Assembly (NCBI GenBank): GCA_973895155.1
Contig: OZ316894.1
Span: forward strand, 13,635,580-13,699,579
Length of the DNA stretch: 64,000 bases
Source: Marsupella aquatica
Lineage: Eukaryota; Plantae; Marchantiophyta
Direction of reading: 5' to 3'
In this document: positions 1-64,000 of the stretch, in pieces
How the letters are laid out: each line of letters starts with the position of its first letter
Numbering within the stretch: position 1 is the stretch's first letter
Made by a program: the position numbers and the translations under genes
The notes under the pieces: model-generated
Database searches by the model: none
Seen by the model: the letters and a program-made list of their open reading frames with translations, nothing else
Told to the model about the DNA's origin: nothing

Positions 1-1227
1 ACCCTTTGATTAACCGTGTCCATTGATCCAATTCCAATGATGGGGGTGGTGGCATTCTCCTGTTAGAACCATTGTCTATCCACATCCTTTTCAACCTATG
101 CCTCTCTTGTTTCAAAATCCTCATTGCATAATCTGATATGCAATCTTCAACTGGGCCCTTACCATCATTACCAACATAGTCCCACCGTTCAAGAATGTCC
201 TTACAGATAGCAGCCCAATCAGCTTTGTTCTGACTCCTAAACTCTGTAATGCTCAAATCTAACCAACGCAATACTTCTCCTCTTAGGTCAGAATGCCAAC
301 GGTTCTTACCATCACATGTGGGAGTTATCCAACCATCGGAATTCACTTCTACTTTACCAAATTTGTTACTGTCTCCTACCTTGGTACTCCCTGAAGCGCT
401 ACTAGGTGTCCCTCCATGGCCTGGTGTCCCCCCACGGCCTGGGGTCCCTCCACGGCCTGATCTCCCCCCACGGCCTGGATTGCATTGTCCAAACCTCCCT
501 GGAGTCCCTGCACATTTACAGGATCCATTAGGTAAGTATGAATCATAAATCCTGCTGCCAAATATACACTGGACTTCAGAGCAATTCTGCAATGACCAAG
601 TTACCTCTCCCTTGGCGCATAGATGGTTCTAGACCACCTGTCCTATTGCTTTGTCTTGATGAATTAGGGCCGTTTCTCCCGCCTATGAATGATTGCCTCC
701 TATCTGAACGTGGATGGCCTTTGTTGTTTTTGTGATTGTCCCAATCAGAGTCTGCATACCAACAGGTACATGCCACACTCATGGACCTGTAAGATAAACT
801 CTTTGCCCTAGCTACACATCAGATAAGTCCAGATTGAGCTAAATCTCTACTACCATCACAAAATCACTAGCACAAGGCACTTACTTTTCCAATCATCCTC
901 CTCACCTTTCCATTGCCCTCTGTACCCGTCTCTACCACGCTCTGGGTGTTCATATTCATCCCATCCATCTTCTGCTCCATCATAGTCATCATCATAATTA
1001 TCAGGCGTCCCTTGCCAATAACTCTGGCTCCTTCTAGGGTATGGATTATGTGATTTCTCTCTAGCTGCCCACCTACCTAGGACTTGATGAGGGCCCTGTG
1101 CATCCTGCACAGGTGCATTTTTCTGTGAGCCCCCTGCATCTGGGTCTCCATCCATATCCAATCTTTCCTCTTCACCCCACTCTCCAAGCCCCATGTCTGT
1201 CTCCATGTCATCACCCTCTTCCCCCAT
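1..1227 (-). pseudogene. CACTA accessory (Ptta/En/Spm TNP1-like) gene, spliced/degenerate, runs off window
   Basis: Minus-strand blocks 856-1227 (acidic), 576-782 (R/G/N-rich) and ~1-400 (…WHSDLRGEVLRWLDLSITEFRSQNKADW…ILKQERHRLKRMW…LDQWTRLIK) lie directly downstream of DUF4216, as expected for a CACTA second gene. Confidence 0.5.
408..479. repeat. 18-bp tandem repeat, ~4 copies (GTCCCYCCACGGCCTGGN)
   Basis: Directly visible; it produces the PPRPGV repeat of ORF 249..548. Confidence 0.85.
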
Positions 1228-1444
1228 AGCTTCTGCACAGCACCCACAACCAAACAGGGAGAATCAGCACACTAAATTCAAAGTATCAATCAATTTCATG
1301 CATATCCAACTATCCTAAACATCATTCCAGGCAGCAATTCCCGTTCTGTGACTCTGTGCAGGTAGTCATCCTCATACTTGTCAATCGCCAGTTGTTGCCT
1401 ATTGCACATCATCAACCTCATCATATTCCATCTCCCCAGGTTCA

Positions 1445-2115
1445 TCATATGTCTCTCAATGTTAAGGGGATGTAGTCAGTCCCCGCCCGAGTTGGAAGTA
1501 CAGTCTCGTGACTAGGATGCTCGAATGCAGCATGGTCATCCAAACTGAACTCTACTTTACTTCCATCCATCCGCCTGTTCCGTGCTTGGCTATGGCATAC
1601 CACCCTCCAGCCATGTGACTCCTCCACATCTGCAAAGAAAGCCTGTTCAACTTGGCTAGGGAAAACAAAAGGCTCAGACCATTCTGGTACTCTGGACCTA
1701 AAATTGGCCAACAAGAACCCATCATGATCACGCTTCATGGTGGCCCTTGGTCTCTGCCACTCTGATTTCACCCATGATCCCTTCATCAATATCACTGGGA
1801 CACTTGTGTTACCATAATTCAACACCCAAATGTCGGTCAACTCCCCCACGTAACCCATCTTCATCCACCCCCTCTGTTCTTCAGAGGTTCTCTGCTCAAA
1901 CACAAAAATCAAACCACAATCATATGATACACAATGGTCACCCTGCTCATCCCTCACTCGATAATGATTTCCATAAGCTCTCATCCGTTTGTAGGTCAGA
2001 ATAGACAATCGTGGTGGCATAGATAGAAGATACAAATCCTTCTCCATATCTGGGTGATGTCTACTATGCTCTCGAATTGTCACCCGAATCCACTGCTCGA
2101 ACTGTGGGAAGCTCC
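1445..2115 (-). pseudogene. CACTA transposase C-terminal region (DUF4216-like)
   Basis: Motifs YKRMRAYGNHYRV, SYDCG, YVGELTDIWVLNYG, LMKGSWV, DHDGFLLANF, EPFVFPSQVEQAFFA, WRVV. Confidence 0.85.
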
Positions 2116-2399
2116 AAACAATCAGTGCACATCCAACCTCCCTGGTGTGCTGATGGGAGGCCCACCCCTGGACAGTTGTTTTCTGTAGCAAGGTCAGACT
2201 CCGGGTTGAGGTGGAAATGCCTCATGCAAGGGCCCTCACATATGGCTAAGCCCCCACCATCATCACAAATGGCACAACAATGAGCTGCCTTCTGGAAAAT
2301 CTGACGTGCGGAGAAGTTACTACCATCAGGCCCAACTACACATGTGTTGCTGCTCACCTCTATCCCCCGCTTCTTGGCTCGGATTTTAGGGCGGGCCAT
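2064..2399 (-). CDS. PHD zinc finger (EDM2/NSD type) ORF abutting DUF4216 in another frame
   Basis: CAICDDGGGLAICEGPCMRHFH…C…WMCTDC; basic NLS-like N-terminus (RPKIRAKKR). Confidence 0.8.
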   Translation of the reverse strand: MARPKIRAKKRGIEVSSNTCVVGPDGSNFSARQIFQKAAHCCAICDDGGGLAICEGPCMRHFHLNPESDLATENNCPGVGLPSAHQGGWMCTDCLELPTVRAVDSGDNSRA

Positions 2400-3066
2400 G
2401 CCTACCCATGAGACAGATAGTACAATTTAGCAAAGTGCACAGACAATACAATTTAGCAATGTACAAAAAGTACAATGTAGCATATAGACTAGAGTGGCAA
2501 TTGCTACTGCAATGAAATGATCACACACAGATGTAGAGTATACATACTTTTTGGTTTGTTGAGCCCACTCTGAAAACTGATCCCCTAGTACAATAGCTCC
2601 ACCTACACCTCAATTTTGTGGCTATGATTCACCAAAGGAGATATGCAACAAGATTTAATGCATTTGAATCACATACAATAGTCGTGACATGTAAAACAGG
2701 CATTTTTCGAACAGGATTGGTATCAAGCAGTGTGATCAGGGTTGTAATTTATACATCCTAAATAGGCTATGATAGTGAATGAGACAAATAAGTTAGGCAT
2801 AAATCACTTTTTCCAGGTTATCACATGGCCCATTAATTCCAGTCTTTGAAAGGAGACTTTTAAGTGAGCTTGCTAGCCTCTTAAATTAGGATATTGTACT
2901 TAGTGCAGCCATAATAGGATAAGTTATGTACTGTTGACCCTAAACCCTGGACCCAAAATTGCTCATAATTCAAAAATTTAAGTAAATATCCTCTCTGTTC
3001 AAGTTAGAGTGTTAAGTTATAGGTCAATGGTCTCTGGTCTGTGCATGCGGTGAGACAAGTGGTCCT

Positions 3067-3516
3067 CTAGAGCGTGTGATCCAAACATGTGTAGACACCA
3101 AAGGCACCGGTGTTGGGGTCTGGGAGGGCAGGACAAGTGACATCGCCAGGCACACTACAGGATGGCGAGTGGTTCCAGATGATACATTGTGCTCTGTGCA
3201 AAAACCGACATCCAAGAGAACGCTCATCCAACTCTCGGCCAGAAGCCCTACAGGCAGGACAGTCATATTGACAACTGTGCACACACCCTTGGCACCTAAT
3301 TTGTGGTGGGTCATGTACAAGAGACACAAATACCAAGGATGTCGGGAAGGGTACTGAAGCAGGTAGAGGCCGGCTGTAGTTGTTCCTGGCAAGAACAGGG
3401 TACTCAAAGTACCATGCAGACTGGGCTGGAAGGATCCCCAGTCTGACATACTCAAGGCGCAACATCTCTGCCTTGCGTGCAAGCCGCACATGTTCAGCGT
3501 TGCGGGTCCTCACCAT
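3067..3516 (-). CDS. Small Cys/His-rich hypothetical protein inside CACTA element
   Basis: ATG-initiated 149-aa ORF with CxxC-xx-C-xxx-CxxC cluster (CQGCVHSCQYDCPAC), in a more GC-rich block between AT-rich flanks. No family recognised. Confidence 0.35.
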   Translation of the reverse strand: MVRTRNAEHVRLARKAEMLRLEYVRLGILPAQSAWYFEYPVLARNNYSRPLPASVPFPTSLVFVSLVHDPPQIRCQGCVHSCQYDCPACRASGRELDERSLGCRFLHRAQCIIWNHSPSCSVPGDVTCPALPDPNTGAFGVYTCLDHTL

Positions 3517-5597
3517 AAGTGCTGCTTTTGTGGAGATGTCCTCTTTTCACGTCCTCTGATAAGCACCTTCGATCAGCAAGGTGAGCAGGAGCTATACTTG
3601 CCTCACCAACAGCAACCAACCTTAAATTATCAGTTCCCACTCATTGTGTCATTCCCCTGGTTCCAGTTAGAGGTCACAGTATAAACATAGCATGAAACAG
3701 TCCTAATCAACTTGCTTACAAACTACAATATCCAGAAAGAGTGGAAGTCTCACCCTGCAGTTCGCAACAGAGAGGTAGTTCACTGGATGTGTTGATGTGC
3801 AGTTAAACCTCCACTATTGTTTACTTCCGGTGTATGCTGCTCAGAAGAAGACATCTTAGTAGCAGAAAATTGCAAATAATGGCCATAAGCAAACCATGAT
3901 CGTTTGCAGAATATATGCTACGACAAGTAGGATTATGAAATTCAATTGTGAGCAAAGGGAAAATGTAGTCTTACTAATACTTCACCTTCTGACTGAATTC
4001 TAGAGGATAGTTGAATTGCCAATTATAGCAGGATGAGAATGAGTGTGAGAAAAATGCCAACACCATAGGCAAACAATGCAAAAGTAACAGGGTTGGGCAA
4101 CGTACTCCGCCTACCACCCTGCACTTAGGCCACCAACCAGCACTTGGTGTAGCGGCCTAAACTTTCACGGTTAAACCTACACTTGGACAGTTAAAACATA
4201 TAAACTTTCGCTAGGAAACTTTGATCAGTCTAGGGAGGGGATAAATGCTCTCAGTTCATATTGAAGCTCAATTTTTGTTTAAGTTGATTGGAATGATGGC
4301 AGAATGCCTTATGGCAGAATGCCTTATTCACTTTGCTGAAACTCAGCAGGTCAAAGCGACAGTTGCAATGAAGGACACTATGTACATAGACACAATTAAG
4401 ACAAGAATACTTCAATCTATACTGGAATCAAGGTTGCACAACTTACCAAGAAAAAGGGCAGTTGGAGCAGGAGCTCTGCAACAAAGGCACCACCACAAAG
4501 AATGCTAAAAGATGTCAACCGCCCATAGCTGAAGGTAAACACTGTGAGCTTTTGAAGATAGACAAGGCATGAGGGATTCATCCAATGTCCCACTTCAAGG
4601 CAAGACAACACTATTCATCCATCACAGCAGTGCTCCACAGGAATGAAACCAAGCAAAATTTGGTGACCTCGGCTGATGACAAGGCCAATGTAGTTCACAA
4701 TCCTTGACCGACCAGGATATGGATTGGAATTACAATTAGTCAGCTCTTCTTCTTTGTTTCCTAACTCTGGGGGAAATGAGCATGACCAGGGAATTCTTTG
4801 AGAAATAGAAGTGCACAGGGAAAATGAAATTGACTCATTGAGCTGCGCAAGATGACCACTACAGCATACTTGGACAGTTGTTCCGCAATCCATAAAATAC
4901 CCTAACTTACATGCAATCTGTACACAACTTCTGTTGGCTGTCCCACAGCTCACGGCAGTGGCGTTGGGACAGGGCAAGTGAATATTGCCATAGCTGAAGC
5001 ACATTGAGCTTGCAGCAAGAAGTGAAGGAGCATGGCCAAAAGCAGAAAAGAAAGACAGACAGGTTTTACAAGAAGAAAACTAACAATCGCCAATCTGCTC
5101 AAATCCGCTGCACAGATCAAACCCTTTGAACTACACAACCCTCCTTTGAAAACAATCCAATGTGCTTTGGCTGGTGGATGACAAGGACTGGGAGAAGAGG
5201 AAACGTCTGCACAATCAATCCAAATGACGGGACACAGAGACCAAGCACAGATTGGATTTGTGCTTAGACAAAAACCACAAATTGTAGCATGGGCGCCATA
5301 GCATTGGGCGGCAATGGGAAGAATTACATCAAATGAGTGGACAGAGAATGAACAGTCCGGTTATAGGCAAACAGCGACTGATGCCCTGATGCAATGAAAC
5401 ACGCATTGACATAGCGGAGGGACATAAAAACTACATAAGCCAACTTACTGACCTTTTAAGGCCCACAATTTCAAGGGGAGGGACAAAGACAGCAGTAACA
5501 GACGCAGAGACAAAGCTGTACTCTGTCAATTGAGTAGGCAAGTGGGTGGGTGAAGATCAACAACCAATGTAGCAGCGCAACCAGAGTAGCAACAAAG

Positions 5598-5700
5598 AAG
5601 CAGCTTGCCCTCAGTCTCCTATTTTGCAAGCAGCTCGTGCTCACCCTCAATCTCCTATTCTGCAAGCAGCTCACGCTCGTCCCTCTTGTTTTGCAAGCAG
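5598..5700. repeat. ~36-bp imperfect tandem repeat (core TTGCAAGCAGCTC), ~3 copies
   Basis: Directly visible. Confidence 0.6.
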
Positions 5701-6704
5701 GTCATTCTTGTCGGCAATGGTGCAAGCTGTCCTCCTAAACTCTGACACCCAAAATGAATGTCAAGACCAAGCACCTCCAATCTGTTTGATCCCTTCCGCA
5801 AGTAGCCAAGCGGCAGACGATAATGTAGGGATCAAGAACCAAGTGCCAGGCGGACATTGCACAAAATGAGGACCGGGGGCAGAGACAAAATCTATCGAAA
5901 TCTACCGAAATCTACTTCTTGGGGTCCAGCCCACGGATGGACATCATGCAAGGTGGTAAAAAATGGTAAGTGCAATCGTTGGAGAGCTGTACTCGCAATT
6001 ACTAACGGTGCATCCACAAAACGTGTCATCAAGTTGTCGGTGCGGCCACAACAATTTTGACAGTCTCAGGATCACAGGTCCACAAACAAGTTGCAAATGA
6101 AGACACGCAACATCCAGGAGGGAAAGTCCACAACACTAACCCTTTGTAAAGCCCCTGAGCTTACCTTCTAGCTACCGACACAAAGAGAAAACCTACTCGA
6201 ACACTAAAGCAACCCTAAACTCAAAGTCTCACCTTAGCGCAACAACTCCTGGATTGGATTCAGCTAGCTCAGGCTCAATGAAGCATGTCGCCTCGGGCTC
6301 TCCGGATCCTCCCAAGGCAGCAAACAAGTTAGGGTCCACGGTCCTTGTGACGCCGCCGGTACGGCGGTTAATGAGTGATTCGGTCTAACTGCGCTCGGCA
6401 CGCACATTAGGAGTGTCTTAGACCGCTATTATTAGCATAACGACAGTATTTAGGTAATCATTATGGGTAGGATATCATTAGGCAATAAGGGGGAATTCAG
6501 GTTCGGACTGGCGGCTGGTCGCTATTTGCACATCCGGGTTACGAGCGTGGAGGGGCCCCTCCCTCGGGTCCGTATAACGAACTTAAGGAAGCGGCCACTG
6601 ACACGCGCTGACTCAGACCGGCGGAGTGGCCGGCACACCACAAGCGTGAGCGGTTCAGCCTATGGGCGTCGAGGAGACGTCGGGGGATCGACAAGCCCTC
6701 AAGG

Positions 6705-6711
6705 TATAAAA
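6705..6711 (+). promoter_or_regulatory. TATA box (TATAAAA) ~360 bp into LTR, 108 bp before the LTR-ORF ATG
   Basis: GTATAAAAGGGG is present in all four A/B LTRs (also ~22959 plus; ~40943 and 51033-51039 minus). Confidence 0.7.
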
Positions 6712-7372
6712 GGGGAGCCAACCCTTTGTAGTGCACCAGTCCATCAGTCCACGCGCCAGCTTCGACCCCAGCTCTCTCGTTCGCTCTAAGTTGCCACTAC
6801 GATCTCCTCTGAATGTCGCACACGATCCTCTCTAGCTTGGCCATTCGATTCTGGACGCAGTTCCTATCTACCGGAAGGCACTTGGCCGACTCATTGAAAC
6901 ACGCCAACCCGCGTCGATACAAAATCGGACGCGAGTACAAGAGAGCCATCCGCCTAGCAGGACGACACCACTACATCCTTAACTTTGACTACCCGTCTCA
7001 GAGCGAGCTTTACCGACCTGCAAAGGTATCCGGGTACTTCTTCAACGGAGACAAATATATCAGGTTCTGGGAAGCATTGCTTCGGCTTCCGGACGAGGTC
7101 TTCAATATCCCGGGTACGATCGACTTGCAGCGACATCACTTCGACCACATCCCTGCTCAGGTTTGGGCTATCATCAACAATAAGTCCAGCACTACCCGTT
7201 CGACAAGGTCGTCTGCACTCGCTTCGGAGAACTTCTACCAGCACCTACAGAGCTTCATAGGAACTCGGCTAGCAACCAACATGACCAACTCAGTCGTACC
7301 CGTACTGTCTGGGGGAAAAATGTGGTTCTTGAGGAAGCACCGGGCCTATGGCTGCTAGTGTCAAGAGAGAAC

Positions 7373-7582
7373 TTAAGTTAAAATCATGATTACTATTCTA
7401 GACTGGGTAGCAGACACCACAAGGAACGGTTCCGTGGATGAAAGCACAACATCATAACCCTTTTCTCCATACCTACGGACTATTGCCTCCTTGGCAGCTA
7501 CCTTGGGTCGAGTTACAAAATGAATATCTCCCAACGAGAAAGAAACGGGAGGCTCATCGGAGGGAGGTTTGTTGAGATCCAT
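7373..7582 (-). CDS. Small protein D2 (69 aa) with N-terminal DLNxxP (EAR-like) motif
   Basis: MDLNKPP start; resembles the adjacent ORF D1; starts 1 nt after the D1 stop. Confidence 0.5.
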   Translation of the reverse strand: MDLNKPPSDEPPVSFSLGDIHFVTRPKVAAKEAIVRRYGEKGYDVVLSSTEPFLVVSATQSRIVIMILT

Positions 7583-7583
7583 C

Positions 7584-7817
7584 TCAATACAAGATAAAAA
7601 TTGTGCAAGCCCAATCTTGCCCGTAAACTATATAAGGGTATACAATTGGCTCTATTGAATTTAATACCGCAGTTGCAAATGCTTCTCCAAAGTGAAAAGT
7701 CATATGCTGGCGCATTATCTCTTTTTGGAGTACATGAATTCTAATAAGGAAAGGATTAGGGAGAGGAAGAATAGGTACTGGTCTGGGCATTATCGTACTA
7801 TCAAATATTCCATCCAA
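7584..7817 (-). CDS. Small protein D1 (first ATG gives MPRPVP…)
   Basis: FGEAFATAVLNSIEPIV…IFIL is similar to D2 YGEKGYDVVLSSTEPFL…IMIL. Confidence 0.5.
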   Translation of the reverse strand: MDGIFDSTIMPRPVPILPLPNPFLIRIHVLQKEIMRQHMTFHFGEAFATAVLNSIEPIVYPYIVYGQDWACTIFILY

Positions 7818-7964
7818 TTAATTTTCATTCTAATGACAAGAGATAGAATCATTCAACAAAAAGATCATCCATTTCAAACAAATATCATGCATTGAGTTAA
7901 CTCTAAGTATATACATGCAGATGTTTATCTTAATAGGTTGATCTTCTTTTGAATGAAAATACTA

Positions 7965-8227
7965 TCTGAAGGTCCAACTCATACAAAATACCTCTGGCCG
8001 AGCCGAAGCTCTAAGCAAGAGTGCATGAGTGGGTCTACTTCATAAGGATTTCACCCAAAAGGGAGCATATGATGTCAAGGCATTGTTGAGCACTTTCTAA
8101 CTCTTTAGAACTTAATAACCATCTCCTATCAAATGACAACACTTTCTGAAGGTCCGACTCATACAAAATATCCCTGGCCGAGCCGAAGCTCTAAGCAAGA
8201 GTGCATGAGTGGGTCTACTTCATAAGG
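7965..8227 (-). repeat. Two 83-nt near-identical copies (7965-8047, 8145-8227) of a hairpin-forming sequence
   Basis: 3 differences in 83 nt; 180-bp period. Minus strand folds with ACUCAUGCA/UGUAUGAGU and GAGC-UUCG-GCUC stems. Confidence 0.85.
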
Positions 8228-8444
8228 GTTATATTCATAGAAGAGATCATCAAGTCCAATGGATTTTTAAGACTTCACAACTTAGTTGATGAAAAATGGG
8301 GAGTGAGGGGAGAGAGCCCCTCTCCTCTTTATTTATAGTGCTCACACCTCAAGCACACGGATCAAGCATGACACACGGATGGAAGCCATGTGTCACACAT
8401 CCAAGGCAAGTAAGTGTGCTAGTACTGTAGTTACGTGAGTGGAG

Positions 8445-8740
8445 CAACTGTAGACAGTACACTGTAGTATGCACACTGTAGATCGTACACTATAGCATGC
8501 ATACTGTAGATCGTACACTGTAACATGCACACTGTAGATTGTACACTGTAGCATGCACACTGTAGATCGTACACTGTAGCATGTACACTGTAGTATGCAC
8601 ACTGTAGCATGTACACTGTAGCATGCACACTGTAGATCGTACACTGTAGGTCTTGCACTGTAGCATGCACACTGTAGATCGAATAATATAGCATGCATAC
8701 TGTAGACCGTGTACTGTAGCATGCACACTATAGATTGCAT
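8445..8740. repeat. 14-bp minisatellite (ACTGTAG-CATGCAC / ACTGTAG-ATCGTAC units), ~20 copies
   Basis: Directly visible; upstream of the D TATA box on the minus strand. Confidence 0.92.
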
Positions 8741-11700
8741 ATGCGAGAATTTAAACTACTATCCTATACTACTAAGCTATACTTAGGAGGAACTTACTAA
8801 ACAAAGAATCCCCATGACAGTACCCGTACCCATACAACCTCAGGCTCAGCTTCAGCTTCAGCCGCAGCCTAGCCAAATCCCACCACCGATCGCCCATCCA
8901 GCATAAGTATGCTCCGTCATCAACGTTGTGGATCTTAGCGATGATGACGAGGCTACCCTACCCTTGACCAGGCGGCCCAGAGGAACAAGCGCTCAGGGGG
9001 CCGACACTATATCGTCCCCACCCCCTGCTCTGACCCCAGGAGCGGCCCCAGCAGACAACATGGTGACCGTGGCTGACCCGGGCCCGTTACTAATGGCAGT
9101 AGCACTACCCAGGCCCGATCGGGAGGATGGGGAGGTATCACCTTCCCCGAGCCAGTCATGGGGGAAGAAGAGGAAGGAATCCGCCACTGCATCCGGGTTA
9201 CCGTTGGCCACGGTAGCCGTGGCCAAGGTGACGATGCACCGCATGGGGGAAAATGTTCACAAAAACATCCTCCATCCTAAGCATGCGGTGTACCTGAAGA
9301 CTCAGGGATTCGAGCACCTCGCCTCCCTCCCCTGGAACACTTGTAGGTACTACGGGGAGGACATGACAGAGTTCGTCAGGAATTATGACGACGCGCGTCA
9401 ACATACTCGGCTACGGGGAAGGAGTATGTCCCTCACGGAAAAACGGCTCAGGATGATCTTCGGGTTACCCGAAGGTGACCATCGAGTCGAATCACGGGCT
9501 CCCGGGGGCAAGGGAGCCAAGTACCAATCTTCAAGTTTTCCCTCAGAGGGAGCAGTGGACAACGGGTTCGTGATGAAGACCTGCCTCATCCCCAAGATAG
9601 CTGAGCGACTGGAGTTCGAGAGGTACGCCCTCCACATGATGGAACCCCGGGGGGAGATCTCCGCCACCCAGGTTATCCAGGTCGAGAACTATCGACCTAG
9701 GAGGTGGGCGTCGTACTTCGCTAAGAAATTCCATGAAGAGATGGAGCGGCGAAGGAAGACACTGTACATTGGCGGGAAGGCGTATTTCGCTAGCCACATC
9801 GAGATCATTCTTGAGTGGTACGCCCGGTTTGATCGACGAACCCTTCCCCGTGTCAACGTTACAAAGCTCGTCCCAGCTAGGTGGGTTTTCCCGGCCTTGG
9901 AGAGACGGCCCCAACCCGAGGCCCGAAGTCCAGCGGACACGCCAGCTTCACCCACCCCACCTCCACAAGTAGCTGTGGTCGTAACCGAGGGGGTACCGGA
10001 TGGGTCGGGTATCACAACCATTGATGTGACCCAACAGACTGGGCTAAGTACAGAAGTCGGTACGACGGAGGTCTTACCCGAGCCCGGTTCTCCCAAAGAC
10101 CCACTAGTGGCTATTTCGGAGAACCGGACATTGCTACAGGAGGACGCTCCAGCCCCTTCCAACGTTACGTCCCCAGGGCTGGACGTCACTGCCCCGGCCC
10201 CCGCGCGTGTAGACGTCTGCCCGTGCCCAACTCCGGACAGGCACAACCTGGACCACCCGAAACTCTTCGTACCGGGTACATTTCTGAACGGGCTTCTGGG
10301 AGATTTCTCTCATCAGATTGCCCGCGATACCGGGGAGTTCGTGGCCCGGAAGGTAGCCTGTTTCTTCAATCAGGAGTTGGTTGCCGCAGTAAAGGCACGA
10401 CGGGCCCAGTCAGAGGCCCTTCAGAGGATAGAGCGGTACCGGGTGGAGTCCGTGTACCTAAAGAACGAAGTTGCGGCTCAAGAGGCTGAGCTTCAGCAAC
10501 TACGACCCAAGGTTGCAGCCGCCGATGAGTTGTTAGCAAAGGCGCACACTCTTACCGCCCTAGCCGAACAGGCCAAAGCTGGGAACGAGGCCGAGATTAC
10601 ACGACTCCGGAACCAGATTGACAGTTTGAAGAATCAAACTGTCACCTGGCAGAAAGACCTGGAGGAGGCCGAGGAACGGGCCCAACGGGACACGGCGGAG
10701 ATAGCCACGCTGCAGGCCGAGGTGGCGCGGCTCCAAACCGAGGCCGAGAAGCAGGACCAGCTGGCGGGTAAACTGACAAGTGACGCCCAACAGTTGGAGG
10801 AGGCTTGTCAGGAGGCAGCAGAGGAGACGGACGCGGCGAGGCGAGAGAACAAATCTCTGCTGGACCAGGTCCACCTCCTCAAGGCGGACAATGACAAGTT
10901 TCGAAGGCAGCGGGATGGCCACTCCCATTCAGGCGGCTCTGGCAAGCGTGCCAAGCATTAGCGGCAGAGTAGGAATAGATTAGGATTAGGACTAGCTTAG
11001 TCAGGTTCTTGGGACAGGCACCTGCCTTCGGTACAGCATTGCTGCCATGCTGTCCAGCCTGCATAGATTAGGATCTTCTAATAAGACAGCCGTTTCCGGC
11101 CTGACTATCAGCTTAGTTAAGACCTTAGTCAGTGAATCTTCGGCGAGAGGACACCCCGTCCCTCGGCCCTTAGTATTTAGTGCACCCCTCGGTAGAGGCA
11201 GGGGGGTTTTTAGTTGCAGAGTTGGGCGTCCGCAGTAGATGCGGGGAGTCCCGACCTCTGGGAATGAAAGAGTACCAAGGGGAGGGGGTAGGACTAAGCT
11301 CGCCGGGCGAGTGCGGAGCCGGGCTCCGTTGTAGTGTGCACCCTCGGCCTTGAACCTGTTCATTCCGGGGCTGTCGGGTCAACTAAGTGTACGCATATGT
11401 TCCCTTTGTAGTAAAATCCTTTCCCATCATTTTCCTTCGTGTAAATCGAGATTGTATGCATGTGCGCGTGTATGTGTGTGGGTTTCTTGTATATGGGTGG
11501 CAGCGCCAGGCCGAACGCACTACCTGAGACATGCACAGGGTGCAGTCTGCGGGTAAGTGGTTGCGAGCACGGGTTGAGGACCTGTATCATCGAATCCGGA
11601 TCGAAGGCGGATAGCACGAAGGCTTAGAAGTCCTTAAGCCGGGGTCGATCCTGCTATCGACTAAGGTACGTTCCGGCGGCGGAACACAAACCATACCTAG

Positions 11701-11867
11701 GAGGTGTCCGTATTTAGCAGTATGCGCACTTAGCGCTAGTTTACAAGAGTAAGGTGCATTACGTGCTTCCCTTCCTGCCCGAACCCTCAGATTTACGAGG
11801 GATGGGCCCGTCTAAGCTGAAGTCTGAGTTAAGGCCGCAGCCGATGACGTGACATAGCCTTTGTTTT

Positions 11868-11884
11868 TGGCGCTAGATGGAGGG
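11868..11884 (+). promoter_or_regulatory. Primer binding site of A (TGGCGCTAGATGGAGGG), probably tRNA-Asn, 13 nt from LTR end
   Basis: Starts TGG. Complementary with one mismatch to the plant tRNA-Asn(GUU) 3' end CCCUCCUUCUAGCGCCA, recalled from memory. Confidence 0.7.
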
Positions 11885-14800
11885 GGCACTCTACATATCG
11901 TAGAGGGGAGACATGTGCGTATTCACCTAGGCAGGATACATCAAGACGTAGTACTAACCATCGCATTTATATGAGTAAATGCCCGTCACTCGTTCTCAAG
12001 CAGCTTACTTGAGGAGATTGACCAGCGAACGAGAAAGTGCAACCACGACAAGTTCCGATTCTTTGGACTCGGAAGACTCGCACTCGCCCCGACGTATGAA
12101 CATACCCCCGGGACCTTCGGGGTCCGGTTCGACCGGTCCTCCAGCGGTTCCACCGCCACCACCACCGCCACCACCACCACCACCACCACCTATGGCAGCC
12201 GCTCCACCAATGGCCCGCGCTGCTCAAGCTCCTCCACAAATATCGCAACGATCATGATTTCATTATCGACCTTTCAAGGGGCGTCATGGGGATGATCCGG
12301 ATGAATGGTTGGATGAGTTTGAAGCCACTGCTAAAGCTAATGGGGAAGACGCCATTAAGCTAACCGTCCTCCAGGGAGTGATGCGGGGAGAAGCTCGTCC
12401 ATGGTGCAACTCGTTGCCGCCCGGGACTACATGGGCACAATTCCAAGCTGCATTGCTGCAGGAGTTTCGTGCCATTGGATCGGAACAGCGTTCTCTATTA
12501 AAGATTGGCCAGCTTCGCATGGGAAAGAAGGAGTCCCTGCGGAAGTTCATTCAGAAGTTTCAGAAACTTGCGGCCAAGATCCGGCCCAAGCCGGGAGACG
12601 CGCTCCAGCTTACATGGTTCCTTCATGGTTTGCCCACGAATATGCAATTCTGGGTACGCCAAAATAATCCGATTTCAATGCAGGCGGCCATAGCGTGCGC
12701 CGAGACTTACCGGGAGTCCACCTATAACTCCCGGCGGAGCCAGCGAGCACGCCGCAAGAAGGGTAAGTACGAGACCTTCAGTCAGTGACTCCGAATCGGA
12801 CGAGAGGAAGAAGAAATGCAAGAAGAAAAAGAAACATTGTTCGACCTCGTCTAGCTCAGAGACAGAATCCAGTTCGGATTCAGCTTCAAGCACTGGATCC
12901 TCTACCTCCAGTTCATCAGGAAGTGACTCGGAGAGCGAAAGCTGGAGCAAAAAGAAGAAGAGACGAGTGAAGAAGGAGGGGAAGATCAAACCCCGGGCGC
13001 GAAGAACGATACCAGATCCAAAGGCTGCCGAAGCAGACAAGCTGAACAAAATCACGGATCGACTCAAAGCACTGTCAGTACATCTTGCAGAAAAGCCGGT
13101 GGAGAAGAAGAAGCCATCTGAGATTCGAGCCCATGCGTGGTGTTCAAAGTGCTTCCAATCCGGCCATGTGGTGCAGGAATGCCCAAGGTGGAAGAATCGA
13201 GTTCACCAAGTAGAGCTGGATGATGTTGACAACCCGGGTCCCGAATCGGAGTCCATAGAGTATTTCTTTGAGGACCCTCCTGATTCCGTGTACCAAATTT
13301 CAACGGTAGGTCCGCGTAATTTAGCGGGTAGAACTGCGTACCCCTACCCAAACAATGGCCGGAGTTTCCAGGTTATCAGTAACCCGAGCATCCCTCCTAA
13401 GCCAGAAATTTGGCAATCCCCGGTTTGTTATAACTGTGAAAAGCCAGGACACTTTGCAAGGGAATGCACTGAACCAAGACGACAGGGAGATGGCCGAGGC
13501 ACCCCACTATGTCAAGTTTGCAAAACGGAGGCTCATTCCACGGCCAACTATCCATTGGTAATCGCTGCTCGAACGAGCGCAGCTAGACCGGCCCAGGCTG
13601 GACCGGCCACGAGCGATGCAGTCGTCCAAATGATTGCTGTAGAATGGCAAGATGACAATACCGAGTGCTACCGAGTGTCGACAAGGGCCGAACAAAAGGA
13701 AGAGAAGACGGAGGAGAAACGAAGGAAAAAGCAAGATACTACTCCGGTGCAGCCAGCGATAGATATACCCTCGGAGAAGGACGATGACTACCGACGGGAC
13801 GACCCGAAGCTATTTTTCCCCCGCATCGAAGAATTGGTAAAGAAACAGCTGGAGGCCTACGAAGCTCGGGAATACCAAAAGGCAATCGATAAGGACATCA
13901 AAGCAGCCGAGACCGCCCGGCGCCAGGAGCAAGAGGAGCAAGAAAAGCAAGAGGAAGCCAAGCTGCAGCCGAAAGAGGATAAAAAGGAGAACTATGATAT
14001 TAAGGAAGACGTGAAGAGTTGCCCGGTTACAGCGACGGTGGGGCAACTGCTACAGAACAACCCACAGTACAGACGGCAACTAAGGGAGTTGCTCATGGGT
14101 CGCCAAAGGAGAAGACTACCCCGAGTTGGGATTGCGGACTGCAACATGATATGCGAGGACCTTGGAGCGTCGGACATCTCGATCGAAATTAATAATTGTA
14201 CCATCAAGATGGTTCTTGTAGACGGAGGAGCGAGAGTCAACATCATGACTGAAGAAACGTCAGTCAAGTTAGGATACCTCACGTATCAACCCACAGCCCG
14301 AGCTATCAGATTAGCAAATGGGGCAAGGGTCCTCCCATTAGGCACGCTCACACAAGTGCTCACTCTGGTGGGAGGGGTGGAGTTCTATCTCAACTTCCTA
14401 GTTATGAGGCCGGTTCGTCCCTCCTCTTACCCGATTCTTCTGGGCAGGCCCTGGCTGTACGGTGGCCGCGTAGTCACGGATTGGGGAAAGAAGGAGCTAC
14501 GGTTCGGGGAACCCACCGTACGGGTATCATGGGCAATGGACGATTATCAAGGAGAAACCCCACAAGGACCCGAGGAATATGATTTGGAGACCTCGGAGGA
14601 AGAGGAACTCAATATGATTGAACTCATCTCGTCCCTGTCCGAGGAAGATGTCTTCAGAGTTGAAGCAACCCGCGAAACGCATCTCCTAAATTACCCAAGG
14701 GCTGCCATTGAGTCCACCCCAAGCACATCTACTTCCGGGGATGAGGAAACGCACGAACAACTCGTCGAGACGGAGGACACGGCTCCAGCTAAGCAGGGAG

Positions 14801-17606
14801 CCGAGGCTGCTTCTACCGTTGCAGAACCTCGTGACCACGAACCAGCCCAACAACCGCCCGAGGCCGAAAACTCGAGACCGAGACATAAGAAACGAGTCTC
14901 ATGGGATCCGTCCATTCCACAATTGGAGGAAGTAACTCCAATCCCGAGACCAATCCCGGTTCCACCCATGTACGGAGGAGTTCGGTTAGCCGAGCTTGAT
15001 GCGAGCCTGGACCCGAGCCTGCGAAACCAGGTTGAAGTCATCAGGAAGGAGCACTACCGGAAGTACACCATTGGGATGGACAAATCTTTTAACCTGGGCC
15101 ACGCTCTGACAGGGGAGGCTGAAAAATCCATCCAAGCTTTGCTCAAGGAATATGAAGATGTGTTTGCATGGAGTCATCATGATTTAATAGGCATCTCCCC
15201 CGAGTTGGGAGAACACACGATCGATCTGAACCTAGGAGCCCATGCGGTACGGCAGCGACAACGTCGCATGAACCCGAGGTACTCCGTCTTAGTGAAGGAG
15301 GAAATTGATCGTCTCATCGCCGCCGATATCATCTACCCGGTAATGGCCAGCGACTGGGTCTCTCCCATTGTCATTGTACCAAAGAAGGGAGGTACGGATG
15401 GAAAACCTAAGATTCATATTTGTTAGGACTACCGTAAGCTGAACGACACAACCCGCAAAGACCATTACCCATTACCATTCACGGATATGGTCCTAGATAT
15501 GGTAGCCCGAAATGAAATCTATACATTTCTTGACGGGTATTCAGGTTATAACCAAATCTGGATTCGCCTCGCGGATCAGCTCAAAACAACTTTCACCACG
15601 GAGTGGGGGACTTTCGCATTCCGGAGGATGCCTTTCGGTCTGTGTAATGCCCCGGCCATGTTTCAGCGCCTGATGATGAATATCTTCCACGATTTCCTAC
15701 GGGAATTTCTGGAGATATTTATCGATGACTTCGCCATCTTCGGAACCGTTGCCATGCACCCCGAACACCTAAGACGAACGTTGCAACAATGCCGAGATGT
15801 TAACCTCAAACTACATCCCGCCAAATGCTTCTTCGGGGTAGAGGAGGGGGTGTTACTCGGGCATCGTGTGTCCAAACGGGGCATTGAGGTGGACCAAGAG
15901 AAAGTTGCGGCCTGGATGGCAGTGGTGTTCCCCGTGGATCAAAAAGCAATACGATCCTTCTTGGGCTGCGTAGGGTATTATCGTCGGTTCATTAAAGATT
16001 TTGCTAAAATAGCTTTGCCCCTAACAGAGATGATGAAAAAGGATGCGGTGATCGAGGAGACCCCAAGGAGACGGGTTGCTTTCGAAGAACTCCGTAAAAG
16101 ACTCACCACCGCACCTATCATGGTCACTCCAGACTGGAACAAGGAGTTCCACGTGTATGTCGACGTGTCAGGGTTCTGTATCGGGTCTGTGCTTAGTCAG
16201 CTTGATACAGACGGACGTGATCACCCCATCTACTTCGCTAGCCGACAATTATTCACAACCGAAAAAAATTATTCCCCCACGGATCGAGAGGCAATGGGCA
16301 TAATCTACTCATGTAAGAAGTTCCGGCACTACCTGCTCGGCTACAAGGTCATCTTCCACACGGATCACGACAGCCTGAAGTACATGGTCAACAAAGCAGA
16401 CGTAACGGGACGGATAGCCCGTTGGGTGCTACTTCTCCAGGAATTTAACTACAAAGTTCGGGTTCGACCAGGAAAGGCACACCTCAATGCCGACTTCTTT
16501 TCACGGCTGGACGGCATACCAGTCGATCAGCCAATTGATGATATTTTTCCGGATGAGGAGTTGTTCCACGTAGGGGAGGGGACACCAATGTGGTACGGCT
16601 CGATAATCACCTTCCTTTTAACAGGCCACATCCCTAACGGCATCAATCAGGAGGCCGCCGCTGTGTTTCTACGGAAAGCCGAGCCTGTGGTGCGTCCCAT
16701 GGCTCCCTAAACCCAAGAAACCCCCCAGCTCAAGCCGATTCCCGCAGGTTTCGTGCTTGGCGAGGCCGTTTCCGCGGCTTAGCGGCATGGGACGCTGCTA
16801 ACCTTCTACTACTACTATTAACATTTTACACACATATACTGGACAGATCCTTCATCGGGTCATGAGATACGTAGCCGGCCTAATATAGGCCTTCCCCTGT
16901 CTTCCCCTGTCTTCCCCTCCGTCTTGTTAGGTATGTTTGGATTCCGCCGCCGGAATGATCCCCAATAGGCTTGGTTAAGCCGCTAAGACCTCTCTCAGCT
17001 CGACACATCCAACTCTCACTCCCCTGCTTACTTTCCTTCCTTCTGTTGATGTGGGCACTCTTCACACAAGTTAATGCGACACACAAATAGCAAAATGACT
17101 CATTCTGACTGAGTCATACCATGCACTTGCCATACAAACAGTACATCTCATACACAAGTTCTGCGAACTAAGCCGTGAGGCCAACTCTATTCAGCTCTTA
17201 GGCATGAGGAAACATGAATATACACAAGGGTCACTGTATGACTAACCGAGAGCTTCTCGTACTACTTGATCCCAGCCCAGCTGGTGCAAACTAAAAACTT
17301 GCTAAAGAAGAGGCCCTGAGCTCCCCGCTGCCCAGGTACTTATCCTGGTAGTGGATCCGCCATTCTTTGCATCGTAAGCCTAATCTACTTAACAGTAATC
17401 TACTTGCCCGAATCTACCTATGTACAGCAAGGCAGGAGCACAAGTGTTGCTCCTACCAGTGGAACCGCAATCCCACTAAGCTAAGTGTCAGGGCCGCTCC
17501 TGGTTCTGATCCTAATCCTAAACGTGGAGATCCGTGCCCGCCCTGCCCACTCACGCCTCCTCCCTCCACGTCCGCCCTCCCTAAAAGGAACGGCGCCCTT
17601 GCACCG

Positions 17607-20600
17607 TCACGACACCGGTGGTGGATCCTCAATGGACGCCCCCAACACTTCCTCCTCAGCCACTGCCGTTGGCCCGCCTACTGACAGATTACCTGCCCTT
17701 GACCGAGTCAACTCTCCATCGGCCTGACTGGGTCCACCTTCGGCTTCAGCCTCGACAACTCCCACGGCTTCGGCTTCAGCCACCCCCACGGCTTCGGCTT
17801 CAGCCAACCCCACGGCTTCGGCTTCAGCCAACCCCACGGCTTCGGCCTCAGCCAACCCCACGGCTTCGGCCTCCCCTTCCCCTAGGGTAGTTGGATCCTT
17901 AGCCGTGACCCTGTCTGGGGTCGGTGCTGGGTCTACCTCCTTGATCACCACGGCCTGTGAAGTCGTATTACTCCTTGACCCTGAAGGTTTCCGCTTCTTC
18001 TTCGTTGGTGGCTCGGCAGCTGGTCCCTTCCCCTTCCCACTTACCTCCGGCACTGGTGCAGGTGGCGCGGCTTGTCCTTCGGCAATTACCACCCCTGGTA
18101 ACTGGTTTGTCCCAACAGGAGATGGACCTGCTGCAGCTAAGCATTTAAATACTGCGGCTTGTTTCTTCAGCCGCTCTGTTTGGTTGTCGGCCCGCCGCTG
18201 TAGGTTCTCCATCTTCCTCGTGATTTCCTCCAACTCCTCTTGGGTTTCATCCAGGTCCTTACGTGCCCCCTCCAGCTCGTTTTTGGCCTCCTCCTGCTCC
18301 CTGTGGGCTTCCTCCAATTCCTTCTTCAAGGTAGCCTTCTCTTCCTGGGTTGCTCTTAGCTCCTTGTCGAGCTCTGCAATGATGACAGACTCCATCTGGT
18401 TCATCTTGGCGTAAGTCTGTTCGAGCATCTCGTCCTTCTCCCTTAGGTCGGCCTTGAAGCTGGCCGTCAGGGACGCAAGCTCCTGCTGCAGCGCCATAAT
18501 CCCTTGATAGGATTTCCCTAACTCGACCTCCTTCTGCTCAAGGGCTCCGCGGATTTTCTCGAGCTCCCCTTTCAACGCCCATTCCTGTCTTTGGGTCTCC
18601 GCCATGGCCCGGCTGTTGGCTGTTATGTGGGCCTCCTCTGTATTCTTCAGCTCTTGCTTCCACTTTTCCCTTTCTTTGATCGTGTCGGCCAACTCTTCCT
18701 GCGTCTGAGTCAGTTTATCCTTGATATTCTGATTATCAGCCTGCGCGGCGTCCAACTGCCCCTGCATGATGTTCAGCTCATGTCGTTTAATCCGCAGTTC
18801 ATCTTGGGCTTTCTTGGCCGCCCTTAGATCTTCAATCTCGGCTCCCATCCTCCTAAGCCGCCGAATGACCTCGTCCTTCTTGCTTCTCTCTAAAGCCACC
18901 GCTTCTTCTAATTGGTGCTTCTCCAACTGCTCCCTATGGAAAAAGGGTCCTACCTCCAACTCCTCTCCAAAGATGCCGAGCGCAAGTTCCCCCCACATCT
19001 CACCATACTCCATGGCTCTATTCTTAGCGTAGGTGGAGTAAGTAGAAGTGATCGGCATCGCCCATCGTGGCCTCTGCTCCCAAGCCGTCCTGCGGATCTC
19101 TTCAATCGTGGCTAGAGGTTTGCTTCCTTTTTCGGCTAGCCGCCTGATGTCCTCCGGCCAATCTCCTCCTGGTAAATCCTTTTCCTTAGCCAGGGCGGCC
19201 TCTTCCTCCTGCTTGATTCGCTCCTGAAATTCCTGCACCGTCTGTTTTATGCCGTCGAAGCTCGGGGGAGCAACATCTGGTGGGGGAGACTCAGGGCTAC
19301 TCTGCTGGTTGGGGTCCCCTCGCACTACCCTTGGAAGTGTGGGGACAAACCGGCCACAGGTCCTTACTCCTGGAACGTGATGGTCCGACCCATAGCCGGA
19401 ATTATCATGGCTGCAGTCCTCCACTGCCTCCTCTACCTCTTGGATTTCCGGCTTCTCCCTCTCCTCTTCCTCGGTAGGAGCTTCAGGCAATTCTGCCTCA
19501 GATTCGGAGCTTGAGGTTCCCACGTACATTCGAACACCTGGCTTGGATTCCGGCCTGATTCTCTCCTTGTCTCCAGCAAAGGGGTTTTCTCTTGTGAGCC
19601 GGTGTAGGCCTACCTCTGTAGTAGTGTCCTGCATTGTTGCCGTTGCCGTTGTTGTTGCCGATGCCGATTTCTTTTCTTTCTCCAGTAGTTTCAGCAGACT
19701 CTGCATGCCTGGTTGCTGCATCGGCAAGTCTTCCTTCCTGGGCCTAAACACCTGCTCGATCGTAGGACTAACAGGTGGTTGAGGCTTCTCAGCCAACGGC
19801 CTCGGCGTTGGAGCTTCCTCGGGTGCCCTTACCTGCAGGGGAAGTACCGGGGCAAAAGTCTGACCTCTGGCATACCGGCACAACAGCGGCATGTGATAGC
19901 CAAGCCGCGACACGCTCCCCATGCCGATTACCTGCTGCTCCTCCTTTAAGATCTTCTTCAATTGGTTGAGGAGGTACCCGTTGTAGTCCCGGCTTGGGTC
20001 TGGCCTTTCTGCCAGATAGACCTGTGCCTTGCCAATCTCTGCCCTCGGCAAGTTACAATGCATGGTCACCCGCAAGAAGTCGATCATCTCTCCTATGTGC
20101 GGGTTGGTGCAGGTGTTCCGGAAGAAGCCATTCTTCGTTGATGGCCCGGGGAACGACCGGAACTCCTTGTCAGGCAAGGTCTTCCTGGTATCAACTTTGG
20201 TCTTATTGCCCATCAGCAAGCCAAACACTTCGGCAATCACCTTGGGAGTAAGATAGAAATCCTTCCCATATATCCTCGTGCAATTGGTCTCGGGTTCCCA
20301 TGACCCCATGAATTCTAATAGGTCTGACTCCGATACCTCCGGCTTCAGCCATGGTAATCTTACAAAGGCCTCCAAGCCGGATCCGGCCATGAAGCCTTGG
20401 TACTTCTTGGTCTGCATGGCCGTAAAGCATGCATCCTCCTCCCGTGCAAAATGTAGTTGCACCTCCACCGGTAGGGTTGCCGCCCAGCCCTTCCAGGTGT
20501 CATCCCTGGTTGGAATGGCCTTGATGGGATCGACCTCCTCCTCTTCGGCTTCTCCCTACCTCCTGCTCTGCTGCTCGGCTGGCTTCTTTGGTGCCGCCGA

Positions 20601-21305
20601 CCTCGTTCTTTTTGCCGGGGTGGCTTCATCGTTGACGGCTCCCTTCCTCTTCATCTCTGCTGCCGTGGAGGTTTCTCCTAGCACCGTTGCCTGGGTCCAC
20701 CTTTCCGTGCTACCCTTTAATTCCCAGTGTATGTCGTTGCAGTTCTTGATGGCCTCTCGGATGCCGACGACGCTGTCTTTGCAAAACAGAAGATCGTCGA
20801 GTTGATTGGAAGTAGGCGTCCACAGGAACTCGTCCTTGATGAGTTCGCCTCCTAAGAAAGCCGTCTTCTGCAGCTCCCACAATCGAGCGAGCTCCTGCCG
20901 TTCTCGAGCTGCCCTTTCTGACTCCTCGTCCTCGTAAGTCTTGATGTACTCAGTTGCCCGTTCGAACAGGCATCCCCAGAAATGTGCCGCTTGATTGACG
21001 TTGCTCATACCCTCCTTAGGTTGATCGTCGGTATCTACTCTCTCCCCGAGTGCTTGCCTAAGCAGCTGACAGTAGTTGGCCTCCCGTAGTCGTCTGCCTA
21101 GTTCGTGCTCGCAAATGAGCCACCATCTCCTGCAAGCGCTCCTTACCCCTCTCCTCTGCCGGTCCTTCTTCCCGTTGATCCTTCCTAGCCGCCGACGCTT
21201 AACGCGCCCTAACCCTAATCGGGTTTTCACCCTCAGCCTTACCTCCGGCCTCTGCCCGGGTTCCATGGTTGCCCCTAATTGTTTATATTTTCCTTGTTTT
21301 GTCAC
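17607..21305 (-). pseudogene. LTR-encoded ~1200-aa protein of family C (same core domain plus long coiled coil), one premature TAG at 20556
   Basis: ORFs 20556..21305 and 17607..20468 are in the same frame; the copy at 56250..57614 reads through with Gln. GLEAFVRLPW…EF…TRIYGKDFYLT…VFGL…NGF aligns with the A/B protein. Confidence 0.88.
17738..17873. repeat. 24-bp coding tandem repeat (AEAEAVG[LV]) x ~5.5
   Basis: Directly visible CCCACGGCTTCGGCTTCAGCCAAC units. Confidence 0.9.
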
Positions 21306-22586
21306 TATACTAAGGTGTTCCTAGGGTGCCTTCCTGCTTTACCCACTTAACCGGCCGAGTGATTCCTGTCTAGGCATCACAGAGCCTTACGTTATGATAC
21401 AGGGTCACCTACATAAGGAAGGAGTTAATGGGAAGTTACGACGCTGCTTGGAGTATAAGGAGACGCTTATCGTGATGCGGGCCTTGCATGAAGAAGAAGC
21501 TGGAGGCCATTTCGCGGCGGTCACGACAGCCCGAAAGATTCTGGACTCGGGGTATTGGTGGCCGACGTTGCATCGGGATGTACAGCGCTTCATTAAGGGC
21601 TGTGACCTGTGTCAGCGGGCTGGGGCCCCGAGACGGGCTCATCATCACCCGCTCACATCTATGCTCCCATTGGCACCATTCGAAAAATGGGGAATTGATT
21701 ATATCGGGCCGTTTACTCCCGTTACCCGAAGGCAAAGATGCAGGTACATCCTACTAGCTGTTGATTACTCCACCAAGTGGGTCGAAGCGCGGGCTACGGT
21801 AAAGGACGATGCCGCAACCAGTACCAGATTCTTATACGAACAGATTTTCACCCGATTCGGCCCACCCTTAGAATTGGTAAGCGACCATGGAACCCACTTC
21901 CTCAATGACACCGTAGCCCAGCTTATGAAGCGTTACCTAGTCAAGCACCGCAAGACTACCCCGTATCATCCTAAAGCCAACGGGATGGCGGAGAGAGCAA
22001 ATGGTATCATTGGGAAGATCCTCAACAAAACTGTAGCTGCGCACAAAACGGATTGGGATGATAAGTTGTACGCAGCGGTGTACTCGTATAATCTCGCTTA
22101 CAAAACTACTACGAGTCACAGCCCGTACTTTCTCCTGTTCGGCCAACATTCGTTAGTGCCCGTCGAGTTTGAAGTACACACTCCACGAGTCAGCATTCGG
22201 GATCGCTTACCTGAATCTGAAAGTTTGTCAGACCAAGCTTATCAGATTGAAGCCTTGGAAGAAGCACGGCTACTAGCAGCTCGACACACCGTGAAGAAAC
22301 AGGCAACTTTGAAGAAGCAGCACGACAAAGGACTACGGAGGGTCGACGTCGTGGCAGGCGATCTAGTCCTTCTGTACGATAGTAGGTACATGCAGTTTCC
22401 AGGGAAGCTTCATACCCGGTGGTTAGGGCCCTTCCTTGTCAATCAGATCTACCGTAATGGATCTTTGGAGCTTGCGACGTATGCCGGCGATTTACTCCCC
22501 ACGCGAATCAGCTACGATCGTGTAAAAAAGTACCACCATCAAGATGACGCCGCCGAGAGTGATGTTCACGAGGACGCTTCACAATT

Positions 22587-22599
22587 AAGCGGGGAGCTA
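22587..22599 (+). promoter_or_regulatory. Polypurine tract (AAGCGGGGAGCTA) inside the integrase coding sequence
   Basis: Immediately before the 3' LTR; short and imperfect. Confidence 0.6.
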
Positions 22600-25500
22600 T
22601 GTGACGCCGCCGGTACGGCGGTTAATGAGTAATTTGGTCTAACTGCGCTCGGCACGCGCGTTAGGAGTGTCTTAGACCGCTATTATTAGCATAACAACAG
22701 TATTTAGGTAATCATTATGGGTAGGATATCATTAGGCAATAAGGGGGAATTCAGGTTCGGACTGGCGGCTGGTCGCTATTCGCACAACCGGGTTACGAGC
22801 GTGGAGGAGCCCCTCCCTCGGGTCCGTATAACGAACTTAAGGAAGCAGCCACTGACACGCGCTGACTCAGACCGGCGGAGTGGCCGGCACACCACAAGCG
22901 TGAGCGGTTCAGCCTATGGGCGTCGAGGAGACATCGGGGGATCGACAAGCCCTCAAGGTATAAAAGGGGAGCCAACCCTTTGTAGTGCACCAGTCCATCA
23001 GTCCACGCGCCAGCTTCGACCCCAGCTCTCTCGTTCTCTCTAGGTCGCCACTACGATCTCCTCTGAATGTCGCACACGATCCTCTCCAGCTCGGCCATTC
23101 GATTTTGGACGCAGTTCCTATCTACCGGAAGGCACTTGGCCGACTCATTGAAACACGCCAACCCGCGCCGATACAAAATCGAACACGAGTACGAGAGAGC
23201 CATCCGCCTAGCAGGACGACACCACTACATCCTTAACTTTGACTACCCGTCTCAGAGCGAGCTTTACCGACCTGCAGAGGTATCCAGGTACTTCTTCAAC
23301 GGAGACAAATATATCGGGTTCTGGGAAGCATTGCTTCGGCTTCCGGACAAGGTCTTCAATATCCCAGGTATGATCGACTTGCACCGACATCACTTCGACC
23401 ACATCCCTGCTCAGGTTTGGGCTATCATCAACAGCGAGTCCAGCACTACCCGTTCGACAAGGTCGTCTGCACTCGCTTCGGAGAACTTCTACCAGCACCT
23501 ACAGAGCTTCATAGGAACTCGGCTAGCAACCAACATGACCAACTCAGTCATACCCGTACCCGTACCCATACAACCTCAGGCTTAGCTTCAGCTTCAGCCT
23601 CAGCCGCAGCCTAGCCAAATCCCACCACCGATCGCCCAGCCAGCACAAGTATGCTCCGTCATCAACGCTGTGGATCTTAGCGATGATGACGAGGCTACCC
23701 TACCCTTGACCAGGCGGCCCAGAGGAACAAGCGCTCAGGGGGCCGACACTATATCGTCCCCACCCCCTGCTCTGACCCCAGGAGTGGCCCCAGCAGACAA
23801 CATGGTGACCGTGGCTGACCCGGGCCCGTTACTAACGGCAGTAGCACTACCCAGGCCCGATCGGGAGGATGGGGAGGTGTCACCTTCCCCGAGCCAGTCA
23901 TGGGGGAAGAAGAGGAAGGAATCCGCCACTGCATCTGGGTTACCGTTGGCCATGGTAGCCGTGGCCAAGGTGACGATGCACCACATGGGGGAAAATGTTC
24001 ACAAAAACATCCTCCATCCTAAGCATGCGGTGTACCTGAAGACTCAGGGATTCGAGCACCTCGCCTCCCTCCCCTGGAACACTTGCAGGTACTACGGGGA
24101 GGACATGACGGAGTTCGTCAGGAATTATGACGACGCGCGTCAACATACTCGGCTACGGGGAAGGAGTATGTCCCTCACGGAAGAACGGCTCAGGATGATC
24201 TTTGGGTTACCCGAAGGTGACCATCGAGTCGAATCACGGGCTCCCGGGGGCAAGGGAGCCAAGTACCAATCTTCAAGTTTTCCCTCAGAGGGAGCAGTGG
24301 ACAACGGGTTCGTGATGAAGACCTGCCTCATCCCCGAGATAGCTGAGCGACTGGAGTTCCAGAGGTACGTCCTCCACATGATGGAACCCCGGGGGGAGAT
24401 CTCCGCCCCCCAGGTTATCCAGGTCGAGAACTATCGACCTAGGAGGTGGGCGTCGTACTTTGCTGAGAAATTCCATGAAGAGATGGAGCGGCGAAGGAAG
24501 ACGCTATACATTGGCGGGAAGACGTATTTCGCTAGCCACATCGAGATCATTCTTGAGTGGTACGCCCGGTTTGATCGACGAACCCTTCCCCGTGTCAACG
24601 TTACAAAGCTCGTCCCAGCTAGGTGGGTTTTCCCGGCCTCTTCGTACCGGGTACATTTCTGAACGGGCTTCTGGGAGATTTCTCTCATCAGATTGCCCGG
24701 GATACCGGGGAGTTCATGGCCCGGAAGGTAGCCTGTTTCTTCAATCAGGAGTTGGTTGCCGCAGTAAAGGCAGGACGGGCCCAGTCAGAGGCCCTTCAGA
24801 GGATAGAGCGGTACCGGGTGGAGTCCGTGTACCTAAAGAACGAAGTTGCGGCTCAAGAGGCTGAGCTTCAGCAACTACGACCCAAGGTTGCAGCCGCCGA
24901 TGAGTTGTTAGCAAAGGCACACGCTCTTACCGCCCTAGCCGAACAGGCCAAAGCTGGGAACGAGGCCGAGATTACACGACTCCGGAACCAGATTGACAGT
25001 TTGAAGAATCAAACTGTCACCTGGCAGAAAGACCTGGAGGAGGCCGAGGAACGGGCCCAACGGGACACGGCGGAGATAGCCACGCTGCAGGCCGAGGTGG
25101 CGCGGCTCCAAACCGAGGCCGAGAAGCAGGATCAGCTGGCGGGTAAACTGATAAGTGACGCCCAGCAGTTGGAGGAGGCTTGTCAGGAGGCAGCAGAGGA
25201 GACGGACGCGGCGAGGTGAGAGAACAAATCTCTGCTGGACCAGGTCCAGCTCCTCAAGGCGGACAATGACAGGCTTCAAAGGCAGCGGGATGGCCGCTCC
25301 CATTCAGGCGGCTCTGGCAAGCATGCCAGGCATTAGCGGCGGAGTAGGAATAGATTAGGATTAGGACTAGCTTAGTCAGGTTCTTGGGACAGGCACCTGC
25401 CTTCGGTACAGCATTGCTGCCATGCTGTCCAGCCTGCGTAGATTAGGATCTTCTAATAAGACACAGCCGTTTCTGGCCTGATTGTCAGCTTAGTTAAGAC

Positions 25501-26231
25501 CTTAGTCAGTGAATCTTTGGCGAGAGGACACCCCGTCCCTCGGCCCTTAGTATTTAGTGCACCCCCCGGTAGAGGCAGGGGGGTTTTTAGTTGCAGAGTT
25601 GGGCGTCCGCGGTAGATGCGGGGAGTCCCGACCTCTGGGAATGAAAGAGTACCAAGGGGAGGGGGTAGGACTAAGCTCGTCGGGCGAGTGCGGAGCCGGG
25701 CTCCGTTGTAGTGTGCACCCTCGGCCTTGAACCTGTTCATTCCGGGGCTGTCGGGTCAACTAAGTGTACGCATATGTTCCCTTTGTAGTAAAATCCTTTC
25801 CCATCATTTTCCTTCGTGTAAATCGAGATTGTATGCATGTGCGCGTGTATGTGTGTGGGTTTCTTGTATATGGGTGGCAGCGCCAGGCCGAACGCACTAC
25901 CTGAGACATGCACAGGGTGCAGCCTGCGGGTAAGTGGTTGCGAGCACGGGTTGAGGACCTATATCATCGAATCCGGATCGAAGGCGGATAGCGCGAAGGC
26001 TTAGAAGCCCTTAAGCCGGGGTCGATCCTGCTATCGACTAAGGTACGTTCCGGCGGTGGAACACAAACCATACCTAGGAGGTGTCCGTATTTAGCAGTAT
26101 GCGCACTTAGCGCTAGTTTACAAGAGTAAGGTGCATTACGTGCTTCCCTTCCTGCCCGAACCCTCAGATTTACAAGGGATGTGCCCGTCTAAGCTGAAGT
26201 CTGAGTTAAGGCCGCAGCCAATGACGTGACA
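22600..26231 (+). repeat. 3' LTR of element A (internal ~365-bp deletion at ~24638)
   Basis: Direct repeat of the 5' LTR lacking the equivalent of ~9898-10264. Confidence 0.96.
23067..25336 (+). pseudogene. LTR-encoded protein, A 3' copy (stops at 23583 and 25217, frameshifting deletion)
   Basis: ORFs 23067..23585, 23670..24662 and 24623..25219 align with the 880-aa protein. Confidence 0.9.
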
Positions 26232-28463
26232 GTCCTTGTACCTTCACCGCACCGTTGTGTCCTTCCCAATGCCTCCTCTATAGTTGCTTCTTGTCTGCAA
26301 CTCTACAGCTCCCCGTGTTGCTTTGCCGCACTTAGTTATAATCCAACGCCCGATCGTGACCAATAAGAGTTTTCTCCTGCTGGACAGCACTAGGCATTTG
26401 TCCAATCTCTTGATCACGCGTAAGCAGCTACAGGTATGAATCACTCAGTTGGCAGCTTGATACGCTTACAGCAAGAGGGTGCAATAGGTAGAAGCTCGCA
26501 CTACCTAGACCAGCACAAGGACAAAGCATTAACATTCAAACTGTACCATGGAGCTAGAGAAAACCACAGAGTAATTGAAGCCTAACAATACCCTTCTTAG
26601 CTCCCGACTCCAAACTCTCGGCTCCCAGTTTGCAAGAACAAGCACTATGAAAATATGGATTCCCACACTGACTGTGTCTGCAGAACAGATGCAACCCGCA
26701 TGCAGCTTCACCAGCTCAACGGCAGCTTGACAACTGAAGGACCTCCCAATGAACCTCACGGCCTCCTGATGCTTGTTATGGGTGCAGCAAAAGGGTCTAT
26801 ACCACAACTGTGACCAAGATTGTCACCCAAAACCTTGAAGAAACCCCAACCTCTGACTCCTCAAACTCCGACAAGCTCCTCATGAACGTTGCAGCAGCCA
26901 CAACCTTCTTTGCCCTACCAGCCAAAAACTAAATGTCCCTAAAGGAGATTGAGCAGGAATGCAGGTCTATGAGTAGAGTGCAAGCGCAAGGTTAGATCAC
27001 CGCAACTGCCTGAACACTGCTCCTCGAGAGCATAAACAAGCACATAACGCGCGGGAAGTTCACTCCGCAATGGTCGCAAAAAGTGGGCAACACTGAAAGG
27101 AAAACCCTACGTAAAACCCCGAACACTCCACCCCTCACGTTCTAAGTTCAATGACAATGGCGAAAACTCCAAAGAGACTCCCAAAGTGAAGTTTAGTGCC
27201 TAAAACCAAATTAGGGGAAGCCACTCAGCCTTACCATTTGAGTGAGCCGTTGAGTGTCACCCAAAGTGGGACAAAGCTACAAAGTGTTACTGCATGGCCA
27301 ACTTAGGCAATGAATGGTCATATTTGCACATACATGGTCGGTAGTGACATTTTATTGCACGCCGTAATCAGGATTAAGGTTGCCCAACATTATATCCGGT
27401 CCTAAAATGCAATATTCCCGGTGCAAGAATGTGACCTAACTCTAATGTATGAAAAAGGACCGGTACAAATCTACCTTTGTGCATCTCGACCTTTTATAGA
27501 TGGATTTAGTAATGGCCAAGAATATCTTGACCATCCCTCCATGGTCCAACCTCCATGAACCCCACTTTAAACCCAAAACCTTTTTGGTCACAAATAAGGA
27601 CATTTAATGAGTTATGCCCCTTGCTATCACCCTCTTTATAGAATTTTTTTTTTGTTTGAAATTTTACATTTATTCCGCGTGAACCCCACGGATGGGGGAA
27701 CCAGCAGGCCAAACGGCATCATAAAACCTCAACGCCCAAAGGAGGCAATAACAAAGAGTTACTCAACAAGGGTCATCAGATCAGGCAAAGATTGCGAAGC
27801 CGTTCTTCTAGTGGTCCATGCAACAAGTAACAACTAGGGAATAAACACTAGAAGGCGCGGTAGGTCAGCATAGTGTAAGTGTAAAGTGTCAAAGCATTGT
27901 CTAGTACTGAATTAATCCACCTAATCAGTAAGAAGGGGGTGTATACTGTAATGGGAAAAAGAAAATTAAAAAACCAAGGCATGAGCAAGGGCCACCAAGA
28001 GTGGTGCAGCTATAAGCTATAGGGATTGAACATAGTGCGGGGGGGGCAGTGGCACTATGTATGAGGAAATCACGGGAGTATCGGTGTCAAATGAGTCGAC
28101 AAAACTCCCAGATAGCCACACAATATAAATCAATCTCACAGAAGGCTGCCATCAATGGAGGAAACAATTTGACACGACCCACATCTGAGAGTGTGAATTC
28201 GCTCGATCTCCAGCAGTTCTTTGGCACTCGATAGACGCCGGTGCTTTCGGCTCAAAGATGAAGGAGAATTACCCCTCCTCAACATAGAGTGAACATTACC
28301 CATGATGTGCTAGACTATTCACCCTTCACAAAGTATCAAGGTTACTTCTCATAGTCTTTTAGTGAACCATAAAACTCTCATAGTCTTTTCTAGTCTTCAA
28401 CAAAACCGGTGCAATGGGTGCGAGTCATTTTAAGTATGGAAAAAGGACTTAGTGGGCATAGTC

Positions 28464-29132
28464 CTATAAGGTATGGTCTAAATTGCCCCGGTTTCTACTA
28501 GTGAACCTGTCCAATCTAGACTGGGTGAGGTTCGCATGCCGGAGGCGTCTCCATGTGTATCTTGATCCTATCACTGTGCAGCCCAGGTTATACACATCAA
28601 TAAGATCCAATTGCACTTGTAAAAATTGCCAACATTCTGCCTCCCGTCCCTTCAGTAAGGAGGATCCGCTCGATGAATCCATCCTAGATTCAGTCATGTT
28701 GAAATCACCGCACAAAATCCAGTTCGCTTGTGGCAGTTCTACCTTGAGTTCATGCCATAACAGAGCCCGTTGTCTTGCAGAGTTGGGGGCATACACACTT
28801 ACCACTCCAATCATACGACTAGTATGCTCTATAATCACCCATACCGCTCTCCCAAGCTCAAGTGTACCGGATCTAATCACTTTAAGCAGGGGTTGTATGA
28901 GCAGGGCTGACCCCCCACGTCCCTCATCCGGGGCCGCAGAGAAGTGTTGATACAATGGTAGAATAGTACGTAGGGCAATGTCCAATCTGAACTATTCTGA
29001 CTTCACTTCTTGTAATGCAAATATATCCAGAGGGGGCCTTAATGCCATGGCCCAGTTTTTGATCACATGTTTCCTATTGGGCTCACACAGCCCGCACACA
29101 TTCCAAGAGGCGATTTTCCATGGGCTATCCAT
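28464..29132 (-). pseudogene. LINE ORF2 APE endonuclease, truncated
   Basis: WKIASWNVCGL, ALQEVK, SVYAPN, WILCGDFN, YTW, SRLDRF. Confidence 0.92.
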
Positions 29133-29181
29133 TTAGGCTATCCAACAGAGGTAAGCCCGAGGATCCAGCAACCCCCCTCAC

Positions 29182-30966
29182 CTAGATACAAGGACAAGCC
29201 CCAGGTGAGGCCACCCTGCCAATTCTTTCAGCCGGGGGAGTGACCCCCAGTTCCGGGTTACCCAGGATCCGAGTCCCCACAGGAGAAGAAGCAACCAGTG
29301 GAGTCAAGCTCCTGGCAGACCCACTCGTATGTTCCGTTATCTCCCTAGCCTCCTCAGTGGCAGCAGCAACACCTCCCGGTCCACTTCCCTCTGCAACCAA
29401 CAACGGCTCATGTGAGAAGCTTAAAGAGCGCTGTTTTTTCCCTTCCATCTTATCTTTTTCCAGTTTGCGATTTGGGGGGGTTCTCAACTCTTGTTTCCTT
29501 GCTCTAAGTTTAGTTTGACTTCGTGATATGTATTCTTTGTACTCTGAGAGCTCCATGTCAGTATCCCCATGAAATGAGTAGTCATCAACACCAACAGTCC
29601 CCGGCTGCAGCAAAGTGCCAGGCCTAGATTCACCCAGGCTCCTTCCCCCGTCAACTCCTTCACCATTGTCCCCTGTCCCCCTCTCGTCAAGCCCCAAAGT
29701 GTCCAGCTGCACACCAGCATCCCCAGGGTCCACAGGAAAAGAGGGTCCGACCCCCAGCCTGAAAACCCTAGACGTCCCGCTACCATTTTGATCACCGACA
29801 GTCACAGGTGCAGCCCCAATAATTCCTCCTTGTGTACCACTAGCCTGCAATAGAATATTTTCCACCTGCAATATGTCTGCTTCCACTCCAGTATCAACTG
29901 GGACCATACCAGGCTTAAGCTGAAGACCATCAGTACGTACCTCAGCTACCGTTGAAGGAGGATCCGTAGCCACTTCAGCCACCCGGTAAGGGGCAGCTGC
30001 CGGGTCCAAAGTCTTCTTAGATAATCCCGGAGCTTCATTCTCCACTTCCGTGCTTCCCATGACACAGTCTCTAGCAAGATGACCTTTAAGGTTGCATTTA
30101 AAGCAATGATACGGGATGTTCCTGAATGGAACAGGCTGCCAGATTATGATGTCATCTCTAATTCTAATCCGAGCACTAGCTGGGATCTCCCTTTTAGTGT
30201 CCCATAGAATGCAGGCCCTATCATGTGGGTAGGAGCTGAACTCATCCCCCTGGATGTAATACAGCAGCTGTCCAAAGGATTCCGCAATCTTCCTCCTGCA
30301 TCCTTCAAGTACTAGTGCTCTGTATGGAATCTCAATCTAGACCGGCAATTTAGTGTATGATTCATTCTTGATGTCAACCGAGGGATCCCACACAAAGGTA
30401 TAGACAAACCTGCATTCCATGAACCACGGTGCATACTCCAACGCTGCATCCCGATGATCAGGCTGTGCAAACACTACCAAGTAGAAATTCTTTCCTACAT
30501 ACTTAACTTGCAAAATCTGCCAGTTCATCTCTTGCACCATCGTTTCCTCAACCCACTCTCGGAAAACCGGGAGCAAAGGAGTTCTGTCAGTGAAAAAGCA
30601 TAGAATAGCACAGTTGTACAATTTCCTAGCATTACTAGCTGCTTCATCCAGGCTCCATTCAACCGTGGTATATAACTTCTCGTGCCAATCATCTTTGGAA
30701 TGCTCCCCAATTTCTTTAAGGATCCAAATGCACTCCTCTGATGTTTCCTTAGGTTCTTCCTCCTCAAGCATCTCCGCATCTATGTTTACCCTCCCAGTAC
30801 CAGACGCTCCCTGTCGTTGCCTCTCTTCATGAAATCCATCCGCTGTTCCGATCTGCCTCCCAGAATTTTCACTCAAGCTCTTGCCAGCTCCAGAATCCAT
30901 TAGTCTTGAATTTGGAGCAGTTTGCTGCTGCGAATTTTGCTCCGCTTCCCATTGCCGTTGAGCCAA
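29182..30966 (-). pseudogene. LINE ORF1 (DUF4283-like plus CCHC), internal stop at 30337
   Basis: VKYVGKNFYLVVF…APWF…W; LPV*IEIP; CFKCNLKGHLARDC at ~30065-30110. Confidence 0.85.
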
Positions 30967-31824
30967 GGGAAAGGTTTCAGGTCAAGATTCAATAATACCA
31001 TTGCCATCCGCAGTGTATCAAGTGCGTGCATCCTGGGGAGAATACTGCTATCTATTGGCATCAAAGCTCACTCCACCCCTCATTGACGAGTGGCCGCCCC
31101 TACCACCAGCATGACCTCCCTGCCAATCCGCCCCCGCAGAACCAAAACGCGAGCCCCGTGCACCAGAAATTCTGCCACGATCATTTGTATAATGCTACCC
31201 TCCTTCTCTAGGTCCATAGTAGTCCATTTCTCAACACGATTACTCCTAAGCCTAACGGAATTCACACTTGATCAGTCCCGATCCTTACCTGAGTATTGGT
31301 TGTTTGATTCTTCCCGAACCACGCATGTAATAGAGAGGGCTTACTTGATCAAACCCCAGGCACCATCCGTGGCAGCACTCAGTAGCAGCGCACTCCCAGA
31401 CCCATGACTTACTTACTCAGAGTTGTGTCACTCAATAGCAGCGTACTCCCAAATCCACGCCTTACTTACGCAGAGTACCCCTCAAGAACCAATTCCGTCG
31501 CTCTGTCCCAGCCCTTATGTAATGCATCACCACAATCCGGGAGGAGCACTATGTACTCCTCAAGGATCCTAGTGAGGTACCCCACAGCGCAAGCCACCAA
31601 GATAGTACCAACGTTTTTACTGAATTGCTCCTAGTAGTGCCCGATCTCCACTGTCTTCGCACATAAGAGAGAAAGAGGCGCAAATGTGATCACCTCCCAC
31701 ACTACCCCCATGCTTCCGTTTGTTGTTTCACCTCTCCGTTTTCTCAACCCTAAGCCTTTGTTCAGTCACCTCCGCACGATGCTGTCATCCAGGTGAGGCC
31801 AACCGGATTTTCCCGCAAGCAGCA

Positions 31825-32720
31825 CTAATCCAAACTACGTAATGTGCTCCTTCCATGTGGATCCATCAGCAACAATCTTGTCTTGTACATCATATTTGCA
31901 CCATAACCTAACTTAAGCAACTGCGCAAACCTCTCGATCAGGATCTCCCTTTCCTCCCAACCATATCGCTGCTCGTAACTTCGGTATAGAACAGAAACCA
32001 GCCTATCGACTTCCCCTTTCAACTCATCTACCTCCTCCACATGACCATTATCATTCCTTAGCGAAAACCCCCAAGAACCTCGTGAGGGGAGCAAAAAGCC
32101 AGTGCCGCTTTTGCGCCAGTTTCAGTTCTCGATCAGTTCCATTAGTATGGCATTCCATTATGACTTGATAGACTTGTCAAGTATAACAACCCTCACACCT
32201 CTGAACATGGTACGGTCTGGGATGGGTCCTGTCTCATATGGGATCATGTTGTTGTATACTTTTGTGATCTGGTCAATAGACGGAACCCTACTCCCACCTC
32301 TCCCTGCAATTCTATGAGCCTTGTGCCAATCTCGATTGTCTTTCATCATTTGGACGCTATTGTACTTGCTCTCAAACAAATTGTAATCATCAGGATCTTG
32401 GACACTCCCTTTTCTAAGGGAGTCAGACATCCATTCTACTGAAAGTATTTTGACATGCCTCAAGAAGACTTTGTCATAGAAACCAACCAAGATGCCATTT
32501 TCAGACAATGTTCCCATGTTTCTGCAATAATATGGGTGACTTGAGTGTCCTGTAGTTGAGATTGTGTCTCTGTACCGTGACGCTCAATGAGTTTTCTCCT
32601 AAGGATATCCAATCTTGCACTCTGAATACCTGGGACAAAAAAGACTCTGACCCCTTGGAAGACACTGGGAAGGTGGAAGGGGGACAGGTTCACGCTTCCG
32701 TTTGGAAGGCATGATGCCTC
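31825..32720 (-). pseudogene. BRCT-domain gene (DNA polymerase lambda-like BRCT), frameshifted
   Basis: FQGVRVFFV…RLDILRRKL…G…VTHIIA then ILSVEWMSDSLRKG…DDY; a second BRCT-like start MFRGVRVVIL. Confidence 0.7.
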
Positions 32721-33109
32721 TTGTAATAGAAGCCAATAGAGAAATACCAGTGCCCGCGTTGCCTGTCCCTCAATGCTTCAGCCCAATGCTCTCTGATGAC
32801 ACAAAGTGCACTCTAGCTCCCTGATTGTGGCCCACATGACAGGATCAAAAGTCAATACATGCAGTAAATCCCAACACGGGGTTATAGGAGGATTTACATC
32901 GTGCCAGGAAACAAGAGTTTTTTTTACTGTTACGAGCAAAAACTTTCCTCATATCAAGAAAATGTAACTGTTATGAGCAAAGTTTTTACTCACATCAGGA
33001 AATACCTGCTTCAAATTTACTTCCTATTCACAGTCACCAGCAAAACAAATAAAAAATCCTTCCCAAAACTCCATTCAATTTTATGTTTCCAGTGACTCAT
33101 AGTACTATC

Positions 33110-33440
33110 ACGGCGTTCAAAACCCAACTTTAATCAAAACGAGGCATTGTCCTAACCTCAAAAGTACACGATCTAAATCGACTGTCAATAATACTAGCAC
33201 CAGGCGCTATCATTGATGACACTCTACTTTAAGAAACTAAAAACGTATAATGTACTGATTCCCAAAAACCCTCTTGGTAGGGTATAACGACCATGATTGG
33301 AAAACCAACTCTAATAAAAACAAGGCAATACAATTAGACAATTAATGAATCAATATGTCAATAATACTAGCGCCAGGCGCTACCTATGATGACACTCTAC
33401 ATTAAAAATATGTAACATACTCATTCTAAAAAATGTCTAT
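33110..33440. repeat. ~173-bp tandem duplication, each unit with one TAGCGCCAGGCGCTA-type palindrome (33195, 33368)
   Basis: Shared GTCAATAATACTAGCRCCAGGCGCTA…TGATGACACTCTAC. Confidence 0.85.
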
Positions 33441-33518
33441 CTGATAATGCCGTTGGATAACGACAAATAAAAGAAAGCATGGTTGAACGTAAACCACACA
33501 ATAGCCAACGGTTTCCAC

Positions 33519-36500
33519 TCAAGTTTCCTGTTCCAACAAGAGACGTACTTCTCCAACGGTGAGTATCGGCTGATTTGACAATGTGGATTCTTGTAGGTCC
33601 AGCTTGAGAACATTTTTATAAATCCAGTACAGATGTTTACAAGGCATGAAAGGTTTTCTGTGGGCATGACGACGGTAAAAATCTTCGTAAGAACAGCACG
33701 GGAAGCAGCAAATCTGAACCCAATAGGCAATCACAGAGTGATGATTGATGTGTGATTGGACGCAAAATTGTTTGCCCCATCCATTTCCTGTTGCAACATC
33801 TCTGGAACATATTACTTTCATCTCCTCTTTCTCAACTGCTTCAATCTTCTTATAGTGCAACTTAGTTAGATGCACTCTTTGTAAGCACGTCCTTCCATTT
33901 CGAGATAAATAGCGAATTGTTGGCTCAACTAGATTGATCCTTTCAGGGAAAGCATTGACATCAATGCGGAGATCGAGTCCAATTGGTGCATTTTCTACAC
34001 CATGACCTACACCACCGATTGATATTCCATTCTCCTTCAGAAACCCGACCTCCACTGCGGAAAGATTTGTACTCAATGCAACAGGTAGGTGATCGACAGG
34101 GGGAGGAACGTTCACCATACCTTTTCGAGGACGACTTTTGTAACAAACATTATTTGGACAGAACCAGATCAGGTCCGGATGTGGTTCCCCTCTGAAAAGC
34201 CGCGTTGCTCGAACTGCAATACCAACAACTCCACTTGCCGTCCGGTAATCTACCTTCTTTAATCGATTTTGACATTCATCACGATCTCCTTGTCCGCCAA
34301 GGGATCCATTACAAACAGGTCCGGCCCCATGCTTCAAAGTTTGACGAATATGCCAGGATCCAGAAGGAACATTGGCCTCTAACACAGGCGGGGTTTCTTC
34401 TTGAACAACATATACTAGGGGAGTAATTGGAGTCACAGATGACCTCGTTTGCATTGGAGGAGGAGGCGTCCGCTCGTTAAGACTATAGAAACAATCGCTC
34501 TCTGTAAGATTGACGACTTCACCCTCTTGGACTAGAGGTTCAGATCGAATGGGAAAAAATTCAGTTCTATTTAGATTTCTTCGCTTGAAACCTCGGGTGT
34601 TTGGAGTTGTAATGAGGACAGTATCGTGCATGTGGGAGTCTTGAGCAGAGACGTTTCCAGTAGCATGGCCCTTCCTCTTTACTGATTGTGTAACTACATC
34701 CCCGTTCAAAGGTGAACTCCTTTCCAAATCGAATTCAGCCGCATTGGAAAGGAAAAGGTTCGAAGCCTCTTCAAACAACCGTGGGGACCCCGCTAGATCA
34801 GCAGATCGGAAAGCCAACTCAAACACAGTTGGACCATTCCCTCTGTCCAATCCTCTTTTGTAAGTCGTATAGGCGGCAATTTGAGATATCGCCCTGTTCT
34901 GATCTGTTTCACACCCTTCAAAGATGCCAACTTTCTTCTTGGTTTGCCAAGCAATCATCGACTCATGAGACGACTCGGATCCACCACAATTTGGAATCAT
35001 CGCCGCTTCTTCTGCACTCTTGCTCTGGAGAAATCAAGCAACAAGTTTAGAGAGTTCAATAGCGCCAAGAAATATCAAATAGAACCCAGAATGCTAGTAC
35101 ATCTAACAAGTATTACCTTTTTGAGTAGCGCCAGGCGCTAGCCTAGAGACCCTCAATACTACTAAAGGCATAGAGTAGAACCAGTATGAGTAGCGCCAGG
35201 CGCTAACCAACAAGTGTTTAGAAAACTCACCAATCTGATAAAGTTCCCCCATTGGCGCCATCAGACCACCCACCAAGATATCCAACCTTGCAACATTCGT
35301 AATTTCCCAGGGTAACAATTACCAGCCCTCCACCACGCATCAATTTCTCTCGATATACGATATGCCTCAATAAACGATTCTGCATTCCGCAACCTATCCC
35401 AAAGGGCACGATGTTCACCCTGCTTTCCCTCATGAATGCCTTCGATTGAGTGTCTCCAAAATGACTGGAAGAAATGAAACGCATCTGATCGTTCACGTTA
35501 AGGATTTGGTATTCCCCCAAAGAACACATTCCTGACAGCATTCCAACCTGCTTGAGCATTGTCTACCATGAAACCATGAATGTGTACATTCTCAAGACCA
35601 TTCTTAGCCGCTACCTCCAACATTAGACGCCAAGCCCTCTCAAGTGATTTTGTATCTTCTGCCCGCAGCTCGCAAGTGAATATCGTGCAAAGTGCACGAT
35701 AGTTATGGTCATAAACATGGACACTGAACGTAAGCCAATCCTTAGTCATTCGATGCATCACATCAAAACTTACCCAAGCACCCTCAAGAGGCCCTCCGGG
35801 GATCATCCTTCGAAGAAGATCTAGACCAGAGCCTTAACCCTTAATGGACATTTTGAAAATGTGTGCACTTTCATCTTGGCATCCTTGCCCGGGCAACAAG
35901 AACCTTTGAAGAAAAGGGAAGGAAATGTTCTTTTGCATGCTAACCAGAAATTCCAGCTCCCCTCTTCCTTTCTGGTCTTGACGAATACTTCTGAGAAGAT
36001 TCACAAATTTTTGAGGGGTTGAGATCACCTGAAGAGATTCAAAAATCTCTGTCTCTTCTATTGGGATCATATCCTTCACGGATGACTCACACATCGCTTT
36101 AAAAAGAGATCCGGTGACTGTGTTCTTCATACCCGAAGTAGTTGCACGCGGATTCAAACTCAAACCTTTCTCCAAGTGTATCTTTGCCACCTTTTCAGCC
36201 TCTCTGGAAAACACTTGCTTGCTAGGATGATTATGAAATCCCATGTGAATAGCAAGACGTGACATATGCTTAGCGGATTCCGCTTCAACTTTGGAAGATG
36301 CGTACATGTAGAACATCATGGCTGGACACGATTCAACGCAAAATGGATGCTCCAAACAGTAATGACAAATAATCCTGCCTTCAGGAATGAGTTGCCCGAC
36401 CACATGCAGACCAGAAAGCTTTGGAATTTTCCCCCAAAACCGTGCATTCCTCCTTTCATGTTCGACCCAGAACTCACATGAATTGTTACGACATTCTAGA

Positions 36501-37159
36501 AAACCGGTGAAGAACACTTTCCCAAAATCCCACATCTTTTTGGGGACAACATTTGCGGAAGTTGTGACAATCTGAGTCCAATAGTAACAGTCTTTCCCCC
36601 GATCCATGTCTCGGAGACGTTCACCTTTTGAACAAACTCCAACAACAGGAGGCAATTCAAAAACAACATTCCCATTGTACGTGCCTGGCAAGCTTGATAC
36701 TTGCTCAAATCTATAATCATTCCTTCGCATGAATCTAGAGATCTCACTCTGACCTTTTGATTGTAGAATCGTATCAAGCACACTCCTCTGGTAGACAATC
36801 AAATTGGCACCCTTAGTCAACACATCCACTGCCTCCATTTTCACATTGTTTTGAGGAACAGGAACCTTTGAAATGTCTTGATCATCACTACTATCTGAAA
36901 GGTCAATCAAATCTACTTTCATCATATCCTTTGACGACAAGGATGGTACCTCAAATTTCCCTAAACTAACAATATCGTACCTCACACCACCGCACAATCT
37001 CCAATGCCAAACTCCTCCAGTGACATGAGCGTCAACAACCACATCTGATCTTGAGATCATGATTCTGTGTATACTCACACCAAGGATTCCAAACCTGGTG
37101 GCAAGAAAATCCTCGGAAATATGATCATGTTGCTTAGGACTTGGCAGAGGGATTGACAC
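33519..37159 (-). pseudogene. MULE transposase (GCM-like Zn domain, DDE core, C-terminal SWIM), two exons, in-frame stops
   Basis: GFLECRNNSC…CHYC…C…HMGFHNHP; WVSFDVMHR…FMVDNAQAGWNAVRNVF; FHFFQ; CCFPCCS…CKHLYW. Predicted intron ~35230 (GTGAGT) to ~35027 (CTCCAG). Confidence 0.88.
35126..35205. promoter_or_regulatory. Two perfect TAGCGCCAGGCGCTA palindromes (35126-35140, 35191-35205) in the transposase intron
   Basis: Directly visible; regulatory role inferred. Confidence 0.6.
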
Positions 37160-37422
37160 TAGGTCTCCAGGCGGAGAGCGAGAGATTACAATTAGAATCC
37201 ATCGAGAATGATTTCCTGAATTTTGGTTCCGGACAATTCATTTGTGATGAATAGAACCGTTGAAAGTACGACAAATTGCCGGTCATCAATGAATGTTTGT
37301 CATTTTCTAACGGCATTACAAATTGACAGTCTATGAGATATTGTATCATAGGTGACCATAATTCTCTCCAAAATAGATGTTCTACACATATATTCATATC
37401 AAATCAATGAAATTTAGAATGG

Positions 37423-37437
37423 TAGCGCCTGGCGCTA
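37423..37437. promoter_or_regulatory. TAGCGCCTGGCGCTA palindrome upstream of transposase
   Basis: Directly visible; role inferred. Confidence 0.55.
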
Positions 37438-37512
37438 TCCAATGTCTCTAATGTTTCTGTTTGTAGTGAAACAATTGAGAGTTTCTTTGAAAGGACTCTT
37501 TTGCTAGCTCCA

Positions 37513-40500
37513 GGCTTAAGGGCTTCTAAGCCTTCGTGCTGTCCGCCTTCGATCCGGATTCGATGATACAGGTCCTCAACCCGTGCTCGCAACCACTTAC
37601 CCGCAGGCTGCACCCTGTGCACGTCTCGGGTAGTGCGTTCGGCCCGGCGCTGCCACCCATATACGAGAAACCCACACACATATGCGCACACATGCATACA
37701 ATCTCGATTTACACGAAGGAAAAATGATGGGAAAGGATTTTTACTACAAAGGGAACATATGCGTACACTTAGTTGACACGACAGCCCTGAAATGCACAGG
37801 TTCAAGGCCAAGGGTGCACACTACAACGGAGCCCGGCTCCGCACTCGCCCGGCAAGCTTAGTCCTACCCCCTCCCCTTGGTACTCTGTCATTCCCAGAGG
37901 TCGGGACTCCCCGCATGTCCCGCGGATGTCCGACTCTGAAACTAAAAACCCCCCCTGCCTCTACCGAGGGGTGCACTAAATACTAAGAGCCGAGGAATGG
38001 GGCGTCCTCCCGCCAAAGATTCGCTGACCAAGGTCCTAACTAAGCTGACAGTCAGGCCGGAAAACGGCTGTGTCTTATTAGAAGATCCTAATCTACGCAG
38101 GCTGGACAGCAGGGCAGCGCTGCCGTACCTAAGGCAGGTGCCTGTCCCAAGAGCCTGACTAAGCCAATCCTAATCCTAATCTATTCCTACTCCGCCGCTA
38201 ATGCCTGGCACGCTTGCCAGAGCCGCCCGAATGGGAACGGCCATCCCGCTGTCTTCGAAGCCTGTCATTGTCCGCTTTGAGGAGCTGGACCTGGTCCAGC
38301 AGAGATTCGTTCTCTTGCCTCGCCGCGTCCGTCTCCTCTGCTGCCTCCTGACATGCCTCCTCCAGCTGCTGGGCATCGCTCGCCAGTTTACTCGCCAGCT
38401 GGTCCTGCTTCTCGGCCTCGGTTTGGAGCCGCGCCATCTCGGCCTGCAGTGTGGCTATCTCCGTCGCGTCCCGCTGGGCTCGCTCCTCGGCCTCCTCCAG
38501 GTCTTTCTGCCAGGTGACAGCTTGTTTCTTCAAACTGTCAATCTGGTTCCGGAGTCGTGTAATCTCGGCCTCGTTCCCAGCTTTGGCCTGTTCGGCTAGG
38601 GCGGTAAGAGCGTACGCCTTTGCTAACAACTCATCGGCGGCTGCAACCTTGGGTCGTAGTTGCAGAAGTTCAGCCTCTTGAGCCGCCACTTCGTTCTTTA
38701 GGTACACGGACTCCACCCGGTACCGCTCTATCCTCTGAAGGGCCTCCGACTGGGCCCGCCCTGCCTTTACGGCGGCAACCAACTCCTGATTGAAGAAACA
38801 AGCTACCTTCCGAGCCATGAACTCCCCGGTATCCCGGGCAATTTGATGAGAGAAATCTCCTAGAAGCCCGTTCAGAAACGTACCCTGTACGAAGAGTTCC
38901 GGGTGGTCCAAGTTGTGCCTGTCCGGATTTGGGCACGGGCAGACATCAACACGCGCAGGGGCCGGGGCAGTGACGTCCAGCCCTGGGGACATAACGTTGG
39001 AAGGGGCCGGAGTATCCTCCTGCAGCGATGTCCGGTTCTCCGGAATTGCCACCGGCGGGTCCTTGGGAGGCCCGGGTGCGGGTAAGACCTCTGCCGTACC
39101 AACTTCTGTACTTAGCCCGGCTAGTTGGGTCGCATCAACGGTTGCGACGACCGACCCCTCCGGCGCCTCCTCGGTTACGATTACAGCTATTTGTGGAGGT
39201 GGGGTGGGTGAAGCTGGCGTGTCCACTGGACTTCGGGCCTCGGGTTGGGGTCGTCTCTCCAATGCCGGAAAAACCCACCTAGCTGGGACCAGCTTTGTAA
39301 CGTTGATGCGGGGAAGGGTTCGTCGATCAAACCGGGCATACCACTCAAGAATGATTTCGATGTGGCTAGCGAAATACGCCTTCCCGCCAATGTACAGCGT
39401 CTTCCTTCGCCGCTCCATCTCTTCATGGAATTTCTTAGCGAAGTACGACGCCCACTTCCTAGATCGATAGTTCTCGACCTGGATGACCTGGGCGGCGGAG
39501 ATCTCCCCCCGGGGTTCCATCAAGTGGAGAGCGTACCTCTGGAACTCCAGCCGCTCAGCTATCTCGGGCATGAGGCAGGTCCTCATCACGAACCCGTTGT
39601 CTACTGATCCCTCTGAGGGAAAACTTGAAGATTGGTACTTGGCCCCCTTGCCCCCGGGAGCCCGTGATTCGACTCGATGGTCACCTTCGGGTAACCCGAA
39701 GATCATCTTGAGCCGTTCTTCTATGAGGGACATATTCCTTCCCCGCAGCCGAGTCTGTTGACGTACGTCGTCATAATTCTTGACGAATTCTGTCATGTCC
39801 TCCCCGTAGTACCTGCAAGTGTTCCAGGGGAGAGAGGCGAGGTGCTCAAATCCCTGAGTCTTCAGGTACACCGCATGCTTGGGATGGAGGATGTTGTTGT
39901 GAACGTTTTCCCCCATGCGATGCATCGTTACCTTGGCTACGGCTACCGTGGCTAACGGTAACCCGGATGCACTGGCGGATTCCTTTCTCTTCTTTCCCCG
40001 TGACTGACTCGGGGAAGGTGATACTTCCCCATCCTCCCGATCGGGCCTGGGGAGTGCCACTGCGGTTGGTAACGGGCCCGGGGCGGCCACGGTCACCATG
40101 TTGTCTGCTGGGGCCGCTCCTGGGGTCAGAGCAGGGGGTGAGGACGGTATAGTGTCGGCCCCCCGAGCGCTTGTTCCTCTGGGCCGCCTGGTCAAGGGTG
40201 GGGTAGCCTCGTCGTCATCGCTAAGATCCACAGCGTTGATGACGGAGCGTACCTGTGCTGGCTGGGTGATAGGTGGTGGGGTTTGGCTAGGCTGCGGCTG
40301 AGGCTGAAGCTGAAGCTGAGGTTGCATGGGCACGGGTACGGGTACGGGTACGGGTCCGGCTGAGTTGGTCATGTTGGTTGATGGCCGAGTTCCCATGAAG
40401 CTCTGTAGGTGTTGGTAGAAGTTCTCCGAAGCGAGCGCGGACGCCCTTGTCGAACGGTTGGTACTGGACTCGCCGTTAATGACTGCTCGAACCTGGGCAG

Positions 40501-41306
40501 GGATGTGGTCGAAGTGATGTCGCTGCAGGTCGATTGTACCCGGGATATTGAAGACCTCGTCCGGAAGCCGAAGCAATGCTTCCCAGAACCCGATATATTT
40601 GTCTCCGTCAAAGAAGTACCCAGATACCTCAGCTGGTCGGTAAAGCTCGCTCTAAGACGGGTAGTCAAAGTTAAGGACGTAGTGGTGTCGTCCTGCTAGG
40701 CGGATGGCTCTCTCGTATTCGCGTTCGATCTCGTATCGGCGCGGGTTGGCGTGTTTCAATGAATCGGCCAAGTGCCTTCCGGTAGATAGGAACTGCGTCC
40801 AGAATCGAATGGCCGAGCTGGAGAGGATCGTGTGCGACATTCAGAGGAGATAGTAGTGGCGACCTAGAGAGAACGAGAGAGCTGGGGTCGAAGCTGGCGC
40901 GCGGACTGATGGACTGGTGCACTACAAAGGGTTGGCTCCCCTTTTATACTTTGAGGGCTTGTCGATCCCCGACGTCTCCTCGACGCCCATAGGTTGAACC
41001 GCTCATGCTTGTGGTGTACCGGCCACTCCGCCGGTCTGAGTCAGCGTGCGTCAGTGGCCGCTTCCTTAAGTTCGTTATACGGACCCGAGGGAGGGGCCCC
41101 TCCATGCTCATAACCCGGGTGTGCGAATAGCGACCCGCCGCCAGCCCGAACCTGAAGTCCCCCTTATTGCCTAATGATGTCCTACCCCTAATGATTACCT
41201 AAATACTATCGTTATGCTAATAATAGCGGCCTAAGACCCACCTAACGTGCGTGCCGAGCGCAGTTAGACTGAATCACTCATTAACCGCCGTACCGGCGGC
41301 GTCACA
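37513..41306 (-). repeat. 3' LTR of B (terminal ~215 bp missing)
   Basis: Near-identical to ~47601..51397. Confidence 0.95.
38198..40840 (-). pseudogene. LTR-encoded protein, B 3' copy (single premature TAG at 40652)
   Basis: ORFs 40652..40840 and 38198..40576 together match the 880-aa protein. Confidence 0.92.
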
Positions 41307-44300
41307 TAGCTCCCTGCTTAATTGTGAAGCGTCCTCGCGAACATCGCTATCGGCGTCGTCATCTTGATGGTGGTACTTTTTTACACGATCGTAGCTGATT
41401 CGCGTGGGGAGTAAATCGCCGGCATACGTCGCAAGCTCCAAAGATCCGTTTCGGTAGATCTGATTGACAAGGAAGGGCCCCAACCACCGGGTATGCAGCT
41501 TCCCTGGAAACTGCATGTACCTACTATCGTACAGAAGGACTAGATCGCCTGCCACAACGTCGACCCTCCGTAGTCCTTTGTCGTGCTGCTTCTTCGAAGT
41601 TGCCTGTTTCTTCACGGTGTGTCGAGCTGCCAGTAGCCGTGCTTCTTCCAAGGCTTCAATCTGATAAGCTCGGTCTGACAGACTTTCAGATTCAGGTAAG
41701 CGATCCCGAATGCTGACCCGTGGAGTGTGCACTTCAAATTCGACGGGCACCAACGAATGTTGGCCGAACACCAGAAAGTACGGGCTATGACTCGTAGTAG
41801 TTTTGTAAGCTAGATTATACGAGTACACCGCCGCGTACAACTTATCATCCCAATCCATTTTGTGCGCAACTACAGTTTTGTTGAGGATCTTCCCAATGAT
41901 ACCATTTGCTCTCTCCGCCATCCCGTTGGCTTTAGGATGATATGGGGTAGTCTTGCGGTGCTTGACTAGGTAACGCTCCGTAAGCTGGGCTACGGTGTCA
42001 TTGAGGAAGTGGGTTCCACGGTCGCTTACCAATTCTAAGGGCGGTCCGAATCGGGTGAAAATCTGTTCGTATAAGAATCTGGCACTGGTTGCGGCGTCGT
42101 CCTTTACCGTAGCCCGCGCTTCGACCCATTTGGTGGAGTAATCAATAGCTAATAGGATGTATCTGCACCTTCGCCTTTGGGTAACGGGAGTGAACGGTCC
42201 GATATAATCAATTCCCCATTTTTCGAATGGTGCCAATGGAAGCACAGATGTGAGCGGGTGATGATGAGCCCGCCTCGGGGCCCCCGCTCGCTGACACAAG
42301 TCACAGCCCTTAATGAAGCGCTGTACATCCCGATGCAACGTAGGCCACCAATACCCCGAGTCCAGAATCTTTCGGGCTGTCGTAACTGCCGCGAAATGGC
42401 CTCCAGCTTCTTCTTCATGCAGGGCCCGTATCACGATAAGTGTCTCCTTATACTCTAAGCAGCGTCGTAACTTTCCGTTAATACCTTCCTTATGTAGGTG
42501 ACCCTGTATCATGACGTAAGGCCCGGCTTTCCGTAAAAACACAGCGGCGGCCTCCTGATTGATGCCGTCAGGGATGCGGCCCGTTAAAAGGAAGGTGATT
42601 ATTGAGCCGTACCACGTTGGTGTCCCTTCCCCTACGTGGAACAACTCCTCATCCGGAAAAATATCATCAATTGGCTGATCGACTGGTACGCCGTCCAGTC
42701 GTGAAAAGAAATCGGCATTGAGGTGTACCCTTCCTGGCCGAACCCGAACTTCGTAATTAAATTCCTGGAGAAGTAGCACCCACCGGGCTATCCGTCCTGT
42801 CACATCCGCTTTGTTGACCATGTACTTCAGGCTATCATGATCCGTGTGGAAAATGACCTTGTAGCCTAGCAGATAGTGTCGGAACTTTTTACACGAGTAG
42901 ATTATTCCCAAAGCTTCTCGATCAGTGGGGGAATAATTCTTTTCGGCTGCAAATAGTTGACGGCTAGCGAAATAGATGGGGTGATCACGTCCATCCTCAT
43001 CTAGCTAACTAAGTACGGATCCGATACAGAACCCTGACACATCAACATACACGTGGAACTCCTTATTCCAGTCTGGGGTGACCATGATAGGCGCGGTGGT
43101 GAGTCGTTTACGGAGTTCCTCAAAAGCAATCCGTCTCCGGGGTGTTTCCTCGACCGCTGCGTCCTTCTTCATCATCTCAGTTAAGGGCAACGCAATTTTA
43201 GCAAAGTCTTTAATGAACCGGCGGTAATACCCTACGCAGCCCAAGAAGGATCGTACTGCTTTTTGATCCAAGGGGAACACCACCGCCATCCAGGCCGCAA
43301 CTTTCTCTTGGTCCACCTCAATGCCCCGTTTAGACACACGATGCCCGAGTAACACCCCCTCCTCTACCCCGAAGAAGCATTGGCGGGATGTAGTTTGAGG
43401 TTAACATCTCGGCATCGTTGCAACGTTCGTCGTAGGTGTTCGGGGTGCATGGCAACGGTTCCGAAGATAGCAAAGTCATTGATAAATATCTCCAAAAATT
43501 CCCGTAGGAAATCGTGGAAGATATTCATCATAAGGCGCTGAAACATAGCCGGGGGCGTTACACAGACCAAAAGGCATCCTCCGAAATGCGAACGTTCCCC
43601 ACTCCGTAGTGAACGTTGTTTTGAGCTGATCCGCGAGACGAATCCAGATTTGGTTATAACCTGAATACCCGTCAAGAAATGTATAGATTTCATTTCGGGC
43701 CACCATATCTAGAACCATATCCGTGAATGGTAATGGGTAATGGTCTTTTCGGGTTGCGTCATTCAGCTTACGGTAGTCCTGACAGATACGAATCTTAGGT
43801 TTTCCATCCGTACCTCCCTTCTTTGGTACAATGACAATGGGAGAGACCCAGTCGCTGGCCATTACCGGGTAAATGATATCGGCGGCGAGGAGACGATCAA
43901 TTTCCTCCTTCACTAAGATGGAGTACCTCGGATTCATGCGACGTTGTCGCTGTCGTACCGCATGGGCTCCTAGGTTCAGATCGATTGTGTGTTCTCCCAA
44001 CTCGGGGGAGACGCCTGTTAAATCATGATGACTCCATGCAAACACATCTTCATATTCCTTGAGCAAAGCTTGGATGGCTTTTTCAGCCTTCCCCGTCAAA
44101 GCGTGGCCCAGGTTAAAAGATTTGTCCATCCCAATAGTGTACTTCCGGTAGTGCTCCTTCCTGATGACTTCAACCTGGTTTCGCAGACTCGGGTCCAGGC
44201 TCGCGTCAAGCTCAGCTAACCGAACCCCTCTGTACATGGGTGGGACCGGGATTGGTCTCGGGATGGGGTTTACTTCCTCCAATTGCGGAATGGACGGATC

Positions 44301-47264
44301 CCATGAGACTCGCTTTTTATGTCTCGGTCTCGAGTTTTCGGCCTCAGGCGGTTGTTGGGCTGGTTCATGGTTACAAGGCTCTGAAATGGAAGGAGTAGCC
44401 ACGGCTCCCTGCTTGGCTGGAGCCGTGTCCTCCGTCTCGACGAGTTGTTCGTGCGTTTCCTCATCCCCGACAGTAGATGTACTTGGGGTGGACTCAATGG
44501 CAGCCCTCGGGTAATTTAGGAGATGTGTTTCTCGGGTTGCTTCAACTCCGAAGACATCTTCCTCGGATAGGGACGAGATGAGTTCGATCATATTGAGTTC
44601 CTCTTCCTCCGAGGTCTCCGAATCATATTCCTCGGGTCCTTGTGGGGTTTCTCCCTGATAATCGTCCATTGCCCAGGATACCCGTACGGTGGGTTCCCCG
44701 AACCGTAGCTCCTTCTTTCCCCAATCCGTGACTACACGGCCACCGTACAGCCACGGCCTGCCCAGAAGAACCGGATAAGAGGAGGGACGAACCGGCCTCA
44801 TGACTAAGAAGTTGAGATAGAACTCTACCCCTCCCACCAGAGTGAGCACTCGTGTGAGCGTGCCTAATGGGAGGACCCTTGCCCCGTTTGCTAATCTGAT
44901 AGCTCGGGCCGTGGGTTGATACGTGAGGTATCCTAACTTGACTGACGTTTCTTCAGTCATGATGTTGACTCCCGCTCCTCCGTCTACAAGGACCATCTTG
45001 ATGGTACAGTTATTAATTTCGATCGAGATGTCCGGCGCTCCAAGGTCCTCGCATATCATGTTGCAGTCCGCACTCCCAACTTGGGGTAGTCTTCTCCTTC
45101 GGCGACCCATGAGCAACTCCCTCAGTTGTCGTCTGTACTATGGGTTATTCTGCAGCAGTTGCCCCACCGTTGCTGTAACCGGGCAACTCTTCACGTCCTC
45201 CTTAATATCATAGTCCTCCTTTGTTTCTTTCGTTGGCTGCTGCTTGGCTTCCTCTTGTTTATCTTGCTTTTCTTGCTCCTGACGCCGGGCTGTCTCGGCT
45301 GCTTTGATGTCCTTATCGATTGCCTTCTGGTATTCCCGAGCTTCGTAAGCCTCCAGCTGTTTCTTTACCAATTCTTCGATGCGGGGGAAAAATAGCTTCG
45401 GGTCGTCCCGTCGGTAGTCATCGTCCTTTTCTGGGGGTATATTTATCGCTGGCTGCACTGGAGTAGTATCTTGCTTTTTCCTCCGTTTCTCCTCCGTCTT
45501 TTCTTCCTTCCGTTCGGCCCTTGTCGACACTCGGTAGCACTCGGCCTCATCCAATGGATTAGGGTGTTCCGCCACGTCCACCAGATTCACCCACTCGGTG
45601 TTGTCATCTTGCCATTCTACAGCAATCATTTGGACGACTGCATCGCTCGTGACTGGTCCAGCCTGGGCCGGTCTAGCCGCACTCGTTCGAGCAGCGATTA
45701 CCAACGGACAGTTGGCCGTGGAATGAGCCTCCGTTTTGCAAACTTGACATAGTGGGGTGCCTCGGCCATCTCCCTGACGTCTTGGTTCGGTGCATTCCCT
45801 CGCAAAGTGTCCTGGCTTTTCACAGTTGTAACAAACCGGGGACCGCCAAATCCCTGGCTTAGGAGGGATGCTCGGGTTACTGATAACCTGGAAACTCCGG
45901 CCATTACTTGGGTAGGGGTACGCAGTTCTACCCGCTAAATTACGCGGACCAACCGTTGAAATCTGGTACACGGAGTCAGGAGGGTCCTCAAAGAAATACT
46001 CCGTGGACTCCGATTCGGGGCCCGGGTTGTCAACATCATCCAGCTCTACTTGGTGAACTCGGTTCTTCCACCTTGGGCATTCCTGCACCACATGGCCGGA
46101 TTGGAAGCACTTTGAACACCACGCATGGGCTCGAATCTCAGATGGCTTCTTCTTCTCCACCGGCTTCTCCGCAAGATGTACTGACAGTGCTTTGAGTCGA
46201 TCCGTGATTTCGTTCAGCTTGTCTGCTTCGGCAGCCTTTGGATCTGGTATCGTTCTTCGCGCCCGGGGTTTAATCTTCCCCTCCTTCTTCACTCGTCTCT
46301 TCTTCTTTTTGCTCCGGCTTTCGCTCTCCAAGTCACTTCCTGATGAACTGGAGGTAGAGGATCCGATGCTTGAAGCTGAATCCGAACTGGATTCCGTCTC
46401 GGAGCTGGACGAGGTCGAACGATGTTTCTTCTTCTTCTTCCGTTTCTTCTTCCTCTCGTCGTCCGATTCGGAGTCACTGTCACTGAAGGTTTCGTACTTA
46501 CCCTTCCTGTGGCGTGCTCGCTGGCTCCGCCGGGAGTTATAGGTGGACTCCCGGTAAGTTTCGGCGCACGCTATGGCTGCCTGCATTGAAATTGGATTAT
46601 TCTGGCGTACCCAGAATTGCATATTCGTGGGCAAACCATGAAGGAACCATGTAAGCTGGAGCGCGTCTCCTGGCCTGGGCCGGATCTTGGCCGCAAGTTT
46701 CTGAAACTTCTGAATGAACTTCCGCAGGGACTCTTTTTTTCCCATGCGAAGCTGGCCAATCTTTAATAGAGAACGTTGTTCTGATCCAATGGCACGAAAC
46801 TCCTGCAGCAATGCAGCTTGGAATTGTGCCCAGGTAGTCCCGGGTGGTAACGAGTTGTACCATGGACGAGCTTCTCCCCGCATTACTCCCGGGAGGACGG
46901 TTAGCTTAATGGCGTCTTCCCCATTAGCTTTAGCAGTGGCTTCAAACTCATCCAACCATTCATCCGGATCATCCCCATGACGCCCTTTGAAAGGTCGATA
47001 ATGAAATCGCGATCGTTGCGATATTTGTGGAGGCGCCTGAGCAGCGCGGGCCACCGGTGGAGCGGCTGCCATAGGTGGTGGTGGTGGTGGTGGAACCGCA
47101 GCAGGGCCGGTCGAACCGGACCCCGAAGATCCCGGGGGTATGTTCATACGTCGGGACGATTGCGAGTCCTCCGAGCCTGACGAGTCGGAGCTTGTTGTGG
47201 TTGCACTTTCTCGTTCGCTGGTCAATCTCCTCAAGTAAGCTGCTTGAGAACGAGTGACGGGCAT
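41274..47264 (-). pseudogene. gag-pol: gag-pol of element B (originally one frame; stops at 45138 and 43005, 1-nt indels near 43550 and 43380)
   Basis: Same domain motifs as A; comparison with A restores a continuous ORF. Confidence 0.96.
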
Positions 47265-47358
47265 TTACTCATATAAATGCAATGGTTAGTACTACGTCCT
47301 GATGTATCCTGCCTAGGTGAATACGCACATGTCTCCCCTCTACGATATGTAGAGTGCC

Positions 47359-47375
47359 CCCTCCATCTAGCGCCA
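47359..47375 (-). promoter_or_regulatory. Primer binding site of B (tRNA-Asn-like), 12 nt from LTR end
   Basis: Identical to the PBS of A. Confidence 0.7.
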
Positions 47376-47387
47376 AAACAAAGGCTA

Positions 47388-50300
47388 TGTCACGTCGTAG
47401 GCTTCGGCCTTAACTCAAACTTCAGCTTAGACGGGCACATCCCTCGTAAATCTGAGGGTTCGGGCAGGAAGGGAAGCACGTAATGCACCTTATTCTCGTA
47501 AACTAGCGCTAAGTGCGCATACTGCTAAATACGGACACCTCCTAGGTATGGTTTGTGTTCCGCCGCCGGAACGTACCTTAGTCGATAGCAGGATCGACCC
47601 CGACTTAAGGGCTTCTAAGCCTTCGTGCTGTCCGCCTTCGATCCGGATTCGATGATACAGGTCCTCAACCCGTGCTCGCAACCACTTACCCGCAGGCTGC
47701 ACCCTGTGCACGTCTCGGGTAGTGCGTTCGGCCCGGCGCTGCCACCCATATACGAGAAACCCACACACATATGCGCACACATGCATACAATCTCGATTTA
47801 CACGAAGGAAAAATGATGGGAAAGGATTTTTACTACAAAGGGAACATATGCGTACACTTAGTTGACACGACAGCCCTGGAATGCACAGGTTCAAGGCCAA
47901 GGGTGCACACTACAACGGAGCCCGGCTCCGCACTCGCCCGGCAAGCTTAGTCCTACCCCCTCCCCTTGGTACTCTATCATTCCCAGAGGTCGGGACTCCC
48001 CGCATGTCCCGCAGATGTCCGACTCTGAAACTAAAAACCCCCCCCCTGCCTCTACCGAGGGGTGCACTAAATACTAAGAGCCGAGGAACGGGGCGTCCTC
48101 CCGCCGAAGATTCGCTGACCAAGGTCCTAACTAAGCTGACAGTCAGGCCGGAAAACGGCTGTGTCTTATTAGAAGATCCTAATCTACGCAGGCTGGACAG
48201 CAGGGCAGCGCTGCCGTACCTAAGGCAGGTGCCTGTCCCAAGAGCCTGACTAAGCCAATCCTAATCCTAATCTATTCCTACTCCGCCGCTAATGCCTGGC
48301 ACGCTTGCCAGAGCCGCCCGAATGGGAACGGCCATCCCGCTGTCTTCGAAGCCTGTCATTGTCCGCTTTGAGGAGCTGGACCTGGTCCAGCAGAGATTCG
48401 TTCTCTCGCCTCACCGCGTCCGTCTCCTCTACTGCCTCCTGACATGCCTCCTCCAGCTGCTGGGCATCGCTCGCCAGTTTACTCGCCAGCTGGTCCTGCT
48501 TCTCGGCCTCGGTTTGGAGCCGCGCCATCTCGGCCTGCAGTGTGGCTATCTCCGTCGCGTCCCGCTGGGCTCGCTCCTCGGCCTCCTCCAGGTCTTTCTG
48601 CCAGGTGACAGCTTGTTTCTTCAAACTGTCAATCTGGTTCCGGAGTCGTGTAATCTTGGCCTCGTTCCGAGCTTTGGCCTGTTCGGCTAGGGCGGTAAGA
48701 GCGTACGCCTTTGCTAACAACTCATCGGCGGCTGCAACCTTGGGTCGTAGTTGCAGAAGTTCAGCCTCTTGAGCCGCCACTTCGTTCTTTAGGTACACAG
48801 ACTCCACCCAGTACCGCTCTATCCTCTGAAGGGCCTCCGACTGGGCCCGTCCTGCCTTTACGGCGGCAACCAACTCCTGATTGAAGAAACAGGCTACCTT
48901 CCGAGCCATGAACTCCCCGGTATCCCGGGCAATTTGATGAGAGAAATCTCCCAGAAGCCCGTTCAGAAACGTACCCTGTACGAAGAGTTCTGGGTGGTCC
49001 AAGTTGTGCCTGTCCGGATTTGGGCACGGGCAGACATCAACACGCGCAGGGTCCGGGGCAGTGACGTCCAGCCCTGGGGACATAACGTTGGAAGGGGCCG
49101 GAGTATCCTCCTGCAGCGATGTCCGGTTCTCCGGAATTGCCACCGGCGGGTCCTTGGGAGGCCCGGGTGCGGGTAAGACCTCTGCCGTACCAACTTCTGT
49201 ACTTAGCCCGGCTAGTTGGGTCGCATCAACGGTTGCGATGACCGACCCCTCCGGCGCCTCCTCGGTTACGATTACAGCTATTTGTGGAGGTGGGGTGGGT
49301 GAAGCTGGCGTGTCCACTGGACTTCGGGCCTCATGTTGGGGTCGTCTCTCCAATGCCGGAAAAACCCACCTAGCTGGGACCAGCTTTGTAACGTTGATGC
49401 GGGGAAGGGTTCGTCGATCAAACCGGGCATACCACTCAAGAATGATTTCGATGTGGCTAGCGAAATACGCCTTCCCGCCAATGTACAGCGTCTTCCTTCG
49501 CCGCTCCATCTCTTCATGGAATTTCTTAGCGAAGTACGACGCCCACTTCCTAGGTCGATAGTTCTCGACCTGGATGACCTGGGCGGCGGAGATCTCCCCC
49601 CGGGGTTCCATCAAGTGGAGAGCGTACCTCTGGAACTCCAGCCGCTCAGCTATCTCGGGCATGAGGCAGGTCCTCATCACGAACCCGTTGTCTACTGATC
49701 CCTCTGAGGGAAAACTTGAAGATTGGTACTTGGCCCCCTTGCCCCCGGGAGCCCGTGATTCGACTCGATGGTCACCTTCGAGTAACCCGAAGATCATCTT
49801 GAGCCGTTCTTCTATGAGGGACATATTCCTTCCCCGCAGCCGAGTCTGTTGACGTACGTCGTCATAATTCTTGACGAATTCTATCATGTCCTCCCCGTAG
49901 TACCTGCAAGTGTTCCAGGGGAGAGAGGCGAGGTGCTCAAATCCCTGAGTCTTCAGGTACACCGCATGCTTGGGATGGAGGATGTTGCTGTGAACGTTTT
50001 CCCCCATGCGATGCATCGTTACCTTGGCTACGGCTACCATGGCTAACGGTAACCCGGATGCACTGGCGGATTCCTTTCTCTTCTTTCCCCGTGACTGACT
50101 CGGGGAAGGTGATACTTCCCCATCCTCCCGATCGGGCCTGGGGAGTGCCACTGCGGTTGGTAACGGGCCCGGGGCGGCCACGGTCACCATGTTGTCTGCT
50201 GGGGCCGCTCCTGGGGTCAGAGCAGGGGGTGAGGACGGTATAGTGTCGGCCCCCCGAGCGCTTGTTCCTCTGGGCCGCCTGGTCAAGGGTGGGGTAGCCT

Positions 50301-51397
50301 CGTCGTCATCGCTAAGATCCACAGCGTTGATGACGGAGCGTACCTGTGCTGGCTGGGTGATAGGTGGTGGGGTTTGGCTAGGCTGCGGCTGAGGCTGAAG
50401 CTGAAGCTGAGGTTGCATGGGCACGGGTACGGGTACGGGTACGGGTCCGGCTGAGTTGGTCATGTTGGTTGATGGCCGAGTTCCCATGAAGCTCTGTAGG
50501 TGCTGGTAGAAGTTCTCCGAAGCGAGCGCGGACGCCCTTGTCGAACGGTTGGTACTGGACTCGCCGTTAATGACTGCCCGAACCTGGGCAGGGATGTGGT
50601 CGAAGTGATGTCGCTGCAGGTCGATTGTACCCGGGATATTGAAGACCTCGTCCGGAAGCCGAAGCAATGCTTCCCAGAACCCGATATATTTGTCTCCGTC
50701 AAAGAAGTACCCAGATACCTCAGCTGGTCGGTAAAGCTCGCTCTGAGACGGGTAGTCAAAGTTAAGGACGTAGTGGTGTCGTCCTGCTAGGCGGATGGCT
50801 CTCTCGTATTCGCGTTCGATCTCGTATCGGCGCGGGTTGGCGTGTTTCAATGAATCGGCCAAGTGCCTTCCGGTAGATAGGAACTGCGTCCAGAATCGAA
50901 TGGCCGAGCTGGAGAGGATCGTGTGCGACATTCAGAGGAGATAGTAGTGGCGACCTAGAGAGAACGAGAGAGTTGGGGTCGAAGCTGGCGCGCGGACTGA
51001 TGGACTGGTGCACTACAAAGGGTTGGCTCCCCTTTTATACTTTGAGGGCTTGTCGATCCCCGACGTCTCCTCGACGCCCATAGGTTGAACCGCTCACGCT
51101 TGTGGTGTACCGGCCACTCCGCCGGTCTGAGTCAGCGTGCGTCAGTGGCCGCTTCCTTAAGTTCGTTATACGGACCCGAGGGAGGGGCCCCTCCATGCTC
51201 ATAACCCGGGTGTGCGAATAGCGACCCGCCGCCAGCCCGAACCTGAAGTCCCCCTTATTGCCTAATGATGTCCTACCCCTAATGATTACCTAAATACTGT
51301 CGTTATGCTAATAATAGCGGCCTAAGACCCACCTAACGCGCGTGCCGAGCGCAGTTAGACTGAATCACTCATTAACCGCCGTACCGGCGGCGTCACA
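47388..51397 (-). repeat. 5' LTR of B (4010 bp, intact)
   Basis: TGTGACG…CGTGACA on the minus strand. Confidence 0.96.
48289..50931 (-). CDS. Intact 880-aa LTR-encoded protein: N-terminal globular region, Pro/Gln linker, NLS, plant-transposon-protein-like domain, C-terminal coiled coil
   Basis: Uninterrupted ATG ORF wholly inside the LTR. GFEHLASLPW…EFVKNY…TRLRGRNMSL…IFGL core; GKKRK; heptad-rich last ~200 aa. Confidence 0.92.
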   Translation of the reverse strand: MSHTILSSSAIRFWTQFLSTGRHLADSLKHANPRRYEIEREYERAIRLAGRHHYVLNFDYPSQSELYRPAEVSGYFFDGDKYIGFWEALLRLPDEVFNIPGTIDLQRHHFDHIPAQVRAVINGESSTNRSTRASALASENFYQHLQSFMGTRPSTNMTNSAGPVPVPVPVPMQPQLQLQPQPQPSQTPPPITQPAQVRSVINAVDLSDDDEATPPLTRRPRGTSARGADTIPSSPPALTPGAAPADNMVTVAAPGPLPTAVALPRPDREDGEVSPSPSQSRGKKRKESASASGLPLAMVAVAKVTMHRMGENVHSNILHPKHAVYLKTQGFEHLASLPWNTCRYYGEDMIEFVKNYDDVRQQTRLRGRNMSLIEERLKMIFGLLEGDHRVESRAPGGKGAKYQSSSFPSEGSVDNGFVMRTCLMPEIAERLEFQRYALHLMEPRGEISAAQVIQVENYRPRKWASYFAKKFHEEMERRRKTLYIGGKAYFASHIEIILEWYARFDRRTLPRINVTKLVPARWVFPALERRPQHEARSPVDTPASPTPPPQIAVIVTEEAPEGSVIATVDATQLAGLSTEVGTAEVLPAPGPPKDPPVAIPENRTSLQEDTPAPSNVMSPGLDVTAPDPARVDVCPCPNPDRHNLDHPELFVQGTFLNGLLGDFSHQIARDTGEFMARKVACFFNQELVAAVKAGRAQSEALQRIERYWVESVYLKNEVAAQEAELLQLRPKVAAADELLAKAYALTALAEQAKARNEAKITRLRNQIDSLKKQAVTWQKDLEEAEERAQRDATEIATLQAEMARLQTEAEKQDQLASKLASDAQQLEEACQEAVEETDAVRRENESLLDQVQLLKADNDRLRRQRDGRSHSGGSGKRARH

Positions 51398-51820
51398 AGG
51401 CACTATCTAATCAAGACCAGTTACTTAACGGCAACTTCAACGGGTATATGTAGGGATATTTGGACCTAGTAGATACGACATTGTTCACATAAAGATAACC
51501 CGCAATGCTAGCGTCGGGCGCTATCTATCGTATACCCATTATGAAATTGTAACTTCAACGTATATATTGGAATATTTCGCTAGCGTCGGGCGCTACTAAA
51601 GTTTTTGTTTCAAAATGAGATTCATATGGGAAATTATTTTGATCTATATGATCTATTGGAGGCGACAATGTCCCATAAAGATAACCCCCAATGCTAGCAC
51701 CGGGCGCTATTTATGGAAGACCCATGATTCAACGGTAACTTGAACAGATATATGGGGCTCTTTTGTTGGGTGGATCCATTTGTATCCATGGGTTTAGTAA
51801 AGGTAACTTCAACGGATACC
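51398..51820. repeat. Degenerate ~186-bp repeats with palindromes at 51509, 51581 and 51695 (TAGCGYCGGGCGCTA type)
   Basis: Repeated CATAAAGATAACCC…ATGCTAGC…GGGCGCTAT and GTAACTTCAACG blocks. Confidence 0.8.
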
Positions 51821-52344
51821 TTGACACAACTCCGCTGAACCCTGGTCGATCAATCTGAGACTTAATCCCTGGTCCAATCTTCTCTAGGTGTTTGTCGAGT
51901 TTGACCTCTAAACACTTATTTGTTTAACGGTCCTCCAGACCTTAGATACCCCTTTCGGTTGAGTACGCCATCGCAAATATTTCCAACGACCGTACATTGA
52001 AGGTACTTCAGGCTTTCCAGAGTTGTTTGAGGTGTGGAAGATTTGCCTCAATTGCGTTGGTATCGTTGCGGGCAGAAGTACATGATCTCCACACAAGTAA
52101 GTGTCTCCAAACTCCCACACGAATTCCTGACTGAACTCCCGTACGATTCCAACTTGAACGGGAGTACATTGCAACACGGTGGGTGGGAGAGTATAACAAA
52201 ATGGAATCTGGGTCACCAAACCATTCTTAGTCTTCAGAGTCATCGTATTCTAGTTGTGTTTTGAGTCGAAGGATAACTCGTTCCATTGCGCAGTATCCCC
52301 TCAGTCAGGTAGAGCTTTCGTGTCCAAAACCAAGGCGAACAAAA

Positions 52345-54200
52345 ATGGAGCAGGTCGGTGAGTTTGCTGTCCAGAACGCCAAAGATATTGAGAAATCAGT
52401 GGTCGATGTGATAGAAAAGCACGTCATGTCATTTGGCGTTGATGCGAATGGATTACCGAAGGAGCCACCGCGTATTCCGTTATGCCGTCTCGTTCATATG
52501 GAGGTTGTCCGAACTCTTCAGAGGAATAGTCAATCAATCGAGAAGCTGAAGGACTCCTTCAGGACATCTGGGTACAATTCGTCCATAGGCATGCCGTTTT
52601 TTGTCCAACCTTCCAACGCCAAAGGTGCTCCATAGTTGTGTACAGATGAAATTTGGAGCACCTGGGATTCGATTTGGGTTGCGGAGAACCAATTGTTTGA
52701 AGCCAAATGTGAAGCAGACCCCGCTTTCTTGGTCCTCAAGGACAAAATGTTCTCAATTTTTGATGGGAATCATCGGCTATTTTCGTGGACACAAGTTACT
52801 AGTGAGAGTCTTGAGAATCCAAAGTATCATCCTTGAGTGCAATGCACAATCTTCAAGGGGGACAAGGAATCTATCATCGAGATTGAAGCAGCGATGCACA
52901 TTGTGAACCAGTGAGTTGTCTCTCACCAGTGATTGAAACTCTCAAATTTGTTGGTTTCTGTCTTTGCATCCTATGTTCACTCTGGTTTAAGGGATAGGTT
53001 AGTGCCACGCGCTATTTCTAAAATGCTGAATTTCACAGGACGGGGCAAGCAGTTGTAGAGTCTTCTTGGATTCTGGACACGGACAGAATCAGGAGGATTT
53101 TGGCACATGATCTTAAATATTATAAACCCATCATAGATGAAGCGAATTATGCCAAATTCAAGAAGACTCAGAAAGGGACCCGAAAAGGTTCTTGGTTTAC
53201 TAAGAAGATGCCAATGGAGGCCTTGGTCTATATCCTGTGTGAGAATAAGATCAAGTCCTACTCGCAGCAGTTCCAGGTGATGAAGACCCAAGCAAGCAAT
53301 TTTGGTGCACCGTGGTCTGTCTTCGTCACAATCAAATGATGAAGGAAGCAACTAAGGAGTGGACCGTGAAAACTCCGAAGCTCACTTCCTTGCTGAGCCT
53401 AGAGTTTGAAGATTTCATGGACACTTGTGCCGAGATGTATAGTCTTTCTGATCGGCTGAAATGCGAGAAGGTCCCTGACGCCGTGTTCTGCACGATGGAT
53501 AGAGCTCGCTTGTTCACTGCCAATTTGGCATTAGATCCAAAGCTGCAAAGTATGCTTCTCGTTGCTCATTGTACTCCCGACTTACGGAAACAATTTTTTC
53601 ATCCCTTTGGCGTTTCTGATGACCCCGTCAAGCAGTGGTGTCACACCTGGCATGTTTGGAATACAATTGAGGGGATAGCCACTGCTCTCTTAGATGCGTC
53701 TTTGAACAAAGTTATGGCTTCGTGTACAGAGCAGCGTCTTTCAACACTGGTCGGAGAGGTCATGACATTTGAGAAGTTGAGGGAAGTGATTTTAGAGGAT
53801 TTTAGAAAGTACGGTGATTCCGTAAGGGCCAAGTTCTTCAACAACATTTGGGAATCCAAGTACGCTGATAAGGAGGATTTGAGTGATGTCAACCGCAAGA
53901 GAGCAAAGAGATATTTGTATCGATATTACATGAAAATGGAGAGGAGTGACCCTTCCTATTTTTGGGCCTATCCTGGTGCCTTCCAAAAGTGGGCCGTTGT
54001 AATTTTGAGGTCTGAAGCATCTGGGGACTTTCTTGGGTACTCGATGTACCCAGCCGAAGGGAAGTTTCCCCCAAGAAAGATAACAAACTGGAAGGTTTTG
54101 CATTGTCCATGGTATCTTGACACAGACAAGTGGAGTTCCCCATTTGATGATACGAAGAAAGATGCTTTCCAGAAGTTATCTAAGAATATAGTTCCAAGGA
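52345..54200 (+). pseudogene. ParB/Sulfiredoxin-like N-terminal domain protein, two exons, stops/frameshifts, 3' truncated
   Basis: RIPLCRL…VVRTL…IEKLKDSFRTSGY…PFFV…FSIFDGNHRLFSW…IEAAMHIVNQ. Intron GTGAGT at ~52911 to CACAG at ~53038; continues in ORFs 53100 and 53312. Confidence 0.72.
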
Positions 54201-55020
54201 AGAGAGAGAAATGGAGGAGGATCGTTTAACAGGAGCCAAAAAAACACGCTTACTGATCGGAGTGGAGTTGACACAGATGACTACTTTCATGTTGAGTAAT
54301 AGTACTGTGATGGAAGAATGGAGAGAGTTTTATGAGGATGCAAAGAGGGAGAGTCGTCGCCCAAGGATTTTTCCAAAGTTCCTTGAGTATATGAGGGAGA
54401 AAGTACTTCAGTTGGATGCTATGGTGGCCCAAGGTGAGAGTGTATCACATTTTCCAGATATGACTCCTGAGGTTCGAACAATTGTTCATGGCCCTTTGAG
54501 ACTTGTTCAGACCAGAACAACAATGTGGACACAAGGGAGACATTTCAGGATTTTTGACCTTGATGAGAAGAGGGGTAGAACTTTTGACTGTGGAGTTCAA
54601 GGGCAGTTCATGCAGGATTCACAAAGTAGCCACCATGACATCAATGTCATCCGAGATGTGGTGCCTCACTATGGGAAGATAGAGGAGATCTTGATTGTAT
54701 CCTATGATACGGATACAAAATTTGAAGAGTATGTCTTCAAGTGTAAGTGGTTCAAAATTCACTTGGTTGGTGAGAATTGCAGGGTAGTTCTTGATGATTG
54801 TGGGTTTACTCGACTAAAGACATCAACCATCTCATTGGCAAACATCTAAACCGTTTACATTCCCAAGTCACCTTGAGCAATGTTTCTATATTCCGTACCC
54901 ACCAGACCCAGAGGAGTGGTCAATTGTTATACCGTATGTGCCACGATCTTGTTCCATTATCTCAGAAAAACCTGAAGTTATTATTGTGTCAAACGGAGCA
55001 GAGGATGAGGACCAAGTTTG
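54200..55020 (+). pseudogene. CACTA transposase C-terminal fragment (DUF4216-like)
   Basis: MWTQGRHFRI, TFDCGV, HYGKIEEI, FKCKWF, DDCGFTRL, *PFTFPSHLEQCFYIPY…WSIV. Confidence 0.85.
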
Positions 55021-55849
55021 ATGCATCACTAGTAGTAAAACTTGTTGTGAGCGTATAATTGTGATAATATTAACTATCATGGTTTTATTTATATTTACCT
55101 ATTTATTTTCTTCTTTTGTCTTACAAACACAAGGACTTTGAAATTTCATTTTACTGCTATATATGCAACCCTAGCCACTAGAAAAGTTATCCTCATGCAT
55201 GCCACCTTTTTGAAATCTCTAGCTCATAACTGAAACACATGCATTCTCCATCTTCTAAAGTATTCTCTCAAAAACTTCCATTCTGAAAACTTTGGAAACA
55301 ACTCTCTTTGTGAAACATTTTTTGAACCAGTCAGGAAGGAATTTCTGAACCTCAAGTTGTGAATCAAATTCCATCGGTACTTGTGATACAAATATGTTCT
55401 CAAACTTGCGGCCCAATTGGCTTCGGTACTTTGCGACCCAAAGTTCTTCACAACATTTTCCGAACATAATAGGTTCACAAACCACTTGTGATTGTATTAG
55501 TATTGCTAAATTATGAACCAAAATGTATCCGAATACGGTCACGATGGTCACGGACTCACAAAGTCGTTGCGAGACAACTAGTATCTAAACGTGTTGCGAA
55601 GTCAATAACATCAAAAATGAATTGTGATGTGTGTAGCTTTGCCATGTGAATTTGCGATGATAAGAGCATGGGATATTGGGATGCGTGTTGCATCACAAAA
55701 TATCTGAAGGTTCTAACATCGCAAGGCCTTCCCAAAGTCAAAAAACACCTTCGCAAAAGGGGCCAATATGTAGTAGTGCGATTCCCCCCGCTACTCTCCT
55801 TGTCTTGCTGTGAACACGGCCTCTTGCCAATCATAACTCACAGGTCCTA

Positions 55850-58105
55850 GTTCCTCCTCCGGCTTCCAGGCTGTCTTCTCCCTCTATTTACCGCGAACAA
55901 GAGCTTTAGGCTGCTCTTCCTCAGCTTTGGGACTCGAGGCTCCTACATACATTTGAACCCCCAGCTCGTGTTCCGGCCTCCTTCTTTCCTTGGTTTTGGT
56001 AAAGGGGTTTTCCCTCATGAGTCGGCTTAGGCCAACTTTTGGGGCAATGTCCTGTACCGGTGCCATTGTCGTTGCCGTTGTCGTCCTCTTCTCCTTCTCC
56101 AGCAATTTCAGCAGATTCTGCATGCCTGGTTGCTGCATCGGCAAGTCTTTTGTCCTTGGCCTAAACACCTGCTCGATCATAGGACTGTCGGGCTGGTTGG
56201 GTTTCTCTGCTGCCGGCCTCTGTTGCAAAACCTCCTCTGGTGCCCTTGCCTATAGGGGAAGTACCGGGGCAAAGATCTGACTCCGGGCATACCTGCACAA
56301 CAACGGCATGTGATAGCCAAGCCGGGACACGCTTCCCTTGCCAATCACTTGCTGTTTCTCCTTCAAGATCTTCTTCAATTGGGTGAGGAGGTACCCATTG
56401 TAATCCCAGCTTGGGTCTGGCCTCTCCGCCAGGTAGACCTGTGCCTTGCCAATCTCTGGCCTCGGCAAGTTACAATGCATGGTTACCCGCAAGAAATCGA
56501 TCATCTCTTCGATGTGCGGGTTGGTGCAGGTGTTCCAAAAGAAGCCATTCTTTGTTGATGGCCCTGGGAACGACCGCAACTCCTTGTCAGGCAAGGTCTT
56601 CCTGGTATCTACTTTGGTCTTATTGCCCATTGGCAAGCCAAACGCTTTGGCAATCACCCGGGGAGTGAGATAGAAATCCTTCCCATACACCCTTGTGGAA
56701 TTGGTTTTAGGCTCCCATGATCCCACAAATTCTAATAAGTCTGAATCCGGCACCTCCAGCTTCAGCCATGGTAATTTCATGAAGGCTTCCAAGCCGGATC
56801 CGCCCATGAAGCCCTGGTACTTCCGAGTTTGCATAGCTATAAAGCATGCATCCTCTTCACGTGCAAAGTGTAATTGCACTTCCTCGAGGAGGGTCGCCGC
56901 CCAGCCTTTCCAGGTGTCATCCCTGGTTGGAATGGCATTGATGGGGTCAACCTCCTCTTTTTTGGCTTTGTCCTGCCTCCTGCTTCCCTGCTCGGCTAGC
57001 TTCCTTGGTGCCGCCAACCTCGTTCTCTTCGCAGGGGTGGCCTCTTTGTTGTTGGCCCCTTTCCTCTTCATAGCGGCTGCCGTGGATGTTTCTCCGAGCA
57101 CGGTTGCCTTTGTCCACCCCTCCGTGCTACCCTTCAACTCCCAGTGTATGTCGTTGCAGCGGTTGATGGCTTCCCGGATGCCAACGATTTTGTTCTCGCA
57201 AAACAAAAGGTTGTCTAGCTCGTCGCCAGTAGGTGTCCACAGGAATTCAGCCTTGATGAGTTCTCCTCCTAAGAAGGCAAACTTCTGTAGCTCCCACAGT
57301 TGAGCGAGCTCCTGCCGTTCGCGAGCTGCTCTTTCCAATTCTTTGTCCTCGTAGGTCCCAATGTACTCAGTTGCCCATTCGAACAAGCATCCCCAAAAAT
57401 GAGCAGCTTGATTGACGTTGCTCATACCCTTCTTGAGTTGATAGTCGGTATCTGCTCCCGCCCAGAGTGCTTGCCTAAGCAGTTGACAGTAGTTGGTTTC
57501 ACGTAGTTGTCTGCTTAGTTTGTGCTTGCAAATGAGCCACCATTCCTTGCGATCGGTCCTTACCCCCCTCCTGTCTGGTCTTCCTTCCCGTTGGTTACCC
57601 ATAGCCGCCGGCACTTAGCGCACCCTAACCCTAATCGTGTTCCCTGTCGGGGCGTCCTTACTTCCGGCCTCGGCCCGGGTTCCATAGTCACCCTTAATTG
57701 TTTATATTTTCCTTGTTTTGTTACTATACTAATGTGTTTCCAGGGCACACTCTTCATTTTACCATTTAAACTAGCCTAGTGATTCCTTGACAGTAGTTGG
57801 TTTCACGTAGTTGTCTGCTTAGTTTGTGCTTGCAAATGAGCCACCATTCCTTGTGATCGGTCCTTATCCCCTCCTGCCTGGTCTTCCTTCCCGTTGGTTA
57901 CCCATAGCCGCCGGCACTTAGTGCGCCCTAACCCTAATCGTGTTCCTTGCCGGGGCGTCCTTACTTCCGGCCTCGGCCCGGGTTCCATAGTCACCCTTAA
58001 TTGTTTATATTCTCCTTGTTTTTGTTACTATACTAATGTGTTTCCAGGGTACACTCCTGATTTTACCATTTAAACTGGCCTAGTGATTCCTGGCTAGGCA
58101 TCACA
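55850..58105 (-). mobile_element. Truncated second family-C LTR (5' half) with degenerate ORF
   Basis: Homologous to ~19450..21381; ends …TAGGCATCACA at 58105; ORFs 56250..57614 and 55884..56228. Left boundary approximate. Confidence 0.9.
57484..58091. repeat. 304-bp tandem duplication of the C-LTR promoter region
   Basis: 57484-57787 is repeated at 57788-58091; both copies contain the minus-strand AATATAAAC. Confidence 0.92.
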
Positions 58106-58660
58106 CAATTCCCGCTAGAAGAAGCTATGTGGAGGTTGGGCTCCGGGTTGGGCAAGACCTAAGGTAAGGTTTTTTCATTTTGGAGACTGTTGAATCATGG
58201 GTTCTTACCAACGGCAGGGGCAATCACTGGAAAGTTTGTGACAAAATTTGTCATAGGTGCAAATCATGCTTTGAGCACACTGACCACATGTTTTATAGCT
58301 GCAGCAAGGTCTGTGAGAGGTGGAGGAATGTACAACATCTTGTTCAGGGATACCCAACCCTTGCTTTCTCCAATGGTACTTTGTTTGAAGCCATCAATGA
58401 CACGATTCACTTTCAGAAGCAAAGACCGGGGCCCTTGATTCTTGTGATGAAAATGTGTGCTAGCATTTGGAAAGAGCAAATGCTGCCATCTACTCCCATT
58501 TCCTGGGAAGATTTCCATATGGGTGGTTCTTAGATACACAGAAAGCAACTTAGAACTACTCTTGGACAATTGTATATTGTTCTACAAACCTTGGGAGAAA
58601 ATTGAAAGCCTGATTTCCCTTAATTTTATTTCTGATGAAGATGATAGCAACAACTGATGG
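58106..58660 (+). pseudogene. LINE ORF2 C-terminal zinc-binding (zf-RVT-like) fragment
   Basis: CHRCKSCFEHTDHMFYSC…W; IWKE. Confidence 0.75.
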
Positions 58661-59589
58661 GGTTAAGTGGGAGATTTTGCTAGGGGCTCTCTAGGGCCTG
58701 TCCTCCAACTTTCAAACCAACACTGAGACTGTTGTTTTGCTTCCAAAACAAGAGCAGAATTGTAGACAACATAGTAGGACTAATCAGGAGAGAGACATGG
58801 AGATGCACAACTCCATTGCTATGTCTCTTTGGTTTAGTAGATGATCAAGTGCACTCTCATGTTTCCCTTATGTGCTAACTAGTCTGCTCCATCCAGATTC
58901 TTCCATGACGGACCCTAGTATTAGTCAATCTAGGAGGCACTCTTGTGTTTTCCTAACTATATTTTTTCCCTCAAACACACTAGAGTCTTGTTACATGAAC
59001 ACTTTGGTCCATCATATCTCCCAAGAGTTTGTGCACAAATAGCCATGATACCCAACAAATGGATCCTCCAGTATAGCGGCCAAGCAACAAGAGCAGCACC
59101 ACGTGCCCCCTTAGGGCCAGGGTAGTGGAGCCTCCACCTCAACAAGTAGGCCTGGGCATACAAACCTGGCCGAGAAAATACTTGAGTTGCAACCACAAGT
59201 AGATCAGTATTGAGGCCTGGGCTCATGGCCTGCTTCCTCATGAGAAAGGATGTTGTACTTGACTGCAACCCCTCAACAGCAAGTGTGTTTCATCGCAAAT
59301 GCATTGGAGGTGAGTTTGCATTTGGGTACCGCGAGCTTGAGACTTGCTTAGTGACTGGTGGCCACCCAACCCCCACAAGCGACCACCAAGGCCAATTCAG
59401 CCTTGGTTTTGGGTACCCATCATGGGCTTGTCCACCCCCTTAAATATACCATTGGCAGAGAACATGGTCATAATTGCGGTCTCATCCATAGTGGCCATGG
59501 CTATACCAATAGTTATGAGGCTGCCACTTGCCCAATCCATGAGATCAGAGTGGAAGAAAGATGAGATTGCAGGTTTTTTAGGGGGCTAG

Positions 59590-60176
59590 AGCGCTCAGAA
59601 TCTAGGTCAGCAATGGCGACTGCAAATTGTGTAGCGGAGTACTGGAGACTATTCCTCATATTTTTCTGGTGCACAGATGCCATTAGATGATGGAGACTAT
59701 GTCAAGCTTTTCTGAGTGGTCTGGGAATGCCGATAGGACAAGGACTGATGGCCTTGTTGGCGGCTGCTTGTGGGAAGGAAGCGAGGCAGGTTGCCCAACT
59801 CTTTGTCTTGTATCAAGTTCTGTGGAGACTTTGGATTGAAAGGAACACGCACATGTTCCTGACTGATGGTAGACGCTCATTTGACCTGGGACTTTTTCTT
59901 TTTGAGGCGCGGAGAATCTGTATGCGGTTAGTCACTGCTCGCTCCCGGGTAGGAAATACACTCGCCTGCTGCAGGCTAAATCCTGGATAGATGAGTTGCG
60001 TAAGTTCAGGTTTAGAGTTCTCTTTGTGTTTGTCTTGGCCTATGAAAAGGCCGACTTTCACTTTGCTTGGTATGTTGAGTTGCGTCTTGTCTGTTGGCCT
60101 GTTCTGTTTGCCCTTCCCGTGGGGTTTTTTGCGATGGACACAAAAATTTATAAAATGTTTCATCTTTTCAAAGAAA
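59590..60176 (+). pseudogene. LINE 3' end (zf-RVT-like fragment, 3' UTR, A-rich end)
   Basis: CKLCSGVLETIPHIFFWC, LWRLWIERN…F; T-rich UTR ending ATAAAATG…CTTTTCAAAGAAA. Confidence 0.7.
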
Positions 60177-61448
60177 GGCCAAGAACTCTTTGGGGCTCAG
60201 TAAGAAGAGGAAGGCATTGGCCCCAACAAGTTGTCTTCCTATGGCTTTGTTGATTGTGGCAGATTTGGGTATCTATTGCATGGGGGAGGATGTTAAGAGG
60301 TAAGTTACACACCTCCCATGCAGCTCTACCTCCAGACTCGTGGCTTTAGTCATTTAGCAACACAATCTTTGAACGCATGTTGCCATGACACCAAGGATAT
60401 GGTGGAGTTGGAATCCAAAAGGATGACCTAGTTTAGTTCTTTGGGGCCCTTTTTGGGTCTAAGCAGAGCCTGATTGAAGTCCATCTTTGGCTTGCTTGAG
60501 GGTCCCATCAAGTTACAGTCACAAATTCAGATGCAAAAGGGAGAGAAATAACACTCTGACAACTTCAAGGCAGTTGCTCAGTCCAATAACGACTTCATTT
60601 TGAAGGGGTGTAGGACATGTACCACTCATAGGCAATTCAAGTTCCATAGGTACACCTTGCACTTGGAGACGTGGATGGAGACCTCGGGTAATTGTAACGT
60701 GCGAGCAAACAGTAGAATTTTTGCTCGCACGGGCAAGATTTCACCTTGTGTTGGGGCCCCAAAAAGGTCTGGAATATTCCTCGCTAGCATGGAGACCCTG
60801 TTCGATCAGTAAATAATGACGGCTACCTATGGACGATTCTAGTCCCGTGAACGCACTAGATCCATTTCCGACCAATCAAAATGACATTTCTTCAGGCCAG
60901 CAAAATCGCTAGTCTAATGACGCCAACACATTGAGCCACTCAAACGAGGTACGGTCTCCACGTACAGGCTTCCACATGTGAAAATTCCCACCCGAGGAAG
61001 AGTAATAACGAAAAAGTACTGTGCAATTCCCACGTGACAAGAATCAACGTGTCATTACTGTCGAGGAAAGGAAAATTAAGGCCATTTGGACACTAATTAA
61101 GTCACTTGCAAGTGAACGAGACACTTACCGTTCGAACCAGAGGCGAATCCAAGGCGGCGAACCGTCCACTTAAACAAAGCCGCTCACCCAAAAACCACCA
61201 GTCTTCCGAATCATTCTCCCGATCACTTCCACCGCGTCCGACTCGAGCTCTTTCATTCGGAACTGCTATCAGTGTTCCAAGTACTCGAGATCCAGACCAG
61301 GTAAGCACGGGACTATGGTTCTGAGCTGTTTTTAGAGAATCACTCTCCGACAAGGCATGACATTCATCGTATTTCATCATGAATAGTGTTTCCATTTATT
61401 GAATGTCGTTCTTCTTAATCACTGTTTGGGTTTTGTAAGTGCAGAGAA

Positions 61449-61877
61449 ATGTCAGGGGTTCCAAGCAATCCTCCTCAGGGGAAATGGCGACTTGAGATCC
61501 GTCGTTACAACCCGACAACAGATGGCCCGCTAGAAGATGACTCTCCGCCAAAGCATAAACCCGATGCAGAGACTGTGAAGGTCACCGCAGACAGTAGTGT
61601 CCCAATTGCACTCGGTCAATCTGTTGGATCGTCATCATCATTGAGGAGAACACCGACTCCTCCAAAGTTAATTCCAGCAGCGAAGTCTCCACCGAAGCCA
61701 AAGGTGGATACCACACAGCGCGAGGTTGTATCAAAGAGGAAGAGGCTCGCAGAAGAGGAGCAGTATTGGATTGAGAGGGAGATCTATGACTACTGGACCG
61801 AGGAACGCCTCGCCTCTTTGTATTACAATTCTGAGTCAGACACTAACTCCGATGCATGGAAGGCGGCCAGCCCCTGA
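61449..61877 (+). CDS. 142-aa hypothetical Pro/Ser-rich protein with NLS and acidic-aromatic tail, convergent to MULE2 transposase
   Basis: ATG ORF just after a plausible 5'-UTR intron (CAG|GTAAGC at 61301; acceptor TGCAG ~61444); KRKR. Confidence 0.5.
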   Translation: MSGVPSNPPQGKWRLEIRRYNPTTDGPLEDDSPPKHKPDAETVKVTADSSVPIALGQSVGSSSSLRRTPTPPKLIPAAKSPPKPKVDTTQREVVSKRKRLAEEEQYWIEREIYDYWTEERLASLYYNSESDTNSDAWKAASP

Positions 61878-62061
61878 GGGAAGAGTCAGGTTGTGGGTTT
61901 ACTGAAATTTTTGTAGTTTCAAGCAAATCACATGTCCTCATGTACTTTCAATATGTATGAGAAGTAAAGTTTGGGTGTTCCTTTCCTTTCTATGTGTTGC
62001 TCTGGAATGTCATTTTGTACATAGTACGTTTATTTGGGAGTCACAGTTGGACCCTTCCCAA

Positions 62062-62258
62062 ACTAGCGATATCGCTAGTATAGAACTGCCTCTACATTTC
62101 AGATCAATCTTCGATGTGTTCATCTTAGATAATCAATTCGACAAAGTATTACTGCAACAACTTCAGGGATTACTTCCCTCCCAAGAACACATCCTATCAC
62201 TCTATAGTAAACTTTATTGCATCCTAAATTCCGTTGATCAGACTAGCGATATCGCTAG
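62062..62258. repeat. Two CTAGCGATATCGCTAG palindromes 180 bp apart (62063, 62243)
   Basis: Directly visible; the first extends to 18 bp. Confidence 0.9.
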
Positions 62259-62540
62259 CAAAAAACTGGCATCATTTTAATTAATGATCAAACCGTGAAC
62301 TCTATACATACTTGTCGATAGGTTAACACGGCTGGAAGTTGGATGTTTCTGTCAGGATGTTGCAGACTTCCTAAGACGAGAGATTGCTAGCCATAAACAA
62401 CAAACTCAAACACCATAAAGTTACCATTATGGACCTCGCTAACATTATGATTCACTCGGTGAAAACAGATTGATATTTGTGAAACCACAAACTCGAGTAA
62501 TCCATCCCACCACCCTATAATTAGCATCTCCAATAAACGA

Positions 62541-64000
62541 CTAGTCCCCTATCTGTAACGGAATTAAACTCCTCACTTCCCCAATAGTCACAATCGGCTG
62601 TTTGACAAGGTCGTCCTTCTCCAGGTTGAGTGAAAACTTGTTTAAATACACCCACAACAGATGTTTACAAGACATGTATGGTTTTCCTCGTGTATGCCTC
62701 TTATAAAAGTCTTCACAAGAACACGAAGGGAAACAACAGATTTGCACCCAATATGTGTGCGGAACTTGTGAATCAGTCTCGTGAGTGGCGATCAAGTATC
62801 TCCAACCCCATCCATTTCTGGCAATTACCTTCTCATTTCCGACAACTCTCATGTATTCTTGTGTAGCGGAAACGATGCGCTTGAGCAACTCTGGAGTATT
62901 GCTGAAACGCTATCGTGCACCCTTACCATTTCGGGTTTTCAACCGACGGTCCACATTAGTTAGATCGATTCGTTCGGGGAATGAGTTAACATCAATTCGT
63001 AGGTTGACCCGATTGGGGGACAGGAACTCTCCAACTTGATTTGCTTCCACATAGGAGAGTCCACTGATCTAGAATCCTAATCCCAGCAGAAACTCTATCT
63101 CGGGATGGGAGAGGCAAGTCCCACACTGAACCTTGAGCGACTCGGGTGGGGGGGGTAGTTGAGCTATAGTTCTGTGTCCTTGGCTCTTGTGACACCTATT
63201 GTTAGGACAGAATTACAACAACTAGCGATGTGGAGACGATAATCGCAACCCGTGAATGGTGACTCCAACAATTCCCCCTTGCGCGGACTTACATCCAGTC
63301 TCCTTGATGAGATTTCTACATTCATCTCTTCCAAAAATGCTTCGGTCAACCGACCCGTTGCAAATAGGTCCAACACCGCTACCGCTCCGCCTGAGATGCC
63401 AGGTCCCATAAGGAACATCAACCTCTCGGATGGAAGGGATCCTTTGGGGGGCATCCCGATGGTCATCCCCGACATCACACAAAGGTTGAGTCCCCATCTT
63501 CTTGGTATCATTGACATTACGACTTGCATCATCACCATCGTCATCTGAAATATGGATAACTCCAGCGGAACAACCTCCGACAGGGGTTGCCAAAGTTGTA
63601 TTATTTGCTATTTCTGGGTCCGCATAAGTCTCCGAAACATTGATGAAGCAAAATTCAGGATAGAGATTATGCCTTTTTAGTCCTGAAGGAGAAGCTATTG
63701 TGCGTGACACCTTGTCATGTTTGTGGGAGTCATTCTTGTGGATTGTAGCTGAAGCTTTCCCTTTCCTCTTCGTGGATGTTGTTCGGAGATCACCATGTAA
63801 TGGAATTGTTCTATAGAATTCATACTTAGCTGAAGACTCAAGCAAAAGATTTGCTGCCTTTTCGTAAGCATCCATGGATCCCATAGCATCGGCGTTCCTA
63901 TATGCTAATTCAAAAATGGTCGGCCCCTGGCCTCTGTGAACATCTTCACTGTAGACAGTAAAAGCAGCAATTTGCCCCGCAGCACGATTCTGGTCCACCT
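62541..64000 (-). pseudogene. Second MULE transposase (MULE2), C-terminal exon with SWIM finger, frameshifted, runs off window
   Basis: DQNRAAGQIAAF…GPTIFELA and YWVQICCFPSCSCEDFYKRH…CKHLLW are homologous to 33519..35000. Confidence 0.88.

What the first reader, a model, noticed from the sequence alone, without database searches (positions are those of the whole stretch)
47388..51397. A complete 880-aa gene lies inside the LTR, so each element carries it twice
Seen: two thirds of the 4010-bp LTR is one sense ORF with a TATA box just upstream. It is present in all four A/B LTRs and intact here. Established: extra ORFs of Athila/Tat/Ogre normally lie in the internal region; LTR-internal genes are best known from animal retroviruses (MMTV sag). 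By eye the core resembles the putative plant transposon protein/Transposase_28-32/PMD group plus a coiled coil, and PMD-family MAIL1/MAIN proteins are linked to TE silencing control. Inference: a nuclear accessory factor (anti-silencing or targeting) that survives LTR-LTR recombination, making each solo LTR a potential expression cassette.
Basis: partly seen in the sequence, partly recalled or inferred. Interest (0 to 1): 0.88.

Follow-up and report, generated by a model that had tools for sequence, protein, structure and literature searches.

The report
Anti-silencing-like gene inside retrotransposon LTRs
A plant jumping gene, likely from a liverwort, carries a large, selection-maintained gene inside its own terminal repeats, and its protein is predicted to fold like the silencing-evasion protein VANC21, so even a leftover single repeat could hold a gene that likely helps the family escape host silencing.

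Summary
Confirmed and extended. The 4010-bp LTR of a Ty3/gypsy element holds an intact 880-codon sense ORF (66% of the LTR), 108 nt behind the LTR's only TATA-box match. It lies in all four LTRs of elements A and B and is broken in three. It is under purifying selection (dN/dS 0.25-0.33; gag 0.14). A second family in the window carries a homologue (27% identity in the core) inside a 4.7-kb solo LTR (dN/dS 0.23). The core domain folds confidently (pLDDT 88.5). Its only clear structural match is VANC21, the DNA-binding anti-silencing protein of VANDAL transposons (Z 8.0; next 2.4 of 48,161 chains), a fold published as homologous to the plant mobile domain (PMD). Named homologues are from the liverwort Calypogeia fissa. 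Best reading: a VANC/PMD-fold nuclear DNA-binding factor that likely keeps its family active. Function and expression are untested, the fold match is moderate, and no repeated target motif was found. PMD-like extra ORFs of Ty3 elements and MMTV sag are known; this fold inside a plant LTR was not found in my searches. This scan reported LTR-internal genes before on other genomes, none noted with this fold.

The parts
47388..51397 (-). 5' LTR of element B, 4010 bp, TG...CA
48289..50931 (-). Intact 880-codon ORF inside the LTR (LTR nt 467-3109)
   Evidence: selection
51032..51039 (-). TATA-box match TATAAAAG at LTR nt 359, present in all four A/B LTRs; the ORF ATG is the first ATG behind it
   Evidence: promoter function inferred
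50542..50931 (-). N-terminal helical domain, aa 1-130, conserved in homologues, no clear fold match
49372..50040 (-). Core domain, aa 298-520, predicted VANC21/PMD-like fold; basic cluster KKRK at aa 283 just before it
48322..48834 (-). Predicted coiled coil, about aa 700-870, followed by a basic C-terminal tail
   Evidence: sub-cut-off coiled-coil Pfam hits; conserved in P0039
47786..47914 (-). U-rich/UGUA patch (LTR nt 3484-3612), candidate polyadenylation region; a similar patch lies at the same distance from the LTR end in family C
   Evidence: function inferred, significance not tested
47360..47375 (-). PBS-like sequence 12 nt behind the LTR; identical in element A
41274..47264 (-). gag-PR-RT-RH-IN of element B, broken by an in-frame stop at the gag end and a 1-bp frameshift in RT; the integrase frame ends 33 nt inside the 3' LTR
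37515..41306 (-). 3' LTR of element B, last 216 bp missing; ORF copy 40840-38198 with nonsense at codon 63
6346..11854 (+). 5' LTR of element A; ORF copy split by a 1514-bp TG...CA insertion (7306-8819), with nonsense at codon 196
22600..26231 (+). 3' LTR of element A; ORF copy with about 367-bp deletion and nonsense at codon 842
16686..21381 (-). Solo LTR of a second family (C), 4696 bp, TSD GAGCC, inserted in A's integrase; holds a homologous 1219-codon frame (21266-17607, 78% of the LTR) with one stop at codon 237
55875..58105 (-). Second, truncated copy of the family-C LTR (C', 82% identical) with the homologous ORF, stop at codon 478
60187..60701 (+). Decayed relic of a third homologue of the core domain; no LTR bounds established

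Best explanation
This is an accessory gene built into the LTR of a plant Ty3/gypsy retrotransposon, kept by purifying selection in two families, whose protein is predicted to carry a VANC21/plant-mobile-domain fold and likely binds its own family's DNA in the nucleus to keep those copies from being silenced. Shown: the gene lies inside the LTR, is selected, and passes intact or nearly so into solo LTRs. Predicted: the core fold, and a coiled coil that would dimerise the protein. Inferred steps: (1) the TATA box at LTR nt 359 starts an RNA whose first AUG is this gene and which would end at a U-rich patch near nt 3500-3600, so one LTR alone would be a complete transcription unit; (2) the protein enters the nucleus through basic clusters; (3) the core would recognise a short motif in the non-coding parts of the LTR and counter DNA methylation or Polycomb marks in trans, as VANC and MAIN/MAIL1 do; (4) because full-length copies carry two LTRs and recombination leaves one, gene and target would amplify together. 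Selection acts in the replicating lineage; most inserted copies decay.
For: Position, size and intactness. dN/dS B vs A 0.29, 0.33, 0.27, 0.25, upper 95% bounds 0.42-0.53, against 0.135 for gag and 0.128 for integrase. Context-preserving null: z -2.0, -4.8, -4.2, -3.9, and -6.0 for C vs C'. Second family with the same domain order in a solo LTR with TSD; its end is a sharp boundary in 4 of 4 runs, with mixed flanks, and in one run the majority flank matches the A/B PBS at 19 of 20 positions. 37 homologue clusters at E<=0.001; P0039 aligns end to end, 30% identity. AlphaFold2 core pLDDT 88.5, pTM 0.85, no templates. Foldseek top hit VANC21-DNA 9lnj, E 8.4e-3, probability 0.99, TM 0.49, next hit E 1.6. 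VIA-align Z 8.0, rmsd 4.1, 209 residues aligned, next Z 2.4, only 3 of 48,161 chains at Z>=2; Z 8.3 in the second look. Core net charge positive in 15 of 17 near-complete cores, highest Kyte-Doolittle window 1.26 so no membrane helix, basic clusters present. Non-coding LTR parts differ by only 5.6-5.8% between A and B while synonymous sites differ by 15-19%. Literature passages: VANC binds short motifs and hypomethylates its own family (PMC5735166); VANC is structurally homologous to MAIN and VANC21 is predicted to dimerise by a coiled coil (PMC13547354); MAIN/MAIL1 counter Polycomb silencing and PMD-A is retrotransposon-encoded (10.1101/2024.09.27.615353); PRC2 represses TEs in bryophytes (10.1101/2022.10.24.513474, abstract).
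Against: The fold match is moderate: Foldseek E is above 0.001, identity 9-11%, rmsd about 4 A, and Z 8 sits at the level that the tool calls middling; a shared fold shows no function. No Pfam PMD, DUF1985, ATHILA or Transposase_32 hit at cut-off: 0 of 29 alignment members, best 1 of 29 at E 0.059; a profile search of PDB sequences did not return VANC21 at E<=5. VANC targets are repeated motifs, but no 7- or 8-mer was enriched in the non-coding LTR parts of B or C against shuffles, and no tandem array lies there; only CCGCCG (4 of 200 shuffles) and one local 9-mer (7 of 200) came near, uncorrected for several tests. 6 of 7 copies in the window are broken; B 5' vs B 3' is neutral (15 non-synonymous changes vs 16.0 expected). 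The four A-B comparisons are not independent. In family C the in-frame ATG at LTR nt 116 is only 21 nt behind the TATA match, so the promoter layout is not identical. The same fold in host MAIN/MAIL1 was first linked to silencing, not its relief (PMC5418596).
Confidence: 0.5

Rival explanations
1. The same DNA-binding fold is used for integration targeting or nuclear delivery: the protein would bind the LTR ends of the cDNA or host chromatin and tether the integration complex.
For: The integrase has no chromodomain hit; the window is a dense nest of elements, with C inserted in A; a DNA-binding fold plus coiled coil suits tethering; nuclear roles in the pre-integration complex have been proposed for extra ORFs (PMC7264820, sections read).
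Against: The only solved relative is an anti-silencing factor. A targeting factor gains nothing from being expressible from solo LTRs. Target-site duplications here are unrelated (GTCCT, GAGCC).
Confidence: 0.2
2. It is a regulator of the element's own transcription or RNA fate (a trans-activator, a copy-number brake, or a switch between the short LTR-only RNA and the full-length RNA), not a chromatin anti-silencer.
For: It would be the first cistron of an RNA started at nt 359-395, with gag 3.7 kb further on; a TACTAAC branch-point-like motif in the gag leader is kept in A and B, and a pyrimidine tract ending in AG lies 24 nt before the ORF in three of four LTRs. No repeated target motif was found.
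Against: No RNA-binding fold was detected in either domain. The splice-like motifs are short and untested.
Confidence: 0.2
3. A captured host or transposon PMD-like gene that rides in the LTR and is kept only weakly or historically, with no present role.
For: Most copies are broken; selection is weaker than on gag (non-synonymous deficit about 22-35% vs 49%).
Against: Purifying selection in two families whose proteins are only 27% identical in the core; 37 homologue clusters with a conserved domain order; weaker constraint is usual for accessory TE proteins (PMC13547354).
Confidence: 0.07
4. The 4-kb repeat is not an LTR but a separate element or duplication flanking gag-pol, so the gene is an ordinary internal extra ORF.
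For: B's 3' copy is truncated and B has no testable TSD; the polypurine tract is short.
Against: A has TG...CA ends, a 5-bp TSD and a PBS behind the 5' copy; C is a solo copy with TSD whose end is followed by the same PBS in other copies.
Confidence: 0.02

Closest known systems
VANC21 of VANDAL21 (Mutator-like DNA transposon, Arabidopsis); PDB 9lnj/9lnk; PMC5735166 (passages)
   Same: Predicted core fold (Z 8.0-8.3, 205-209 residues aligned); TE-encoded accessory gene; coiled coil beside the core; variable linkers around a conserved domain.
   Different: Retrotransposon, not DNA transposon; gene inside the LTR; about 10% identity; likely liverwort host whereas VANC is described as dicot-specific (PMC13547354); no repeated target motif found; activity untested.
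Plant mobile domain: PMD-A extra ORFs of Ty3/gypsy elements (57% of Ogre elements, PMC6317226) and host MAIN/MAIL1 (PMC5418596; 10.1101/2024.09.27.615353)
   Same: Extra ORF of a non-chromovirus Ty3 element; fold linked through VANC by published structural comparisons.
   Different: No PF10536 hit; position inside the LTR; PMDs were surveyed in angiosperms in the passages read. No PMD structure could be compared directly here.
ATHILA ORF-1 (PF03078) / Transposase_32 (PF20167) extra ORFs of Athila elements (PMC6317226, PMC11728184)
   Same: Sense extra ORF with predicted nuclear signals; weak hints: Atlas feature scores 0.84 and 0.83 for homologue P0011, hhalign score 26.6 over 40 columns, one Pfam hit at E 0.059.
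   Different: Those lie between pol and the 3' LTR (166 of 167 ATHILA ORF-1 hits are 3'F in the supplement row seen); all hints here are below thresholds.
MMTV sag (PMC4667437, passages)
   Same: Gene mostly within the LTR, several promoters including one inside the LTR, mostly preserved in solo LTRs (490 of 527 contigs in that study).
   Different: Animal retrovirus; sag is a superantigen in U3; no relation to this protein was tested or is expected; here the gene fills 66-78% of a 4-4.7-kb LTR and may lie in R rather than U3.
Retrosat2/RIRE3/RIRE8 ORF0, Grande gene23, Retand extra ORFs (PMC3485330 passages; PMC7264820 sections)
   Same: Large LTRs or extra ORFs under selection, some nuclear, one with its own promoter.
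   Different: Described as upstream of gag-pol or between pol and the 3' LTR, not inside the LTR.

Membership tests
Ty3/gypsy LTR retrotransposon | Two LTRs with TG...CA, TSD, PBS, and PR-RT-RH-IN order | tested here: met
   (TSD shown for element A; B's 3' end is truncated)
Tat clade (Ogre, Retand, TatI-III) | Additional archaeal-type RNase H (PMC6317226) | tested here: not met
   RH runs directly into integrase and no second RNase H hit in A, B or the close relative P0058
Phygy / Selgy | 4-bp TSD, short elements, no extra ORF (supplement) | tested here: not met
   5-bp TSD, about 14 kb, extra ORF; the fully coding internal region does resemble them
Athila clade | No aRH, 5-bp TSD | tested here: met
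Athila clade | RT/RH/IN phylogenetic placement | not tested
   No labelled reference set was at hand; RT-RH is 53-57% identical to Riccia sorocarpa proteins and 36-50% to angiosperm ones among 120 listed hits
VANC anti-silencing proteins | VANC (DUF1985) fold | tested here: met
   Predicted model only; sole match at Z>=5 of 48,161 chains, Z 8.0, rmsd 4.1; moderate strength
VANC anti-silencing proteins | Sequence membership (DUF1985 or similarity to VANC21) | tested here: not met
   No such Pfam hit for ORF880 or 31 homologues; VANC21 not returned by the profile search of PDB sequences
VANC anti-silencing proteins | Encoded by a VANDAL/Mutator DNA transposon | tested here: not met
   Encoded in a Ty3 LTR
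VANC anti-silencing proteins | Repeated short target motifs in the element's non-coding DNA | tested here: inconclusive
   No clear enrichment in 1367 nt (B) or 1036 nt (C); a motif in 2-4 copies would not be seen
VANC anti-silencing proteins | Sequence-specific DNA binding and hypomethylation in trans | not testable with these tools
   Needs bench work
Plant mobile domain (PF10536) | Pfam PMD match | tested here: not met
Plant mobile domain (PF10536) | PMD fold | tested here: inconclusive
   Indirect only, through VANC; no library of predicted cellular structures on hand
Transposase_32 / ATHILA ORF-1 | Pfam match at curated cut-off | tested here: not met
   Best 1 of 29 members at E 0.059; leads only
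env-like extra ORF | Transmembrane helix | tested here: not met
   Highest 19-residue Kyte-Doolittle mean 1.26 in ORF880, 0.88-1.26 in three homologues

The most novel reading that the evidence does not exclude
Liverwort Ty3 retrotransposons have moved a VANC-type sequence-specific anti-silencing gene into the LTR itself, between its promoter and its poly(A) site, so that gene, promoter and target are one unit. Solo LTRs, normally the host's way of disarming an element, would then stay behind as trans-acting anti-silencing cassettes that keep the family active, and the VANC/PMD fold would be an ancient retrotransposon weapon older than the angiosperm VANC and MAIN genes.
Probability: 0.3. Interest if true: 0.92.

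Novelty: new variant of a known kind. Interest (0 to 1): 0.78.

Why it matters
Sequence-specific anti-silencing is established, in the papers I read, only for VANDAL DNA transposons, and the function of the thousands of extra ORFs of plant Ty3 elements is open. Here an extra ORF has a predicted fold that points to a mechanism and can be tested directly (DAP-seq, methylome and H3K27me3 profiling in Marchantia). Its place inside the LTR means that LTR-LTR recombination removes gag-pol but keeps this gene. It also bears on the open question of whether PMD/VANC arose in hosts or in retrotransposons (PMC5418596, PMC13547354): a divergent, selected family in likely liverwort elements favours an old retrotransposon history. 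Annotation pipelines treat LTRs as non-coding and would miss or mis-call such genes; the Calypogeia homologues are filed as unnamed host proteins.

Tried and rejected
No whole genome is held, so no genome-wide copy census. Word-indexed search with aa 280-540 found nothing among 905 candidates; the alignment search found 3 of 7995. Expression: no RNA holder listed; all laid runs are contigs, so neither start sites nor splicing could be seen. Summed contig depth over the ORF part of the LTR was about 3-8 times that over most internal bins in runs X1 and X2, which would fit many solo LTRs, but the tool states that depth is no copy number, so I do not use it. N-terminal domain: no fold match (Foldseek best E 3.4; VIA best Z 5.7 among generic helical rows); inconclusive. 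Viral structure library: best E 3.6e-3 with TM 0.22 and rmsd 18.8, rejected. Bacterial promoter scan irrelevant. Motif enrichment negative. Metagenome scan with RT-RH gave 13 loci; 1 of 13 (L006) holds a core homologue, whose place relative to an LTR could not be fixed. TG...CA/TSD search around the relic at 60187 gave only chance-level candidates. The Atlas could not read the window protein; the result is for homologue P0011 and is below 0.9, a lead only. The VANC21 structure paper (10.1266/ggs.25-00096) and PMC9016345 are not held, so DNA-contacting residues could not be compared. No complex prediction was sent. No RT tree was built. Correction to notebook entry 1: the duplication flanking the 1514-bp insertion is 4 bp (GTAC), not 5. 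Pfam scan of unrelated flanking ORFs was left undone.
Full report
1. Observation. Self-comparison shows two related Ty3/gypsy elements. Element B (- strand) has a 5' LTR at 51397-47388 (4010 bp, TG...CA), a PBS-like sequence 12 nt behind it, gag, PR-RT-RH and IN, and a 3' LTR at 41306-37515 that is 99.1% identical but lacks its last 216 bp. Element A (+ strand, 6346-26231) has the same LTR at both ends and a 5-bp TSD. The ORF 50931-48289 encodes 880 aa in sense and fills LTR nt 467-3109, 65.9%; 300 shuffles of the LTR gave at most 303 stop-free codons. The LTR's only TATA[AT]A[AT] match is at nt 359, in all four LTRs, and the ORF start is the first ATG behind it. The ORF is intact in 1 of the 4 A/B LTRs.

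2. Selection. Nei-Gojobori dN/dS between B and the four pieces of the A copies is 0.29, 0.33, 0.27 and 0.25; gag gives 0.135, integrase 0.128, PR-RT 0.18. This method is biased low by transitions, so I relocated each substitution to a random site of the same trinucleotide context: observed non-synonymous changes were 20, 89, 54 and 20 against 25.5, 115.7, 73.7 and 30.5 expected, and third codon positions carry about twice the changes in the two long pieces. The comparisons share the B copy and are not independent. The two LTRs of B, which diverged after insertion (0.85%), show no selection (15 vs 16.0). So the gene is selected in the replicating lineage and decays after insertion.

3. A second family, outside the given coordinates. 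The 4696-bp insertion in A's integrase (16686-21381) has TG...CA ends and a GAGCC TSD and holds a 1219-codon frame with one stop. It is 27% identical to ORF880 in the core and also aligns in the N-terminal domain. A truncated second copy (55875-58105, 82% identical) gives dN/dS 0.23, z -6.0. In 4 of 4 public runs, contig cover stops sharply at 16686, flanks are mixed, and in run X2 the majority flank of 35 contigs matches the A/B PBS at 19 of 20 positions, at low agreement (0.38) as expected for a mixture. C is therefore the solo LTR of another family with the same gene in the same place. A decayed third homologue lies at 60187-60701. In all, 1 of 7 copies in the window is intact.

4. Homologues and host. 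A full scan of 1.84 billion representatives gave 37 clusters at E<=0.001; none of the 31 scanned has a Pfam family at cut-off. P0039 (906 aa) aligns end to end: N-domain, Pro-rich linker, core, linker, coiled coil, basic tail. Of 17 homologues looked up, 5 carry an organism name, all the liverwort Calypogeia fissa, as do two more. Among 120 listed RT-RH hits (of 6333, long proteins only), named ones are closest in Riccia sorocarpa (53-57%) against 36-50% in angiosperms; unnamed ones reach 74%. A liverwort host is likely, not shown. The element lacks an extra RNase H and a chromodomain hit, and has 5-bp TSDs, which excludes Tat, Phygy and Selgy as defined in PMC6317226 (passages and supplement table); its lineage was not placed on a tree.

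5. Fold. AlphaFold2 on a 29-sequence alignment gave pLDDT 88.5 and pTM 0.85 for aa 295-530, without templates. Foldseek's top PDB hit is VANC21 bound to DNA (9lnj, released December 2025), E 8.4e-3, probability 0.99, TM 0.49; the next hit has E 1.6. An independent search of 48,161 chains gave VANC21 at Z 8.0, rmsd 4.1 A, 209 residues, the next at Z 2.4; the second look gave Z 8.3. The match covers the whole domain and stands far above the rest, but its absolute level is moderate and identity is about 10%. Sequence-level hints point the same way but are weak: Atlas feature neighbours of homologue P0011 include Transposase_32 (0.84) and ATHILA (0.83) clusters; hhalign against three Transposase_32 pieces scored 26.6 over 40 columns against at most 15.8 in 20 column shuffles; 1 of 29 members hits Transposase_32 at E 0.059. 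The N-terminal domain folds (pLDDT 82) without a clear match. There is no membrane helix, and the core is net basic in 15 of 17 near-complete homologues.

6. How it most likely works. VANC21 binds a 9-bp motif and removes methylation across its own transposon family (PMC5735166, passages). VANC is structurally homologous to MAIN and is predicted to dimerise through a coiled coil (PMC13547354, passages). MAIN/MAIL1 counter Polycomb silencing at motif-bearing genes, and PMD-A is retrotransposon-encoded (10.1101/2024.09.27.615353, passages; PMC5418596, passages). PRC2 represses TEs in bryophytes (10.1101/2022.10.24.513474, abstract). I therefore infer a nuclear, dimeric DNA-binding factor that protects its own family from silencing (confidence 0.5). 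The anatomy suggests each LTR is a full transcription unit: TATA, first AUG, ORF, then a U-rich/UGUA patch 400-540 nt before the LTR end in both B and C; this is inference from motifs. Whether the gene is in a very long R (one promoter) or in U3 (second promoter near the 3' end, as for sag) is open. Against the VANC analogy: no enriched motif or tandem array in the non-coding LTR, no sequence-level family match, and mostly broken copies. Rivals are integration targeting (0.2), control of the element's transcription or RNA (0.2), a passenger gene (0.07) and a mis-called LTR (0.02).

7. Comparison and novelty. Known: extra ORFs of plant Ty3 elements in the internal region, including PMD in 57% of Ogre, Transposase_28 in 23% of Retand and ATHILA ORF-1 in 16% of Athila elements (PMC6317226; PMC7264820, first two of three parts read; PMC3485330 and PMC11728184, passages); and an LTR-internal gene preserved in solo LTRs in MMTV (PMC4667437, passages). 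It works like VANC by predicted fold, but is not a VANC family member by sequence or by element type. Four full-text searches for LTR-internal ORFs in retrotransposons and three for VANC/PMD in retrotransposons returned no report of this arrangement in plants; one hit was a false phrase match (PMC1560396), and PMC12885004 and PMC12859917 (passages) did not bear on it. The library lacks most subscription journals, including the 2011 Genetica survey (seen only as a citation) and the VANC21 structure paper. The 2019 survey classes extra ORFs as upstream or downstream of pol, did not mention liverworts in its main text, and I read only one of its five held supplements in full, so LTR-internal cases could be hidden there. 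This scan noted LTR-internal genes before in moss, fungal-type and flatworm elements (unchecked AI notes, not support); none matched this sequence or the words VANC fold.

8. Verdict. New variant of a known kind; interest 0.78.

Noticed in passing
window 50932-51397 and 47388-48288: The non-coding parts of the LTR differ by only 5.6-5.8% between A and B, about one third of the synonymous distance (15-19%), so they are as constrained as the protein.
   Followed up: partly
window 47265-47300 and 50950-50980 (- strand): A TACTAAC branch-point-like motif in the gag leader of both A and B, and a pyrimidine tract ending in AG 24 nt before the ORF start in three of four LTRs; possible splice routes, untested.
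   Followed up: no
L006 5059-7856: A distant Ty3 element (RT-RH 39% identical) has a broken core-domain homologue (own HMM E 1.3e-6) starting about 450-500 nt after integrase, in sense, followed by coiled-coil-like frames and lacking the N-terminal domain; LTR status unknown.
   Followed up: partly
window 7306-8819: 1514-bp TG...CA insertion with a 4-bp duplication inside the ORF's hexamer repeat; holds a 14/28-bp tandem array at 8447-8735; probably a solo LTR of a third family.
   Followed up: no
window 33519-37237 (-) and 62541-63998 (-): Long ORFs without Pfam hits that show, by eye and from recalled motifs, GCM-like and SWIM-like Cys/His patterns; likely a Mutator-related element in two copies. 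B's 3' LTR is cut off just upstream at 37515.
   Followed up: no
window 28464-30981 (-): Frames that look by eye like a LINE ORF1 with zinc knuckle and an endonuclease start.
   Followed up: no
window 52231-55058 (+): Fragmented frames that look by eye like a CACTA-type transposase region; element B is inserted just upstream.
   Followed up: no
window 57483-58091: 304-bp tandem duplication at the 5' end of the C' LTR.
   Followed up: no
window 16928-16955 vs 47543-47571: A 29-nt stretch around TTCCGGCGGCGGAA is shared by the otherwise unalignable 3' parts of the B and C LTRs; a candidate conserved cis element.
   Followed up: no
window 41274-41306: The integrase frame of A and B ends 33 nt inside the 3' LTR and the polypurine tract is short.
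   Followed up: no
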